A DNA stretch of 64,000 nt from Blastocatellia bacterium. Lineage in GTDB: Bacteria; Acidobacteriota; Blastocatellia; UBA7656. The notes under the pieces were generated by a model, which was not told the DNA's origin, did not search any database, and was given only the letters and a program-made list of their open reading frames with translations. The position numbers and the translations under genes are program-made. The DNA lies in contig CAVXWP010000001.1 of NCBI GenBank assembly GCA_963765495.1, positions 1 to 64,000 on the forward strand, given 5' to 3'. This document shows, piece by piece, positions 1 through 64,000 of the stretch (positions within the stretch are counted from its first letter, which is position 1; every line of letters begins with the position of its first letter).

Positions 1-221
1 TCGTAGCCTTCCTTCGATAGAGCTATTGTTCAATTCGAGTATTATTCCAATAAAACCTTCAAATAGAGGAAATAATGGCTGTATAATAGCCCTTAAACCA
101 CTGATTGCAGAAAATGTTGCTCTATTCTGAATTGCTTTGGTTCGCTTATCTCTGCTGAGTGAAATTTGGAGGGTGCAGGTAGAATAAAGATAGAAGCCTG
201 TTTGTACGATGGAGTGAGCCT

Positions 222-779
222 ATGGAGCAATTTGGCCAGAGCGATGATACCAGCTTGATTCTGAGAGAAAATGCCACCCTAATCGAGCAGCGAGGACATG
301 CGATGATGTTATCGAGGCTTGCAGGTGAGAGCTATGAGAAGATAGCCCTTCGCTTCGGAGTCTCGCCCGATGCTGTAAATGACCTTATTAGAGGCGCAAT
401 AGAGGACTGCCTTGCCACAAGGCAGCATATAGGAATTCAGGCCGGGTTGGTGATGAAGCTCCTCAAAGGAGACTCTGATCTGGCAGAGTTATACAAAGCC
501 CTTCCCAACTTTGGAGAGAGAGAATTTCAACGGCTGACTTATGCGGGAGAAATCAAAACTCTCAGAGAAGGTGTCTGCAATATACCGGAAAAGAGAAAGC
601 TCATCGCTGAACGTCGCCTGCATTCACTTGCATTGCTAACATTGATCGCCACTGATCCGGGGGAGTTGTCAGATGCGGAAAGACAGGATCACATCAACGA
701 AATCCTGGCGACTTTGGCTAGCGTGGCACGAGAGATTTTCTGTGAAGCCCCTAAACAGCTATCAACTGAGTCGAGATAG
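222..779 (+). CDS. Hypothetical protein with N-terminal helix-turn-helix (sigma4-like)
   Basis: 185 aa ORF; segment 'GESYEKIALRFGVSPDAVNDLI' fits an HTH pattern; GGAG upstream of ATG. Confidence 0.55.
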   Translation: MEQFGQSDDTSLILRENATLIEQRGHAMMLSRLAGESYEKIALRFGVSPDAVNDLIRGAIEDCLATRQHIGIQAGLVMKLLKGDSDLAELYKALPNFGEREFQRLTYAGEIKTLREGVCNIPEKRKLIAERRLHSLALLTLIATDPGELSDAERQDHINEILATLASVAREIFCEAPKQLSTESR

Positions 780-841
780 GATACTCTGAGACCAAATGCG
801 TAGGGCCATTGAAGCAGAAATACTGACAAAAGACGCGCAAT

Positions 842-1225
842 TCAGGCGGCTTCTGCCTTTGACATTGCCAGTTCGATGGCCAGATTCTCAGCCCGTTCGC
901 AGTTTTGACAAAGGAATTTACTGATATGAATCGGATCGCCACAACTCAGGCATTCATCTGGTCCCGGCTCGACAGCTTCTCTGGCCACAAGAAGAGGAAT
1001 TTGCCCTTCATTTGGTATCTGCGGAAGCATTGCCTGAACCCGCCAAGCTATTTCTGAATTGTGTGTCTTGAGGAATGCAATTATTTCGGCTTTACTTTGA
1101 ATTAGAGTGTCACGTAATTCTGATGTCAATACACCCTTTGGCGCAGATACCTTTAGGTTGTAGCCATTGACGTGAAGTTGTACGCCACACTCGCGCAAGT
1201 GAACAAGAAGATCGGTAGTCCTCAT
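842..1225 (-). CDS. Small primase-associated protein with TubC-N-like N-terminus and C-terminal CxxC..CxxC zinc ribbon
   Basis: 'LLVHLRECGVQLHVNGYNLKVSAPKGVLTSELRDTLIQSKAEIIAFL' resembles the TubC_N docking-like domain; CLSC...CQNC; ATGA overlap with upstream gene. Confidence 0.65.
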   Translation of the reverse strand: MRTTDLLVHLRECGVQLHVNGYNLKVSAPKGVLTSELRDTLIQSKAEIIAFLKTHNSEIAWRVQAMLPQIPNEGQIPLLVAREAVEPGPDECLSCGDPIHISKFLCQNCERAENLAIELAMSKAEAA

Positions 1226-3471
1226 AGGTCAATCACTTCCAATTCATCGGACTCAGGTATTGGCTCAATCAGGAAGGTCTCCTTTTGGTCTCGAAGATTA
1301 TCATGTACAGGAAGATGATCATCTTCGACTAACCTTCTGTCGCTAAACCCTTTATCGGAAATATTTGGCCGAAGATGATCATCTTTTTTTTCATGATACT
1401 CTTCGGGGTTATTCTGGAAAGCCTTTGGTAGGTTCCAAAACCATCCTTGTCCCTGTGTACCGGGCTGCCCACGTTTAACTGGTTTGATCTTTAATGCCTT
1501 CTTCGCTCTGTTTAATGTAGCATCTGAGATGCCAGCCTCGTGTGCTTCTTTTCGAATTTCTTTCTCTGGACGTTCGCCGTCAGCCAAAACTTCTCGAAGA
1601 AAATCCTGAGCATCGAGCAAGGCTGTGCGTTTCTCTTCGCTGGTTCTTGCAGCGAATATCTGTTCAGACGTTAGGCTGCTTATTCCTGTCCAATAGAAAA
1701 CTCCCCCGCGTATCTCGTAGCCAATAGACTCACCCATCTCTGCTAGATTACTCTTAATATGAACGATTGCACGCTTATCTGGATCATTGGGATCGCAGCC
1801 AGCCAATAACACAGACCGGCAGGCTGCCGTAAGGTCTATCGAGCCTATTCCGCGATAAATTGCGCGGTCCTTTCCAGCTTTTGTAAGATGCCGGATGCCA
1901 ACAATCGCACAGCAATATTTCTCGGCTAATCGAGCAAGTTTTTTCATTACGGCTCGTGTCTCGTTTGCCCGATACAGATCAACACCCGCGCCAAGATATG
2001 CAACCAAAGGATCAATAACAACGAGAACAGGCTCATGCTCAAGGATTGCAGCCTCGACCTGTAGCAGCCCTGCCTCATCGAAAGCGATTGCTCCATCTAG
2101 GGCAAAGATGCGGGAAACGTCAGCGTGCATGGAATCTAGGCGTGGGCGAATAGTATCAGCCAAGCCATCTTCGGCACTCAGTAAGAGTACGTTTCGCGGA
2201 GCAGTGGGATCACTGTCCGGTAGCCCTCGTCCGGCAGCAACGCCAGCAGCAATTGCAAAGGCGAGATAAGATTTCCCCAGACCAGGATCGCCTTCAAGCA
2301 GTGTGAGCTTGCCCAGAGGTATGCGTGGAAACCAGAGCCATTTAACATCCTCGGCCTGCACATCTCCCAAGCATATCACTCTGACAGGCAGATCATCTGA
2401 ATTGCCACTAGACGCTTGTGAGGTTAGGCTTGGCTGAGAAGCGGTAGTGTTCGAATGATTCTTGGACGAACTTGTTGGTTTGGGGAAGCCTATAGCTTCG
2501 CGTATCTGCTCTGTGGTGCAGCCCTTAAAACAACCATAAGACCCTTTATCAAGGTTGATAAATAGTGATGTTTTACTCTTTCCTTGATGCGAAGGACAAC
2601 GACAGTAAGCCCATCCGCGTGTTGTCTCATGATAGTCTTCCAGGATAGTTGAATGGTCGCGGATGTCGAAATGGCTGCTCCCGTTGCTAGAAGGCTTTCC
2701 TTTTACTCCACGCTGATGCTCCTGTGGAGCGGGCAGTAATTTCATTGCAAGCGCATAAAGATCAAAAGGCTCAACACGCTGAACAAGTGTAGGATCAAAT
2801 TTTGCGCCTCCAACAGTCAGAATCTCAGAACAGCGATGTGGGCGTTCAGGCATAGAATCGCCTTTCATTTTCAGTGTCCCTAATGCTCCGATCAGCCGAG
2901 ATGGATTGAAGACCTTGCAATCAATCTCAACACGAGCATCACTGAATAGTTCCGAAACGTAATTGAGCAGACGTTTCTTTATCTCGGTGTGTTCAGGCGT
3001 AATCTCATAATCAGGTTGACGGATCAAAATATAAGCGCCGTTGCCACTAATTGCGGTGAGGGTTGATTCTTGCGGAATACCGGCATTGACCAAAAATGTA
3101 TAAACGGCTTCGCTTGTTTCCAGTGCTGCTTCAAGCTCATCCTGAGTGCTGGAAATCCCTGTCGGGCGTACTGGATCAATATCAATAAAGAACCAGGAAT
3201 CTCTGAGAGCGTCATGATCCCTCGTCCGGTAATTGGTCGGCATTAGTCGATTATTGGCACGAGCGAGACACGCTTGAACGACAGGATTGAGGGAGATGTA
3301 TATGCTTTCTTTTCCGTTATAGGTCTCGATATTCTGAACTGCATTCTCGATACTGTCAAAGTATCCTACCTGTAAGCGATGACCTCCGATGCCTACGCAA
3401 ACTTCCGTTACACCGCCTATGGAATGGTGGTCAAGAACTTCCAGAAAACGCTTTAGTATTAAATTCACCAC
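1222..3471 (-). CDS. Primase-helicase fusion (AEP-like primase, Zn finger, RepA/AAA_25 helicase)
   Basis: 'FIDID', 'SGNGAY' primase motifs; 'CRCPSH...GCFKGC' Zn finger; Walker A 'GDPGLGKS', 'LSAED', Walker B 'VVIDP', 'RHLTK', 'GSID'. Confidence 0.85.
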   Translation of the reverse strand: MVNLILKRFLEVLDHHSIGGVTEVCVGIGGHRLQVGYFDSIENAVQNIETYNGKESIYISLNPVVQACLARANNRLMPTNYRTRDHDALRDSWFFIDIDPVRPTGISSTQDELEAALETSEAVYTFLVNAGIPQESTLTAISGNGAYILIRQPDYEITPEHTEIKKRLLNYVSELFSDARVEIDCKVFNPSRLIGALGTLKMKGDSMPERPHRCSEILTVGGAKFDPTLVQRVEPFDLYALAMKLLPAPQEHQRGVKGKPSSNGSSHFDIRDHSTILEDYHETTRGWAYCRCPSHQGKSKTSLFINLDKGSYGCFKGCTTEQIREAIGFPKPTSSSKNHSNTTASQPSLTSQASSGNSDDLPVRVICLGDVQAEDVKWLWFPRIPLGKLTLLEGDPGLGKSYLAFAIAAGVAAGRGLPDSDPTAPRNVLLLSAEDGLADTIRPRLDSMHADVSRIFALDGAIAFDEAGLLQVEAAILEHEPVLVVIDPLVAYLGAGVDLYRANETRAVMKKLARLAEKYCCAIVGIRHLTKAGKDRAIYRGIGSIDLTAACRSVLLAGCDPNDPDKRAIVHIKSNLAEMGESIGYEIRGGVFYWTGISSLTSEQIFAARTSEEKRTALLDAQDFLREVLADGERPEKEIRKEAHEAGISDATLNRAKKALKIKPVKRGQPGTQGQGWFWNLPKAFQNNPEEYHEKKDDHLRPNISDKGFSDRRLVEDDHLPVHDNLRDQKETFLIEPIPESDELEVIDL

Positions 3472-3509
3472 CCTAGCCCTTCTTTATTGGGTAGATTCAC
3501 ACGCAGATG

Positions 3510-3716
3510 TTACGACTTGCTATTGGTATTGATCCCATCGCGCAAAACTCGTTCTAATTCCGAGACTGGGATCAGAACACGCCTACCAATGCGAGTCGCC
3601 TTAATCAATCCCTTCCGCTCGTAGGCGCGAATGGTGTATTTGCTCAAGCCGGAAAGGCGTGCAGCTTCTTCAATACTGACAGTTAAAGGCTTCGGTGAAA
3701 TAACGCTTGTCTCCAT
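3510..3716 (-). CDS. Excisionase-like HTH (HTH_17/MerR-type) DNA-binding protein
   Basis: 'LTVSIEEAARLSGLSKYTIRAYERKGLIKATRIGRRVLIP'; strong SD AGGAGG upstream. Confidence 0.85.
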   Translation of the reverse strand: METSVISPKPLTVSIEEAARLSGLSKYTIRAYERKGLIKATRIGRRVLIPVSELERVLRDGINTNSKS

Positions 3717-3776
3717 ACAACACCTCCTATATAATTATCTCTCAAGCTAACTCTATACTAAGTTTACAAAAGGGTT

Positions 3777-4542
3777 ATGTCAATGAGCAAAATCCAGGAT
3801 TTTGATAGAAAATCAAGTAAACAAGCGTTACGAAGCAAGCCTGTCCCTAAAGAGATTCGGAAAGCCATTGAGATTGTGAACTGCTTGCTGCCTGACCAGA
3901 AAATGCCAAACACTTTTGATGTTGCCCAAAAAATGTTTGAGTTACAGAGAGAGTGGGTCGAAGAATGGCGGGATGGGAAAATGGAAAAGAGGCAAACAAG
4001 TCCCGCTTCAGCTTCAATCTGACATAGAACGGGAGCTTGAATTAAAAGCGGGAGGGCTAACTGCCAGCCGAATTGTTATTGAGCAACTACCTGTTTCTCT
4101 TCAAAATCTTATTGGTCCTGTCAACGATCAAACACTATCTAATGTTTCTGAGAGATTGAACAACCTTTCTCAAACCGTAGATTTGATCCGAGGCATTGCA
4201 GGTAGAAACCGAGAAGGCCATAATCCCTCACTTCCGTATTTCATATCAACGAATCTGATCTTAAAAACTGATCAACACGGACGCATTCATTATAGTCTCA
4301 CACCCCTGCTTGAAGCCTTAAATGGCATTGAAGCTGCTCGAATACGAGAGTGTCCAATTTGTAGAAAGATTTTTTGGGCGGGTCGAATAGATCGGCCTTG
4401 TTGTTCAAGCAAGTGTGCTGGAACGCTTCGTGGCCGCAGATGGCGTGAACGCTACGGGGAACGATATAAGCAGCAGCGAATCCAGAAGGAGAATGAGAAA
4501 GAGGCCCTTGAGCATCAGAAAACAAAGAAAGGAAGGAAATAG
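3777..4542 (+). pseudogene. Frameshifted (or sequencing-error-split) protein with C-terminal CGNR-like zinc finger
   Basis: ORFs 3777-4022 and 3916-4542 join if one A is removed from 'gggaaaatgg' (~3978), reading WRDGKWKRGKQVP; C-terminus 'RIRECPICRKIFW...CCSSKC'. Confidence 0.55.
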
Positions 4543-4544
4543 CA

Positions 4545-5713
4545 ATGGCACTTTTCAAACGAGGAAAGGTTTGGTGGTATAACTTCTGGTGGGATGGCGA
4601 ACATATCCAGGCATCAACTCACCAGACTAACAAGCGAGTAGCACAGCAAATGGAAGCAGCGCATAAGACGCGACTCGCTAAAGGTGAGGTTGGCATTGAA
4701 GAACGGAAACCTGCCCCTGTGCTAAAAGATTTTGCTCCGAGGTTTCGGGAAGCAATCAAAACCCGCTCGGCTGACAAGCCAGAAACCATAAGGTTCTATA
4801 ACTCGAAGTTGGATCGGTTGCTTGAATACGCGCCTTTAGCTTCCGCTCCTCTGATCGAATTGATGAAGCATTGATTGAAAGATATGTTCAGCAACGACGT
4901 AAACAATTCACCCCCGCAACGGCAAAAAAGGATCACAAACAAGAAATCGCACCGGCAACCGTAAATCGTGAATTGGCAACCCTGCGCCGCTTGCTCCGTC
5001 TTGCCTATGAATGGAAGGTTATAAATCGGGTTCCTCGCATCCGATTGTTACCGGGCGAGCGCAACCGCGAGTTTGTTCTGAGTCACGATGCAGAGAAAGA
5101 CTATCTTGACTTCGCACCACAGCCTTTGAAGGATGTAGCTCTGCTCATTCTTGACACTGGCTTGCGTGTTGGTGAAGCCGTCAATCTCGAATGGTCGGAT
5201 ATAATTCTGAAACCTGCAAACGGCGCGAAGTACGGTTATCTGATAGTCCGAAAGGGAAAGTCAAAGAATGCAAAGCGTAACATTAGCCTAACGGCTCGTG
5301 TAAATGAAATGTTGTTAACACGTTATTCCGTAAGGAACAGCGAGTGGATTTTTCCAGGTTGTACCGAAGGGCCGTTTCTAGCAACTTCGCTCAATCACCA
5401 GCATACAAAGCTGAGAAAGGCTCTTGGCTTGCCCAAAGATTTCGTGATACATTCACTTCGTCACACGATGTTGACGAGATTAGGAGAGGCTGGCGTTGAT
5501 GCGTTTACGATTATGCGGATTGCGGGTCATAGCTCTATAACAGTTAGTCAAAGATATATACATCCTTCGCCTGAATTGTTAGAGCGTGCCTTTGAACGGC
5601 TGGAATTGTTAAACGCAAATGCGGGCAATAAAAGTGATATGCTTGAGGCTACTACAATTTCTACTACAGACCCGATTGTGTTAGACAGCGAACCTCCCGT
5701 AAGTATTTCATAA
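4545..5713 (+). pseudogene. Phage-type tyrosine recombinase/integrase split by a 1-bp frameshift
   Basis: N-terminal arm-binding-like 'FKRGKVWWYNFWWDGEHIQAST'; catalytic 'TGLRVGE', 'HSLRHT', 'IAGHSS', 'QRYIH'; adding one G at ~4853 restores 'APLDRIDEALIERYV'. Confidence 0.85.
5649..5668 (+). repeat. Direct repeat CTACTACA x2, possible integrase arm-type binding site
   Basis: ctactaca-attt-ctactaca in the integrase 3' tail, about 55 bp before the tRNA. Confidence 0.45.
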
Positions 5714-5723
5714 TAAGCGACTT

Positions 5724-5795
5724 GGCCCCTTAGCTCAACGGCAGAGCAGAGGACTCATAATCCTTTGGTTGGAGGTTCGAATCCTCCAGGGGCCA
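5724..5795 (+). tRNA. tRNA-Ile2 (anticodon CAU, lysidine type); CCA not encoded
   Basis: GGCCCCT/AGGGGCC acceptor stem, TAGCTCAACGGCAGAGC D-arm, anticodon loop CTCATAA, T-loop GGTTCGAATCC; acceptor stem and loop resemble Ile2 tRNAs (ileX type) rather than Met tRNAs. Confidence 0.9.
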
Positions 5796-5799
5796 CTAA

Positions 5800-5812
5800 A
5801 ATCAATAACTTA
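5800..5812 (+). promoter_or_regulatory. IHF-consensus site (WATCAANNNNTTR) just 3' of the tRNA; a one-mismatch inverted site lies at 5700-5712
   Basis: AATCAATAACTTA is an exact match; reverse complement of 5700-5712 is TATGAAATACTTA. Confidence 0.5.
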
Positions 5813-6038
5813 CGGGCTGCCCGATAATCACTCTTCTCATTTTGTGACAATCTCTCAGCAAATTTCAGAGCTTTTCAGCCTTAAACCTGTATCCCTTGCC
5901 GCTTTTCAAATGCAACTGTTGACATCAGGATGAAATAGGCTGCATCTATTCTGAGCAGAGGACCTTTGATCCTATGGCCCATGGTCTATGACCTTTTCTT
6001 CGGCTTGTTTCTAGCCTAATGTGAGTTCGACATACTTA

Positions 6039-6600
6039 TAGCAGTTTTCGGTTGCATTTAGCGTTCGAAAGAACAATGTTTGAGGTATGAAGCCCTATTC
6101 TAATGGTTTGCGCCATCGCATCGTTGAAGCTTATGAAAGCGGCGAATACACATTGAATGAAGTCGCTGACATATTTATCGTCAGCCTCGTCTCAGTAAAG
6201 AACTTTCTTCGCCGCAAATGTTTAACCGGCTCGCCCGATGTCTTGCCACACGCTGGGGGCAACAAACCTCTCCTCAACGATAAGGACCGTTTCTTACTTC
6301 GTGATGCTATCGTAAGGGACAATGATTTGACCCTGGATGAACTTCGCCGTTTGCTGCAATCCAAACATAAGAAGTCTGTCTCGCTCCCCACACTCAGCCG
6401 CTTACTACAAGCGCTTGATCTGCCGCGAAGTCGCTTCACTCCTCAGAACGTGATACTGAGCGAGTCCAGCAAGCCCGCTCGGACTATAGAGAGGAAATCG
6501 GGCAAATAGACTTAAGGAGGTACAAATTCGTTGATGAATCGGGGATCAACCTGGCATTGACTTGCTTGTATGGGCGCGCATCACGAGGGCAGCAAGCAGT
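6039..6600 (+). mobile_element. IS630-family remnant (HTH ORF plus start of the DDE ORF), truncated
   Basis: ORF 6087-6509 'MKPYSNGLRHRIVEAY...DLTLDEL'; another frame continues '...YKFVDESGINLAL'; TA-flanked end tagcagttttcggtt. Confidence 0.8.
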
Positions 6601-6945
6601 CGGCAGCACGCCGATCAACGACACCAGCACACGGCATAGCTGATCTGGAAGCCGCGCAGGAAGCGCTGAATCCGCTTGTAGTGCGATGCTTCTTTCGCGC
6701 GACCCGGAAAAACCGAGGCGACCTCGGTGAGATTGATACTACGGACCTGGATCAAAGCGATCAGAAACTTCGCCAGGAAGTTGATTCGAGCTTTATTCCA
6801 ATCTACATTTTCAGCAAGCTTTCGCTCAAGCGGGCGAAGGTCGGCCATCGTGTTTTCTCCTCTCAAGTGATTAGCGTTCTTGAAAAGGATAAAGCCGCGG
6901 TTGCCTTTTATGCATTTTCAAAGTTCATTTTTGTCCGGTACTAAG
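6600..6945 (-). mobile_element. IS4-family transposase 5' remnant with terminal repeat
   Basis: 'NKARINFLAKFLIALIQVRSINLTEVA...SHYKRIQRFL'; minus-strand terminus CTTAGTACCGGACAAAA. Confidence 0.7.
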
Positions 6946-6975
6946 GTGTATGTTACTTAATCATCCGTATTGAGG

Positions 6976-7004
6976 TTGACAAATATCACTTTTTATCGTA
7001 ACAT
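6976..7004 (+). promoter_or_regulatory. Sigma70-like promoter for the peptide locus
   Basis: TTGACA-17 bp-TAACAT upstream of 7138. Confidence 0.5.
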
Positions 7005-7137
7005 CAATCTGCTTTGACGGTAAGATATTAGAAATACAGAACCTCAGTATATAAAGAATTATTCTAATTGATACATATTGTCAATAATGAAACCTTTTCA
7101 GTTGATGTAATGGGCTATTGTTTGTGGGAGGGCCATT

Positions 7138-8103
7138 TTGACAACACGCCATCGCTATACCATTCTAGTCTTGATAGTTGCAAATTTTCTCGTTCTGGGA
7201 TATCTGGCTTCCCATGACAGTACATTTAATGACTCGCACGAATCGATACCAACAACTTTAACCCTTTTACCAAATATAACAATACAAGATGATAAAGGGC
7301 AAAGTATGGTCACAAATGATTTTATAGGTTCGCCCTTATTCGTGCAGTTTGTAAATTCCAATGTAAATGCTCAAGTTGCTTCAATCGATCGTATACTTGA
7401 AAATCCCACTAAACGGATAATTCCAATCTTATTAATTACAAATGATGCAAAGAAACTAAGATCGAAACTTGATCACTCCCGTGAAAATCTGGTGATTGTC
7501 GATAAAGACTATGAACAATTACGTGATTCATTCAATCTGTCGAAATGCTGCGAAAAGTGGTTCATTTTTGATAAGACAGGAAGCGTACGGGCACAGGGTA
7601 GTTATGATACGGATGAGGCATCAAGCGCCTTGCATCATGTAGCAGATGGTGAGCAGGCATATTCCCCGGAGACCTTTCTTGAGAAGCTAAAACGCCTGGA
7701 TGCAGAAAATGATCTGACACAGATACGAACTGGTGCCGCGAACTCGCCTACTAAAACGGTCATTGCTGCTTTGTTTTCGTCGTTATGCACAGGTTGTAAC
7801 GATGGCCATTTGCTGGAACTGCTGAAATCAAGCGCAGACAAAAAGATAGGGGCAAATTATCTTGTTTTGTTACCAGGCACATTTAGCAGGACTGACCTGA
7901 TAAATTTCAAGACAAATCTACAGGTTCCTTTCCCAGTGGAACTGGCAGATTTAGAGTTAACAAATGTTTGGATGTCGCTTAACGAACAGTATGGAGAGAA
8001 ACAAATCAATGGCACTGTTGTTGTCTATTCCAACCAAAAGGTTAAAGCCGTGGTAAATGGGATAGACGAAACTAAGCAGTTATTGCAGGCACTGGAGAAC
8101 TAA
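7138..8103 (+). CDS. Membrane-anchored protein with tandem thioredoxin/redoxin-like domains
   Basis: N-terminal TM; 'LPNITIQDDKGQ...FIGSPLFVQFV' and 'WFIFDKTGSVR' redoxin-like; second domain with CxxC 'LFSSLCTGC'. Confidence 0.65.
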   Translation: MTTRHRYTILVLIVANFLVLGYLASHDSTFNDSHESIPTTLTLLPNITIQDDKGQSMVTNDFIGSPLFVQFVNSNVNAQVASIDRILENPTKRIIPILLITNDAKKLRSKLDHSRENLVIVDKDYEQLRDSFNLSKCCEKWFIFDKTGSVRAQGSYDTDEASSALHHVADGEQAYSPETFLEKLKRLDAENDLTQIRTGAANSPTKTVIAALFSSLCTGCNDGHLLELLKSSADKKIGANYLVLLPGTFSRTDLINFKTNLQVPFPVELADLELTNVWMSLNEQYGEKQINGTVVVYSNQKVKAVVNGIDETKQLLQALEN

Positions 8104-8106
8104 GGC

Positions 8107-9189
8107 ATGAAACTCTTACAAACGATAAAAATGATTGCTCCGCTTGTCCTTATATTTTCCATTGCTGGTTGCCAAAGGAATCAGCCCTCGCCTGTGTCAT
8201 CGAAGAACGAGGTCAATCCTGAAGCTAAGATAAAGGAGAAAACGGTTAATGAATTAAGGACAATGGCCGAGCCATTGGCGCTTGTATCGAATATTGATTC
8301 TCATCTGGGAGAGGGAAATCCATTTGTATATCCGGTTTCACTCAGCATATCCGAGAAAAGCAGTGGCTACATAAGCGATAACAATGCGCATCAGATTCTC
8401 TACTATGATCCGGACTTGCATGAAATTGCACCCTTGTCTGCGCCGGAACAGGAAAAGCTGAATTGGCCGAGCAAGATTAAGATTGCGAATGAAACAATAT
8501 TTGTCTCTGATAATCAGGGGATTAAGATTCTCAGTAAGAAGGGTATATATCAGAGCCTTTTAAGGGTTTACTATCAAATTAATGATTTTGCTGTTGACGC
8601 AAAAGGAGATATTTACATAAATCCTTACTTTCGCGATCAGGAGGCTTCTGATCCTTTGATTGTGAGGCTGGATAACAAGGGGACTCGTATAACCGCCTTT
8701 GGGACGCGGTTAAATCGCCCCGGTCATATAGGACTCGATGACGAGACCTATTTGTGCACAATGGATGATTATATTATAGCTGTATTCAGGCATCGTCCTC
8801 TTATTCAAATCTTCAATACCAGCGGTGAGTTTATTCGTGAATTCGATATTCTCCATCCGGTCTTTAAGGACCTCGATCTTCTTGTTAAAGACGACAAGTT
8901 TGTGCATCCATCTCCGAGCAAGTACAGAATGCCTACATATACTGCCGGTGCGCGGGTAGTACAGGACAGGGTTTTAGTTTTACTCGATTTGCCGCAGCCG
9001 GAAATCATTGAATATAACCTGCACGGAGATGAGATCGCTCGCTATCGTTATGATAGCTTGCAATATGCTAAAGCCTACAGAGGATTCGATGCCCGGCTTA
9101 TAGGTGATACATACCATTTCTGGACACTCATGGTGTCTGATCAGTTTTATATCGGCTTCAAAGAGTTTGCCGCTGTTAGGAAGCAATGA
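8107..9189 (+). CDS. Lipoprotein, six-bladed (NHL-like) beta-propeller
   Basis: Lipobox 'IAGC'; repeats 'FVYPVSLSI', 'LNWPSKIKI...IFVSD', 'INDFAVDAKGDIYI'. Confidence 0.75.
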   Translation: MKLLQTIKMIAPLVLIFSIAGCQRNQPSPVSSKNEVNPEAKIKEKTVNELRTMAEPLALVSNIDSHLGEGNPFVYPVSLSISEKSSGYISDNNAHQILYYDPDLHEIAPLSAPEQEKLNWPSKIKIANETIFVSDNQGIKILSKKGIYQSLLRVYYQINDFAVDAKGDIYINPYFRDQEASDPLIVRLDNKGTRITAFGTRLNRPGHIGLDDETYLCTMDDYIIAVFRHRPLIQIFNTSGEFIREFDILHPVFKDLDLLVKDDKFVHPSPSKYRMPTYTAGARVVQDRVLVLLDLPQPEIIEYNLHGDEIARYRYDSLQYAKAYRGFDARLIGDTYHFWTLMVSDQFYIGFKEFAAVRKQ

Positions 9190-9241
9190 GACAGGGGCTT
9201 ACATAGACTTCAACCAAACTTCAGCTAAAGGAGGATAACTG

Positions 9242-9466
9242 ATGCGAAGGAGTCGGATTTTGATCTTTACTCTCTTAGTTTTACTGGCCCTGCAAATTGA
9301 AACTGCCGTTGGCAAATGGTCGGTCAGCGCCAATTTGCCAGTGGGAATTTGGTGTACAGACATTGGCGCTTGCACTGGAAATGCGGGCTGCACTGATGGA
9401 GGCTCGATTTCCGGTTGTGCAATATTTTGTAACGACAATTCAAAGGTATATTGCCTGTTTCGCTAA
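9242..9466 (+). CDS. Secreted Cys-rich peptide 1 (signal/leader plus 6-Cys core)
   Basis: SD AAGGAGG; hydrophobic signal; core C-x5-C-x5-C-x8-C-x3-C-x7-C; paralog at 9557. Confidence 0.85.
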   Translation: MRRSRILIFTLLVLLALQIETAVGKWSVSANLPVGIWCTDIGACTGNAGCTDGGSISGCAIFCNDNSKVYCLFR

Positions 9467-9556
9467 ATTTGTTGCTCGGAGTCTGATGATGAACAACCTC
9501 AGGTAGGGTTTATGCAGAAAATAACCTGCCGAAAACACTTGTAAGGAGGATGACTG

Positions 9557-9784
9557 ATGCGAAAGAGTCGAATTTTGATCTTTTTACTCCTCGTTTTGTT
9601 GGCCCTACAAATTGAAACTGCCGTTGGCAAATGGTCGGTCAGCGCCAATTTGCCTTTTGGTCTCTATTGTAGAGACATCAATGGATGTGGCGGGCAGGCT
9701 GGATGCACTGAGTATGGCTCCGTTTCGGAATGTATTATCCAATGTAATGATGGAGTCAATATTGAGTGCATAAAAGGTGGCTGA
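9557..9784 (+). CDS. Secreted Cys-rich peptide 2 (paralog of peptide 1)
   Basis: SD AAGGAGG; near-identical 33-aa leader; same Cys spacing, diverged intervening residues. Confidence 0.85.
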   Translation: MRKSRILIFLLLVLLALQIETAVGKWSVSANLPFGLYCRDINGCGGQAGCTEYGSVSECIIQCNDGVNIECIKGG

Positions 9785-10039
9785 AGCCTCTTTCAGACCA
9801 CAAGGCAGCTTTCGAAGACTTGTCTGTTGTAGATTTAGAATCGGGTAAGGAGTTACGCATGTGAAGTAAGGCTTCATCGAAAACCAGAAATTGAGCATGT
9901 AATGTTGCTGACATGTTTTGGATTCTTCGTTCAAATGTGTAACTCCTTATCGATATGTTCCCGAAGGATATTTCAATAACGCTACAACGATCGATAGATC
10001 ATATCCTTGAGTTATTAGGAAAGGCAGGGCAACGCTTAA

Positions 10040-11872
10040 ATGAAAAATAAAAGATTTTCCGCATTACACATAACTATTTCCTTGTCGCTCATTATGAATC
10101 TTTTTGCTTGTTTCACGGCAAGGGGCCAAAATCCGTCCCCTGATAAAGAGCCTAAAGCTAAGGAACAAAAAAAACGGACCTCAGAAGATATGATTCGCTG
10201 GCAGCTTATGCTGGACCAGTTGCTTCAGGAAGGCAAAACATTATTACCCGAACAATCCCGGCCCTTTGCGCTTGCACGGATTGCTGACACTTATTGGATA
10301 ATAGATAGAGATAAGGCGGAGGAAGTTTTTATCATGGCTTTAGAGACAGCTATTTCCCTAAAGTCTGATGCCACGGATTCCAGTTCCGCAATCCGTAATG
10401 TGTTATCGCTTGCCGCAAGAAATGACGCCTCTTTGGCCAAGCGTTTAATTGATCGTCTTCAGGATGCTCGATCTAAAGAGAATGAGAAAGGAACCGAACC
10501 CTTACAGGTTGCTATTGATCTGCTCTCTTTTGACGCGCAACGAGCGGCAGAGATGGCTCGGGCCAGCGCGCCCATTGGATTGTCAGATGATTCGGCCGGT
10601 TTCTTTATTCTTAAACTCGCTCAATCTGATCTTTCTGCAGCCGAAAGCGTTTACCGAGCATATCTAACCCGATTTGTTTCGTCTTCCGATGCTGATCTTG
10701 GGTCGTTACTTTGGCTTGCTGGGTTCCCGTTCGGATATGGAGAATCATACGGGTTTATGGCAGGTAATCCCTATCGAATGAATGGTATTGGGGGAATGCG
10801 CATACAGGGACTCATTTCCAATCCGAATTTGGCGGCGGCGTTTCTTGATTCTGCCCTCCCGTTTATTCAAAAAGCGATTGCTGAAGCTTCTTCCTCTACG
10901 CCGGAAAAAGACGACCGCCTCGCATATCTGGCATTGTTTGCGACTACGTATCTGTTGCCCGAGGTGGCAAGATACCGCTCAGGTGCCTTTCAGGTTTGGC
11001 GGGAATTAAATCAGCAAGCCCTGTCCGCAACGTCCGTAGCACGGCAACAGGAAGTAATGAACCAAATACAAAGAGTCCTCCAGAATCGCTCACGCGCAAA
11101 TGAAAATGATAGATCTCCTCAATCCCACATCGAACAACAGATAGAAAGCTATCTACAAGAGGCCGAGAATTCCGTGGGATGCAATAAGGACCGCCTTTAT
11201 GCCAAGGCAGCGCTTAGTATTTGTTATAAGAAGGATTTTGCCCAGGCACTTGCCATCGCCACTAAGATTGATACGACTTCTCTTAAAGAGAGCGTCCGAC
11301 AGTACATTAATTATAGTATGTCTGCTTATGCGGTCGAATCGAAGAACTTCGATGACGCAAGGGTTTATGCTGAACGCGTTGAATCACCTGAGCAGCGTTC
11401 GCTTTTATACGTAAAAATCGCAAGAGCTGCCTTGCGCGATAAGGACCGGGTTTTCGCAACACAGTCATTAATAGAAGCAAGAAAACTCGCAGAACATGTC
11501 TCGGACCCTAAAGCACAAGCAGGTATTCTGCTCACAACTTCCACAGCCTTTTCCTCTTTAGATCCAATAGAAACGTTCAATACCCTCAAAGATTCTATAA
11601 AGGCAGTAAATCGTACGAAGAATCTGGACATTGACAGCTTTCGCGTATTGCGAAGGGTGAACCTTTCTTGTTCCGGTGAGGATTATACCTGGTATGGTGG
11701 ATATGATCAGCCGGAAGAAATTAGCCTGACTAAAACATTAGGATCATATTCTGAGTCAGATATTGAAGGGGCGATTCTAATGGCTCAAACCTTAGAGGAT
11801 CCCGAAATTAGGATTCGGGTGCTTACTTCAATAATAAAAAGGGATATCCAAAAAGCTGAACGCACAAGTTGA
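10040..11872 (+). CDS. Secreted all-alpha (TPR/HEAT-like) hypothetical protein
   Basis: Sec-type signal peptide; Ala/Leu-rich helical repeats such as 'FDDARVYAERVESPEQRSLLYVKIARAAL'. Confidence 0.7.
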   Translation: MKNKRFSALHITISLSLIMNLFACFTARGQNPSPDKEPKAKEQKKRTSEDMIRWQLMLDQLLQEGKTLLPEQSRPFALARIADTYWIIDRDKAEEVFIMALETAISLKSDATDSSSAIRNVLSLAARNDASLAKRLIDRLQDARSKENEKGTEPLQVAIDLLSFDAQRAAEMARASAPIGLSDDSAGFFILKLAQSDLSAAESVYRAYLTRFVSSSDADLGSLLWLAGFPFGYGESYGFMAGNPYRMNGIGGMRIQGLISNPNLAAAFLDSALPFIQKAIAEASSSTPEKDDRLAYLALFATTYLLPEVARYRSGAFQVWRELNQQALSATSVARQQEVMNQIQRVLQNRSRANENDRSPQSHIEQQIESYLQEAENSVGCNKDRLYAKAALSICYKKDFAQALAIATKIDTTSLKESVRQYINYSMSAYAVESKNFDDARVYAERVESPEQRSLLYVKIARAALRDKDRVFATQSLIEARKLAEHVSDPKAQAGILLTTSTAFSSLDPIETFNTLKDSIKAVNRTKNLDIDSFRVLRRVNLSCSGEDYTWYGGYDQPEEISLTKTLGSYSESDIEGAILMAQTLEDPEIRIRVLTSIIKRDIQKAERTS

Positions 11873-11919
11873 ATACTAGGTAAGTATCAAGGTCATCCGA
11901 ATCAATTCCGCCAATGGCA

Positions 11920-12270
11920 TAATCTGATTCTTGAACAGATGGATTCGCCCTTCGATAAGAACAGTCAAGCAGCCGACTGCGCCCGCTCCATCTTGGATCA
12001 AGACGATGCGACGATCACTTTGCGCCAACACTTGCATCAGGAATTGTTGATAACTGACCGAGGTTTATCGCGATTGCGTGGCTTGCGAAAAGAATTTGCC
12101 GGTGAAGTAGTCGATCAGGCCGAAGACTTTATAGGACTTGCGTTTGCCTGAGGTTTTGACTTGCGGTTGCAGGCCACGCCGTGACCAGGTGTAGGAGAGC
12201 GTCCCCCATTGCGGAAAACTCGCTTCATCGCCCAACAAGAGATAGGCGTTTTGTTGGCGCGCCAATGCAA
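11920..12270 (-). mobile_element. IS630-family transposase remnant (DDE region)
   Basis: 'LLLGDEASFPQWGTLSYTWSRRGLQPQVKTSGKRKSYKVFGLIDY'; ORF interrupted. Confidence 0.75.
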
Positions 12271-12555
12271 GCGCCTGGGCAAAGGTTTCTTACTGCATCA
12301 CCTCGTGGAAAAAAACTATATTTGGATTGGGCCTTAGAAAGTAAAGGCGGAGTTAATATCAATGATATTAAGGGAATACTCCAAGGAGAATATCTAAAAT
12401 ACACATTTGCAGAGAGAACGATTTCTGGAGCAAGCATAATTGATTTCATACCAGCCATAGGAGTAATTGCATACAAGTATGTGCATAACGGGACAATATC
12501 AGAAATAGACATGAAATTGATAGAAATTAAGCATTCAAGTAATAGATGGCACTGA
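12270..12555 (+). pseudogene. 3' part of an AT-rich gene-cassette ORF, 5' end lost at the IS630 remnant
   Basis: Open frame ends in TGA at 12555 immediately before attC; the 5' part of ORF 12181-12555 is IS sequence. Confidence 0.55.
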
Positions 12556-12642
12556 GCCTAACTGCTCATTCCAGCGGACGCGCTTCCCAACTTCTCGTTT
12601 GCATCGGGGGCCACAGCGCGCCGGTTATCTCCGTCGTTAGGC
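12556..12642 (+). repeat. Integron attC site 1
   Basis: GCCTAAC ... GTTAGGC (R''/R' boxes), 87 bp, imperfect palindrome, directly follows a stop codon. Confidence 0.85.
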
Positions 12643-12696
12643 CTACCATGGCACATCGCAGATACAACCGGATTCAGTGAATACACAAACGATTCC

Positions 12697-12726
12697 TTGA
12701 CCTTATGAGTCACTCAGAGTTAATTT
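12697..12726 (+). promoter_or_regulatory. Cassette-internal promoter with palindromic operator for the TA pair
   Basis: TTGACC-18 bp-TAATTT with TGAGT-C-ACTCA palindrome (12706-12716) in the spacer; ATG lies 6 nt after the -10 box and no SD is visible (probably leaderless). Confidence 0.45.
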
Positions 12727-12732
12727 CAATCT

Positions 12733-12957
12733 ATGAGTTATCAAGACTTCATCACAATTGATCCCGGTAAGCGGGGCGGTAAACCTTGCATTCGTGGCCT
12801 TCGCATTACAGTTCAGGATGTGCTCGATTATCTTGCCTCAGGCATGTCTATAGAAGAAATTCTCGACGATTTCCCTGATTTGACACGTAATGATATCCAA
12901 GCTTGTTTGGCTTTTGCAGCAGATCGAGAACGCAAGTTGATGACAATACCAGCGTGA
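12733..12957 (+). CDS. DUF433-family antitoxin
   Basis: 'ITIDPGKRGGKPCIRGLRITVQDVLDYLASGMSIEEILDDFPDLTRNDIQACLAFAA'. Confidence 0.92.
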   Translation: MSYQDFITIDPGKRGGKPCIRGLRITVQDVLDYLASGMSIEEILDDFPDLTRNDIQACLAFAADRERKLMTIPA

Positions 12958-13286
12958 AACTCCTCTTTGACGAAAACATTTCTCATAAACTTATTCGGTC
13001 ATTGGGCGACTTATTCCCTGATTCCGAACACCCGCGAAATATTGGGTTGAAAGGCTCAGATGATCGAGTTATTTGGGACTATGCAAAGGCCAACAATTTT
13101 GTCATTGTCTCAAAAGACTCAGATTTCTATCAGCGTGGCCTGTTGTTTGGACATCCACCAAAGGTAATCTGGATACGACGGGGAAACTGCTCGACTAAAG
13201 CGATTGAATTGATCTTGCGTAATCATTATTTAGATATTGAGAGATTTTACAAAGATGTTAACGAGGTAGTCTTGATCCTGCTATAA
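12954..13286 (+). CDS. DUF5615 PIN-like toxin (VapC45-like)
   Basis: GTG start overlapping the antitoxin stop; 'KLLFDENIS', 'DDRVIWDYA', 'IVSKDSDF', 'PPKVIWIRRGN'. Confidence 0.9.
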   Translation: MKLLFDENISHKLIRSLGDLFPDSEHPRNIGLKGSDDRVIWDYAKANNFVIVSKDSDFYQRGLLFGHPPKVIWIRRGNCSTKAIELILRNHYLDIERFYKDVNEVVLILL

Positions 13287-13324
13287 ACTCAAAGAGAAGA
13301 AAGAGTATGGGCTCAACGACTCTA

Positions 13325-13410
13325 GCCTAACTGCTCATTCCAGCGGACGCGCTTCCCAACTTCTCGTTTGCATCGGAGGCCACGGCGCGCCGCTGAATTC
13401 GGCGTTAGGC
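13325..13410 (+). repeat. Integron attC site 2
   Basis: GCCTAAC ... GTTAGGC, 86 bp; first ~50 bp identical to attC1. Confidence 0.85.
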
Positions 13411-13556
13411 TCGCTCGCTGGGGCGGCATATCTTGGTTTGGATCATACTGCGAGATTCTTTTTCCTCCACTTATTGATGGGATTTGATTGAATATAATCC
13501 TTCTTGCACTTAAAATCAGATTTCGTTTTGGAGTCTATATCGATTGATCTACCGCC

Positions 13557-14120
13557 ATGACCGATCATTGGCAGAAAAAAGAGAGCTTGGACAAACATTC
13601 GCGCATAACTCTTCTCACTCTTCTTCGTAAGGAGATCGATGCCTTACGCGTGGTGAAATGCCGCATGGCTCACGAGCAAGTTGTCAGGTCAACCGACACG
13701 ATGCAACCTCAATTTAGTCAACAATTCCCGAATAGCTTTGAGCGAGTTGGCCTTTGCAGCCCAGAAGTCCGAGCAGAAAGACTCGGTTGTAGCCACACTA
13801 TGTCTCGGACCAAGTTAGATCGAGCCCTTGATGAGTTGGATTCAGCCATAGCAGAGCATCTTAGAGCTGAGTTGAGTAGAGTTACGGATGAGATTCACTT
13901 ACTCGATCACAGAAAGGGACATGCAGAAGCCAATAAGGCTAGAATCGAACTTAATATGAGAAGCCAGTGTGAAGAAGGGGTGAATGGAGAGTTATTGAAG
14001 GCGTCGAACAAGATCAACCAGTTGGAGCAAGAACATGATGAGTATGTAGAAAGAGTAGGAGAGTTGAAGGAAAGAATACTTCAAGAGCTAGAAAAGAAGA
14101 TTATGCAGAATATCCGATGA
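13557..14120 (+). CDS. Hypothetical coiled-coil protein (possible third cassette)
   Basis: 187 aa ORF after attC2; heptad-rich C-terminus 'SNKINQLEQEHDEYVERVGELKERILQELEKK'. Confidence 0.55.
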   Translation: MTDHWQKKESLDKHSRITLLTLLRKEIDALRVVKCRMAHEQVVRSTDTMQPQFSQQFPNSFERVGLCSPEVRAERLGCSHTMSRTKLDRALDELDSAIAEHLRAELSRVTDEIHLLDHRKGHAEANKARIELNMRSQCEEGVNGELLKASNKINQLEQEHDEYVERVGELKERILQELEKKIMQNIR

Positions 14121-14135
14121 AGTAGAGAATGGCTG

Positions 14136-14279
14136 CAGCAATTCTCGGTTTAGAGGAAATCGCACCGGGATATACCACGAAACAGACTAAATACACGAAT
14201 AATTCTTCTATTTCGTGTGCTTCGTGTATTTCGTGGTTCACTTCTTGTTAAGACAGAATTTCTAAACCGAGAATTGCTG
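14136..14279. repeat. MITE-like element: perfect 19-bp terminal inverted repeats enclosing a REP-like palindrome
   Basis: CAGCAATTCTCGGTTTAGA at 14136-14154 and its reverse complement at 14261-14279; internal ACCACGAAA...TTTCGTGGT hairpin at 14174-14237. Confidence 0.65.
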
Positions 14280-14597
14280 GCAAAGAGCCGAACTCTCCTT
14301 TAAGGGTCTTGCGAGACTTGCCGTTACGAGAATTGCCAGAGTTTTTGCCCAAAGGTGAGTGCTTCTCATAGCCGAGATGATGGGAGAGTTCGGCATTTAG
14401 AGCGCGTTGGAGAACGGCCTTTGTAAGCTGTTTAAGAAGGCCATTTTCGCCAGGGACATCCTCAGGAGATTTGTAATCAACAAGCAATTGGTCAATCAGG
14501 TCAATATTGATAGCAGTTGAATCTTTAGTCCTAGAACCTCCATTAGAGTTTTCACTCTACAAGTCTATGACCGTTTACACAAAAGTTTTACACCCTC
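14280..14597 (-). mobile_element. IS256-family 5' remnant with left terminal repeat
   Basis: 'GENGLLKQLTKAVLQRALNAELSHHLGYEKH...NSRNGKSRKTLKGEFG'; minus-strand terminus GAGGGTGTAAAACTTTTGTGTAAACGG. Confidence 0.85.
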
Positions 14598-14767
14598 GAC
14601 CAACTCAATACTCAGGTTAAGTTAGCCCCTCGACCATCAGTGGTAACTGAACCGTGAGGTCAGCATCTCTTTTCTTTCGCCGATACGCCGAACCCGGCAG
14701 CAGAATCGCCCTGATATAAAATTTGCACAAAGGCTTCGAAGGCAGGGAGTTGACTTTCATAGGTCAA

Positions 14768-17700
14768 TTATACGTCCCACTCATATCTTTTTCTGAGCTT
14801 CTCTTTTTCGCGCAGCAGGCCGAGAACCCGGAATTTCGATAGTCGCGCGATTTCTTGAGGAGGTATAAAGCTTCTAATCTGGTTGTTCTTCCTTCCTGCC
14901 GAGATGCTCTCCTTAAGACATTTTTCCACCGTAAGGGCTTCCTTTTGCATATACCGGAAAAACTGCATTCTTAAATGCTCTTTACGTGTGTAGAACCCGT
15001 CTTCGTGGGTTGCGGAATGAATGGCTTGGTGCGTCTTATGATGCAGTATGGATTCGAAGAGAGTGAAGTAGACCTCTGATTCGTCTGCTCTCAGACCCTC
15101 GACTAACTTCTGCATCTTATCGTCCTTCAGACTGAGAAGTAGTTGAGGCCTCTTGCCGTCTTTTAGATAACCTATCACCACATCTTGCACGGAAGATGGG
15201 TAGACATAGCTCATTCTCAGTTTCGGAAGATTAAGGCTTTCGCTCAGAAGCGCGTCAACCTTCTTCGCTGCATCCAGGAACAGGGAGTAGTTCTGACCAA
15301 CACACGCGTACTCGACCACACGACGCAGCCTTTCTTCATCAATCTGTACTCTGCCAACCACTTCATCTATGCTACCCGTCACCAGTTTTGTTAGGGATTT
15401 GGCCACAAAACTAAATCCCGCCCGCAGAGCAGAGGTTATCGCACGGATAACCGAGCCGAGAATGTCGGTTACCCCTCCATGTTCTTTCCACCACTGCTCC
15501 CACGCTCTCCTTCGGTTTTCTTTCCTCTCAAGTTTCCTCGCTTTATCTTGCCGCTCTTTTTCCTCCAACCTCTTCCTTAACACTTCCGCCTCTATCCTTC
15601 TCGCCTCCTCTCGCAACTTGAAGGCTGCCTGCCTCTCTTCCTCACGCGCCTTTCTGCGTTTTTCTCTTCGCTCCTTTCGTTCTTTCCACCAATCCTTTTG
15701 CTCAGCCCTATAACTTCTGAAGACATCGGCCAGCGCAGGAGGCAGATTCGGTAGCTTGGCCAGACTCCTCAAGACCCGCCACACCACTTTTTCCCAGAGG
15801 TATCTGGGAAGATAATAGAAAGCGACTTTCGCTAAAAAGATAAGCCCGTACACCAGCCCAAAAAGCGCGTAGAAAGGGCTGAGAGCAAGATATTTGACGG
15901 CAGGCTTTGCTCTTTCATCCAGGAACTTGACAACTTTCTGATACGCTACCGTTTTCGCATACGGATTTGGAATGCTCGAGTAGCAGGCACTCAGCGCAAT
16001 TTGCAAAAGTCCAAGACCGGAGATCAAGTATGCAAACCTTAGCATAGCCAGCATGATTTTAATCACTGCATCCAGTCTTTCCTCGATCCCTGCTGGATCA
16101 TATCTCTGGCCAATCTCTTGCCGCATGGGTTCAAGCATGGAAATAATGGTATTTATCACCGGATGATGGATATCAACGAAATAATCGCCCGCGTGGACCT
16201 TATCCTGCCTTTCTTTAACATGTCTGATCTTGTTCTCTACATAGAGATCGATCAACTCTTCTATCGAAATCCGTACGTGATTTCCCGGTACGCGATCGCT
16301 CTCCACGTGCCAGGATCTGTAGAAAACATCAGGGCTGATTTCGCAGATTGTGGCATTAAATACCTTCTTGATAATGATGTCGTGCAAAAACGTGCTCGTC
16401 TCAAAGTGGGATTTGTATCTATTTACGATTTCAGCCTTCCTTTTTTCAATGGCCCGCTGTTTCTTTTCTTCGATACTCTTCCTCCAACCGACCTTCTCTT
16501 CGTAGATTACCGAAGCACTGCTCAAGAGAGCATGTATTCCTTTTCCGGTCATGAAGATCGGGTAAAGAGGCAAAAGGATAACCCGTCCAATGGAACGTGC
16601 TATCGTCCGAGGCTGTAACCCAATCAACCGCAATGCCCTGGATGCGATGTAGCCTGGAACGAACAGGACTAGCGTAGCCGCCCATCCGAGCACTAAGTAA
16701 GCTATCGTATCCCTATACTGCACTGGTACTAACGTCAAATTTTCAACTATAAAGCGTTTAGCGTCCTCGGCTGTGGAGAGGGCTCTTTCTTTTGCCTTAA
16801 AGAGTGACTGGCCGACTCTATCAAGCGGTATCGGTTTCTCTGATGTTTGATTTGTGCCCACTTGGCCGGAATCTTTCGCCGTGTCTTCGGGTGCCGTCCG
16901 GGTTGATGGGGGCGGCCCCTGCTGACTCGTTTCGGCTTTCGCAGTTGCGTCAGGTTTCACCTCATGGCCGTGTTCGGAATCTTTCGCCTCGGTCTGTGGT
17001 GATGCTTTGCCCCGTGGATACGCCTGGGTCTGAGATGGAGGTTTCTCTTCCATTTTTGCCTCCTGCTCAGGTCCCCGCAAACCCTCATCATCGGTCGGCT
17101 GTTTGGCTGACCCGGAGTTGTTTTTTGGAGTCTGTAAAGCTTGCTGTGGAGCATCCTTTTCTTCAGGCTCTGATTGCGATGCTAAGGGAGCACGTATCCT
17201 GGGAATCAACTCGCTCGGATAGAATTTGATCCCGCCATAGACGGCCAGCCCAACCATGCTTGCAACCGCCAATCGCTTCGCTAAGGTCTTGTAGTTGATG
17301 GATGCTCCCGCCTTGATGACGGCAACTACCAGAGAGTAGAGCAGCAGCAGAATATAACGCACGAGCTTAACAGGTGCCGTCACGATGAACTTGACGACGG
17401 CATAGACACCTTTTGCCATCTTCTCGATGGTCGGCAGGGTGGCCGAGAGGAAACGTCTTTTAATTCTATACTGTTGCACCATCCTGGAACGCGCATGATC
17501 GAGGTACTTACCTGATCTGAGTATATTGCTAATACCCTGCTCCAGTATTTTGGATGAATGATAGAGAATTTCGTCGTCCGTGATTATAGATTCAAGGAAG
17601 AGGCTCCTGAATGCGACATACGACGCGTCGAGCACCTCGACCGCATGCTCAGGGAGGAGGTCATTTCTGCCCATCGTCAGCCCCACAGTATCAGGAATCT

Positions 17701-18727
17701 GTATCCAGAAATCGAGCCCCATATTGAGCAAGTCCTCTAGCAGCCTCCCCTGGATTGTTGAGCCATGAAAAGGGTTTGAGCCGTACTTCACGAACAACCC
17801 TGACTGAGTGTAGACGATCTGTTGGAGATTCTTGTCCCTTTGGCCGAAGCGCTCGTCGTCGCTGACGCCTCGCATTGCACGCTTGGAGAATGAGAATATA
17901 AGCGGCTTTTTTTCTCCATCAATGGTAACTTCGGACGGATGGCCGGTCAGGTACGCCGTGGAAAGAATATTGATGGGGATATCATCGAGAAAAATCTGCG
18001 CCTGCCTCGGATCTACATAGCCTGCGTACTTTGAAAGTTGATTCCTGAGATTGTCCCGGTTCATCCCCTTTATGCTGAGTGGGATGTATAGAGTCACCTC
18101 AGTCCCCTCATCCATCTCCGCCTCATTCTCACTCACAAGCGCTTCGGGCATATGCTGTTTCTCTCGAATGAGAACCTGCGCGACTTTGGCGGTGCCTCGC
18201 TTTTTCGAACGGACCTTTACCAGATCCGAAATGCCTATTACGGAGAACCATCCGATACCATGCTCGCCGATCTTATGAAGATCGTTTTCCTTCGTAGTGT
18301 TATAGGGAATAAGAAGGAAATTAACGAGATCACCAACAGACATCCCCATCCCGTAATCGCGTGCTTGCAGAATCAGGTGGGCGTCCGTCTCAGTAACATA
18401 GAAATTGAGTATCCGGCGAGCATCTCCGAGCGCGTACGAATCAACACCGTTCTGCGTCAATTCTCTCAGGGCGGCGGCGCTATCGCCGAATTGCTGATAG
18501 GCGGCTTTTCTCGCAATATCATCGTACATCTTCGGAGATGTAGCTCTCTGCCTCGTCTCCTGGATAATCCGCGCAATCTGGTCGAAGTCGATACCATTTG
18601 AGAAATATTGCAGGAAATCAGCAAACTGTTCGTCTCCTTCAACCATCTGCACCATCGTAAGATCGGCTATCTTGATTGGCGGTATCTGTTCAGCATTCTT
18701 GAGTTCCTGGTATAACTGGTTACTCAT
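14768..18727 (-). CDS. Large membrane protein with Hsp90-like GHKL ATPase, TM segments, Pro/Glu-rich loop, charged coiled coil and C-terminal His-rich (zincin-like) motif
   Basis: 'LRELTQNGVDS', 'RDYGMGMS', 'IGEHGIGWFS', 'GTEVTL'; 'GLTMGRNDL'; several hydrophobic helices; C-terminal 'ILHHKTHQAIHSATHEDGF'. Confidence 0.8.
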   Translation of the reverse strand: MSNQLYQELKNAEQIPPIKIADLTMVQMVEGDEQFADFLQYFSNGIDFDQIARIIQETRQRATSPKMYDDIARKAAYQQFGDSAAALRELTQNGVDSYALGDARRILNFYVTETDAHLILQARDYGMGMSVGDLVNFLLIPYNTTKENDLHKIGEHGIGWFSVIGISDLVKVRSKKRGTAKVAQVLIREKQHMPEALVSENEAEMDEGTEVTLYIPLSIKGMNRDNLRNQLSKYAGYVDPRQAQIFLDDIPINILSTAYLTGHPSEVTIDGEKKPLIFSFSKRAMRGVSDDERFGQRDKNLQQIVYTQSGLFVKYGSNPFHGSTIQGRLLEDLLNMGLDFWIQIPDTVGLTMGRNDLLPEHAVEVLDASYVAFRSLFLESIITDDEILYHSSKILEQGISNILRSGKYLDHARSRMVQQYRIKRRFLSATLPTIEKMAKGVYAVVKFIVTAPVKLVRYILLLLYSLVVAVIKAGASINYKTLAKRLAVASMVGLAVYGGIKFYPSELIPRIRAPLASQSEPEEKDAPQQALQTPKNNSGSAKQPTDDEGLRGPEQEAKMEEKPPSQTQAYPRGKASPQTEAKDSEHGHEVKPDATAKAETSQQGPPPSTRTAPEDTAKDSGQVGTNQTSEKPIPLDRVGQSLFKAKERALSTAEDAKRFIVENLTLVPVQYRDTIAYLVLGWAATLVLFVPGYIASRALRLIGLQPRTIARSIGRVILLPLYPIFMTGKGIHALLSSASVIYEEKVGWRKSIEEKKQRAIEKRKAEIVNRYKSHFETSTFLHDIIIKKVFNATICEISPDVFYRSWHVESDRVPGNHVRISIEELIDLYVENKIRHVKERQDKVHAGDYFVDIHHPVINTIISMLEPMRQEIGQRYDPAGIEERLDAVIKIMLAMLRFAYLISGLGLLQIALSACYSSIPNPYAKTVAYQKVVKFLDERAKPAVKYLALSPFYALFGLVYGLIFLAKVAFYYLPRYLWEKVVWRVLRSLAKLPNLPPALADVFRSYRAEQKDWWKERKERREKRRKAREEERQAAFKLREEARRIEAEVLRKRLEEKERQDKARKLERKENRRRAWEQWWKEHGGVTDILGSVIRAITSALRAGFSFVAKSLTKLVTGSIDEVVGRVQIDEERLRRVVEYACVGQNYSLFLDAAKKVDALLSESLNLPKLRMSYVYPSSVQDVVIGYLKDGKRPQLLLSLKDDKMQKLVEGLRADESEVYFTLFESILHHKTHQAIHSATHEDGFYTRKEHLRMQFFRYMQKEALTVEKCLKESISAGRKNNQIRSFIPPQEIARLSKFRVLGLLREKEKLRKRYEWDV

Positions 18728-20331
18728 ACAATCATCCTGTTGCTTCTCTTGAGCATCTCTTTTTCGATATACTCAGCGCTTTTGAACTGGTCCTTTACAA
18801 TCGGTAATTGGAGATATGCAGCATAAGCGAGGTTGCGCTTCAGTGAATTCTTTGGCTCCTTCACAAAGATATGTTCCACATTTATGTAGAGGGTCTTCGA
18901 ATCCTCATCGATCATGAAAGGCGTAAGAGGTGGCACGGAGGCAAAAGCCACCTGCTCAATACAGAAGTCCATAGGGCCGTAAGAGAAGGCCAGTTCGAGG
19001 TTGGGATAACGCGCGGGCTTGCTCAGCAAACTTTGCGCTAAACCTGCGACCGGCATGACCTCGTGAATCTTGATCTTTTCTCGAATAAAGTCCTGATATA
19101 ACTTATATTTTGAGCCCCATATTGCGCAGCCTTGCGGCGAGGCGGTGAATACTGCCGTAACATCAACGAACCTCTCCAGACGCGCATATTGTTTCCCTAA
19201 GAATACATACTCCTTTTTTGGAAGCAGGATTCTCATAATTGCATCGAGATTGGAAATCCCTTCCAATTCCTGGAGCCTGAGCGCGGAAAGCAGTGATGGC
19301 AGGAGTTCGATGAAATCCTGGCGTCCCAGAAAGCCTTCTGCCTCTTGAAAGCTGCTACGCATCATCTGCTCAAGGGCGATGAACAAGGCATCAACGGCTT
19401 TGTAGTAGTTAGCATTCTCTACGAAATCATCTCTGCCGATTACAACTTTTACCAGCCCGGGAAACAGCACCTGAATCCCGTGCCTAGCCGGGCTACTGAA
19501 TTCCTTTACGCGCACCCCACAACTCGTCAGCACTATCTTCGGTTCTTCGATCTGCTGGATAGCTACCTGCTGAGTGAATTTGTTGCCGTAATTATCATCA
19601 TATATTGTCTTGGAGGTATACCATGCTCCGCCAGATATGTTCAGCAACTGATCGTTAAAGTATATTTCTGACATGATGGAGGGAATGCTCTTGACCTCGT
19701 TTAGCACATACCCTCTGAGTTCAATCAAATTGAAGTGAGAGTTGATTGTCACACTCGTTCCACGGATTCCCTTGCGGCTCCCTTTCTTTTGCAAACGGAA
19801 GCGCAAAGTCGATGCGTCTTGCCCGTCCGCATAAAAATGCGCTTCATATGATTGACCATTCTTGTTTGTCCTGACGGTCACCGAGTCTTTCTGCGGATTT
19901 TGTATGCAGTACTTCAGAGTGGAGAAAAACCCTATACCGAATTGACCGATATATGTCCCGGATGGTGCTTGATCCTTCTCTGTTCCGAATGGCAGTATCA
20001 AAAACTTAAGTATTTCCGCCAGGTCCATGGATTCGCCTTGATCCTGTATGACAATTTCGTTGACATTCGCCTTCACTCTGATGGTAGATGGTTGGGAACT
20101 CTTCACACCCGCATCCACGGAGTTCAAAATGACCTCGATGACAGGGCGGCTTCCTTTCGAAAACTGTTTTTCAACAACCTCTTTCAGAACTTTGCAGATG
20201 TAAGGATGTTTTGCCGTTGCAAGTATATCGTTTACAGACTTGTCTTGGCCGATACGCATAATGAGGCTGTCAAGCCTGTCGCGTACCTGACAGGCAGCGA
20301 TCCATTGAACGAGCGTATAGTCGTAAATCAT
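18724..20331 (-). CDS. Hsp90-like GHKL (HATPase_c) ATPase, soluble
   Basis: 'VIEVILNSVDA', 'IQDQGESM', 'IGQFGIGFFS', 'GTSVTI'; 'KVVIGRDDF'. Confidence 0.85.
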   Translation of the reverse strand: MIYDYTLVQWIAACQVRDRLDSLIMRIGQDKSVNDILATAKHPYICKVLKEVVEKQFSKGSRPVIEVILNSVDAGVKSSQPSTIRVKANVNEIVIQDQGESMDLAEILKFLILPFGTEKDQAPSGTYIGQFGIGFFSTLKYCIQNPQKDSVTVRTNKNGQSYEAHFYADGQDASTLRFRLQKKGSRKGIRGTSVTINSHFNLIELRGYVLNEVKSIPSIMSEIYFNDQLLNISGGAWYTSKTIYDDNYGNKFTQQVAIQQIEEPKIVLTSCGVRVKEFSSPARHGIQVLFPGLVKVVIGRDDFVENANYYKAVDALFIALEQMMRSSFQEAEGFLGRQDFIELLPSLLSALRLQELEGISNLDAIMRILLPKKEYVFLGKQYARLERFVDVTAVFTASPQGCAIWGSKYKLYQDFIREKIKIHEVMPVAGLAQSLLSKPARYPNLELAFSYGPMDFCIEQVAFASVPPLTPFMIDEDSKTLYINVEHIFVKEPKNSLKRNLAYAAYLQLPIVKDQFKSAEYIEKEMLKRSNRMIV

Positions 20332-22520
20332 AGCGCACCTGAATAGACCTCTCTGGTGATCTTGATCGATCCATACATAAAATCTTCACCGTCGCCCGGA
20401 TACAAGACGGTGATCCCGGCCCTCTCAAGCCTGCTGCACAGCAGGTCTTTGCCACCGAGCTTGAAGAGTAAAACGTAAGCTGCCCTACTCGCGTGGGTTT
20501 CAATCAATTCGGTTTCGAGCGCGGAGAAGTTAGTGATCTGCAGATCTGAGAGCAGGAAAAGAAGATAGTTGTCCCTTCTTTCGCGCCGGATCGCCGACAG
20601 TTTGTCTACGTCGATAGTCGTGCCCCCACCCTGGTGCTGTAGCAGTATTCTCTTGACCTCGTCAATTTCGTAGAAAGGGTGCCAGCCCGATGCGAAGGTC
20701 GTATCAGAGAAATTTACCGCATTGTACATGAGTAGCGGGGCGATTCCTTTTGCTGCAAGCCCGTGCAAAATCGAGTAAAACGTTAACAGGGCAATGTGGT
20801 ACTCTCCCTGTTCCACATATGGTTTGAAACTCATACTTCCGCTGCTGTCGAAGACGAAACAGAGGTCGGGCAGGCCGCTCATATTCTCTTTCACACGCGC
20901 ATCCAATGTCAGCGAGAATCTTCTTCCCTTTAGCGACAGGTACATCGAGCCGTCAGGCCGCTTGAGCACGAAGCTCGACGGAAGGCGGAGCTTTGAAATG
21001 CTTGAAAGGTCGGCATCTTCTATGCCTGTCATTACTTCGAGATTCTGCCCATCAGATTCCCAGTCTTCGAGCTTGATGTCGCCTGCCCGCTCTTCATAAA
21101 AACTATCCAGCCGCTCATAAGCCAAATCATGAGGCTTATAAATATGGCTGCCTTCCCCCATGCGTCTGCCAGAAGGTTTTGAAAGGTTGTTACTCTTCTT
21201 CTTGTCGGGGCCCGGACCCCGGCTATTCTGGGCATCCTCCTGTGCCTCCAAAGAGTTGCGCTTGCCGTCCTTTTCAGAACCGCTGTCTTGTCGAGCGGCT
21301 TTCTCTCCCTTCTCAGCGGTCTGCTCTGGTATCTCTTCATCTACATTGGAAGCCGCGTTTTCGGAATAATCGTCTTCCGCGATTTGGTTCGTGTGTGCTC
21401 CACTGTGAGGCCCCTGCGCGGAACTGTCATATTGATCTTCGGGTGCGTCATCGTCCGAATATCCGGTGCTTTCGCCTTGACCATCAGGAGCGCCATCATC
21501 CGAATCCCTGGTATTTTCGTCCGCCTGGGCACCCTTTCCCTTTTCGGTTTGAGGTTCCTGCGGCTTCGAGTTCTGGTTTGTATCGGGTTCGGTTTTGGCG
21601 TCCTCTCGTTCAGACCCCGCGTGATCGGAGCCCTCTAGATTACCGCCCTCGGCCTTCTCCGAGGTCTTTCCCGTGAAGCTATTCTTGAGCCAATCGTACT
21701 GCTGTTTCATATAGGGATATATGACCCTCGCATAATCTTCCGCCCTGGCGTGCCACTGCTTGTAGTCGCACATACGTTTCACGATTTCTCCCGAATCGCT
21801 GTCGAGAAGGTCTCTGGCCAGGGTGCGCTCGATCAATGACTGCTCTTCCAGGAAAACTTCGACGAGGCGCTCCAAAGCTCTCTCTTCATTCCAGAACAAT
21901 AGCGGCAGATAGCGTTTGGACTTTTCATAAATCTTATCGCTCGTGCTGCTGAGAAGACTGTTGGATTCAAGGAAGAGTGTCATTGCCTTGTCGCATCTGC
22001 CCCGCAGCACCTTTCCCTGAGACCTGTAGTAGAGCGCCAAAAGGTTTGTCAGGTCCTGGCCCGTTCTGTAGCGGTTCGACTGGTCATCATGGGATTCAAT
22101 CGCATTGATTACGGTATCTGCGAACATATTGTGAATCTCGAAACATACGCTCTTGATCCTTGACTCTCGTATCTCTCTCATCTCGACTACAGCCCTTATG
22201 CCGTCCAGTATCTGCTGGAACAAGAATGCGTTGCCTGGGCAGTAGTGGTGATGATTGAACTCATGCACCAGAAGGTGATATACAATCGCTTCAAAGGCAG
22301 TATCGGCTTCCATTCGAAGTTCGTGCTTCTGGATCATAGAAATGATCAGGGATTCGAATTCATCCGAGAAGCTGAGGTGGATTCTCCGGTCGTTAAGAGA
22401 GATATGGGCCGATACTGGGAATCCGCCCGACGTGATGGTTACTTCTCTGTCCTTGAACGGCCTCCACTTCTTTTCCTCAATTATCTTGTCGCAGATTGAC
22501 TCGACCCTCGGCTGCATCAT
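20328..22520 (-). CDS. HExxH metallopeptidase-like domain + acidic linker + vWA (MIDAS) protein
   Basis: 'LLVHEFNHHHYCP...HNMFADTVIN'; long Asp/Glu/Gly-rich linker; MIDAS 'FVFDSSGSM', 'GGGTT', 'LLSD'. Confidence 0.85.
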   Translation of the reverse strand: MMQPRVESICDKIIEEKKWRPFKDREVTITSGGFPVSAHISLNDRRIHLSFSDEFESLIISMIQKHELRMEADTAFEAIVYHLLVHEFNHHHYCPGNAFLFQQILDGIRAVVEMREIRESRIKSVCFEIHNMFADTVINAIESHDDQSNRYRTGQDLTNLLALYYRSQGKVLRGRCDKAMTLFLESNSLLSSTSDKIYEKSKRYLPLLFWNEERALERLVEVFLEEQSLIERTLARDLLDSDSGEIVKRMCDYKQWHARAEDYARVIYPYMKQQYDWLKNSFTGKTSEKAEGGNLEGSDHAGSEREDAKTEPDTNQNSKPQEPQTEKGKGAQADENTRDSDDGAPDGQGESTGYSDDDAPEDQYDSSAQGPHSGAHTNQIAEDDYSENAASNVDEEIPEQTAEKGEKAARQDSGSEKDGKRNSLEAQEDAQNSRGPGPDKKKSNNLSKPSGRRMGEGSHIYKPHDLAYERLDSFYEERAGDIKLEDWESDGQNLEVMTGIEDADLSSISKLRLPSSFVLKRPDGSMYLSLKGRRFSLTLDARVKENMSGLPDLCFVFDSSGSMSFKPYVEQGEYHIALLTFYSILHGLAAKGIAPLLMYNAVNFSDTTFASGWHPFYEIDEVKRILLQHQGGGTTIDVDKLSAIRRERRDNYLLFLLSDLQITNFSALETELIETHASRAAYVLLFKLGGKDLLCSRLERAGITVLYPGDGEDFMYGSIKITREVYSGAL

Positions 22521-23221
22521 TAATCCCCCCTGAAACTCGAAATTCTTGCTCTGTGGAAAGAAGCCTTCCTAAAGAAAGGTGCCGCAACGGCAAAAATGCT
22601 TTCAGCATCCTTAAGATAATCCTTTGGAATAGAGTCCAGATTGGCTGTCCCGAGTGCATAATCGAAGAGGTAATGAGCGCCATCATGCCTGATACTGCAA
22701 TGCATGTGCATCAGGACATTGCGAGGATCATTATCCTCGTAGGATGAATCCTTTACGATAAAGGACTCGCCTCTGCCGATGATCTCTTTCACTTCATTGC
22801 CCATCGAAGTTAATCGCCCGAGCAGGTTGTTGAACCTGGAATCCTTTCGCATGCTGATCTTGTAGAGGTTGCCATCAGCGCTATGTAATTTCATCTCTCT
22901 GCGATAGCGATGCATAGTTCTTGCCTCCAACCTGGAATAGTTCACTTCGAAATCTCCGTTTACGTTTTCTAATATTCGGTCAAGGTTCGTAGTTGCCTGT
23001 CTGATCGTAACGGCTGCGATGTAGGGCATCTTGTGCGATCCGACGGTCAATGACAGGCTGTTCTCCATACCGAGGCTGTCAAAACTGAAGACTTTGATGC
23101 CTTTCTTGACCGACTTCTCGTAATGTCCTGTGACCTGGTCGATGAAGCCTTCCAGGGTGAGGTTATAGCTTGCCCCCATTTCGAGATAGAACAACTCCTG
23201 TAGCCTGGATAGTTCTGACAT
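22520..23221 (-). CDS. Hypothetical protein within the MoxR-vWA operon
   Basis: 233 aa ORF; stop overlaps the next start; 6-bp gap to the upstream ATPase. Confidence 0.75.
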   Translation of the reverse strand: MSELSRLQELFYLEMGASYNLTLEGFIDQVTGHYEKSVKKGIKVFSFDSLGMENSLSLTVGSHKMPYIAAVTIRQATTNLDRILENVNGDFEVNYSRLEARTMHRYRREMKLHSADGNLYKISMRKDSRFNNLLGRLTSMGNEVKEIIGRGESFIVKDSSYEDNDPRNVLMHMHCSIRHDGAHYLFDYALGTANLDSIPKDYLKDAESIFAVAAPFFRKASFHRARISSFRGD

Positions 23222-23227
23222 CTAAAA

Positions 23228-24799
23228 TCACTCCTTGTACAGGTAATCCATCTGCTCTATTTTTGCCACCGCTCCTTTCGGTGGTTTGATGTATGGCCCC
23301 ATAGCTTTCAAGAACCAGGGGTTTTCCCTCGTACAATATTGTTCAAGCTCTCTCCACTTATGGTTTTCTGCCAGCCCCGACCCGATGATGCTGTGGACAT
23401 CGACATTTTCCAGGTGGGCGACACCTTCCTCGAACTTCTCGTTCGCCTGGGTGACGAATGTGCGTACCGCTTCAAAGCGGTTTCCCTGGTAATGCTTGGC
23501 TATCCAAGGGGAAGAGAGTCCGACCTTCGAGTAAGCGACAAAGCCGAAGATCGCTTCGATATCTTCGGGCCTGACTTTCAACTCGGCTACGTATTTGTGC
23601 AAAGCGGCCCTTGCCAGATCGTTACCCCGGAATCGGGTTGCCGTATACTGCTGTAGTGCATACTCCAGCCTTTCAGAGTATTTCGCCTCAGACCCCACCA
23701 TAATGCCGGAAGACCACGAGTGGAGCAGTTCTGCGAACTTCACCGCCCGCAGCACTGCAAGCCCTTTTGCAACAGAGACGAGGTTCTTGGATATCCCAGG
23801 CGTGATCCCTCTGATATATGGGCACAACTCATTCTCAAAGGACTTGATAAACCTGCATACTAAATCTGCCCCGTGGATCGGCTTCGTGCACACGTGATAG
23901 ATCGAGCCCCCCTTTGCCGGAATGCTCCCTTTCTCTTTGGTTAGTGAGTGCTCGCAAAAGTCGAACGCTTCAAGGAAGGCGAGAAATAGATCGGCGTTTT
24001 CGTGCAAATCCAACTGCCCCAAACCCTTGTAAATCTCGATTATGTCACTGACATGGTTTGTCTTATTGTTTAGCACGACCTCCTTGCTTCTTACATTCCG
24101 TGCAAGCCTCCTGTCCTCAGGTGTCGGTGTGAAGACATCCATCGGGATTTCTATGATTGTCCTTCGTCGCATCGCCTTATCGATGTCAAAAGTGCCGGAG
24201 TATTCCTCTCCCTCATTGATCGCAGCCACCTGGAACTGGTAGGTCCTCCCCGGTTCATACTCGTAACCAAGCTTAGCCTTGGTTCCATTCGGCATATTGA
24301 TTTCCATGTCAAAGATATGCATGAGGTTGGTCACAATCTTCGCATGACTGCGGTTGATCTCATCCACGATGAGGCCCGGCAGCAGGAATCGCGGGTTGAC
24401 TACGTAGAGGACTTCGGAATCCTTTCCTTCGATGATTGCACCGAAGTCAGTCTTAACGATCATATCCATGTTGAAGTCAACGTTGATATTAATCTTGTAC
24501 CAACCCGCTGCCTCTTTGCCGAAAAGCGAATTCATGACGAGTTTGGCGAGGGTCGTCTTGCCCCAGTCCGTGCCGCCGGTCATCAGTATCGAACTCTGTG
24601 TCAACGCGCCCACGAGAAGTATATCCTTGATTCCATAATTTAAGGTGATCGTATGCTTGAGCTTCCGATTCTCAAGGATTATTGGCGTGCGCTGTTCTAT
24701 TAATGGCTTGGAATGATAGTACTGGCTCGCATGTTCATTGAGCACGCCTTTGAGTGTGTGGGCTTTTGCTACAATATCGATTCTGTTTATCATGTTCAA
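23228..24799 (-). CDS. MoxR-like AAA+ ATPase with Cys-containing C-terminal extension
   Basis: Walker A 'GGTDWGKTT', Walker B 'LIVDEINR', sensor-1 'VAAIN', 'GTFDIDKAMRRR'; Cys cluster FCEH..VCTK..VCRF..LCPY. Confidence 0.85.
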   Translation of the reverse strand: MNMINRIDIVAKAHTLKGVLNEHASQYYHSKPLIEQRTPIILENRKLKHTITLNYGIKDILLVGALTQSSILMTGGTDWGKTTLAKLVMNSLFGKEAAGWYKININVDFNMDMIVKTDFGAIIEGKDSEVLYVVNPRFLLPGLIVDEINRSHAKIVTNLMHIFDMEINMPNGTKAKLGYEYEPGRTYQFQVAAINEGEEYSGTFDIDKAMRRRTIIEIPMDVFTPTPEDRRLARNVRSKEVVLNNKTNHVSDIIEIYKGLGQLDLHENADLFLAFLEAFDFCEHSLTKEKGSIPAKGGSIYHVCTKPIHGADLVCRFIKSFENELCPYIRGITPGISKNLVSVAKGLAVLRAVKFAELLHSWSSGIMVGSEAKYSERLEYALQQYTATRFRGNDLARAALHKYVAELKVRPEDIEAIFGFVAYSKVGLSSPWIAKHYQGNRFEAVRTFVTQANEKFEEGVAHLENVDVHSIIGSGLAENHKWRELEQYCTRENPWFLKAMGPYIKPPKGAVAKIEQMDYLYKE

Positions 24800-25315
24800 A
24801 CTCCAGCTTCTGTCAACAATGCGGGGTGGAGTTCAGAACCCATTGTTCTTACAATTCTTCCCGACCACTGTCGAGTCTTCTCTCTGCATCGGAATGGAGC
24901 GGGGCTTTGCAAACTACTGATTTTTGCGCTGCCCCAATCTCAGCTGCACAAGAATGAGATAAACGACGAGTTTGTTGAAAGCAAGGAAAGCTACAGTAAA
25001 GCGGGGTAAAACAATCACGTCGCCAGGAGCAATTGTGCGACTTATGGAGCGTAATTGTAAATGCCCGATTATCGTTTTCCCCTTCCATAGAAACCTCTAT
25101 ATGACAGACAGAAACCATCTCGCCGTTTTTCGCTCGATGCCCGCGCTCGCATCCGCGCAAGATAACGCGCCCTGGTTGCTCCAAGGGGTATGTATCTTCT
25201 TTACGGTTCACTTGCTCACTGCCCGATTGGCATCGGAATCCAACAACGCAACGACGGTCGAGGCAATCGAGTCGCCACCAGTTTGCTGGCTCGCAGTTTA
25301 ACATCAGCAAGATCC

Positions 25316-25963
25316 TTATTTCGCCTTGAATTCTTGAGAGATCAGAGTCGTTACTGCCGAATGTATCTTGCTTACGTGGTTTCCAAATTCCATGAGGCTC
25401 TGGAGTCGCGTCTTGTTGATGCCTGCGCCTCTCACTGGCGGTGAACTGTGGTAAGAATACTTTAGCAGATTCTGTATATCAATAATCGTCCTTGTGCTAT
25501 CTCCTATCGCACTGAGTTGCCTCTCTTGATACCATCGATTAGGTTCCTTCAGGCTCTCGTATTGATCCCTGAGAATAAACTTCTCGTTTGAGGAGTCTGT
25601 TAACTCATGTGTACTTTCGGGCGCGGCCTCTCCATTGAAATCATCTGACAGGGCTACTGTTAAGGGATTAGCCACCTCCTCCGCGCCACTTACGGAGAGT
25701 TGCGTATCATCCTTTTCCGGTTCATCCTGTACGACTCCTTTGTCTGTAGACGATGGTAATGGCGCCAGTGAACCGGTTGTATATTCGGTGGCGAATTCGA
25801 GGCGCTCACCACAGTGACCGCAGAAAACACTCTCCGCATCATTCCTCTCGCCGCAGCGACACAGCAAATCAAGCTGACCGTATCTTATTACAGATTGATC
25901 AGGAATTCCGATTTGTAGCTCCCCTCTCTTAGCGTCAAGTAATAACTGAACTCGAATTATCAT
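25316..25963 (-). CDS. Zinc-ribbon domain protein with acidic linker
   Basis: 'CRCGERNDAESVFCGHCGERL'; SD GGAG upstream. Confidence 0.65.
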   Translation of the reverse strand: MIIRVQLLLDAKRGELQIGIPDQSVIRYGQLDLLCRCGERNDAESVFCGHCGERLEFATEYTTGSLAPLPSSTDKGVVQDEPEKDDTQLSVSGAEEVANPLTVALSDDFNGEAAPESTHELTDSSNEKFILRDQYESLKEPNRWYQERQLSAIGDSTRTIIDIQNLLKYSYHSSPPVRGAGINKTRLQSLMEFGNHVSKIHSAVTTLISQEFKAK

Positions 25964-26255
25964 GGTTGTGCTCCAATCACGTCATCTCGAATCGAAAGAT
26001 AATTGCTGCGTCCGAAGTTCCGACACAGCCCGGCGCTACTTCGATAGCCTCCCTAACAGGCGTTTGTTGTTCTATCTAATTCTAATGCGATTATCAGCAG
26101 CAAATCTCGCAGGGCGATTAAAAAATTTTTATCCTAAATTTACGCAAGGGATGATAGGAGGTTATATCAATTATCTTCAGATATAGACCCCTGGCAGTCG
26201 AATCGGCAGAACCTTGATTACTTTTCCAGCATGCAGATTGGGGCGTTGGAATAGA

Positions 26256-26345
26256 CCACGGATTCGACGGATCAGACGGATTTACACGGATCAGACACTA
26301 TAGAACCAAATCCAAGGTTATCCATAGCGTATATCAAATCCGTGA
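26256..26345. repeat. REP-like element built from ACGGAT units with an inverted ATCCGTG copy
   Basis: accacggattcgacggatcagacggatttacacggatc ... aaatccgtg. Confidence 0.5.
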
Positions 26346-26418
26346 CCATTAGCGCAAGGCACAGGCTCAAATTCGGTTAGGCGGCGCAATTTTTTTGTTG
26401 CTGCGCGCCGCAAAAAAA

Positions 26419-27237
26419 CTATGACTCGAATGCTTCCCCAGTCGGCTCAGGCTTATTCTGATCAAGTTGATCCAGCATTCGTCGGGTATCCCTCACCCCC
26501 TGGCTATCACCTAATTTCTCGTCAATCGCCAGGCTTTCCTGATACTTCCTACTAGCTTTTTCACGCTCACCCTGCACGTGATATATCTCTCCAAGAAAAA
26601 AGAGATTCGAACTGATGCTTGAGAGAACGTCCCGTCGATCCGGCTGTAGATACTCAAGTTTGCGTAGTATTTTTATTGCTTGGGAAAAGCGTCTTGTGGC
26701 TTCCTCAAATTTGCCTTGCTGTCGATAGAGGAAACCAAGTTGATGATGAACGGCAGCAAGATTGAGTTCGCTGCGGGGCCCTCGAACTGCCAGTTCCGCT
26801 GCACGGAGATATAGTTTCTCGGCCTCTCGCAACCGCGCGTCGCCTTGAATCTCTTCAAAGGAAGCGCCGGGGCCGCGCTCATGATAGTTTCCATATTGGA
26901 TTACCCCCCTTTCGTGCAAGTGCTTAGCGCGGTCGTATAATCGTTGGGCGGCCGGTACCAAACGTTGCGAAACGATTGCAAGAGAGAGAACCCAGACCAG
27001 AATCATAATTGCCGGTTTCAACCCGGGGTTTGGAAACGTGAAGCCGCCAACCCTTCCAATAATGATTAAAGAAACAAAAAGCATCATCGCAAAACCAATC
27101 CGCTGATTCTGCATGCCTTCCAGAGCCAGATTCCGTATTCCATGTCTTCCCACTTCCCAGGCTATCAAGGACTGCCCGCCTAGGATGACGAATAAATAAT
27201 AGGCTGCGAATAAATCCTGGCCGCCAGGCAATTGCAT
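26419..27237 (-). CDS. Membrane protein with C-terminal TPR domain
   Basis: Three N-terminal TM helices; TPRs 'AAVHHQLGFLYRQQGKFEEATRRFSQAI', 'LGEIYHVQGEREKASRKYQESLAIDEKLGD'. Confidence 0.8.
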   Translation of the reverse strand: MQLPGGQDLFAAYYLFVILGGQSLIAWEVGRHGIRNLALEGMQNQRIGFAMMLFVSLIIIGRVGGFTFPNPGLKPAIMILVWVLSLAIVSQRLVPAAQRLYDRAKHLHERGVIQYGNYHERGPGASFEEIQGDARLREAEKLYLRAAELAVRGPRSELNLAAVHHQLGFLYRQQGKFEEATRRFSQAIKILRKLEYLQPDRRDVLSSISSNLFFLGEIYHVQGEREKASRKYQESLAIDEKLGDSQGVRDTRRMLDQLDQNKPEPTGEAFES

Positions 27238-27256
27238 AATGACTGCCCTCCGAGTA

Positions 27257-27838
27257 TCAGATATTCGTTGTCACTCGTTGCACGGGGATTCCATAACAGA
27301 TGGCCACTTCATTGACTCCACGAAGAAATTCTTCCTCAGCAGATTGCGGCCAGGCATCGGTATTTAGAATGATCATCTTTTGCGCGAACAACCAGTAAGA
27401 GATTTGCACCATGCGGCTCGTGCGATAGGGCGGCAAGTAATTTCGATCTTTCTCAACTATCCGTATCCCACGCACATCCTGCCATTCAACGCAAATCGCC
27501 CCAAATAGAGAACGAACCTTTATCTCTTTGCAGCTTACACACGCTGAGGTTAAGAAGACTAATATTGTGGAAGGGACTATCCTCAATGCTAAGAGACTGA
27601 ACAGGATTGCGAAGATGAGCACCGTAGTTGTGGAAATGCGACTGTAGGTCTCCCATAACAATACAGTTGGCAATACCCCGAGCAAGCTGACAAAGACGTG
27701 GGGCGCATAGGATTCAATAGTCGGCTTGAAACACTTGTTTTTCAACTTTAGGTTTTCAGTCGGCTCCTGTTGCTTGTCGACTTCTTCCTTATCCATATTC
27801 ATTTCTCCGATCTTGAATCTGCCTCTGTCGCGAGTCAC
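27257..27838 (-). CDS. Membrane protein with bacterial PH-like domain
   Basis: Two TM helices followed by 'EIKVRSLFGAICVEWQDVRGIRI'. Confidence 0.6.
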   Translation of the reverse strand: MTRDRGRFKIGEMNMDKEEVDKQQEPTENLKLKNKCFKPTIESYAPHVFVSLLGVLPTVLLWETYSRISTTTVLIFAILFSLLALRIVPSTILVFLTSACVSCKEIKVRSLFGAICVEWQDVRGIRIVEKDRNYLPPYRTSRMVQISYWLFAQKMIILNTDAWPQSAEEEFLRGVNEVAICYGIPVQRVTTNI

Positions 27839-28491
27839 TCATCCTTGCCAAAGAGCACGCGTACCAGCCCCAAGCTAACCGATTTAACGAGTCCCGCCGG
27901 TGTTACAAGATGAGTAAATTTGGCCTTTGGCAATAGCTTGGCCCCATCCGGGTTGAATCTTTTCAACTGCTCACGGACCAATTGCTGCATAGTCGCATCC
28001 AGGCCCGCGAATATACCGCTTGCATAGCGTAGCGGCGTCACCGATATCTCCCGGGCGATGAGACTGGCGGCGGCGCGGCCACGCGTGTTGGGATCAGTAA
28101 AGAAGGGCTCATTTTGTGCCGTGCGCTTCAGGTGAACGGTGACGACCACTGGACGCAGGCGATGCAAATTCTGGAGCGCCACGAAAATGTATGGCACAAG
28201 ATCAGATTTGAGCGGCGGCTGAATTTTACGTAGGCTGTAAGTAATAAAGTAAGCAAGATCGGGTGGGTATTCTGCGGCAAGGTGAAGGGCAATATCACCA
28301 AACTCTCGCCAATTGAGGGCCTTTTCCGCAAGGTGGTAGATGTTACTCAGGCGCGCAGCCTCTACCTGCATGAAAGAGTTGCCCCGTGCTTGCGCCTGCA
28401 AGGAAGCGGCGCGGTGAATCTGTGCGGCAATCTCCTCGACTTTGTCTTGCCATAAACGGCTCGATTGTGTGGCCCTGTCTAAAATTCCCAT
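27835..28491 (-). CDS. Hypothetical helical protein
   Basis: Likely start MGILDRATQ at 28491 overlapping the upstream stop; coupled to the downstream gene. Confidence 0.6.
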   Translation of the reverse strand: MGILDRATQSSRLWQDKVEEIAAQIHRAASLQAQARGNSFMQVEAARLSNIYHLAEKALNWREFGDIALHLAAEYPPDLAYFITYSLRKIQPPLKSDLVPYIFVALQNLHRLRPVVVTVHLKRTAQNEPFFTDPNTRGRAAASLIAREISVTPLRYASGIFAGLDATMQQLVREQLKRFNPDGAKLLPKAKFTHLVTPAGLVKSVSLGLVRVLFGKDE

Positions 28492-29114
28492 CTTGGGTCC
28501 TCGCTGTCTTTGGCTGGCGGAGGCCGGAGGCCCTTTCGCCGACAGGCTTTGGAAGAGCGGATTATCACGATGGGGGTGACAGCGAACCCCATTAAAATGC
28601 CTGCCGGAATCGTCATCGCGGTGCTTCTCAGAGATAATCCTGCATTGGCAAGCAACCAATCCATCTTCGACAATATCAAGACCTGTGCGCCTCCTATCAA
28701 TCCGCTCCAGAAAAGAGGCAGGAGGAAAATAACGAATTGTTTCCTTAACGCCCCGCCTGCAAAAATTGCGACAGCCAGGCCGATTCCCAAAAGCACGCCA
28801 CCGGAAAAACAGACCTCGATAATTGCGAGACTGTTGGTCCCGAGCCTGGTGAAAGCCGATACCGGCTCTGCGAACATCAATAGTAAGAGTAATAGTGATG
28901 CGATTGCCCAGACTGTTACGGCTATTCGAAGATAAACCAGCAGCGATTCTTTGAAGCTTGTGAGTTCGCTATGCAAGAAGGACTCTCTTGTATGAACTTC
29001 GCCGTATTGTAGCCAGGTGAATTGACACTCAAAACAAAAGAATGCTGTTACACGGTCATAAGGTCCTGGCCGGAATCCAAGTTCCCTCGATCCGCAATTC
29101 GGACATTCAGTCAT
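28479..29114 (-). CDS. Zinc-ribbon + four-TM membrane protein
   Basis: 'MTECPNCGS...FFCFECQF' then four hydrophobic helices. Confidence 0.7.
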   Translation of the reverse strand: MTECPNCGSRELGFRPGPYDRVTAFFCFECQFTWLQYGEVHTRESFLHSELTSFKESLLVYLRIAVTVWAIASLLLLLLMFAEPVSAFTRLGTNSLAIIEVCFSGGVLLGIGLAVAIFAGGALRKQFVIFLLPLFWSGLIGGAQVLILSKMDWLLANAGLSLRSTAMTIPAGILMGFAVTPIVIIRSSKACRRKGLRPPPAKDSEDPRWEF

Positions 29115-29137
29115 TTGTTTACCCTCATTTCGTTACG

Positions 29138-30883
29138 TTACGGAACTTGATAATCTCCACTGGCAAGCTCAATATCGCGCAACGTATCTTCGGCCTTCTG
29201 AAGACAACCGCGACATTCCCTTTCGTCCTTTGCTTGCAAAGGGCAACCGGGACATTCGGGTCGCCCCGCCAGAGCCTTTTGCGCAAGTTTGAGAGCCGTT
29301 GTCGCGTAGGAGCGAGCTTCATCCAATCGGTTAAGGTACAGGCATGCCAGCGCCACATTTTGATTAGGCTTGGCATAGTTGCCAACCCCTATCGCGGCCA
29401 GGCCATGGTTGACCGCCTCTTCAAAGAGCTTGATGCTTTCCTCTTCAACGCCCGCAATTTGCCCTTTCTCCGGGTTAGCCTGCATTTGCTCCAAAGCGAG
29501 AAGCACCTCGCGCGCTGCTAACGTGTTCCAATAAGACGTTACTTCGGGGCTTGCTTTCGTCGCCAGACGAAGCAGATTAACACTGCCGGCGATGTCCCCT
29601 TCCTGACGAAGTATCTCGGCCCTCATGCTGGTGATCATAGAGAGAGGATCGCTGTTGGGATGACATAGCTCGGCCATCGCAAGGTGCAGTCGCGCCTTAC
29701 CGAAGTCTTCAGCTAGTAGTGCTTGTTGTGCCCAGAATATTCTCTGCTTAAACATATCGACCTGTTTCTCTTTGATCTCATGCCACATCGCTTGCGTTTG
29801 ACCGAGGTTCGCCTCACGGCATCCCATCTGCTCGGCTTTTTCCAGGCACAATATTGCTTCTTGCGGTTCACAGACTAAGTCCGACAAGTTCAACCATGCG
29901 TTTATATAAGCCGGATTGAGAGCGATTGCTTCCCGAAACTCGCTGATCGCGTCGTTAACATCGCTAATATCCCTCAAGAAACAGCCATAATTGTAATGAC
30001 TGAGATAGATATTAGGATCAATATCAATAGCGCGGCGAAACTCCTTGTGAGCCTCCGGCCTTCGGTCTAATTCTGCATATGCATCCGCCAGACTCATCGC
30101 AACATCGGCAGACTGCGGATAAGCGCCTCGCGCCGGTTCAAGCAAGGCTAACACGCCGGTATAATCCTTAGAGTTTGCCATTGCCTGTGCGGTCTTCAGG
30201 ATTTCCCTCAGCGTTTCAACACTCCCATCAGGTGGTTTTTTGACTTCGCTCATTTTCTTTGATGGTAAGTTGGCTTGATTAACCACGGGGATTGGTATTC
30301 CGGGCGGCAAGTCTGCGTCATTACTGGTCGCCATCGGTTTGGCCTCTCTTTTCTTCACAGATAAGTCGTAAATCAGGTCTGAGGTGTCATCGTTAGTGAG
30401 ATTGAGAGACGGCAAAAATGCTCCTATCCCCGCGCAGGCGAAAAAGCCGCAGACAGCGCCTAGAATGATTATGCCGAGCAGGTCGCCAATGCCCTGGATT
30501 CGCATCGCGGCCCAGGTCTCATCCGGCATCCTGGCGAGCGCCGTGACCAGATCAGTATTTAGCGTCAGGATGACCCTTGCGCCCGAGGCAAGAACACTGC
30601 CGATTATCACGCCAAGCTGTGGGCAAAAGAGCATTGCGGCAGGCATTCGTCTTTCCGGCCTCAATGGTTGCTCAAGCCATTTTCCGGCCCTGGCTGGTCC
30701 GCGCAGGACTCCTGCCAGAAACCCGCCAGCCATCCCATTGGCGATAGAGCTTATCATTATCTCGGACCATATGAGTGAAAGGCTTTCTTTGTACGCCACT
30801 GCCAAAAGGATCAGTCCTGTCAAGCAGGCCAGGACTGTCCCAAGAAAAACACCTATCATTCCAGCCTGAATTCTTTTCATCAC
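29138..30883 (-). CDS. Multi-TM protein with TPR array and C-terminal Cys motif
   Basis: Gly-rich TM N-terminus; TPRs 'AHKEFRRAIDIDPN', 'AISEFREAIALNPAYINAWLNL'; 'ECPGCP...ECRGC'. Confidence 0.8.
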   Translation of the reverse strand: MMKRIQAGMIGVFLGTVLACLTGLILLAVAYKESLSLIWSEIMISSIANGMAGGFLAGVLRGPARAGKWLEQPLRPERRMPAAMLFCPQLGVIIGSVLASGARVILTLNTDLVTALARMPDETWAAMRIQGIGDLLGIIILGAVCGFFACAGIGAFLPSLNLTNDDTSDLIYDLSVKKREAKPMATSNDADLPPGIPIPVVNQANLPSKKMSEVKKPPDGSVETLREILKTAQAMANSKDYTGVLALLEPARGAYPQSADVAMSLADAYAELDRRPEAHKEFRRAIDIDPNIYLSHYNYGCFLRDISDVNDAISEFREAIALNPAYINAWLNLSDLVCEPQEAILCLEKAEQMGCREANLGQTQAMWHEIKEKQVDMFKQRIFWAQQALLAEDFGKARLHLAMAELCHPNSDPLSMITSMRAEILRQEGDIAGSVNLLRLATKASPEVTSYWNTLAAREVLLALEQMQANPEKGQIAGVEEESIKLFEEAVNHGLAAIGVGNYAKPNQNVALACLYLNRLDEARSYATTALKLAQKALAGRPECPGCPLQAKDERECRGCLQKAEDTLRDIELASGDYQVP

Positions 30884-30949
30884 GACAACCAGCCTTGTAT
30901 CCGCACCAGGAAAGCGGAAGGATATATGCCGATCAGCCTGACTTCATTG

Positions 30950-33900
30950 TTATCCTTGTTCCTGCAGGGCCAGGCTCTCGCGCCGAGGCTCTGCCAGGTC
31001 GCCTTCGACTTGCCGAGAGTCTTTTTTGTTTGTGTGCCCGATGCAAGTCATTGCCCAGTAGTATGGATGATTAAATTTTCTAAAGCGCTTCTCATTGATA
31101 AATAAACACTGCGCGCGCCTGAGCGATGGGGCAACAGATTCGCCGGACGCAAGACCTTTGAAGACCTCGTTGAGCAAAATATTTGCTGAACCTACATGTA
31201 CGGCATAGTGCGCCGCTAGAATTGAGCGCGCTCCCTTCGCCAGAAAAGCAGTGGTCATGCTTTCCCACTCACCGCTGAAAGGAGAGTTTTGTTGTTGTGC
31301 AAAACAGGCAAGCAGCGCCAGCAGGTTACAATCTAAATCCACAGATGAATAGATATCCTTCAAAGTTAAATCCCAGTTGGCAGGGAAGCTTCTAAGCTGT
31401 TTGTCCTTGGCCCCGAAATGCAAAAGCGGTGTGGGCCACTGTTCACCATGGGCTACGATCATGATGCGCTGGTAGTCTTTGATCGAATCAAAAAGCTCTC
31501 GCCACGTACGCCCTGCCGAATTGCCATCCTGGCCGCCGTATCTGGTGATCACGCCCTTTTCGGATATAAGCCCAACATCCATCGATTTAGGTTCGTTATC
31601 GTTGTTCACAAAATCGCCTGATATTAATTTGAGAAGACTATCTGAACCGTTCTGGTTATTTTTAGAGGTCCGAATATTGGCCAGCCACTGGAGGCTGGGA
31701 CAAACTACAACTTCGTATTGTTGGATCAGAAAGGAGCGACCATCGTGCAGCGCGCAGAACGGAAGGTCATTAAAGATGCTGCCGAACGGCACGATTACAA
31801 TCCGCGAGATGCTGCGCGCTGCATGCGCGGAGTTGAGAATCTGCTGAATCTGTGGGACTCCTATTAGAGCCGAGTATAGTCTTCGCGCTCCGCTTCTGTC
31901 AGGGTCAAATTCCGCCGATCTGATTGGTCGCAGAGACCGGGCTTGTTCCTCCGGCTTTTCAATCCATTCCAATTCTGTTCCAAAAGGGTAAGCCACGGCA
32001 TTTTGCGGGTTTTCCGGGTCATAAGCCGAGCCAATATACTTCTTTAAATTTCGGGCGGCTCTGAATAATTTCCTGGCAGCCGCTTTGCGATAACAGATAG
32101 CTTCACCCAATCCCTTGCGTGTGGCGGGTATTATGGCAAGCAATGCATCGCACGAATCGACCGGCGATATTCGCTCCTCACGCGCAAAAACCTGTAAAAC
32201 CAGCGTATCCGGCTCAGCTATACCCTGATTGAGCAATTCTTTACAGGGAAGAAAATCCACTGCAATCGAATCCGGCAACATCTGTTCACTGATATCTTTC
32301 TCAAGCAACCAGTCCCAGTCATATTTTTGAGTGGTTGACGAGACGTGGCCCGCCAGTCTCTCAAGCTCGACTTCGGATTTGCCGGACTCAAGGCAATACT
32401 CAATCGCGGTTGCCTCTACGAGGCGGGCTTCTGACACTTCGATAGGCAGTGCCACGGCTTTGTTTGTTGAGGCGGAAAGGTAAACCTCTACGAGCCTGCG
32501 ACATTTAGCACGTTCGCAGTATTCAAAGGCTCGTGCAGCCCAATCTTTATCCGGTTCTCTTAATTGCAACTCCAGCAGCGTTTCGATCAAATAGCCGTAG
32601 ACATCCTGATGTTCGTGAAGCAACACGGCGCGGGCAAGGGCTGGTCCGGCATTTGGTCGAATCTTCTCTATGATTTCAACCGCCTGTTCGAGGTCACGAC
32701 AGGCAGCGCGGAGATTGCCCATTTTTCTAAATGCCATACCGCGACGAGAGTGAGCGAGGATCATTTCCATCTCATCGCCTAGCTGCCGGGCTGACAACAC
32801 GGCATGCCCCAATAGCTGGATTGCTTTATTCAGAGCTTCCGGCTTGATGACATTCCCAGATGCATCGAGCGAGATGTTGATCCTGCTCAATCCCGAAATG
32901 CTCAAATCCTGCGAGAATCCGCCGCTCCCGATTGAATCCAGAAGCGATTGTTGCTCTTCATAATGTTGCACCGCCTGTTCGAATTTCCCTTTTTTCCAAC
33001 AGATCTCAGCAATGCAGCCGATCTGTCTGGCCTCTGCGATTACCACTCTTTTTTCTTTGGTTGGCAACTTGCTCACTAAGGACAGCGCTTGACGATGGCA
33101 GGCCAGGGCACAGTCGAGCCATGAATCTCCATCAATGTGCAGTCCCTGCTTTCTCAAAATTGTGATGTTGTGGGCAGCACTAAAGCTTTGCCACCACATC
33201 TCGTCTATCTGATCGGAGAGTCGCGCAAGCGTTTGATAGATCAGACCCTTATTCCCCCAGGCGTTTGCGGCCATCAGGATGTTTCCTAACTGGACAAAGA
33301 TTTTTATTGCTTCGTCCAGGTGGTCAAGAGCATCCTGACGACCCGAGGTCCATCGGGTTTCCATGTATATATGACTCAATTCGTTGTGACAGTCTGCTTG
33401 CCCGTGCAAATCATAAGACTTAATCGTCAAATCCAGGGCTTCTTCGTAAAGCTCACAGGCAAGTCGAAATTCAGCTAACGGCGCACAACTCTTGGCAAGG
33501 CTGCGCGCGCAAGTAGCGATATGCCTGACCTCTTTCTCTTGTCGATAGATTTCCAGCGCCCGCATATAGTGATCGCGCGCTTTTTTCCAGCGCTGTAGCC
33601 TCTGACTATCAAACCCGCGCATCTCCTCTAATACAGCGGTTCTAAGATGGTTCTCTCGGATCGCGACGATCTCTTTCACTTGATCTGGCGAGCGGGCATC
33701 CACCGCTCCAAACCAAACCAGCAGCGTGCCCGGATTATTTCTTTCGACCTCAAGTAAATGCCTGGCCAGTTTCTGATGTTCCTGCCGGTTAAGCGAAGCG
33801 CGGGGAATGAGTAGGACCGTTCCATCTACACCCGACTGAATAAACAGATCGGATGAGAAACCCGCAAAACGACGTAGAGTGGCAAAGAAACTATATTGAA

Positions 33901-34309
33901 ATGGTGTTGTTAGGCGTAAATCTTCGCCTCCAATAGATAATAAAACCGACTTCCTCTTCGACAAACTCAATAGTTGGCGGAAGCTCCAGGGAAGTTCCGA
34001 GACACGGGCGATTTCTTTCCATTTTACGCCCCCTCGCCTCTGATTATCAGTAAGATGATGCGCAAGCCTTTGAGAGCCTATTCGGAGGCCCTCGTCGTCA
34101 ATCACGATGCGGAATGAAAACAGGTATACGTCTATCGCAAGTCTGCAAGCAAAAACAACAGCAACAGCCAGGATGGCGATCATATGCCACCTGGGGAAGA
34201 GCATCCACAATATAGCCGCGCAAACGGTACAAATAGCTCCCGTTAACGCGGCCCGCCCGAGGAGCTTGCCCCCAATGGAGGGGGTGGATTCAGGGTTTGA
34301 AGCAGTCAT
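30950..34309 (-). CDS. Membrane-anchored TPR-CHAT (caspase-like) protease
   Basis: Two TM helices + PH-like region; TPRs; 'AFEYCERAKCR', 'IVIVPFG...LPFCALHDGRSFLIQ', His 'IVAHG', Cys 'LLACF', 'HPYYWA'. Confidence 0.88.
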   Translation of the reverse strand: MTASNPESTPSIGGKLLGRAALTGAICTVCAAILWMLFPRWHMIAILAVAVVFACRLAIDVYLFSFRIVIDDEGLRIGSQRLAHHLTDNQRRGGVKWKEIARVSELPWSFRQLLSLSKRKSVLLSIGGEDLRLTTPFQYSFFATLRRFAGFSSDLFIQSGVDGTVLLIPRASLNRQEHQKLARHLLEVERNNPGTLLVWFGAVDARSPDQVKEIVAIRENHLRTAVLEEMRGFDSQRLQRWKKARDHYMRALEIYRQEKEVRHIATCARSLAKSCAPLAEFRLACELYEEALDLTIKSYDLHGQADCHNELSHIYMETRWTSGRQDALDHLDEAIKIFVQLGNILMAANAWGNKGLIYQTLARLSDQIDEMWWQSFSAAHNITILRKQGLHIDGDSWLDCALACHRQALSLVSKLPTKEKRVVIAEARQIGCIAEICWKKGKFEQAVQHYEEQQSLLDSIGSGGFSQDLSISGLSRINISLDASGNVIKPEALNKAIQLLGHAVLSARQLGDEMEMILAHSRRGMAFRKMGNLRAACRDLEQAVEIIEKIRPNAGPALARAVLLHEHQDVYGYLIETLLELQLREPDKDWAARAFEYCERAKCRRLVEVYLSASTNKAVALPIEVSEARLVEATAIEYCLESGKSEVELERLAGHVSSTTQKYDWDWLLEKDISEQMLPDSIAVDFLPCKELLNQGIAEPDTLVLQVFAREERISPVDSCDALLAIIPATRKGLGEAICYRKAAARKLFRAARNLKKYIGSAYDPENPQNAVAYPFGTELEWIEKPEEQARSLRPIRSAEFDPDRSGARRLYSALIGVPQIQQILNSAHAARSISRIVIVPFGSIFNDLPFCALHDGRSFLIQQYEVVVCPSLQWLANIRTSKNNQNGSDSLLKLISGDFVNNDNEPKSMDVGLISEKGVITRYGGQDGNSAGRTWRELFDSIKDYQRIMIVAHGEQWPTPLLHFGAKDKQLRSFPANWDLTLKDIYSSVDLDCNLLALLACFAQQQNSPFSGEWESMTTAFLAKGARSILAAHYAVHVGSANILLNEVFKGLASGESVAPSLRRAQCLFINEKRFRKFNHPYYWAMTCIGHTNKKDSRQVEGDLAEPRRESLALQEQG

Positions 34310-34992
34310 ACCAGTCTATCTCGTACGCACATGGATTGCGCCCAGGGAATTAGAATGAAGGGGTAGAGTAAGCCGAAGAATGCCCCCGACCACCAGGCTA
34401 TGTGCAGTATCATACATTGAATAATGCCTGTGATTATCCCTACGGCGAGCGGTAGGGATCTATAGAGAAGAAACCCCATTTCCTGTTTTCCTCGCTGTTG
34501 GAAAACGTCAGCGGCTCTCACCGCGAAACAAATAAGCATGCCCGATGCCATACCACCACCAAGCGTCAATAGACCGGCCTTCATAGCCGGATAATTTTTC
34601 ACGGATTCGGCCCCGCCGAATCCGATGACGAACTGGAAAATAGACAGAATCGACCAGACCATCGAACCGGTGCTGGAATAATGCCAGAGCGATCCGAGAA
34701 ACGATTCGACCTTGCGATTTCCTTTCCCCAATTTGGTAAATAGAGCAGCGAAAAACATGCCGACGGTGAAACCGAATGCTAATGGAACAAAGAAGATGAG
34801 AGTCTTCTTGCCGAGAGATACGTCCTGCAATGAGGTGGAATTCCATAGCACATCCATCGGTATTTCCAGCAGATGGCAAAACAGATAGAGGCTGGATAGG
34901 CTCGCGCTGATAAAGCCCAAGAAGAACCCGAAACGCATGTAAACCGGGCTTGCCTCACCTGAATTTATATCCGATTCTGCATTTCTGGACAC
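34306..34992 (-). CDS. Multi-pass membrane protein
   Basis: About six hydrophobic helices; ATGA overlap with the CHAT gene. Confidence 0.7.
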   Translation of the reverse strand: MSRNAESDINSGEASPVYMRFGFFLGFISASLSSLYLFCHLLEIPMDVLWNSTSLQDVSLGKKTLIFFVPLAFGFTVGMFFAALFTKLGKGNRKVESFLGSLWHYSSTGSMVWSILSIFQFVIGFGGAESVKNYPAMKAGLLTLGGGMASGMLICFAVRAADVFQQRGKQEMGFLLYRSLPLAVGIITGIIQCMILHIAWWSGAFFGLLYPFILIPWAQSMCVRDRLV

Positions 34993-35049
34993 TTATGATC
35001 CTCTTTTCCCGTTCAGCGTCACAAACGCCTACGGTCAAAAGTCGTGTGA

Positions 35050-35706
35050 CTATGGGCATACAATTACGATTATCTGCTCAAGGGGGAGAGCCTCGAAATA
35101 AGCAACCCAACACTCTTTTTCACAAATGCTGCTGGGGTCCTGAGCCCTTTCGCGGATATATCGCGATTCTTTTTCCGGTTCTGTGGTGATAATTTGCCCA
35201 TCTTCCAACAAAAGCTCGATGTGCGGAGGAGTCTGTTCAAAGTTGTTTTCGCAAGGAACAACTACGGTGATCATTCTCTCGCTATCCAGAGCTTCAAGCA
35301 TTGATCCTGTCGGCACCTGCTCTGATGGCAGGAAATCCATTTCGCCACGCTCGACCGTGTCGATTGACTGCTCCCCCGCTGCTCTCGCGTTTATCTCTGC
35401 CATTGCGTAACTGGGCAGGGGCGTGAAGAGGTTGGGCCTATTAAAGTTCACCACAATAGCTGCCACCGCGCGCTTTGCCTGCGCCTCCCGGTCAGCTTTG
35501 GCCAGGGCAAGTCCCTGCAATGTTTCCGCATAGGATTGAGCAGATAAATGCCGTAAAGCAGAGAACATTCTTGCATTGTCTAGGCAACCCGGGCAATCGG
35601 TGAAGTGATGCTCTAAATCAATTTCGCCGCTCTCGGATAGCCTCGCCGCAAAGTAGTCCTCTAACTCATCCACAGTTATATGGTCCCTACCTCTTTCCTC
35701 GCTCAT
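35050..35706 (-). CDS. Zinc-finger (zf-HC2/ZAS) anti-sigma factor, apparently soluble
   Basis: 'DHITVDELEDYF...LEHHFTDCPGC' (H..HxxxCxxC); follows the sigma gene; no clear TM; likely start MSEERGRDH. Confidence 0.8.
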   Translation of the reverse strand: MSEERGRDHITVDELEDYFAARLSESGEIDLEHHFTDCPGCLDNARMFSALRHLSAQSYAETLQGLALAKADREAQAKRAVAAIVVNFNRPNLFTPLPSYAMAEINARAAGEQSIDTVERGEMDFLPSEQVPTGSMLEALDSERMITVVVPCENNFEQTPPHIELLLEDGQIITTEPEKESRYIRERAQDPSSICEKECWVAYFEALPLEQIIVIVCP

Positions 35707-35778
35707 AAAGCCTTCTTTCGTTAATACAGTTGCCGAAAGGGTTTCTCGCAACCTGGATCGAGAAAATTCCGGCAGAAG

Positions 35779-37044
35779 TCACTTTGACCGTTTTCGGGCC
35801 AACTCTCGTATAAGACGCCTAAATACGGCATTCCACCAACGCACAACGTCATCACAGGCTTTTTTTTTGTATTCCTTTGCCTCCGGCGTATTCTCAGGTT
35901 TGTGGGTGTAGTACTCTCGTAGAAACGTCCCTCCTACGACACGCTCTGCCAAGTCCAGGTAAATTCCCAGCGTCTTGGGCGGTATACCTGCATCTTTGAG
36001 AAGCAGAGGCATCCGAGCGCGAAGTGATTCGAACAACTCGAGCGTTTTTTGATCCGATACTATTTGATGGAACTCTTCTTCGAGGCGGCTCTCAAGCTCT
36101 CTTAGGTCAATATCAGATAATTCCTCCACCACTTCGCCGGGTTTCCATTCCAAGAGTTTACAGAAGCCGAAAACGATTGACTGATGCGGTGGATTGGGGC
36201 TTCCGCAAGCTATTCGAATAGCATTTTTGTATAATGAAAGGCGCATAATAGCGTCTTCGTTTTCACGAAGGTGCGGTTGTGCAATGCGCTCAATTATTTC
36301 TGTATCATCGTCTCGAAATTCTGCGTCTGGAAAACGTGCGGAGAACTCGCTAAATAGTTCGTGGACCTTTGCCCGGTCTTTTCGTACTTTGAAGAAACGC
36401 AACAACTCGTAGTGAGCCCTTTGTTTGGCAAAAGAGAGAAAACTTCCATGTACATGGTCGTAATTCTTTAAATTTTTCAAGACAGCGACCCACGCATCCT
36501 GAGCTATATCCTCAGCGTCCTGATTGTTATAGACGTGACTTTCTATGTATACCTTAATTTCGCGGTAATAACGTTCGCCCAAGATGTCTAAACTGGCTTG
36601 ATTTCCATTCTTAGCGTCCACGGCGGTTAAAACGTCATCCAGGTCTATCGTGCTTATGTTTCGCCACCACCTATCAAGATGCTCCTTTCCGGCGTCTATA
36701 CTATATGCTCCCAGAGTAGTATTACCCGTAACCTGAGTCAGTAGATTTTTGTAAACGGTTATAATCTTCTTGTTATTGGTGGTCTGTTCCAGAGGGAGGC
36801 TAAGTCTTTGGCGCAGGCTATCGAGGCTGTTAGTATCAAAAATACTTGGAAATCTTTTTTTGCACTCGCTGTCGATTTGATCCACGAGATTGGCGAGAGT
36901 TTTGTCAAAGATTTCTTTCTCGATACTTGACTTTTCCCGCCAGCCAAACAGCTTAATGAAGGTAAAGGCTATTACAAGATGTGGGGGGCTGGGGCTGGAA
37001 AATGTTACCCGCAGCATCTCTTGTTGATTTGGGGCCATCATCAT
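35779..37044 (-). CDS. ECF-like sigma-70 factor with a duplicated ~120-aa domain flanking region 2
   Basis: Sigma region 2 'NNQDAEDIAQDAWVAVLKNLKNYD...SFLSF'; PPH..I.F.F.KL..W...RWW domain present at both ends. Confidence 0.75.
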   Translation of the reverse strand: MMMAPNQQEMLRVTFSSPSPPHLVIAFTFIKLFGWREKSSIEKEIFDKTLANLVDQIDSECKKRFPSIFDTNSLDSLRQRLSLPLEQTTNNKKIITVYKNLLTQVTGNTTLGAYSIDAGKEHLDRWWRNISTIDLDDVLTAVDAKNGNQASLDILGERYYREIKVYIESHVYNNQDAEDIAQDAWVAVLKNLKNYDHVHGSFLSFAKQRAHYELLRFFKVRKDRAKVHELFSEFSARFPDAEFRDDDTEIIERIAQPHLRENEDAIMRLSLYKNAIRIACGSPNPPHQSIVFGFCKLLEWKPGEVVEELSDIDLRELESRLEEEFHQIVSDQKTLELFESLRARMPLLLKDAGIPPKTLGIYLDLAERVVGGTFLREYYTHKPENTPEAKEYKKKACDDVVRWWNAVFRRLIRELARKRSK

Positions 37045-37992
37045 CGCTCCGCTGCTCTTTGAAGTTCAAACAATCAGTAAAGATCAATGTCTGTTTAGAA
37101 AGCTGCTACTCGAACTCATGTGACGCAACGAAGGTGTGTAGGTACTGAAGCTCGAGGCGGCCGATGCGATTATATACCTACTCGAGAAAATAACCAATAA
37201 GGGGTTACCCTGAGTCATGCCCAGCGAAAATAAAAGCCTGTAGCTTTGCTATCAAAAAGCAAGTTTAGAAACTTGGCTGATTCTCTCAGTAATTTCAATG
37301 CTATCTGTACCCACGACAACACTACTCGCTTCTTTTTTCGGGTGCAGAATTTATCTCTGTAGCCAGCCTTATTTCCTCGCTTGAATTCAAGTTTCGAAAA
37401 GACATCGATATAACGACAATATTATTGCTCTAAGCGAGCCAAGATCGAGGTTCATTAAACGGATAATGACAAGGAGGATGAGGCTTCGATAAGAGAGGGG
37501 CGAAGTGTTGGAGTCCTTCAAGGCTGTATGCAGTGCGCAAGGTTGTTGGTTGCTGCCAAATTTATCCGGCATTGATTGCAGAAATTCACGAGTAATCACT
37601 CGTGCTTCTATTCATGGTCCCTATCCCCTTTTGCGAATCCATCTCTCTCAAATTTCTATAATATGGCCGGTTCTTTGTCCTAAAGTCTGCATTAACAAAT
37701 AAGTCCGGCCCGAAGCAATGCGGGACAGCTAAGATATATACGCTTGTGTGTGATGGCCTACTGTATTTTGGGGTAGCGGCGCATGGCCGCGAGACGACGA
37801 TCTACAAACTGAGGCGTCCATAATTTTAGTAGGAGATGCCATCTAAATCGCTCTTGTTTGAAACATTTACATTTGCTGATTAACTTCTGATCAGGTTTGA
37901 TCCGCGAAAACCGCCCGCCCCGTGGTAGTCTCGGATCATTTAAGATTAGATTGCTTTGGAGATTTGCTTTTATCAATCTTTTGCTTTTCGAT

Positions 37993-39288
37993 TTAGCTGG
38001 TCGCAGATCCCGAATGTAAATCAACTTTCTGGTCCCGGACCTCGCGCAGTCGCCGCTCGAGAAATCGGCGCTCGCTATCATTGGTGACTAACGCCAGCGC
38101 CAGTTCGTAGCTCTGAGCCGCCTGTAGAAAAGAGCCCGCGCGGCGTAACAGATCGGCTCGCGCGGCATAAAACAGGTGATAGTCCTCAAGCTCTACAGCG
38201 AGCGCATCCAGGAGAGCGAGTGCTGTTTCAGGTCCTTCTACCATGGCGACCGCCACCGCCCGGTTCAGCGACACTACGGGAGAGGGTTGCAGGCGTTCGA
38301 GCAAGCTGTAAAGCCTGACAATTTGCGGCCAGTTCGTATCTTCGGCTCGCGCCGCCTGACAATGCAGAGCCGCAATCGCCGCCTGCACTCCGAACGGCCC
38401 GGGACCACCCTGTAGCGATTCCTCGACGAGCGGAAGTGCCTCGGCGATCTGCTGTCTGTTCCACAGGCGGCGGTCCTGCTCTTCAAGCAGTACGAGATCG
38501 CCGTCTCGATCAAGACGGGCATCACGCCTTGAATCGTGCAGCAACATCAGAGCGACCAGACCCGTCACTTCCGCTGGAGCGCGGGGCGTCATCAACCCCC
38601 TCACGAGATGCCCGAGACGTATGGCCTCGGCGCAGAGATCGGTCCTCATAAGCGGCTCGCCCCGAGTCGCCAGATAACCTTCGTTGAAGATGAGATAGAT
38701 CACTGTCAGCACCGCGTCCAGCCGCGCGGGCATATCGCTTGTATCGGGGACCGTATATGGAATGCCCGCATCACGAATCTTGCGCTTGGCGCGCACGAGC
38801 CGTTGCGCCATCGTCGGCGCGGGGACGAGAAACGCGCGCGCGATTTCATCCGTCTGGAGGCCGCCCAGCATGCGCAGCGTCAGCGCGACCTGTGCCTCCG
38901 GTGCCAGCGCCGGATGACAGCAGGTAAAGATCAGTCGCAGTCGGTCGTCGGGGATTTCGCCGTTATCATAACTCGGTTCTATGCTGGTCGGGATCAGCCC
39001 GGAGGCGGCATACCATTCAAGCTTTTCCTCAATCCGCTTGCGGCGACGGAGACGGTCAATGGCTTTGTATCTGGCTGCCTTGATGATCCACGCGCGCGGA
39101 AACTCAGGGATGCCATCGGTCGGCCATTGATTCACGGCAACTGCAAAGGCTTCCTGCGCCGCCTCTTCGGCGAGGTCGAAGTCGCCAAAAAACCGGATCA
39201 GCGCAGCGATGATCCGGCCCCAATCGGAGCGGTAAACTCCGTCAATCGCGTGGTTTACATCTGTTTTTGCTTCTGGAATCATACTCAA
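37993..39288 (-). CDS. ECF42-type RNA polymerase sigma factor with C-terminal DUF6596/TPR extension
   Basis: 'GDFDLAEEAAQEAF', 'IPDDRLRLIFTCCHPAL', 'MAQRLVRAKRKI', 'YLIFNEGY', 'LEEQDRRLW'. Confidence 0.9.
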   Translation of the reverse strand: MSMIPEAKTDVNHAIDGVYRSDWGRIIAALIRFFGDFDLAEEAAQEAFAVAVNQWPTDGIPEFPRAWIIKAARYKAIDRLRRRKRIEEKLEWYAASGLIPTSIEPSYDNGEIPDDRLRLIFTCCHPALAPEAQVALTLRMLGGLQTDEIARAFLVPAPTMAQRLVRAKRKIRDAGIPYTVPDTSDMPARLDAVLTVIYLIFNEGYLATRGEPLMRTDLCAEAIRLGHLVRGLMTPRAPAEVTGLVALMLLHDSRRDARLDRDGDLVLLEEQDRRLWNRQQIAEALPLVEESLQGGPGPFGVQAAIAALHCQAARAEDTNWPQIVRLYSLLERLQPSPVVSLNRAVAVAMVEGPETALALLDALAVELEDYHLFYAARADLLRRAGSFLQAAQSYELALALVTNDSERRFLERRLREVRDQKVDLHSGSATS

Positions 39289-39310
39289 TTATAGAGATTT
39301 TCCGGCGTGG

Positions 39311-39337
39311 TGTCGATTTGAGCCCGCGCCGTTCGAC
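39311..39337 (+). promoter_or_regulatory. ECF42-type target promoter driving yciI-VOC-doxX
   Basis: TGTCGA-17 bp-CGAC, matching the ECF42 promoter motif as recalled from the literature; lies between the sigma gene and the YciI gene. Confidence 0.6.
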
Positions 39338-39370
39338 TTACTTATGAAGACAAACAATGGAGGCTGGCAA

Positions 39371-39727
39371 ATGAAATACATGCTGCTGATTTATCTCGAA
39401 GAGAATGCCCTGAGCGAAACCGAGCGGGAAGAGTGTTATGTGAAGTCTGCGCAACTCGCGCAAGAACTCCATTCAAAGAGGCAGTTTCTGGCTACCGCTC
39501 CGCTCCATCCCGTGGCGACGGCAACCAGCGTTCGCGTGCGCGACGGCAAAAGGTTTGTGACTGGCGGTCCGTTTGCCGAGACACGCGAACAACTGGGCGG
39601 GTTCTTCCTGATTGATGCCAGGGATCTCGACGAGGCCATCTCAATCGCCGGGCAGATCCCAGGCGCAAGCGTAGGAACTGTCGAAATTCGTCCGGTGATC
39701 GAAGTTTCAGGGGTGCCGGAAAAGTAG
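39371..39727 (+). CDS. YciI/DGPF-family protein
   Basis: 'MKYMLLIY...ATSVRVRDGKRFVTGGPFAETREQLGGFFLIDARDLDEAI...VEIRP'. Confidence 0.9.
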   Translation: MKYMLLIYLEENALSETEREECYVKSAQLAQELHSKRQFLATAPLHPVATATSVRVRDGKRFVTGGPFAETREQLGGFFLIDARDLDEAISIAGQIPGASVGTVEIRPVIEVSGVPEK

Positions 39728-39812
39728 TGCCCTTGGCGAGCAGAGACAACGTAAATAAACTTCGCGCTCGGTACGGCGCAAGGGATAACAACCATCAGAC
39801 CGACAAACGGGA

Positions 39813-40229
39813 ATGGCTATGCGGATAAATCCTTATCTCAATTTCAACGGCAATTGCGAGGCGGCGTTCAGTTTCTATGAGCAGTGTCTCGGGGGCAAAA
39901 TCACCATGATGCTCACGCACGGCGACGCGCCCTCGGCAGAACATGTGCCTCCGGAATGGCACAACAAAATCATGCATGCACGCCTCGAACTTGGTGACAG
40001 GGTATTGATGGGCTCTGACAGTCCGCCCGGGTACTTTGAAGAAGCCAGTGGCTTTTATGTGCAGCTTGGGATCGATGACCCGGCAGAGGCGGAACGGGTA
40101 TTTCACGCTCTGGCGGAAAACGGCAAAGTAATAATGCCTATCGATCAAACCTTCTGGTCCTTCCGTTTCGGCATGCTGGTAGATCGATTCGGCATTCCCT
40201 GGATGGTCAACTGTGAGCAGGCTGCGTGA
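39813..40229 (+). CDS. VOC-family (PhnB-like) protein
   Basis: 'INPYLNFNGNCEAAFSFY', 'IMHARL', 'TFWSFRFGMLVDRFGIPWMVN'. Confidence 0.9.
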   Translation: MAMRINPYLNFNGNCEAAFSFYEQCLGGKITMMLTHGDAPSAEHVPPEWHNKIMHARLELGDRVLMGSDSPPGYFEEASGFYVQLGIDDPAEAERVFHALAENGKVIMPIDQTFWSFRFGMLVDRFGIPWMVNCEQAA

Positions 40230-40345
40230 CTGCTCGACACGGCTTTACATTTAAACAGCCGTTCACCGACGAGACGGCCAATTGGTTTGGTCCAGGTGAA
40301 GGAAATGCGTGATCGCTGAAGAGCGAGAATTAGAAGGAGAAAATC

Positions 40346-40789
40346 ATGTTTGCAAGCAGTGCCGCAAAACAAAGGGTTGTTCAGGTTACGTACTTTTTGC
40401 TCCGCGTCATGGCCGGTTTCTTGTTCGTCCAGACAGGCGGTCTGATATTATTCGGCTGGTTTGGCGGAATGCCCGACCAGCCGAGCCCTCCGCCTATGAT
40501 GTCTCAGGTTGGCATCGGCGGTGTGCTTGAGTTCGTTGGCGGCATTTTGATAATGCTTGGCCTCTTCACTCGACCGGTCGCATTTGTTCTGTCCGGCGTG
40601 ATGGCTGTCGCCTATTGGCAATTTCATGCGCCAAACGGGGGGTGGCCAGTTCAAAACCAGGGCCTGCCTGCCGTTTTGTTCTGTTTTATCTTTCTCTACA
40701 TGGCGGCGCAGGGCGGCGGCACCTGGAGCCTCGACGCGCTGTTGTGGCGCAAACGTCAGGACACAACGAGCGAAGGGGTAATATTATGA
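40346..40789 (+). CDS. DoxX-family membrane protein
   Basis: 'LEFVGGILIMLGLFTRPVAFVLSGVMAVAYWQFH', 'GGGTWSLD'. Confidence 0.9.
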   Translation: MFASSAAKQRVVQVTYFLLRVMAGFLFVQTGGLILFGWFGGMPDQPSPPPMMSQVGIGGVLEFVGGILIMLGLFTRPVAFVLSGVMAVAYWQFHAPNGGWPVQNQGLPAVLFCFIFLYMAAQGGGTWSLDALLWRKRQDTTSEGVIL

Positions 40790-40945
40790 GCGTAGGAAAG
40801 AGGTCTTCACATCAGGGTCAAAGAGAATTGCTATATTGACATCAATGCCCGCAAGATTGAGAGAGGCTGGCATTCATCTCTGTGGGATTTCGGCAGAACA
40901 ATTCAGTTCTCAAATTGCCCTGCCGAAATTTTAGAAAACTACTGA

Positions 40946-41518
40946 TTGCTTGATGAAAAGGCTTTGCCTTTCTTTGCGACTTTGCGTATGGGCGAGAGCC
41001 TTTTGCTCGCCGAAGGGAGAATCCTGATGCAGGCTACTTCTGTCGGGTACAAACCCGAAGGTTCAAAGGCATACCGGGCAATACTGGCAGGCGGTTTCAT
41101 CGCCGGTGTGCTGGATATTACCGCCGCGTGCATCAATGCGAGACTGCGCAGTGGAAGCAGCCCCGTCCGGGTGTTCCAGTCTGTCGCGGGCGGGCTGTTT
41201 GGCGCTGAGACTTTCAACGGCGGACTGAAGACGGCCGCGCTCGGCCTCGCGTTGCATTTCCTCATCGCCACGACGGCTGCCGCCGTTTACTATGCGGCGA
41301 GTCGAAAGCTCTCGTTTCTCGTGCGGCAGCCCTGGTTCTCGGGCCCGCTTTACGGCGTTGCGGTCTACGTGTGGATGTATATGGTCGTTTTGCCGCTTTC
41401 GGCCTGGCAGTTCAAATTTTTCAACCAGCCTGTCGCCGTGATCGTCACCGGTCTGCTGATTCATATCTGCTGCATCGGGCTGCCTATCGCGTTCGTCGTG
41501 CGTCAGTATTCGAGATAA
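40946..41518 (+). CDS. Membrane protein (four TM); true start probably downstream
   Basis: 'AGVLDITAA', 'VFQSVAGGLFG', 'LGLALHFLIA', 'GPLYG', 'IGLPIA'. Confidence 0.75.
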   Translation: MLDEKALPFFATLRMGESLLLAEGRILMQATSVGYKPEGSKAYRAILAGGFIAGVLDITAACINARLRSGSSPVRVFQSVAGGLFGAETFNGGLKTAALGLALHFLIATTAAAVYYAASRKLSFLVRQPWFSGPLYGVAVYVWMYMVVLPLSAWQFKFFNQPVAVIVTGLLIHICCIGLPIAFVVRQYSR

Positions 41519-41541
41519 GAGAGACAGTCTGAGCCCGCAAC

Positions 41542-42927
41542 TCAGTAACGTCCGCTGAAGGTGCCGCGTTTTAGAAATTGCCCGTCGCCTGCTTTGCCCA
41601 CATAATTGCCGTCTTCGATTATCACGCGCCCGCGCGACAGGACTGTCTTTGCCACGCCCTTGATTTTCATCCCTTCGTATGCGCTGTAATCAACATTCAT
41701 GTGATGAGTCGCTGCCGAAATCGTCATCTCTTCTTCGGGGTCGAAGACGACAATGTCTGCGTCCGAGCCTACGGCGATAGTCCCTTTGCGCGGGAAGAGG
41801 CCAAAGAGTTTTGCCGCCGACGTAGAGGTCAATTCTACGAAACGGTTTAAGCTGATTCGGTCGCCAACCACGCCCCCGTTGTAGATCAGGCTCATTCGGT
41901 GTTCGACGCCGGGACCGCCGTTTGGAATCTTTGTGAAATCGTCGCGGCCCAACTCTTTCTGCTCCTTGAAACAGAAGGGGCAGTGATCCGTAGAGACTAC
42001 TTGCAGATCGTTGCCCGCAAGCCCCTGCCAGAGTTTATCCTGATTCCACTTTTCTCTGAGCGGCGGCGTCATCACATATTTCGCGCCCTCGAACCCTTCC
42101 TGTTCATAATAACTGTAATCGAGAAACAGATACTGCGGGCAGGTTTCAGCGTAAGCGGGAAGCCCCGCGTCGCGCGCCTCGCGCACCTCTTCGAGAGCGT
42201 CCGCGCAACTGAGGTGAACGATGTAGACGGGCGCTTCGGCCATCTCGGCTATGGCTATTGCGCGGTGCACGCCTTCGGCTTCGGCCTTTGTAGGACGAGT
42301 GAGCGCGTGATATTTAGGCGCGGTCTTGCCCTCGGCGAGCGCGTGCTTGATTATCTCGTTTATGACGATCCCGTTCTCGGCGTGCATGCAGATGAGGCCG
42401 CCCGCTTCGCCAGCCGATTTCATCGCGCGATAGATAGTCGCATCGTCTACGAGAAAGACGCCCGGATACGCCATGAAAAGCTTGAAACTCATCACGCCTT
42501 CACCTATGAGCCGACGCATTTCAGGCACGCGCTCATCGGGCAGGTCCGTAGTGATCAGATGGAATCCGTAATCAATGGCCGTCTTGCCTTCGGCTTTTCG
42601 GTGCCAGTTATCAACCGCCTCGGTAAGCGATTCACCGTGATACTGCACGGCGAAATCTATAATGGTGGTCGTTCCCCCGTGCGCCGCCGCTATGGTCCCT
42701 GTGCGAAAGTCATCCGAGGAAGAAGTGCCGCCAAATGGAAGCTCCATGTGCGTGTGCGGGTCGATGCCGCCGGGAATTACGAGTTTCCCCGAAGCATCAA
42801 TCACGCGGTCGGATTCCAAGTCGAGCGTGCGACCGATGACGGAGACCTTTTCATCTTCGATGAGAAGATCGGCTTGATAATCGTCTACGGCTGTTACGAT
42901 GCGACCGTTCTTGATAAGGGTCTTCAT
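41542..42927 (-). CDS. hydA: Dihydropyrimidinase
   Basis: 'PGGIDPHTH', 'GGTTTIIDF', 'SFKLFMAY', 'HAENG', 'STDHCPF', 'IPNGGPGVE'. Confidence 0.95.
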   Translation of the reverse strand: MKTLIKNGRIVTAVDDYQADLLIEDEKVSVIGRTLDLESDRVIDASGKLVIPGGIDPHTHMELPFGGTSSSDDFRTGTIAAAHGGTTTIIDFAVQYHGESLTEAVDNWHRKAEGKTAIDYGFHLITTDLPDERVPEMRRLIGEGVMSFKLFMAYPGVFLVDDATIYRAMKSAGEAGGLICMHAENGIVINEIIKHALAEGKTAPKYHALTRPTKAEAEGVHRAIAIAEMAEAPVYIVHLSCADALEEVREARDAGLPAYAETCPQYLFLDYSYYEQEGFEGAKYVMTPPLREKWNQDKLWQGLAGNDLQVVSTDHCPFCFKEQKELGRDDFTKIPNGGPGVEHRMSLIYNGGVVGDRISLNRFVELTSTSAAKLFGLFPRKGTIAVGSDADIVVFDPEEEMTISAATHHMNVDYSAYEGMKIKGVAKTVLSRGRVIIEDGNYVGKAGDGQFLKRGTFSGRY

Positions 42928-44246
42928 AGATTTTGCTCCAGCGATGAGAAGGCCCCGTCGAGGGCCGTGACCAGTTCATCAATGTCGGATCTGGTTGCGA
43001 TAAGCGGCGGGCCCAATCGGATCACGTTTCCGTAGAGGCCGCCTTTCCCTATCAGCACGCCGCGCTTTCGAGTCTCTTCAAAGACGCGAACTACCGACTG
43101 CGGATCGGGTTCTTTGGTCTCTCGATTCTTGACGCACTCTATCGCCTGCATCAAACCCATGCCGCGCACATCGCCTATAACCGCGTGTTTCTCTTTCAAC
43201 TCTTCAAGCCTTGCGCGCAGGTAATCGCCCACTACGCGAGCGTTTTCGGGCAGATCGTTTTCTTCGATTACTCGAATGGTCGCAAGCGCCGCCGCCGTCG
43301 TTACGGGGTTTCCTCCGAATGTAGAGAACGTAAGCGACGGATATTTATCCGCGACCTCCGCGACAGCCGTGGTGCATCCGATGGGCGAACCGTTTGCCAT
43401 GCCTTTTGCAAAGGTCATGATTTCAGGCTCTACTTCCCAGTGCTCTATCCCGAACCATTTGTCGCCCGTACGCCCCCAGCCGGTCTGCACTTCGTCGCAA
43501 ATAAATATCCCGCCGTAGCGGCGTATGATCTCGGTCACGACTTTGAAGTAGTCCTTAGGCGGAGTGATGAAACCACCCACTCCCATGATAGGCTCGGCGA
43601 TAAAGGCCGCTACCTCGCCCGATGTGGAAGTCTGAATGAGTTCTTCAACATCGCGAGCGCATTCCATAGCGCACGATTCGGGCTTGAGGTTGAAGGGACA
43701 GCGGTAACAATAAGGCGCGTGCGCGTGAATTATGCCTGCAAGCGCCGAGGGCGCGTGTTTCCACGGCGCGTGACCTGTCGCGGCCATCGCCATAATCGAA
43801 CGACCGTGGTATCCGTGGCGAAGGGCTATGATCTCCGAGCGCCCGGTGTAGATGCGGGCCAGCACCATAGCGGTTTCATCGGCCTCGGTCCCGCTGTTTG
43901 AAAAAAAGCTCTTCTTCAGACTGCCCGGCGTAATCTGAGCCATCTTTTCAGCAAGCTCTACTTGCGGGCTGTTGATATAGAGCGTCGAAGTGTGAGCAAT
44001 CTTGCCGATCTGTTCGCTTACAGCTTCGACAACTTCCGGGCGCGCGTGTCCTACGGAAGTTGTGAGCACGCCTCCGAAACAATCCAGATAGCGCGTGCCT
44101 TCGGTGTCCCACACGTGCATGCCGTCGCCGTGTGTGAGCGCAAGCGGATGCTCATAGTAAGTGCCTACGCAGGGCCAGATGTATTCCTGCTGCTTTCTGA
44201 TTAGTTCATCTGTCGCGGATTTTTCCGGTGCATTATGAGATGTCAT
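42924..44246 (-). CDS. Class III PLP aminotransferase (AGXT2/beta-alanine aminotransferase-like)
   Basis: 'NSGTEADE', 'YHGRS', 'ICDEVQTGWGRTG', 'FAKGMANG', 'TFGGNP'; coupled to hydA. Confidence 0.9.
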   Translation of the reverse strand: MTSHNAPEKSATDELIRKQQEYIWPCVGTYYEHPLALTHGDGMHVWDTEGTRYLDCFGGVLTTSVGHARPEVVEAVSEQIGKIAHTSTLYINSPQVELAEKMAQITPGSLKKSFFSNSGTEADETAMVLARIYTGRSEIIALRHGYHGRSIMAMAATGHAPWKHAPSALAGIIHAHAPYCYRCPFNLKPESCAMECARDVEELIQTSTSGEVAAFIAEPIMGVGGFITPPKDYFKVVTEIIRRYGGIFICDEVQTGWGRTGDKWFGIEHWEVEPEIMTFAKGMANGSPIGCTTAVAEVADKYPSLTFSTFGGNPVTTAAALATIRVIEENDLPENARVVGDYLRARLEELKEKHAVIGDVRGMGLMQAIECVKNRETKEPDPQSVVRVFEETRKRGVLIGKGGLYGNVIRLGPPLIATRSDIDELVTALDGAFSSLEQNL

Positions 44247-44333
44247 TACAGACCTCCAATAAATCGTGGCTTCGCGGGAAAAGCGGGATAATTAAACAAC
44301 ACACTCGGTCAAGCGTCAATGATGCGCGGCAGA

Positions 44334-44441
44334 TGATACGTGATGCGCGATACGTGATGCGTGATTTACAGCGGTCGTCTCTTATGATGTTGATTGTCAA
44401 TCTCAGTGTCACGAATCACGAATCACGAATCACGAATCACG
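44334..44441. repeat. Heptamer tandem repeats in inverted arrangement (TGATRCG)n ... (TCACGAA)n
   Basis: tgatacgtgatgcgcgatacgtgatgcgtgat ... tcacgaatcacgaatcacgaatcacgaatcacg. Confidence 0.8.
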
Positions 44442-44455
44442 TTTTGACTTTTTGC

Positions 44456-44484
44456 TTGACACCCGCAAGAGGTTGCGCTAGTAT
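44456..44484 (+). promoter_or_regulatory. Sigma70 promoter of the csp gene (long 5' UTR)
   Basis: TTGACA-17 bp-TAGTAT about 220 bp upstream of the ATG. Confidence 0.65.
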
Positions 44485-44703
44485 GCCGCCGCTTCTTAGG
44501 GAAAATGCTTTAATTAATCACCTTGAGCGATTACGAAGTGCCTGACAAATCGTCGTGGATGCTTGTGATGAAGCCGTAAAGCGAAACCTTTTTGGTAATA
44601 AGGCTTGCTTTGCGGCTTTCCCTTTTCCGAGTGCTGCCTGAAACGTCGTGAAAAGGCTGCGCGAAACAAAGCGGCCTTTGATGAAAACGAGGAGGATCCA
44701 GAG

Positions 44704-44910
44704 ATGTCGAAGTCACAAGGCAAGGTCAAATGGTTTAGCAACGCCAAAGGATACGGGTTTATTGAGCAACCGGGAGGAGCCGATGTGTTTGTTCACTACT
44801 CGGCCATAGAACAGGACGGCTACAAATCGCTGAAGCAGGGCGAAAGCGTAGAGTTCGAGGTGGTTCAGGGGCCGAAAGGGCCCCAGGCCGAGGCGGTCAA
44901 AAGAGTATAA
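44704..44910 (+). CDS. Cold-shock protein (CspA family)
   Basis: '[15 protein letters not shown]...DVFVHYSAI...[24 protein letters not shown]'; SD GAGGAGG. Confidence 0.95.
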
Positions 44911-44944
44911 AACCTGCTCCAGGCGAATGAACTTCACTCACCTT

Positions 44945-44970
44945 GCCCTGCTCGATGAAGCAGGGCTTTT
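44945..44970 (+). terminator. Rho-independent terminator after csp
   Basis: GCCCTGCT-cgatga-AGCAGGGC followed by a T tract. Confidence 0.8.
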
Positions 44971-45081
44971 CTTTGTTTTCTCCTTTCCGGGCATTCGGTC
45001 AGTTCGTGTCCATACGCAAAGAGACGCAAAGCTTTCATCAAGCAAACAGCGGTTCTTATACGCAATGAAATAATCGGGATA

Positions 45082-45648
45082 TTATTCGCTGGAAGGGCGA
45101 GCCGTGAACCGCACGCTGCCGCTATCGACGCTTATCACGAAATCAATCGCTTCGGCAGACAATTCCCGCTTTAACTGATCGGCGCGCGAGGTCAAAAATT
45201 TCGTGAATAATTCGAGGCTGAGGTTGCCGATTCTCTCTCCGCACTCTCGTTTTGCGGCTATCAGATAATCGTAAATTTCGCTTACTTTCTCAGGCTCAAG
45301 TTTAGGGTTTCTACAACGCACGCTGGCCGACAGGGATCGCATCGCCGATACCGACTCAGCCGTGGGCGGTCTCCCGCTTTGCTCGCGGTCCTGGGTCTGC
45401 CGCCTCCACAGTTCGCGCATCACGTTGTAACGCGCTACAAGGCTGTTGTAGCGGAATCGCTGGCTGAATGCCATCCCGCGCGCATCATAGAGCCGTTTGA
45501 TGGCAGTCTCTACGCGACCCTTTGTGTCGTTAGGCGGGCGCATCGTGCCGCCGTTGAAAAAGATGTCGTATTCAACCTTGAGTCGGCGCATTTCATGTTC
45601 AAGCCGGTCCAGCTGATCGTCTATTTCATTAAATTTCTTCTCTTCCAT
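45082..45648 (-). CDS. MXAN_5187 C-terminal-domain-like protein
   Basis: 'LKVEYDIFFNGG..RPP', 'RFRYNSLVARY', 'IYDYLIAAKRECGE', 'IDFVISVDSGSVRFTARP'. Confidence 0.7.
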   Translation of the reverse strand: MEEKKFNEIDDQLDRLEHEMRRLKVEYDIFFNGGTMRPPNDTKGRVETAIKRLYDARGMAFSQRFRYNSLVARYNVMRELWRRQTQDREQSGRPPTAESVSAMRSLSASVRCRNPKLEPEKVSEIYDYLIAAKRECGERIGNLSLELFTKFLTSRADQLKRELSAEAIDFVISVDSGSVRFTARPSSE

Positions 45649-45739
45649 TTGATCTCACTCAAGCGGGGGCCTATGTGGATCACTCAGGGGGTTATGCTAA
45701 AATGTAAGCGAGGCACCCCCTGGTGTCAACCGTAATAAC

Positions 45740-47170
45740 ATGGCGCATGAGTATCTCAGAACGTTGCCCTCGATGGACCGGCTGCTTGCGACGCCTCTGG
45801 CCGAAAGGTTGTCTGTCGGCCTGGGGCGCGACCGCGTGCGCGACCTGTTGCGCGAAATCACAGACCTGTTAAGGCGCGAATTGACCGAAAACGGCGGCGA
45901 TAAAACTCTGGCTACCGATGCCTGGATCGCCGAGATAGATGCGAGACTCGAAGCTCGCGCGGCAGAGATTTCGCGGTCATCGCTCAGGCGGGTGATCAAC
46001 GCAACGGGCGTCATCCTGCACACAAACCTCGGACGCGCCCCGCTCGCTCGCCGGGCAATCGAAGCCTCAAACGAGGTCGCCTCTCATTATTCGAATCTGG
46101 AATACGACCTCGCGCGCGGAGAGCGCGGCAGACGCGAATCGCACTCTCAGGAATTGCTTGCGAGGCTCGCGGGAAGCGAGTCCGCGATAGTAGCCAATAA
46201 CAATGCGGCGGCGGTGCTGATAGTGCTAAACACGCTGGCCGAAGGCGGGGAAGTCATCGTTTCGCGCGGCGAGTTGATAGAGATCGGCGGCAGCTTTCGC
46301 ATACCGGAAGTGATGGAAAAAAGCGGCGCGCGGCTTTGCGAAGTCGGGACCACAAACCGCACCCGCATAGAAGATTACCAGCGCGCAATAAACGAAAATA
46401 CCCGGCTCATCCTCCGCGTGCACCCGTCAAATTATCGCATAATAGGTTTTACCGAGCGACCCGACCCTCGTGAAATTGCGGACCTGGCTCGCCTCTCCGG
46501 CATACCTTCGTTTGAAGACCTGGGATCGGGCTGCCTGATAGACCTCGCGCCCTTTGGCGTAAAGGACGAGCCGGTCGTCGCGCACTCGATCCGTTCGGGC
46601 ATAACCGTAGTCTCTTTCAGCGGCGACAAGATGCTTGGCGGGCCGCAGGCCGGTATTATCGCGGGAACCGGGGCCGTGATTGATCGCGTTCGAAAAAACC
46701 CGTTGATGCGCGCCCTGCGCGTGGACAAGACGACTTATGCCGCCCTCGAAGCTACGCTGATGATTTACGAGCAGGGCCGGGCCGAGACCGATGTGCCGGT
46801 CATCCGCGCCATAGCGGCTACGCGGGATGAGATCGAAGAGCGTGCCTCGCGCTTTATCAAACGCCTCGAAGAAAGAGGGTGTAGGCTTAGAGCCGATCTC
46901 GAAGAGGGGAGTTCGGTGATCGGTGGCGGGTCCGCACCCGAAGCGAAGTTACCAACTATTCTTATCGCGCTCGAAAGTGGGGAGCTCTCTGCCCGATCAA
47001 TAGAAGAAAGATTGCGAGCCAATCACGTTCCAATCATAACGCGGACCGAGCGCGACCGCGTACTGCTTGACCTGCGCACGGTTGCCCCTGACGAAGAGGC
47101 GATAATAGTTGATGCGCTTGAGACGCTCGTCGCAACCCCGACCGAGAGTTTTACATCAGTAAAGATATGA
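45740..47170 (+). CDS. selA: L-seryl-tRNA(Sec) selenium transferase
   Basis: 'VINATGVILHTNLGRAPL', 'YSNLEYDL', 'SRGELIEIGGSFRIP', 'EVGTTNRT', 'FSGDKMLGGPQAG'. Confidence 0.95.
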   Translation: MAHEYLRTLPSMDRLLATPLAERLSVGLGRDRVRDLLREITDLLRRELTENGGDKTLATDAWIAEIDARLEARAAEISRSSLRRVINATGVILHTNLGRAPLARRAIEASNEVASHYSNLEYDLARGERGRRESHSQELLARLAGSESAIVANNNAAAVLIVLNTLAEGGEVIVSRGELIEIGGSFRIPEVMEKSGARLCEVGTTNRTRIEDYQRAINENTRLILRVHPSNYRIIGFTERPDPREIADLARLSGIPSFEDLGSGCLIDLAPFGVKDEPVVAHSIRSGITVVSFSGDKMLGGPQAGIIAGTGAVIDRVRKNPLMRALRVDKTTYAALEATLMIYEQGRAETDVPVIRAIAATRDEIEERASRFIKRLEERGCRLRADLEEGSSVIGGGSAPEAKLPTILIALESGELSARSIEERLRANHVPIITRTERDRVLLDLRTVAPDEEAIIVDALETLVATPTESFTSVKI

Positions 47171-47171
47171 A

Positions 47172-48869
47172 GTGAAAGGTAAAACGAAGATGGCATTAAC
47201 ACTATTGAATTTGATTCTGGCGCAAATGGCGCAGGGCATCCCGTGGTATGTGTGGACCGGGGCGGCGCTCGGTTTTGTTTTAGGCATATCGCTTGTCGTC
47301 TATTTTTTCCTCCGCCTCAAAAAGAGCGATAAGGAACCGGAGGAAGATTGGACCCTGTCGAGCCGCAGCCTGTTCGCCAACGCCGAGCGGCGCGCCGATG
47401 AAGTACAACAGGATGAAGTACAACAGGATGAGGTGTGGGAACAACCGGCGGCAGAAATTCAAGCAGATGAAACGCAGGAGATTGAAGCCCTGCCATCCCG
47501 AGCCCGACCTGTTCAGGAAGCCATCGCGCGCGAGACCGAAGAGCTTTCGGCTTCGTTTCCCGAAGAGACTGCCGCGCTCTCAAATGATGCGGGCGAATTG
47601 GAACCACGGATGACCGAGCGATTGGAATCCGCTTATCCGATTGAAACCGAGCAAGCGCCCCGCGTCGCTGAACCTGAGCCGGAAAGATTTATCGAAGAGC
47701 CGCCGCGCGAAACTCCCGCCACGCAGTTGCTTGGAAGTTCTCCGCCTCCCGCATCCACCCCCGCAGTCGAAACGCCGGAAGAAGATACGCCTTTCGATGA
47801 CATCTGGAACGAGCTTGTTCGGGAAGGGTATTCGAAAGTCCAAACCGAAGAGGTTGAAGCGGGACCTCGGGCAGAGTCTTCTCAACCGCCACAGGCGGAG
47901 CCTCCACCTGTAGAGCCTCCGCTTGTAGCGCCTCCGCTTGTAGAGCCTCCGCTTGTAGCGCGAGTCGAGCAGCGCCCGCCGCGAGAGCCGTTCGAGCCGC
48001 CGCGCATGGAGCGTGTGAGGCATCGAGAGCCGTTTGAGCCGCCTGTAATTCTTCCAATCGAGCCGGGAGAACACCCCCTTTCTGAGCCGCCGCCCGCGCG
48101 GCCTGCCCGCCCCACGCAAATGGCCTTCGATTCGCGCGAGACCTCTGAGCGGAAAGCGCCGCCGGAACCGTCCGGCATCGAGCCGGTCATCGTTGAACCT
48201 GCTATCGAGAGAGAGACCGAACCTGTTCGGGTATCGGCGGTTCCTGCGCAACTGCCTCGCGGGCGCAAGGTTTCGGGGTCAGTGCTGGGATTACCGTCGG
48301 AGTCTACGGGCGGGCCGCTTGTATTCGGAGAGCCTGCGGCTGAGACGGGAACAGTGGGCTCATTGACAAACTACGGGAAAGACCTGGACAAGGGAGGAGG
48401 CCACGGCGGCACTATCGCGCTGTTGATCGCGATCATTCTGGTAGGCGGCGGGTTGCTGGCCTACTTCTATGTTCCCGTGGTCCACGCCAGGGTCAACGCT
48501 TTTGTGGGGCGAATGCGCGGCGATGATGTGGCGGCCCGAGAGGCGGCGGCCCGAGTGATCAGAGCGCAGATTTACCCCGTTCGCAGGCCCGAAGTGGACA
48601 AGAATATAGTCAAGGCGAAGGGCGCGGTTTATAACATCACAGATGAACCGCTTCAGGGCTTAACCGTAGAAGTGACCCTCGAACGTTACGACGGCGGACC
48701 CGCTGATGTCCGAACTGTTGGGGTGACGCCTGACTCTCTGGTGAAAGATCAGCAGGGCGTTTATGAATTCGATTACGACGGCAAAGAGTTCAGGGGGTAC
48801 AGAGTTACGAAGCTGAACACCAGCAACGGAGAGGTGAGGTATTCAACTCCCACTCAGCCGCGAAGTTGA
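47172..48869 (+). CDS. Two-TM protein with long Pro/Glu-rich disordered region and C-terminal Ig-like (FxLYD-like) domain
   Basis: TM near aa 22-48 and aa ~415-435; 15-bp internal repeats (DEVQQ, PPLVE/A); 'VKAKGAVYNITDEPLQGLTVEVTL'. Confidence 0.7.
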   Translation: MKGKTKMALTLLNLILAQMAQGIPWYVWTGAALGFVLGISLVVYFFLRLKKSDKEPEEDWTLSSRSLFANAERRADEVQQDEVQQDEVWEQPAAEIQADETQEIEALPSRARPVQEAIARETEELSASFPEETAALSNDAGELEPRMTERLESAYPIETEQAPRVAEPEPERFIEEPPRETPATQLLGSSPPPASTPAVETPEEDTPFDDIWNELVREGYSKVQTEEVEAGPRAESSQPPQAEPPPVEPPLVAPPLVEPPLVARVEQRPPREPFEPPRMERVRHREPFEPPVILPIEPGEHPLSEPPPARPARPTQMAFDSRETSERKAPPEPSGIEPVIVEPAIERETEPVRVSAVPAQLPRGRKVSGSVLGLPSESTGGPLVFGEPAAETGTVGSLTNYGKDLDKGGGHGGTIALLIAIILVGGGLLAYFYVPVVHARVNAFVGRMRGDDVAAREAAARVIRAQIYPVRRPEVDKNIVKAKGAVYNITDEPLQGLTVEVTLERYDGGPADVRTVGVTPDSLVKDQQGVYEFDYDGKEFRGYRVTKLNTSNGEVRYSTPTQPRS

Positions 48870-49483
48870 GACTCGAATTTATCGAAAAGATGAGAATAGC
48901 AAAGATCGTCAAATCGAATTCGCACGTTGATTACATAGGGCGGGTTCTTGACGCTCTCGATTCAAGTGATACGCCTTCGCCCGAAGATTATATGTTCGGG
49001 CAGTTCGTCTCTATCCCGGCAGGCGTCACGACAACCGTGGGCGTGATATACAATTCGCAACTGATCAATCCCGAGTACGGACGGCTGGGTCCGCGACTCT
49101 CAAGCTCTGCCGAGATGAACGCAGTCTTCAGTCCCGACCTGCTGAACGAACAGGGAGTACTGATCGGGCTTTTGCTGCTGGGCTGGATAGACGGGGACGG
49201 GCCTGCTCATCAGGGGGTGCCGCGCCCGGTAATCGCCGTCAACTCCGAGATCATCACGATGAACGAAGACGAAGTGCGCTCGTTTCATACGGGCAGCGAC
49301 GGGCGGCTCGCCCTGCATTATTACGCACAGGTGATAACGCACGCGCGGCTCTTTGCGCCGCAACTGATGCTCGCCCTGCTCGATCAGCTTGACGAGCTTT
49401 TTGGCGAGCAGTCGAGAGCGGAAATCGCCGTGCTCAGGCGCAGCCTGAACTGGCAACAGGTTTTTCAAAACAAGTCGGTTTGA
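48866..49483 (+). CDS. HAS-barrel-like hypothetical protein
   Basis: 'IAKIVKSNSHVDYIGRV...PEDYMFGQFV...VGVIYN...NPEYG'. Confidence 0.6.
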   Translation: MRLEFIEKMRIAKIVKSNSHVDYIGRVLDALDSSDTPSPEDYMFGQFVSIPAGVTTTVGVIYNSQLINPEYGRLGPRLSSSAEMNAVFSPDLLNEQGVLIGLLLLGWIDGDGPAHQGVPRPVIAVNSEIITMNEDEVRSFHTGSDGRLALHYYAQVITHARLFAPQLMLALLDQLDELFGEQSRAEIAVLRRSLNWQQVFQNKSV

Positions 49484-49524
49484 TGCATGAAAAGTATTCC
49501 AAATGAAAGACGATATCTGAATAT

Positions 49525-51021
49525 ATGGTTGAGATAGACGGAGCCTCGCTTACACTTGAACAGATCGAAGCGGTGGCCGATGGCGCAGAGGTGTCGCTTG
49601 CCGGTCAGGCAGTCGAGCGAATAGCGCGCGCGCGGCGGTTTGTCGAAGAGATCATCAGGAGCGGACAGGTCATTTACGGCATAAACACGGGCTTTGGCGC
49701 GCTCGCGGATGTCATGATCGCGCCCGACCGATTGCGCGAACTTCAAATCAATCTGGTGCGGTCGCACTCGTGCGGAGTCGGCGAACCTCTTTCCGAAAGA
49801 GTGGTCAGGGCGATGATCGTCCAGCGCGCAAACGTGCTGGCAAAGGGGTATTCAGGCTGCCGCGCGTTCGTGATCGGAACCTTGATCCAGATGCTCAATC
49901 GAGGCGTGCATCCCGTAATTCCTTCGCGCGGATCGGTCGGGGCCTCGGGCGATCTGGCTCCACTTGCGCATCTGGCGCTGGTGGCCATAGGTGAAGGCGA
50001 GGCCGTCTATAAAGGCGAGCGCTTGCCGGGCGGCGAGGCGCTTGCTCGCGCAGGTATCCTGCCGCTCACCCTCGAAGCGAAAGAGGGGCTTGCCCTGCTC
50101 AACGGGACGCAGGCTATGACGGCCGTTGGCGGCCTCGCTTTGCTTGCGGCCGAACGCCTGGCAAACGCGGCCGATGTGACAGGCGCAATGACGCTTGAGG
50201 CGCTCAAAGGCACACCCGTCGCCTTTGATCATAAGATACAATCCGTACGGCCTCATCCCGGTCAGATGAAGAGCGCCAGACGGCTGCGCGAATTGATCGA
50301 AGAGAGCGAGATTCGAGAATCGCATCGTGATCACAGGGTTGACCCGCGCGTGCAGGATGCCTATGCATTGCGCTGCATGCCGCAGGTGCACGGGGCGGTG
50401 CGCGATGCGCTCGCGCACGCGCGGCGGATTTTAGAGATCGAGATAAACAGCGCGACCGACAATCCATTGATCTTTGCCGATGCGGGCGAGGTGCTTTCAG
50501 GCGGGAACTTTCACGGCGAGCCCGTCGCGCTTGCGCTCGATTACGCCGCCATAGCCGTAGCCGACCTCGGCACTATATCCGAGAGACGCGTAGAACGCCT
50601 CGTCAATCCTGACCTCTCGGGATTGCCCGCTTTTCTCACGCCCGACCCGGGGATGAATTCGGGGCTGATGATCGCGCAGGTAGTCGCTGCTTCGTTGATC
50701 GCAGAAAACAACGTGCTGGCCCACCCGGCATCGGTGGCCAATCTGCCGACCTCTGCCAACAAGGAAGACCACGTCAGCATGGGCATGACGAGCGCCTTGA
50801 AATTCGCTCAAGTGGTAGAAAATGTCGAAAGAATTCTGGCTATCGAATTGATGTGCGCGGCTCAGGGGCTGGAATTTCTAAAACCGCTTCGTCCGGCACC
50901 TCGTCTGAATAGTGTCTATTTGCGCGTGCGGCAACTCGTGCCGCCGCTTGAGCGCGACACGCCGCTTTCGCTTTACATTGAATCGCTTGTCTCGCTTGTG
51001 CGCGATCTCAATCAGGTGTGA
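49525..51021 (+). CDS. hutH: Histidine ammonia-lyase
   Basis: 'YGINTGFG', MIO motif 'GSVGASGDLAPLAH', 'VQDAYALRC', 'SGGNFHG', 'EDHVSMG'. Confidence 0.95.
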   Translation: MVEIDGASLTLEQIEAVADGAEVSLAGQAVERIARARRFVEEIIRSGQVIYGINTGFGALADVMIAPDRLRELQINLVRSHSCGVGEPLSERVVRAMIVQRANVLAKGYSGCRAFVIGTLIQMLNRGVHPVIPSRGSVGASGDLAPLAHLALVAIGEGEAVYKGERLPGGEALARAGILPLTLEAKEGLALLNGTQAMTAVGGLALLAAERLANAADVTGAMTLEALKGTPVAFDHKIQSVRPHPGQMKSARRLRELIEESEIRESHRDHRVDPRVQDAYALRCMPQVHGAVRDALAHARRILEIEINSATDNPLIFADAGEVLSGGNFHGEPVALALDYAAIAVADLGTISERRVERLVNPDLSGLPAFLTPDPGMNSGLMIAQVVAASLIAENNVLAHPASVANLPTSANKEDHVSMGMTSALKFAQVVENVERILAIELMCAAQGLEFLKPLRPAPRLNSVYLRVRQLVPPLERDTPLSLYIESLVSLVRDLNQV

Positions 51022-51035
51022 GCCCCGATCGCAGA

Positions 51036-51359
51036 TTACGCGGCAAAGACAATGACGGCGTGATAGACGCTGATGAAGGTGTAGATCACCACTGCCAGAC
51101 GGATGCCCATTCGCGCCGTGCGCAGGTGGGAAAAGTTATAACAGATGAGCAGGCAAAGGGCCGTAAGCGACATCTTTACCAGAAAAAAGACCACCGCGTT
51201 TGTCTGTATAAGCGAATCCATCAATGGATTGCCTTCGGCCGCAACGCCTCGCCCTATGTGTTGCATAGTGGCTACCGCATCATAGCCGGACATAACGATT
51301 GCAGCGACAACGTACATGAACATCTTCTTGTTTTGGAATATCTCTTCCGTTCTATACAT
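51036..51359 (-). CDS. DUF5658-like small membrane protein
   Basis: 'YDAVAT...AEGNPLMD...FFLVK'. Confidence 0.7.
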   Translation of the reverse strand: MYRTEEIFQNKKMFMYVVAAIVMSGYDAVATMQHIGRGVAAEGNPLMDSLIQTNAVVFFLVKMSLTALCLLICYNFSHLRTARMGIRLAVVIYTFISVYHAVIVFAA

Positions 51360-51553
51360 ATTAACCTCTTCTGCTCAATCCTTTAACGCGCGAGACCGGA
51401 ATGGGGATCCAATATCTCACGTGGTCCGAGTATATACTATCGCAATCAAAATGCCAAACAAATTTTTCTGTAAGTTATTGATTCATAACCTGTTTGGGGT
51501 ATATGGGAAGGTGTGGTAGAATCAATCATCCGAGATTTTAGATTTGAGGGAAT

Positions 51554-53215
51554 ATGAGCCAGCCAAGAAAAGTAAAAGCGCCTCGCGGGAGCCGGATCAG
51601 TTGCAAGGGGTGGCATCAGGAGGCCGCGCTCAGGATGCTTATGAACAACCTCGACCCTGATGTCGCCGAAAACCCCGACGATCTGATCGTCTATGGAGGA
51701 ACGGGCAGGGCCGCGCGCGACTGGCGTTCATTTGATGCCATAGTGCGCTCGCTTACAGAGCTTGAAAACGACGAGACCTTGCTCGTGCAATCGGGCAAAC
51801 CCGTAGGCATATTCCGCACACACGAATACGCGCCCCGCGTGCTGATAGCCAATGCCAATCTTGTCGGGCACTGGTCGAACTGGGATGAATTTCACAGGCT
51901 CGAACGGCTGGGGCTTACGATGTATGGTCAGATGACCGCCGGTTCTTGGATATATATCGGGAGTCAGGGAATCGTTCAGGGAACGTTTGAGACCTTTGCC
52001 GCAGCAGCTAATAAACATTTCGGCGGCTCGCTCGATGGCCGATTGATCGTATCGGGCGGAATGGGCGGAATGGGTGGCGCGCAACCGCTTGCCGCCACAC
52101 TAAACGGTGCTTGCTTTCTCGGCATAGACGTAGACCCGGCGCGCATAGAAAAAAGGATCAAGACCCGTTACTGCGACCGCATGGCCGCGAGCCTCGACGA
52201 GGCGCTCCAAATAATCACGGATGCTCGCGCAAAAGGTGAAGCCGTTTCGGTAGGGCTTGTCGGTAACTGCGCCGATGTTTTGCCCGAGCTTGCCAGGCGC
52301 GGCGTCGTGCCCGATATGCTAACCGATCAGACCAGCGCCCACGATGCGCTGAACGGATACGTTCCAAACGGGTTGAGTCTTGAGGAAGCCCTGTCGCTTA
52401 GACGCGATAACCCGGATGAGTATGTTCGACGTTCGATGGATACTATGGCCGCGCACATCCGCGCCATGCTTGAACTGAAACGGATGGGCGCGGTTACTTT
52501 CGATTACGGAAACAACATCCGCGCACAGGCAAAACAGGCGGGCGTAGAGGACGCCTTCGAGATACCGGGTTTTGTGCCCGAATACATAAGACCGCTTTTT
52601 TGCCAGGGCCGAGGCCCTTTCCGTTGGGCCGCTCTTTCCGGCAGCGCCGAGGATATACACAAAACAGACAGCCTCGCGCTCGAACTTTTCCCCGACGATC
52701 AGGTGCTTGCGCGCTGGCTGAAACTTGCGCGCGACCGCGTGCAGTTTCAGGGATTGCCTTCGCGAATTTGCTGGCTCGGCTACGGCGAGCGCGCCGAATT
52801 CGGAGAGGCGATGAATGATTTCGTCCGCACGGGCAAACTCGAAGCTCCGATAGTCATAGGCCGCGATCATCTCGATACTGGATCGGTCGCCTCGCCCTAC
52901 CGCGAGACCGAAGCCATGCTTGACGGCTCGGATGCCATAGCCGACTGGCCTTTGTTGAATGCCCTGCTCAACACAGCGTCGGGCGCGTCCTGGGTTTCGA
53001 TTCATAACGGCGGGGGTGTCGGGATAGGCTATTCGCTACACGCAGGTCAGGTCAGCGTAGCCGACGGGACCGAAGACGGTGCGCGCAGATTGAACCGCGT
53101 GCTGACAAACGACCCCGGCATAGGCATAGCCCGTCACGTAGATGCCGGGTACGAAGAAGCAAGGCAGACGGCCGAAGAAAAGGGCGTGAAAATTCCAGGA
53201 ATGAGTGAAGAGTGA
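51554..53215 (+). CDS. hutU: Urocanate hydratase
   Basis: '[17 protein letters not shown]', '[17 protein letters not shown]', 'TDQTSAHD', 'GRDHLD', 'GGGVGIG'. Confidence 0.97.
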
Positions 53216-53283
53216 TACGTGATGCGTGATGCGTTGTTTTGACTTGCTGCTATTTCCGGTCACGAATCACGTATCACGTATCA
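53212..53283. repeat. Heptamer inverted-repeat element between convergent genes
   Basis: gtgatacgtgatgcgtgatgcg ... tcacgaatcacgtatcacgtatca. Confidence 0.75.
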
Positions 53284-55161
53284 CTTTTTTACATAAGCGC
53301 GGATGAAGAAGGTCTTGTTGCCTATCTGCAAATCACTGTTCTGATCCGGGCCGATTACGGCAACCGCCTCGAAGTTTTCCTCTATCCATTGCATCAACCC
53401 CTGACAGTAGTCGTGCCCGAAAATCGTGTGCCCAAATTCGGGTGTCGGACGGTTCGTAATCAATACCAGCCGCGTGTCGGATTCGATCAGTTGTTTTATT
53501 GCGCGTTTCTCTCCCTCAGCGTCGAGAAAGCCAGGCGTCGTGATCTCTTCCCTGAGCGGATTTGGACGGTCGGTGAAGAAATTGAGCGATGTGCCTTCGG
53601 GCATGACAGCTACAGGCTCGCCTGGTCGGGTCCGTTCATTGATAAAAGCGATTGCCTTATCGAAAGCTTCTCCTATATCCGGGACCGCCATCATAGTGCC
53701 TCGCGGTGTGACAAGCCTGTAGGTGTTGTTCTTGCGGAAACGGTGCGTGAGCAGCACCGAGGTCGCCGCCACGTCGAGCAATATCAATCCGATTGCAATG
53801 GCTTGCGCCACTCGCCGCGCCCGATGGTTGCGAAATAGATCGGCAAACGGATGTATCCACCAGTAGGTAAACAGCACTACCGATGCGGGTATGAGATAAG
53901 AGCTGTAAGCCCCCCCGCTGCGAACCCGAAACATGACGCGAGCAAGACTCGCCAGCGAAAATACGACAGTCACCACCAAAACGAGCGATTGCTCATAATT
54001 CATTCTGCTTTCGGGTGGCTTATTCCTGGAGTTGATCAGCGCCCAGATCAACAGGAATATCAGCAGCAAAGGCATCGCCAGATAAGGCCCCTTCTCCCAG
54101 TGCAGAAATGTGGCCGTCAAAAGGGCAAGCGAAAGCAATAGCCCGAGCCCCATCATCATCCAGAGCGGTGAAAGTCCGGCCCGGCCCGCGTCGCTTATCA
54201 TTGCATTGGTATCGATTCGAGCTTTGCTTGACGATCTTCTAAAGATCGCAAACATCAAACTGACTGACGCAATGGTGACCGCCATAACCACGATCCTGAG
54301 CAATGCGTCCATCATCAACACAAGCGACTCCGCGGGCTGGTCGAAGCCGGACATTCGCAGATTGAAATAGACCAGTTCTTCCGGCAGATTCCGAAAAAAT
54401 AGAAAGCTCTCATTTGAAAGCGTATGCCAGCTTACTCTTGATGCGATGTACCCATAGACGCCTATAACAATCGTTATAGCGGGCGCGGCAAACAAAAAGA
54501 TCAACCCGGCGCGGCGACGCGGGCCGCTGCGACCTGCAAGCGCCGCCCCGAGAGCGCCCGCGATAAGGGCCGCTACCCCCATCTCCGTCTTTGCCAGTGT
54601 TGTAAGGCCCGCCATAACCCCCGCGGCAAGCAGAAAATATTTGTCCGTCTTCCGTTGTCCGTTTTCCGTAGTTTGCCGTCCGGCCTCTTCAATATACTTG
54701 ATCGTCAGAGCCAGCGTGGCCAGCCCCAGCGCGCAGGCATGCAGGGCGGAATAAGAATAAGGCAAAACGTAATTACCTGCCTGCTTGAATGCACAGAGCC
54801 AGAGGACGCTCAAGGTGGCGGCGGTCGCGCCGAGAGGGTTCATCAATTGTCGTGAGAGCCAGTATATGAGAGCCAGTATTATGATTGCCGTGATGATGCC
54901 ATCGCCATAAAGCACATTGAGCGAGGGGCCGAACAGATCATAGAGCGCCGCGTTCAGGTAAGGTGAGAGCGGCCCGTAAATGTGTCGCACGTCTGAATAA
55001 AGCATCTCGCCGCGAACCAGCCTTAACGGCTGATTCATCTCGCGTCCGCAGTCTACGAGCGGGTTGCCCCACCGCTCCCATGAGAGGGCGAGCCCAACAG
55101 TGAATGAGACGAAGATGAGGGCGACCCAGGGCAGGTCGCGTCCGCTAATTCGTTTGGTCAC
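53281..55161 (-). CDS. GT-C-fold (ArnT/GT39-like) membrane glycosyltransferase
   Basis: Many TM helices; 'LVDCGRE...GEMLYSDV..IYGPLSPY'; 'LAKTE'; C-terminal 'PGEPVAVMPE...FFTDRPNP'. Confidence 0.75.
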   Translation of the reverse strand: MTKRISGRDLPWVALIFVSFTVGLALSWERWGNPLVDCGREMNQPLRLVRGEMLYSDVRHIYGPLSPYLNAALYDLFGPSLNVLYGDGIITAIIILALIYWLSRQLMNPLGATAATLSVLWLCAFKQAGNYVLPYSYSALHACALGLATLALTIKYIEEAGRQTTENGQRKTDKYFLLAAGVMAGLTTLAKTEMGVAALIAGALGAALAGRSGPRRRAGLIFLFAAPAITIVIGVYGYIASRVSWHTLSNESFLFFRNLPEELVYFNLRMSGFDQPAESLVLMMDALLRIVVMAVTIASVSLMFAIFRRSSSKARIDTNAMISDAGRAGLSPLWMMMGLGLLLSLALLTATFLHWEKGPYLAMPLLLIFLLIWALINSRNKPPESRMNYEQSLVLVVTVVFSLASLARVMFRVRSGGAYSSYLIPASVVLFTYWWIHPFADLFRNHRARRVAQAIAIGLILLDVAATSVLLTHRFRKNNTYRLVTPRGTMMAVPDIGEAFDKAIAFINERTRPGEPVAVMPEGTSLNFFTDRPNPLREEITTPGFLDAEGEKRAIKQLIESDTRLVLITNRPTPEFGHTIFGHDYCQGLMQWIEENFEAVAVIGPDQNSDLQIGNKTFFIRAYVKK

Positions 55162-55226
55162 GATTTAGCGCGATTATAGGCGATCATGTCGGTCAATGAC
55201 AAATATTATTAATCTGACCAGTCAAT

Positions 55227-55760
55227 TCATTCGCCTTGTCGTCTCTCTTTATGTGAGGAGGGGTCGAGTAATTCCGTAGTGTTTTCGGTGACGCTCAAAA
55301 CAGGGGGAGAGAGAGACTCGGGCCGCATATCAACGCCCCTTTGAGCAGGCGGCAACTCCGTTTGTCGAGGCTGCGGAAGCGGGGCCGGGGTTTTGAGCCC
55401 CGGAGCATTTGGCAGGAACCGCGAATAGATCATCATGCCGATGCCTACGAGCACGATCAGACCACCCAGACCCGCAAGCGATGCGATAAACTCTCCGGCC
55501 TGGGAGGCCAGAGTCGAAATCGCGCCGCCCAGTATCCCAAGCAGCGCCGCCAGCAGAATGCCTAACCAGAATACGCCAAACCCCCATCGCATCATTTTGC
55601 GTCGCTCGCTTTGAGCGGGCGCAGATTCCATAGCCGTATCCGTGGGCAGTGTCTGAAGCTGGCCCGTGAGCGCCTGGGAAATTATCTCAAGGCTCATGCC
55701 GCAGGACCTGCAAAACTTTCGACTCTCTGATGTTTCGGTTCCACAATTCGGACAATACAT
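55227..55760 (-). CDS. Zinc-ribbon + two-TM protein
   Basis: 'MYCPNCGTE...KFCRSCG'; two TM helices; C-terminal 'SVTENTTELL'. Confidence 0.8.
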   Translation of the reverse strand: MYCPNCGTETSESRKFCRSCGMSLEIISQALTGQLQTLPTDTAMESAPAQSERRKMMRWGFGVFWLGILLAALLGILGGAISTLASQAGEFIASLAGLGGLIVLVGIGMMIYSRFLPNAPGLKTPAPLPQPRQTELPPAQRGVDMRPESLSPPVLSVTENTTELLDPSSHKERRQGE

Positions 55761-55861
55761 GATTTTCCTCGTTTGCAGTTTGCCTGCTTGCGCGCTGCGT
55801 CTGCCCGGAGTCTTAAACATCCGGCGCTCAGATTTTTCTCGATCCCGTTACAGATATTCTA

Positions 55862-56365
55862 TTACAGATATTCGGGCTTGATCAGTTTATCGCGCCGGAA
55901 ACCGTGAGCCAGCCTGTATGATACCAAATAAAAGAGAGGCGAGCGAAACTCGTGATGATGCCTGATGAGATCGAGCGAAAGGTGCAAAATATAGCCCACG
56001 GCTACACCCACAAGAAACGGCGAGTGAATAAAGACGGCAAGTATTGATGTCAGTATCAGCAATTCATATGAGTGAAAAATGAGCGGCAACCGCACGAGTT
56101 TTCGGCGGCGAACATAGCGCGCCATCAATCCCCGCGCGCTTTCGGGGCCAGAGTTTAGACTCTCCCCTTTGGCGGCCTCCAGATAAGGTGCACCGTGCGA
56201 GATAGACCACATCTGATCGAAGATGTGATCTGCGTCTATCAAAAAACCGCCCGCCATTGCGCCCGCAAGCGCCGAGGGCGAACCTGTTGCCCAGTAAAGA
56301 GCGCCGCCTGTCACAAGTGACGACCAGAAATGATGCTTCGTCTTCATTTCATAAACACTATACAA
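55862..56365 (-). CDS. Membrane-bound metal-dependent hydrolase-like protein
   Basis: 'KHH...LIDADH...IFHS...LHLSLD' pattern; true start possibly MKTKHH. Confidence 0.6.
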   Translation of the reverse strand: MYSVYEMKTKHHFWSSLVTGGALYWATGSPSALAGAMAGGFLIDADHIFDQMWSISHGAPYLEAAKGESLNSGPESARGLMARYVRRRKLVRLPLIFHSYELLILTSILAVFIHSPFLVGVAVGYILHLSLDLIRHHHEFRSPLFYLVSYRLAHGFRRDKLIKPEYL

Positions 56366-56669
56366 CCTTATACATTTGGCTCGCTACGTGCCCCGGCTCG
56401 CTTTTATGCTCTGAGTGGGAACATCCGCAAGAGAGAGAAATTTGAATAGGGATTTTCGGGGCAACTCGATTACAAGACCAGTGTGGAGTTTTAGGCCAGG
56501 CTTCCGAGACCCTCTCTTATTTTGTCACCTCCTTTACACGCCCTTGACATTGCCGGTTTTTGCATTCAAGCTCAATTCCGGCAATCCAGGCCATGTTTTT
56601 TATCTTACAATGAACGATTGTATACTAACTCGGCGTAAACATCTTCGGTCGTTGCCCGTGGCACAGTAG

Positions 56670-59282
56670 TTGATCTATAAAAGACGATCCTGGGCAGGTG
56701 GTGCAGGAATATGTCGTTCCTGCTGTCTTAAACGTCGCTTTAAATCGGGGCAGAAAAGGTTGGACACAACGCTCACAACAGAAAAGAGACAACTGGCCAC
56801 GCTATACATGTGGCTCATCGTAGCGATTGGCGCAATGCTCTATCCGCTACTGATCATAAGGCTCGATGCGTCTCGTCTCGGTCTGCCCTTTTTTCTCCTC
56901 TCTCTTGTGACGATAGGGGTCGGTTCGCGCATCTGCATAAAGATACCCCGTTTTCAATGTAACGTCTCGATCTCAGACGTCTTCGTCTTTCTGGCGATGT
57001 TTCTCTTCGGCAAAGAACCGGCCGTCTTGCTGGGGGTGGTCGAATCCTCTGCTTCATCGCTTAGAATCACAAAGAACCCTCTTACGCTTGCTTTCAATTC
57101 GGCGGCGATGCTCTGTTCAACCTTTGTGACCGCCGAAGCCCTGAGCTTCTGGTTTGGCCCCTTAACAGAACTGGCTGGCGATGGTCATGTTACACGGCTG
57201 GTGATTGCCTCGGGCACGATGGCAATCCTGCAGTTTGCGACAAACACCGGCATCATTGCCGTAGCCGGCGCTCTCAGGGCCGATAAACCGATCTGGCAAA
57301 CCTGGAATAAGTACTACCGATGGTCATCTGTCAGCTATATAGCCGCGGCGACAGCCGCCGCTATAATCGCCCGGCTGCTGGCGCATATGGGTGTGTCGGC
57401 CTTGATCGCCTTCGTGCCCGTGGTAGCAATTGTATATTTTACCTATCTGACATACGTCAAGAACATCGAAGCCTCCATGTTGCAGGCCGAGCAGGCCAAA
57501 CGCCATCTGGCAGAGTTGCGGGAAAGCGAAGAGCGATTTCATAACGCTTTCGACAACGCTCCAATAGGGATGGCCCTCGTGGGGCTCGACGGCCAGTGGC
57601 TGCAAGTCAATCGCTCGTTGTGCGAGATCGTCGGCTACCAGGAGGCGGAACTGCTGGAGATGACTTTTCACAAGATCACTCATCTGGATGATCTTCATTC
57701 TTTCCTGAATCATTTCCACAAGGTATTAAAGGGTGAATCGGCCATCTGTCAGGCCGAGAAACGTTACCTGCACAAACTCGGTCACGAAGTATGGGTGCTG
57801 GTCAGTGTTTCGCCTCTTCACGATTCGCAAAAAGAGGCTCCTCATTTTATCTTTCAAATCCTGGACATAACCGGCCGCCGTCTTGCCGAGCAGCGTCTGC
57901 GTCAGGAAGCGCTCAACGATGCTCTTACGGGTCTGCCGAATCGGACCTGGTTCATGAATCAATTGAAAGAAGCCTTCGACAACTTGAAGCGGAACAGCGA
58001 AGAGCTTTTTGCGGTCCTGTTTCTGGACCTCGACCGCTTCAAGATCATAAACGATAGCATAGGCCATATCGTGGGCGATCAGCTTCTCATAGGCATTGCC
58101 GACCGGCTCCGTTATTGTGTGCGCAACCCGGATGCGGTTGCCCGCCTGGGAGGGGATGAATTCACCATATTGCTCAAAGGGATTAACAGCCCCGAAGATG
58201 TAATCAGAGTAGCCGAAAGGGTACAGGCGGAACTGGCCCGGCCCTTCAATCTCGGCGGATATGAAACATTTACTACCGTGAGCATCGGCATAGCGTTTCC
58301 CGGCTCCCACCATGAAAAGCCGGATGACCTTTTGCGAGATGCCGATACGGCCATGTATCAGGCGAAATCGCTCGGCAAGGCTCGTCATGTGACGTTCAAC
58401 GAACATATGCACACAAGCGCCATGAATCTGATGAAGCTGGAGTCTGATCTGCGCAAGGCAATCGAGAGAAAGGAATTCCTGCTCCACTATCAGCCGATCA
58501 TATCACTTGAGTCTGCGAGGCTAACGGGCTTTGAAGCGCTCTTGCGCTGGTTCCACCCCGAACGGGGTCTGATCCACCCATCCGAATTCATACCCGTGGC
58601 CGAAGAGACGGGCTTGATCGTGCCAATAGGTCAATGGGTGCTTGAGGAGGCCTGTAGTCAGATGAAACGTTGGCACGAACAATTTCCTCAGAGCGATTCC
58701 CTCTCGATAAGCGTGAATCTTTCGAGCAAGCAATTCGCTCAGCCGGAACTGATCGAGCATATTATTCAAGCTCTGGCTACGAGCCGGCTCGATCCGCACA
58801 GCCTGAAGCTGGAAATCACCGAAAGCGTCGTTATGGAAAACACACAGGCCGCAAACGCCATGCTTGAGCGGCTCCGAGGGCTTGGAGTCGAATTGAGCAT
58901 AGATGATTTCGGGACCGGCTATTCCTCGCTCAGCTACCTCCACCGCCTGCCGATAGATACTTTGAAAATAGATCGCTCTTTTGTCGGGCGAATAACCGAG
59001 AACAACGAGAACAAAGAGATAGTCCGTACGATCATCCATCTGGCCCAGGGGCTGGGAATGAGCGTGATCGCAGAAGGCGTAGAGACAAAAGCACAACTGG
59101 AAAGTCTGCGGGAACTTCATTGCGAAAGCGGACAGGGGTATCTTTTCTCAAGGCCTGTCGACGCGAAAGTGGCTGGCAGCCAGATACAAAAGCTGGCCGA
59201 CGGGCAGGCGGGCGGCGGCTATCTTGAAGACCTCAGCCAGATGGATGAATTCGAGCAACTGGCCAGCACCTACCGAATGTGA
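56670..59282 (+). CDS. Membrane sensor PAS-GGDEF-EAL diguanylate cyclase/phosphodiesterase (start likely near 56760)
   Basis: Multiple TM helices; PAS 'FDNAPIGMAL'; 'ARLGGDEF'; 'GFEALLRW', 'IDDFGTGYSSL', 'AEGVE'. Confidence 0.92.
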   Translation: MIYKRRSWAGGAGICRSCCLKRRFKSGQKRLDTTLTTEKRQLATLYMWLIVAIGAMLYPLLIIRLDASRLGLPFFLLSLVTIGVGSRICIKIPRFQCNVSISDVFVFLAMFLFGKEPAVLLGVVESSASSLRITKNPLTLAFNSAAMLCSTFVTAEALSFWFGPLTELAGDGHVTRLVIASGTMAILQFATNTGIIAVAGALRADKPIWQTWNKYYRWSSVSYIAAATAAAIIARLLAHMGVSALIAFVPVVAIVYFTYLTYVKNIEASMLQAEQAKRHLAELRESEERFHNAFDNAPIGMALVGLDGQWLQVNRSLCEIVGYQEAELLEMTFHKITHLDDLHSFLNHFHKVLKGESAICQAEKRYLHKLGHEVWVLVSVSPLHDSQKEAPHFIFQILDITGRRLAEQRLRQEALNDALTGLPNRTWFMNQLKEAFDNLKRNSEELFAVLFLDLDRFKIINDSIGHIVGDQLLIGIADRLRYCVRNPDAVARLGGDEFTILLKGINSPEDVIRVAERVQAELARPFNLGGYETFTTVSIGIAFPGSHHEKPDDLLRDADTAMYQAKSLGKARHVTFNEHMHTSAMNLMKLESDLRKAIERKEFLLHYQPIISLESARLTGFEALLRWFHPERGLIHPSEFIPVAEETGLIVPIGQWVLEEACSQMKRWHEQFPQSDSLSISVNLSSKQFAQPELIEHIIQALATSRLDPHSLKLEITESVVMENTQAANAMLERLRGLGVELSIDDFGTGYSSLSYLHRLPIDTLKIDRSFVGRITENNENKEIVRTIIHLAQGLGMSVIAEGVETKAQLESLRELHCESGQGYLFSRPVDAKVAGSQIQKLADGQAGGGYLEDLSQMDEFEQLASTYRM

Positions 59283-59329
59283 CTGATTCCATTCACTCGT
59301 TCGCTTACCCAATCATAGCCCCAATTGTT

Positions 59330-59433
59330 ATGATAGATGATGCGTGACGCGTGATGCGTGATTTTCAGCCAGAGGGCTATTTACAGAGCTACCCTGACTC
59401 TTGCCGATCACGCATCACGCATTACGCATCATC
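59330..59433. repeat. Heptamer inverted-repeat element upstream of hemL
   Basis: gatgatgcgtgacgcgtgatgcgtgat ... atcacgcatcacgcattacgcatcatc. Confidence 0.75.
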
Positions 59434-59468
59434 CGTCACCAACTTTTATCCGTGAGAGGCAATCATTT

Positions 59469-60773
59469 ATGGCCAGGATTGACAGCAGCAAATCAGCAGA
59501 ACTCTTTGAACGCGCCGAGCGAGTTATACCGGGCGGAGTCAACAGTCCCGTTCGCGCCTTTCGAGCCGTGGGCCGCTCGCCCCTGTTTATAGATCAGGCC
59601 GCAGGCTCGAACATAGCCGACGCAGACGGGAATACCTATACCGATTACGTAGGCTCGTGGGGGCCTATGATTTTGGGCCACGCCCACCCATCCGTTATCT
59701 CGGCCATACGCGAGGCGGCCGGGCGAGGGACCAGCTACGGCGCTCCGACCGAAATCGAGATAGAGCTTGCCGAAGAGATCATCGCCGCCTTTCCTTCCAT
59801 AGAAAAAGTGAGACTGACAAGCTCAGGAACCGAAGCCACCATGAGCGCGCTCAGACTTGCGCGCGGGTTTACAGGGCGCGACCGGGTCATAAAATTCGAA
59901 GGCTGCTATCACGGCCACACAGACAGTCTGCTGGTAAAAGCCGGGTCGGGTCTGGCCACTTTCGGCTCGCCCGACAGCGCGGGCGTCCCTTCGGATTTCG
60001 CCCGCAATACGATAGTGCTTCCATACAACGATGAAGAATCGCTTCGCGAGGCTTTCAAAGCGCAGGGGAGCGAAATCGCCTGTGTGATCATCGAACCCGT
60101 GGCGGGCAATATGGGATGCGTGCCGCCGCGACCCGGGTTTCTCGAAGCCGTCCGCGAAGTGACCGCTCATTACGGCGCGTTGCTGATCTTTGATGAGGTT
60201 ATAACCGGGTTTCGCGTGGCTTATGGAGGCGCGCAGGAACTATACGGCGTAAGAGCCGACCTGACCTGCCTGGGCAAGATAATCGGCGGCGGATTGCCTA
60301 TGGGCGCATTCGGCGGGCGGCGCGATATTATGGAACGGCTTGCTCCGCTCGGCCCGGTCTATCAGGCGGGCACGCTATCGGGCAACCCGCTCGCGGTGAC
60401 TGCCGGGTTGACTACGCTTAAGCTTATTAAAAAGATCAGCCCTTATGAAGAACTCGAACGTCGCGGTCGCATGCTTGAAGAGGGGTTGCGCGAGGCAGCC
60501 CGCGAGGCAAGCGTAGTTTCAACGATCAATCGGGTAGGCTCGATGCTCACAACTTTTTTTACCGAGGGGCCTGTCACCGACTGGACTGCCGCAAAGGCGT
60601 CTGACACTGATATGTACGCGCAATATTTCCGGGCCATGCTTGAAGAGGGAATATATCTTGCGCCCTCACAGTTTGAATGCGCCTTTGTGAGTATGGCGCA
60701 TATTGACGAAGTCATCACGGGTACGATTGAGGCGTCGCGCCGGGCAATGCGCGAATTGAAAGGACAGAAGTAA
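59469..60773 (+). CDS. hemL: Glutamate-1-semialdehyde 2,1-aminomutase
   Basis: '[12 protein letters not shown]', 'DYVGSWGP', 'FEGCYHGH', 'FDEVITGFR', 'LGKIIGGG', '[10 protein letters not shown]'. Confidence 0.97.
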
Positions 60774-60798
60774 GCCGAAGACTTTAGAAAATGAAGAA

Positions 60799-60849
60799 CG
60801 CGGGTCGAATGGATTCACGCTGATTTCGTGTTGATCCGCTCGACCCGCG
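60799..60849. terminator. Hairpin between convergent hemL and haloperoxidase genes
   Basis: cgcgggtcga ... tcgacccgcg inverted repeat. Confidence 0.6.
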
Positions 60850-60880
60850 CTTGTTTCAGGCGAGTGCCTTTCAGGGTCTC

Positions 60881-62611
60881 TTAGATGGTTACCTGAGTGC
60901 CGTCGAATTTGTTAAAGGTAAAGCCGGCGAACGATTCGGTGTAGCAAGCCCTCTGGTCTTTCAGAATGCTGATTGCAACCGCTTCGCCCAGCAACAGAGA
61001 CTGAGTGTAATCCGAGCGCCAGTGAACACCCGCGTGGTTGCGGCCTATAGCTATGTTTGCGGCAAGCTTGTTCAACTCGCCCTCAACAGTCATATTTGAC
61101 ACATCAGCCCCGCCGTAAGGCACAAGCGTCTGCCCGTCAGGCGAGGTCACAACCGGCTGGAAAAGATCAACTATCTTAGTCGCGCCGTTGAAGAACGCCT
61201 TCAAGAGAGTGACGCAGCCGCCAGCCACCGTAGCGTGTCCCGCGCCGTAGGCCGGATGCAGAGGCGATCCTTCGGGGAAAGCCATCGGCAACAGATATGT
61301 GTTGTATCTGCTGTGCACTTCCTGAATCGCCTGCGAATTTAGCACGCTGGAGTGTATAGGATAGCTGGCCGTGTTTGTCTTTACATTGTGAACGGCTCCG
61401 CCAAATGCTTCGGGTCGCAGCCTTCGATGGACAAACCACTTCTGATACCAGACTGCTTTGAGCGCGCGCGTGGCGACTTCGGCTATCAAAGTCTTTGCGT
61501 GCGGAGCGCCAAAAGTGGCGAACCCTTCCTGATTCTGTGAACCGGCGTAAGGATTGTTCGCGTTCAGCGGCGCGTTGGCGTGAAATAGCACAAGCCCCGC
61601 GTTGAAGTATGCTTGATAGAGCACGTCTATGTGAACATATGCGCTTATATCGCGGCCGTTGCGAATAAAGCGGCGCACAGGATCGAATTGATTGCTTCCC
61701 TGTGTAAAGCCGTTCTGTACGCTCAACCAGGATGTGAAATCGGTCATGTAATCGATGTTTGGGAGATAGGTCTCTTCTCGTTGATCTATAAACTGGGCCC
61801 CGAAGCTGATCGGCACCAGCATAAACTGAGAGATATATGGACCGATCAGATCGCCCGCCGTAAGGCCTCGAAACAGACTATTGGCTGTCACAAGCCCGCC
61901 GATTCTTGGTCCCTTGAATCCCGACAGCCCCGTCAGTTCCGCCGCCGCCGCCTGTGCCAGAGGGCTTGTGGGAAAGTCATCGAAATTCACATCTCGCAAG
62001 AGCGCCATCCAGTAATTTTCCACGATCTCGGCCGCTTCTTCGGCGCTGCTGAAAGCGGGCGCGGGCGGGATGGCCATCTCGTGCGAATCAATGCCTTCAA
62101 TATCAAATGCTATCCCGGCTTGCGGGTTGACGAGTTTGCGCCTCTGTGCCAGAGGAGCACCCATCGGAATCGCTTCAAAATCGGAAGGCTTTTCGGTCGT
62201 CATCGCCTTGGTCAGGGCAGCATAGGCTGTGAGGTCAACTTCGCCACGGCTGTTGTGCGGCAGCCCCTTCGAATAGCAGGCGATCTTGTTGGTAAACGCC
62301 TGCTCGTCGCCGTTTGTCGGGTGAAGGGTGGGAGGGCCGACCTTGTAATTTTGAGCCGCCTGCTGGCGAAGCTGGAATGACTGTTGACGTCGTCTGGCAT
62401 CCGGCCCGATGATCAGAACCTGCCCCTCGGCTTCGGTCGATTTCGATCCCGCCAGAGGTGAAAAACCTATGGCACCTACCGCTACTGTAGCAGCAGTCAT
62501 TCCCCCTACATTGCCAAGAAACTTTCGCCTGCTTGATGAGTGACGCTCGGGCTTTATATTTGAATCTATATTGTCCGGATCACTTTGATCCTTAAATGCT
62601 CGAATCTTCAT
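60881..62611 (-). CDS. Vanadium-dependent haloperoxidase, Tat-exported
   Basis: Tat motif 'SRRKFLG'; 'QKWFVHRRLRPE', 'EGSPLHPAYGAGHA', 'GRNHAGVHWRSD'; SD AGGAGGAG before MKIRAF. Confidence 0.9.
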   Translation of the reverse strand: MKIRAFKDQSDPDNIDSNIKPERHSSSRRKFLGNVGGMTAATVAVGAIGFSPLAGSKSTEAEGQVLIIGPDARRRQQSFQLRQQAAQNYKVGPPTLHPTNGDEQAFTNKIACYSKGLPHNSRGEVDLTAYAALTKAMTTEKPSDFEAIPMGAPLAQRRKLVNPQAGIAFDIEGIDSHEMAIPPAPAFSSAEEAAEIVENYWMALLRDVNFDDFPTSPLAQAAAAELTGLSGFKGPRIGGLVTANSLFRGLTAGDLIGPYISQFMLVPISFGAQFIDQREETYLPNIDYMTDFTSWLSVQNGFTQGSNQFDPVRRFIRNGRDISAYVHIDVLYQAYFNAGLVLFHANAPLNANNPYAGSQNQEGFATFGAPHAKTLIAEVATRALKAVWYQKWFVHRRLRPEAFGGAVHNVKTNTASYPIHSSVLNSQAIQEVHSRYNTYLLPMAFPEGSPLHPAYGAGHATVAGGCVTLLKAFFNGATKIVDLFQPVVTSPDGQTLVPYGGADVSNMTVEGELNKLAANIAIGRNHAGVHWRSDYTQSLLLGEAVAISILKDQRACYTESFAGFTFNKFDGTQVTI

Positions 62612-62794
62612 GCAATCTCCTCCTGATCCGGCGGCCGATACTAGCATTAACGCAACTCAACTATCCGCAATAAGCATTGCGCCCCTGTATGTTCCTACAC
62701 GATGAGCTTTGGCCAAGTGCAGGGACAACAACAGGCGATGGGGTTCGACCGGCAGAAAAATCAACTCAACCTATTGAGGATTGAGGGCGGCGAA

Positions 62795-62822
62795 ATTATA
62801 ACTGCGTTTACCCGAAAGTCAA
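62795..62822 (-). promoter_or_regulatory. Sigma70 promoter for the haloperoxidase gene
   Basis: Minus strand TTGACT-16 bp-TATAAT. Confidence 0.6.
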
Positions 62823-62983
62823 GCATTTTCACGGGTGCGAGGCACCGGTCTCATCTGTGTTAAGATGGCGATTCATCCGGCCTGTGTCTTTATCGTGTCT
62901 TTCTGTTATAAAAGATGTATGTCCGGCGGCGCAGGTTGTGTAAACTACTGAGACCTGAGAGGTTCCTTGCTTGGAAGAGAAAT

Positions 62984-63649
62984 ATGACTAAGATTTCATT
63001 TGATATCGATCTGGCAATCAACCGCATTCGCGAAGCAGTGCGCCCGTTTGCCAAAGCGGCTATGTTCGAGCTGGCCGAGGCCGGTTTTGACACGCCCTTC
63101 CAACAGCTCGTCGCCTGCATAATATCAATACGCACGCTGGATGAAGTGATGCTTCCGACCGCCCGCAAACTGTTTGCGCGGGCGCGAACTCCTGCCGAAG
63201 TCAGTCGCCTTACAATAGAAGAGATTGACGAGCTTATCCGCGCTTCAACCTTTCACGAGCGCAAGGCTTATCAGATACACCGTATCGCCTGTCGAGTGGC
63301 AGATGAATACGCGGGCACGCTCCCCTGCAAAGAGGAAGTCCTGTTGTCATTCGAAGGCGTAGGCCCGAAGTGCGCCAATCTGGTGCTTGGCATAGCGTGC
63401 GACCAACCGCGCATAGGCGTAGACATTCACGTCCATCGCATTACAAACCGTTGGGGGTACGTGGAGACGCGCACGCCGGAGAAGACCACCGGGGCGCTTG
63501 AGGCGACACTGCCGCGCCGCTACTGGGTAGAGATCAATAAATTACTGGTCCCGTTCGGCAAGCACATTTGCACAGGAATGCGCCCGCGCTGCTCGACCTG
63601 CCCCGTGCTTGAGATGTGCCGACAGGTCGATGTGGCGAATCCACGATGA
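62984..63649 (+). CDS. nth: Endonuclease III (HhH-GPD, 4Fe-4S)
   Basis: 'TPFQQLVACIIS', 'GVGPKCANLVL', 'VDIHVHRI', 'CTGMRPRCSTCPVLEMC'. Confidence 0.9.
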   Translation: MTKISFDIDLAINRIREAVRPFAKAAMFELAEAGFDTPFQQLVACIISIRTLDEVMLPTARKLFARARTPAEVSRLTIEEIDELIRASTFHERKAYQIHRIACRVADEYAGTLPCKEEVLLSFEGVGPKCANLVLGIACDQPRIGVDIHVHRITNRWGYVETRTPEKTTGALEATLPRRYWVEINKLLVPFGKHICTGMRPRCSTCPVLEMCRQVDVANPR

Positions 63650-63659
63650 GGAGTGAAGA

Positions 63660-63748
63660 GTGATGCGTGATGCGTGATGCGTGATTCAATTGGGAGCCTG
63701 TATGTAAGAGACAATTTGTAAGCCTGGTAATCACGAATCACGCATCAC
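63660..63748. repeat. Heptamer inverted-repeat element between convergent genes
   Basis: gtgatgcgtgatgcgtgatgcgtgatt ... aatcacgaatcacgcatcac. Confidence 0.78.
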
Positions 63749-63750
63749 CT

Positions 63751-64000
63751 TTAACCCGTCGCGGCGGCTTGCTTTTGCTCTTCAAGGATCGGCCGAAGGT
63801 GTTGATAGACGGTTTCGGTTACGAGCTTTGTCCCTTCCGGGTTTGGGTGGATGCCGTCGGCCTGGTTGAGCGACTCTATACCCGCGACGCGATCCAGAAA
63901 GAAGGGGATCAGGCTTATCTGGTACTTGCGCGCGACTTCTGTAAAAGCCTCGTGTACCTCTTTTCGATAATCAGGCCCGGAACTGGTAGGGGCTTCCATC
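63751..64000 (-). CDS. Arylesterase/TesA-like SGNH hydrolase, 3' part (runs off the window)
   Basis: 'LIPFFLDRVAG...LNQADGIHPNPEG'. Confidence 0.85.
   Translation of the reverse strand, partial: MEAPTSSGPDYRKEVHEAFTEVARKYQISLIPFFLDRVAGIESLNQADGIHPNPEGTKLVTETVYQHLRPILEEQKQAAATG

Follow-up and report, generated by a model that had tools for sequence, protein, structure and literature searches.

What does a gene encode when its sigma-70 region 2 (sigma2) seems to be framed by repeated sequence? The window (the whole 64,000-nucleotide stretch of DNA analyzed here) contains such a gene, for an ECF-like protein of 421 amino acids (Table 1). An earlier note on it, made from the letters alone, had proposed that sigma2 is sandwiched between two copies of a novel domain, that the C-terminal copy begins like sigma4, and that the domain is a sigma4 helix-turn-helix (HTH) split by a large insertion, in a layout outside the classified ECF groups. 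The reading that we favor, and consider rather probable, is that the protein functions as an alternative sigma factor and belongs to an ECF-like family that has not been classified, and that it is held by a ZAS anti-sigma and released by a CHAT protease, with an N-terminal domain copy (N copy) that is regulatory.

Table 1. Features of the sigma factor locus, in window coordinates.
Feature	Coordinates	Strand	Basis
ECF-like sigma factor gene, 421 aa	35779..37044	-	ORF and translation; layout N copy, sigma2, linker, C copy
N-terminal copy of sigma4-derived domain	36652..37023	-	residues 8-131; family HMM E 1e-29, self-alignment
sigma2 (sigma-70 region 2)	36361..36648	-	residues about 133-228; Pfam Sigma70_r2, VIA-align
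Linker between sigma2 and C copy, acidic	36265..36333	-	residues about 238-260; low pLDDT
C-terminal domain, probably sigma4-derived	35782..36264	-	residues 261-421; family HMM 272-416, E 9e-45
Upstream non-coding stretch, 948 bp	37045..37992	-	sequence; edge of low-GC island
ZAS-type anti-sigma-like protein, 233 aa	35050..35751	-	HFTDCPGC = HxxxCxxC; weak Pfam zf-HC2, E 0.21
Multi-pass membrane protein, 228 aa	34306..34992	-	hydrophobic segments by eye; no Pfam match
TPR-CHAT caspase-like protease, 1119 aa	30950..34309	-	Pfam CHAT 808-1091, E 3.4e-24; TPR_12, E 1.1e-15

Two related domain copies bracket sigma2

A GGAG motif precedes the ATG of the open reading frame by a few bases, and the nearest in-frame stop lies just 7 codons 5' of its start. 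Its sole Pfam match is Sigma70_r2 (residues 157-221, E 2.4e-10); the scan returned no sigma4 family at E<=1, and Sigma70_r3 was absent, so that the protein is without detectable sigma3. We modeled the protein with AF2 from an alignment of 137 sequences (mean pLDDT 90.8; a model from merely 4 sequences, with pLDDT 46.5, was set aside). In VIA-align, model residues 133 to 228/229 superpose on sigma2 of AlgU (8z6g) with Z 12.4-12.8 and an rmsd of 1.5 A over 91-92 residues, and matches in a profile search of PDB sequences cover sigma2 alone and then stop. Only about 25-30 low-confidence residues separate sigma2 from the C-terminal domain (linker pLDDT 53-65, falling below 50 at 256-260).

The bracketing of sigma2 by two related domain copies is real. 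Two strings that the earlier note had quoted from the two ends, SPSPPHLVIAFTFIKLFGW and SPNPPHQSIVFGFCKLLEW, are found at residues 17-35 and 282-300, and the self-alignment that contains them is significant: residues 11-130 match 276-407 by BLASTP (52 bits, E 5e-14, 37/133 identical), and the Smith-Waterman self-score of 126 was reached in 0/1000 shuffles (27.9 +/- 4.7, maximum 51). An HMM built from the family delimits one copy on either side of the ECF-type sigma2 (Table 1), each about 125-135 aa long. N-copy and C-copy profiles built from other proteins match one another as well (hhalign E 1.2e-40 over 129 columns). The domain is also new in the sense proposed, neither Pfam nor NCBIfam having a model for it. 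HTH_16 matches 10/137 family members, and those matches that could be located map to the N-terminus of sigma2, outside the new domain.

The C-terminal domain and its relation to sigma4

The C-terminal domain runs from three sigma4-like helices through an acidic fourth helix and about 60 residues of helix, loop and hairpin, bearing the motif Y..LL.R.VG.T.LR.YY, to a long basic last helix, in which W403 is invariant among the 137 sequences. Pfam sigma4 families at E<=0.1 match just 1/137 family members, and Sigma70_r4_2, which has 57 matches in the same genome, misses this gene. A domain-only profile had no match to PDB sequences below E 0.3, nor any to a sigma chain at E<=10, and Foldseek of the AF2 model against the PDB, a comparison suggested in the earlier note, gave no match at E<=0.001. 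The ESM Atlas returned sub-threshold leads only for residues 261-421 (unnamed clusters 0.86-0.88, sigma4-named clusters 0.81-0.82).

Profile alignment to sigma4 of the same genome's ECFs does bear out a sigma4-like start, with the first three sigma4 helices recognizable by hhalign. The C-copy profile aligns with E 0.021, and the N-copy profile with E 0.0015 over 40 columns that run through the fourth helix. Structurally, the C-terminal domain (model residues 263 to 421) aligns with sigma4 of 3mzy_A over 73 residues at 1.8 A rmsd with Z 6.3, which is below the tool's safe level for helical proteins, and whole sigma chains superpose over both domains (140-169 residues, from model residue 133 to 413-421). 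The best explanation is that the C domain, of about 135 aa, descends from sigma4, having kept the first three helices and gained about 80 residues.

Where the gained residues sit decides whether the HTH is split, which we regard as plausible. In all structural alignments that include sigma4 of a solved sigma factor, the last aligned model residue is one of 413-421, and the basic residues of C copies sit in the last helix (charge +1.5; whole C copies +1.2); on balance, the model tips toward this helix occupying the position of the sigma4 recognition helix. The domain could alternatively be a full four-helix sigma4 that carries a C-terminal extension of about 90 aa, as helices 261-281, 286-297, 302-309 and 314-329 can equally be read as an uninterrupted H1-H2-H3-turn-H4. 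Joined to the last helix, H1-H3 reached 19.8 (E 9.5e-4) in hhalign splice comparisons, but helix-5 windows also reached 19-21.5 when all 75 windows were slid; the scores were 15.2 for H1-H3 with the adjacent helix, 15.1 for H1-H3 by itself and 16.0 for a reversed control. Gap and hub artefacts swamped a mean-field DCA of 169-203 domain sequences, which gave no recognition-helix packing signal. The sigma4-like start thus stands, and the split itself has a contiguous HTH as its competitor. Because the helix right behind the HTH turn is acidic (net -1.8), reading of -35 DNA by this domain is not assured.

A family overlooked by sigma4-based classification

A word-index homolog search gave 3 relatives only, and an exhaustive profile search was needed to reveal the family, which comprises 185 representatives of clusters at 50% identity (E<=1e-30). 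Most members have one domain copy. Among the best 151 of the 185, 95 have sigma2 followed by a C copy, as against 20 that are built like the 421-aa protein, with an N copy before sigma2 and a C copy behind it; 18 and 7 carry other N-terminal extensions, 8 are multi-copy and 3 are domain-only. TRADD-like_N fills the slot before sigma2 in two members (P0047 and P0118), and the domain also forms arrays, with as many as 5 copies in P0100. Whether the domain occurs as a stand-alone protein is doubtful, because one such case (P0137, 152 aa) falls in the same 90% cluster as a 400-aa sigma24-named protein. Within the window's phylum, the domain was found in 2/401 genomes, the window's own included.

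According to the available text of the paper on the published ECF library, entry demanded Pfam matches to both sigma2 and sigma4 (PMC7826278, Casas-Pastor et al. 2021). The family appears to have been missed by that classification, given the sigma4 requirement: the 421-aa protein fails the filter since its sigma4 is undetected by Pfam, and with a Pfam sigma4 match in a single family member the layout falls outside the classified ECF groups as judged by this filter. ECF catalogues that need a recognizable sigma2 and sigma4 therefore overlook a branch with a remodeled sigma4, of at least 185 clusters at 50% identity.

Neighboring genes suggest an anti-sigma and a releasing protease

The gene directly downstream encodes a putative cognate anti-sigma of the 421-aa protein. 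This ZAS protein has no hydrophobic segment by eye, and an HxxxCxxC anti-sigma homolog lies downstream of the sigma gene in 35/36 family loci with at least 450 bp of room; the motif is present in all ZAS homologs among the matches listed. Beyond it lie the membrane protein, which is not conserved elsewhere in the family (0 phmmer matches across 45 loci), and the TPR-CHAT protein, which has two N-terminal hydrophobic segments and, by eye, the His/Cys dyad motifs ..AHGE.. and ..LLACFAQ... Genes for caspase-fold proteases (CHAT or C14) occur in the window and in 8/15 annotated family neighborhoods, and were not seen in the other 7/15. C14 genes are found at loci L053, L072 and L077, and Ser/Thr kinases, in 3/15 neighborhoods, at L031, L084 and L092; ClpB-like AAA+ genes are likewise in 3/15, and STAND, TPR and WD40 genes are also present. 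The exact gene order of the window is not conserved in other family loci. PADLOC recognized no known defense system among the 15 ORFs at 18.7-37.0 kb, and there were no cas or CRISPR-related Pfam families among 30 window ORFs (222 to 39288).

In the mechanism that we propose, the 421-aa sigma factor would be held by the cytoplasmic ZAS anti-sigma, and the membrane-anchored TPR-CHAT protease would be the releasing activity. By analogy with Csx29-Csx30-CASP-sigma and DdvA-DdvS, release by the protease seems likely.

The same partners could be arranged differently. PhyR is a sigma-like decoy, and the 421-aa protein might similarly trap the ZAS protein while another sigma factor provides the real output. 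Its sigma4 part is too divergent for Pfam, its fourth helix is acidic, and immediately upstream is the gene of a canonical ECF sigma (37993-39288). That gene is, however, outside the low-GC island (GC is 0.43-0.52 below about 38 kb, as against 0.55-0.58 before the drop), and a second sigma2-bearing gene is present in 0/15 annotated neighborhoods. Nor does the 421-aa protein contain a receiver or other switch domain, and sigma2 is well conserved, both in its superposition on AlgU and in the 128/137 family members that match Pfam Sigma70_r2. We consider a decoy improbable.

The N copy: regulator, DNA reader, pro-sequence or relic

The N copy is folded with confidence in the AF2 model (pLDDT about 90-97 over 11-130). 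It has a truncated helix at either end and continues directly into sigma2: in 20/20 proteins of this layout, the gap to the first sigma2 helix measures 0-5 residues. With a mean net charge of -1.4 (last helix -1.4), N copies are acidic, and they are missing the basic V.RR end of the last helix that is conserved in C copies. In a quick tree they sit on long branches and cluster among themselves, none of them with the C copy of its own protein (7 label changes versus 20 in shuffles). They are best explained as ancient, degenerated paralogues of that domain, probably derived from a fusion between the end of one sigma gene and the start of the next. The duplication is a natural experiment on the role that a sigma4-derived domain takes up once it has crossed to the opposite side of sigma2.

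N copies look regulatory rather than DNA-binding. Since they are acidic, without the basic tail and welded to sigma2, and since their slot holds TRADD-N or other extensions in relatives, the N copy would be a regulatory or adaptor module that packs on the body formed by sigma2 and the C copy, not a second DNA reader. A complex prediction of the N copy (1-132) with residues 133-421 (partner pLDDT >=65) lent this packing weak support, with a median ipSAE of 0.41 (0.41, 0.42 and 0.00; best control 0.00) and 0% agreement of contacts between runs; the mark is reached by 116/157 solved complexes and 2/215 mismatches, and at <=0.60 by 18/157 solved complexes and both passing mismatches.

A bolder version of this regulatory role, which we think unlikely, has a sigma4 HTH interrupted by an insert of about 80 residues that makes a new surface and, in the two-copy subfamily, an acidic N-terminal pseudo-sigma4 that would act as a built-in mask, much as region 1.1 does in sigma70. 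With the ZAS partner and the CHAT protease in control, the protein would be a caspase-gated sigma factor that serves a mobile conflict or defense island.

If the N copy were instead a second DNA-binding module that reads an extra element, the promoter would be tripartite, like that of a fused activator. The N copy does keep the HTH-like core (P-H, L..L...L, G.T.L..Y, W) and outscores the C copy against sigma4 profiles, and the domain also occurs in arrays, as DNA-binding repeats often do. Against this stand the acidity of N copies and their missing basic end, and the upstream sequences of 31 family genes yielded no repeated or shared motif (best count for a shared bipartite promoter motif 6, shuffle maximum 4-6). 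A second DNA reader is thus a reading to which we give little weight.

BldN is a sigma factor activated by processing, and the N copy could be a cleavable pro-sequence, with the sigma factor active only once the CHAT protease has removed it. Caspase-fold proteases adjoin family genes, and there are precedents in PCaspase, which directly cuts a sigma factor (bioRxiv 10.1101/2023.06.23.546230), and in ECF121, whose N-terminal extension is proteolytically removed (PMC7826278). The direct fusion to sigma2 argues against a simple pro-sequence because it leaves no obvious flexible linker for cleavage in any of the 20 proteins, and the 95 of 151 members without an N extension still keep the ZAS partner. 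A survey of 401 genomes from the phylum to which a Myxococcales MAG belongs found the domain in 0 of them, and so showed no link of the family to PCc-sigma. We regard a pro-sequence as quite unlikely.

A relic of the tandem sigma-gene fusion, functionless on its own, would account for the truncated end helices, for the long branches and for the way in which the N copy abuts sigma2 exactly where the end of a preceding gene would. Yet it has been kept in 20 of the 151 diverse cluster representatives with its core residues conserved and a confident fold, so that we hold a mere leftover to be most improbable.

Comparison with known systems

Canonical ECFs (group 4; E. coli sigmaE and P. aeruginosa AlgU) have the same sigma2 and no sigma3, and the first three helices of their sigma4 are recognizable in the family too. 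Like canonical ECFs with ZAS- or RseA-type anti-sigmas, the family has an anti-sigma gene directly downstream. It differs in a C-terminal domain that is about twice the size of sigma4, almost always escapes Pfam sigma4 (1/137) and has an acidic helix behind the HTH turn, and the 421-aa protein differs further in its second domain copy before sigma2. Some ECFs carry extra domains on the sigma2-sigma4 core that influence sigma activity in cis; the 421-aa protein differs from these in that its added domain is paralogous to its C-terminal one and in that there is an anti-sigma besides.

TRADD-N is fused to an ECF-like HTH in systems described by Kaur et al. (2021, PMC8195603), who also report caspase systems with ECF sigma genes. 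Two family members likewise have TRADD-like_N before sigma2, and family neighborhoods share the caspase, STAND, TPR, WD40 and kinase genes of these TRADD-N/EACC2 systems; neither the C-terminal domain nor its duplication is described in the passages of that paper that were compared.

Three further systems resemble the family in regulatory logic, as far as the available texts describe them. In the type III-E module, Csx29 cleaves Csx30 and frees CASP-sigma (PMC10028731). An ECF-like sigma, an inhibitor and a TPR-CHAT protein are encoded together there as well, and sigma release by proteolysis is common to that module and to our proposal. The inhibitor in the window is a ZAS protein, not Csx30; the Pfam scan of 30 window ORFs, with no cas-related family, does not show the set of Cas7-11, Csx29, Csx30 and Csx31 beside the sigma gene; and CASP-sigma is described as a canonical ECF, unlike the 421-aa protein. 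The PDB chain named 'RpoE' of an RNA-guided transcription complex (9n9q_C) is matched in sequence over sigma2 only.

In Myxococcus xanthus, the ECF sigma DdvS of a defense island is likewise controlled by ZAS and TPR-CHAT, both in DdvA (PMC11506125). DdvA combines ZAS, a transmembrane helix and a periplasmic TPR-CHAT in one protein, whereas in the window ZAS and TPR-CHAT are encoded apart, on either side of a membrane-protein gene, and the ZAS protein is soluble; DdvS has ordinary sigma2 and sigma4, unlike the 421-aa protein. The PCc-sigma/PCaspase/SAVED-CHAT/PCk locus of Haliangium ochraceum groups sigma, C14, CHAT and Ser/Thr kinase genes, as several family loci do, and its sigma factor is itself the caspase substrate, PCaspase cleaving PCc-sigma (bioRxiv 10.1101/2023.06.23.546230). 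The pairing with ZAS and the frequent caspase, CHAT and STAND neighbors tie the family to protease-controlled transcription in bacterial immunity, as in Craspase, DdvA and PCaspase, and make it a CRISPR-independent case in which such control can be tested.

Duplication of a domain flanking sigma2

The sigma gene encodes 421 residues, with GGAG directly ahead of its ATG and an in-frame stop seven codons upstream. Sigma70_r2 is the sole Pfam family found (residues 157-221, E 2.4e-10), no sigma4 family appears with Pfam at E<=1, and NCBIfam gives generic ECF models alone, below their own cut-offs and covering the sigma2 half. Self-alignment pairs residues 11-130 with 276-407 (BLASTP E 5e-14, 28% identity), and the Smith-Waterman self-score of 126, against 27.9 +/- 4.7 in shuffled sequences, is attained by none of 1000 shuffles. 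The domain duplication is real. An earlier note had described sigma2 as lying between two copies of a novel domain; both strings it quoted occur in the ORF, the self-alignment bears out the two flanking copies, and no Pfam family covers the domain, with Sigma70_r4_2 matching 1 of 137 family members. HTH_16 matches were rejected as representing the repeated domain, since they map to the N-terminus of sigma2.

Relationship to sigma4

An AF2 model (137-sequence alignment; mean pLDDT 90.8, pTM 0.64) places helices of the C-terminal copy at 261-281, 286-297, 302-309, 314-329 and 332-343, then short elements, a G-rich hairpin among them, and finally a long helix at 389-419. The N-terminal copy has the same helix plan with shorter first (6-15) and last (120-131) helices. 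Conserved positions across the family are P286, H287, F292, P302, L314, G371, Y378 and V407, and W403 is invariant.

The modeled sigma2 superposes on AlgU and sigmaE structures (Z 12.4-12.8, rmsd 1.5-2.4 A). Foldseek gave no match at E<=0.001; its best rows, above that threshold, were ECF sigma factors over about 200 aligned columns. For model residues 263..421, superposition on the sigma4 half of 3mzy_A gives an rmsd of 1.8 A over 73 residues and Z 6.3, under the value of 8 below which the tool urges caution on helical proteins. Sigma chains of holoenzyme structures, taken whole, align 140-169 residues over 133..413-421. In profile alignments, PPHQlIaFGF.kLL.WkP..IV.eL of the domain corresponds to L....R.V..L....G.s..EIA..L of the genome's ECF sigma4 domains, with weak, single-comparison E-values of 0.021 for C copies, in keeping with the earlier reading that the C copy starts like sigma4, and 0.0015 for N copies. 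Taken together, the structural and profile alignments make it likely that the repeated domain descends from sigma4, subject to the caution attached to Z below 8.

The earlier note also proposed that an insertion splits the sigma4 HTH, and this part is plausible. Some signs point instead to a contiguous sigma4, in which helices 302-309 and 314-329 form a normal HTH: the turn between them has four residues, as in a normal HTH, the N-copy profile alignment to sigma4 runs on through the fourth helix, of the 314-329 type, and R315 and R320, on our reading of the sequence, fall where canonical recognition helices carry K/R. The helix after the turn is, however, acidic overall (-1.8). Every sigma4-covering structural alignment ends in the domain's last helix, which in C copies is basic (+1.5), with hydrophobic residues spaced as in TVksRl.RAr..L. 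By count the 3mzy alignment has no gaps (73/73 chain residues), which at 1.8 A is hard to obtain unless about 23 last-helix residues overlie the recognition helix. A splice test and DCA favored neither reading. We lean slightly towards a split HTH whose last helix is the recognition helix.

Family and architectures

A word-index search returned three relatives. A profile of these and the sigma protein, searched exhaustively against 1.84 billion cluster representatives, yielded 185 proteins at E<=1e-30, 802 at <=1e-10 and 28,413 at <=0.001, the weaker of which are expected to have only sigma2 in common with the family. By homology, the window's protein is assigned to a family and is not a singleton. 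Source names of members, if present, are generic ('sigma24 family protein').

Our HMM of the C-terminal domain (137 positions) matches 151/151 family proteins in hand. Comparing one- and two-copy homologues, as the earlier note had advised, gave both forms: sigma2 with one C copy in 95, and the window's arrangement of N copy, sigma2 and C copy in 20. The others have a different N-terminal extension of 60-190 aa (18) or of at least 250 aa (7), two copies in other layouts (4, two being C-terminal tandems), three or more copies or other layouts (4), or the domain only (3, at least one resembling a truncated gene call). A metagenome protein of 845 aa, P0100, has five copies and no detectable Pfam match to sigma2, so the domain is in use outside sigma factors too. 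A subfamily of ~675-690 aa (three loci in the table, plus P0035, P0084, P0101, P0131 and P0143) has an N-terminal region of ~420 aa that matches no known family. The Chloroflexota MAG holding locus L031 has a second, weaker domain match roughly 15 kb from the first, within a frame of 367 aa.

In relatives the N slot is empty or holds TRADD-N (TRADD-like_N in P0047 and P0118) or unknown domains. N copies are acidic and lack the V.RR end, and in the 20 window-like proteins they join sigma2 without a linker; such a linkerless junction points to two tandem sigma genes as the source. In a quick, poorly resolved tree, N copies cluster with other N copies and not with their own C copy; at least two origins are forced in this tree, partly through one long branch. 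Our interpretation is that the N copy has a regulatory or adaptor role.

Genomic context

The sigma gene is the sole domain carrier among 50,716 six-frame ORFs of its 7.3-Mb genome and is absent from that genome's 57 Sigma70_r4_2 matches. Within the phylum, the domain was found in 2 of 401 genomes, the window's own included, and in neither of two same-family genomes. GC content is 0.43-0.52 in window positions 1-38000, the beginning of contig C1, vs 0.55-0.58 beyond 38 kb, and the sigma gene cluster lies in this low-GC stretch with a phage-type integrase and an AAA_25 protein; many ORFs there have no Pfam family. Low GC, the integrase and the sparse distribution fit a mobile island, and the stretch is probably an integrated mobile element. 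The second sigma gene, directly upstream, sits beyond the island, where GC is higher, and is of an ordinary extended ECF type. Elsewhere, family members adjoin a type IV secretion coupling protein (TraG/VirD4-like; L063) and a group II intron reverse transcriptase (L061), further signs of mobile contexts.

After the zinc-type anti-sigma (ZAS) gene come a non-conserved membrane protein and a 1119-aa TPR-CHAT protein. The same-strand run downstream of the CHAT gene, which includes several 150-730-aa ORFs of no Pfam or PADLOC family, may represent the sigma factor's regulon or its effectors.

Coordinates of features in the window and in family loci
Feature	Position	Strand	Remarks
Sigma gene	35779-37044	-	421 residues
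ZAS-type protein	35050-35751		233 aa; HFTDCPGC; next downstream of sigma gene
Second sigma gene	37993-39288	-	431 aa; Sigma70_r2, Sigma70_r4_2, DUF6596
TubC_N docking domain, small protein	842-1225		low-GC stretch
AAA_25 protein	1222-3471		low-GC stretch
Phage-type integrase	4871-5713		low-GC stretch
DUF5615	12903-13286		low-GC stretch
Same-strand run	14768-30883	-	downstream of CHAT gene
TPR proteins	29138-30883; 26419-27237	-	in run
Zinc-ribbon protein	25316-25963	-	in run
HATPase_c_3 protein	18724-20331	-	in run
1319-aa ORF		-	in run
~675-690-aa subfamily	L053:5848-7875; L072:4642-6705; L077:6366-8411		
Member beside TraG/VirD4-like gene	L063:1-2061		
Member beside group II intron gene	L061:4958-6688		
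Second match, L031 MAG (L096/L097)	G402:C56:289848-290309		367-aa frame

In 35 of the 36 family loci with at least 450 bp of room, several being near-duplicates and so not independent cases, an HMM of the 233-aa protein detects a protein with HxxxCxxC on the downstream side of the sigma gene. The gene is mostly directly downstream (2.5 kb off in L063); L052/L053 and L083 have two adjoining ZAS-like ORFs, not one. The 45 family loci derive from genome contigs (1), metagenomes (43) and a related genome (1), and the 15 annotated were picked by flank length and to avoid duplicates. Among these, CHAT proteins occur in L064, L075, L085, L087 and L092, the ~680-aa sigma forms in L053, L072 and L077 have a Peptidase_C14 caspase gene as their immediate upstream neighbor, and 7/15 have no caspase-fold gene in the stretch covered. 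ClpB-like AAA+ proteins (L055, L075, L085), Ser/Thr kinases (L031, L084, L092) and STAND/NPHP3_N, WD40, LRR and TPR domains are present too. The firm features are sigma2, the sigma4-like start of the C-domain, the strictly linked ZAS gene and the frequent caspase-fold neighbors.

Comparison with known systems

The ECF re-classification library comprises proteins with Pfam hits to both sigma2 and sigma4, according to the paper's main text (PMC7826278), which mentions neither CHAT nor caspase; the sigma4 hit is lacking here, in agreement with the earlier view that the architecture is unlike the classified ECF groups. An ECF evolution paper discusses N-terminal extensions, and a term search of it finds no mention of domain duplication (PMC7671368). 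Full-text searches on ECF sigma factors with CHAT or caspase, and on duplicated sigma4 or N-terminal extensions, turned up no paper that describes this architecture. We file the protein as a predicted ECF-like sigma factor with a newly seen architecture. Systems in Kaur et al. 2021 (PMC8195603), as far as described there, include TRADD-N fused to an 'ECF-like HTH', as well as caspase systems that carry ECF sigma genes; they share the context of the family but not the repeated domain.

The protein would act as a sigma factor for RNA polymerase and be held by the ZAS protein, with the TPR-CHAT protease or a different caspase-fold neighbor triggering its release. The putative trigger is likened to Csx29, the protease that triggers release for Csx30/CASP-sigma (PMC10028731), and to DdvA, for which such release has been put forward as a proposal (PMC11506125); PCaspase cleaves a sigma factor directly (bioRxiv 10.1101/2023.06.23.546230).
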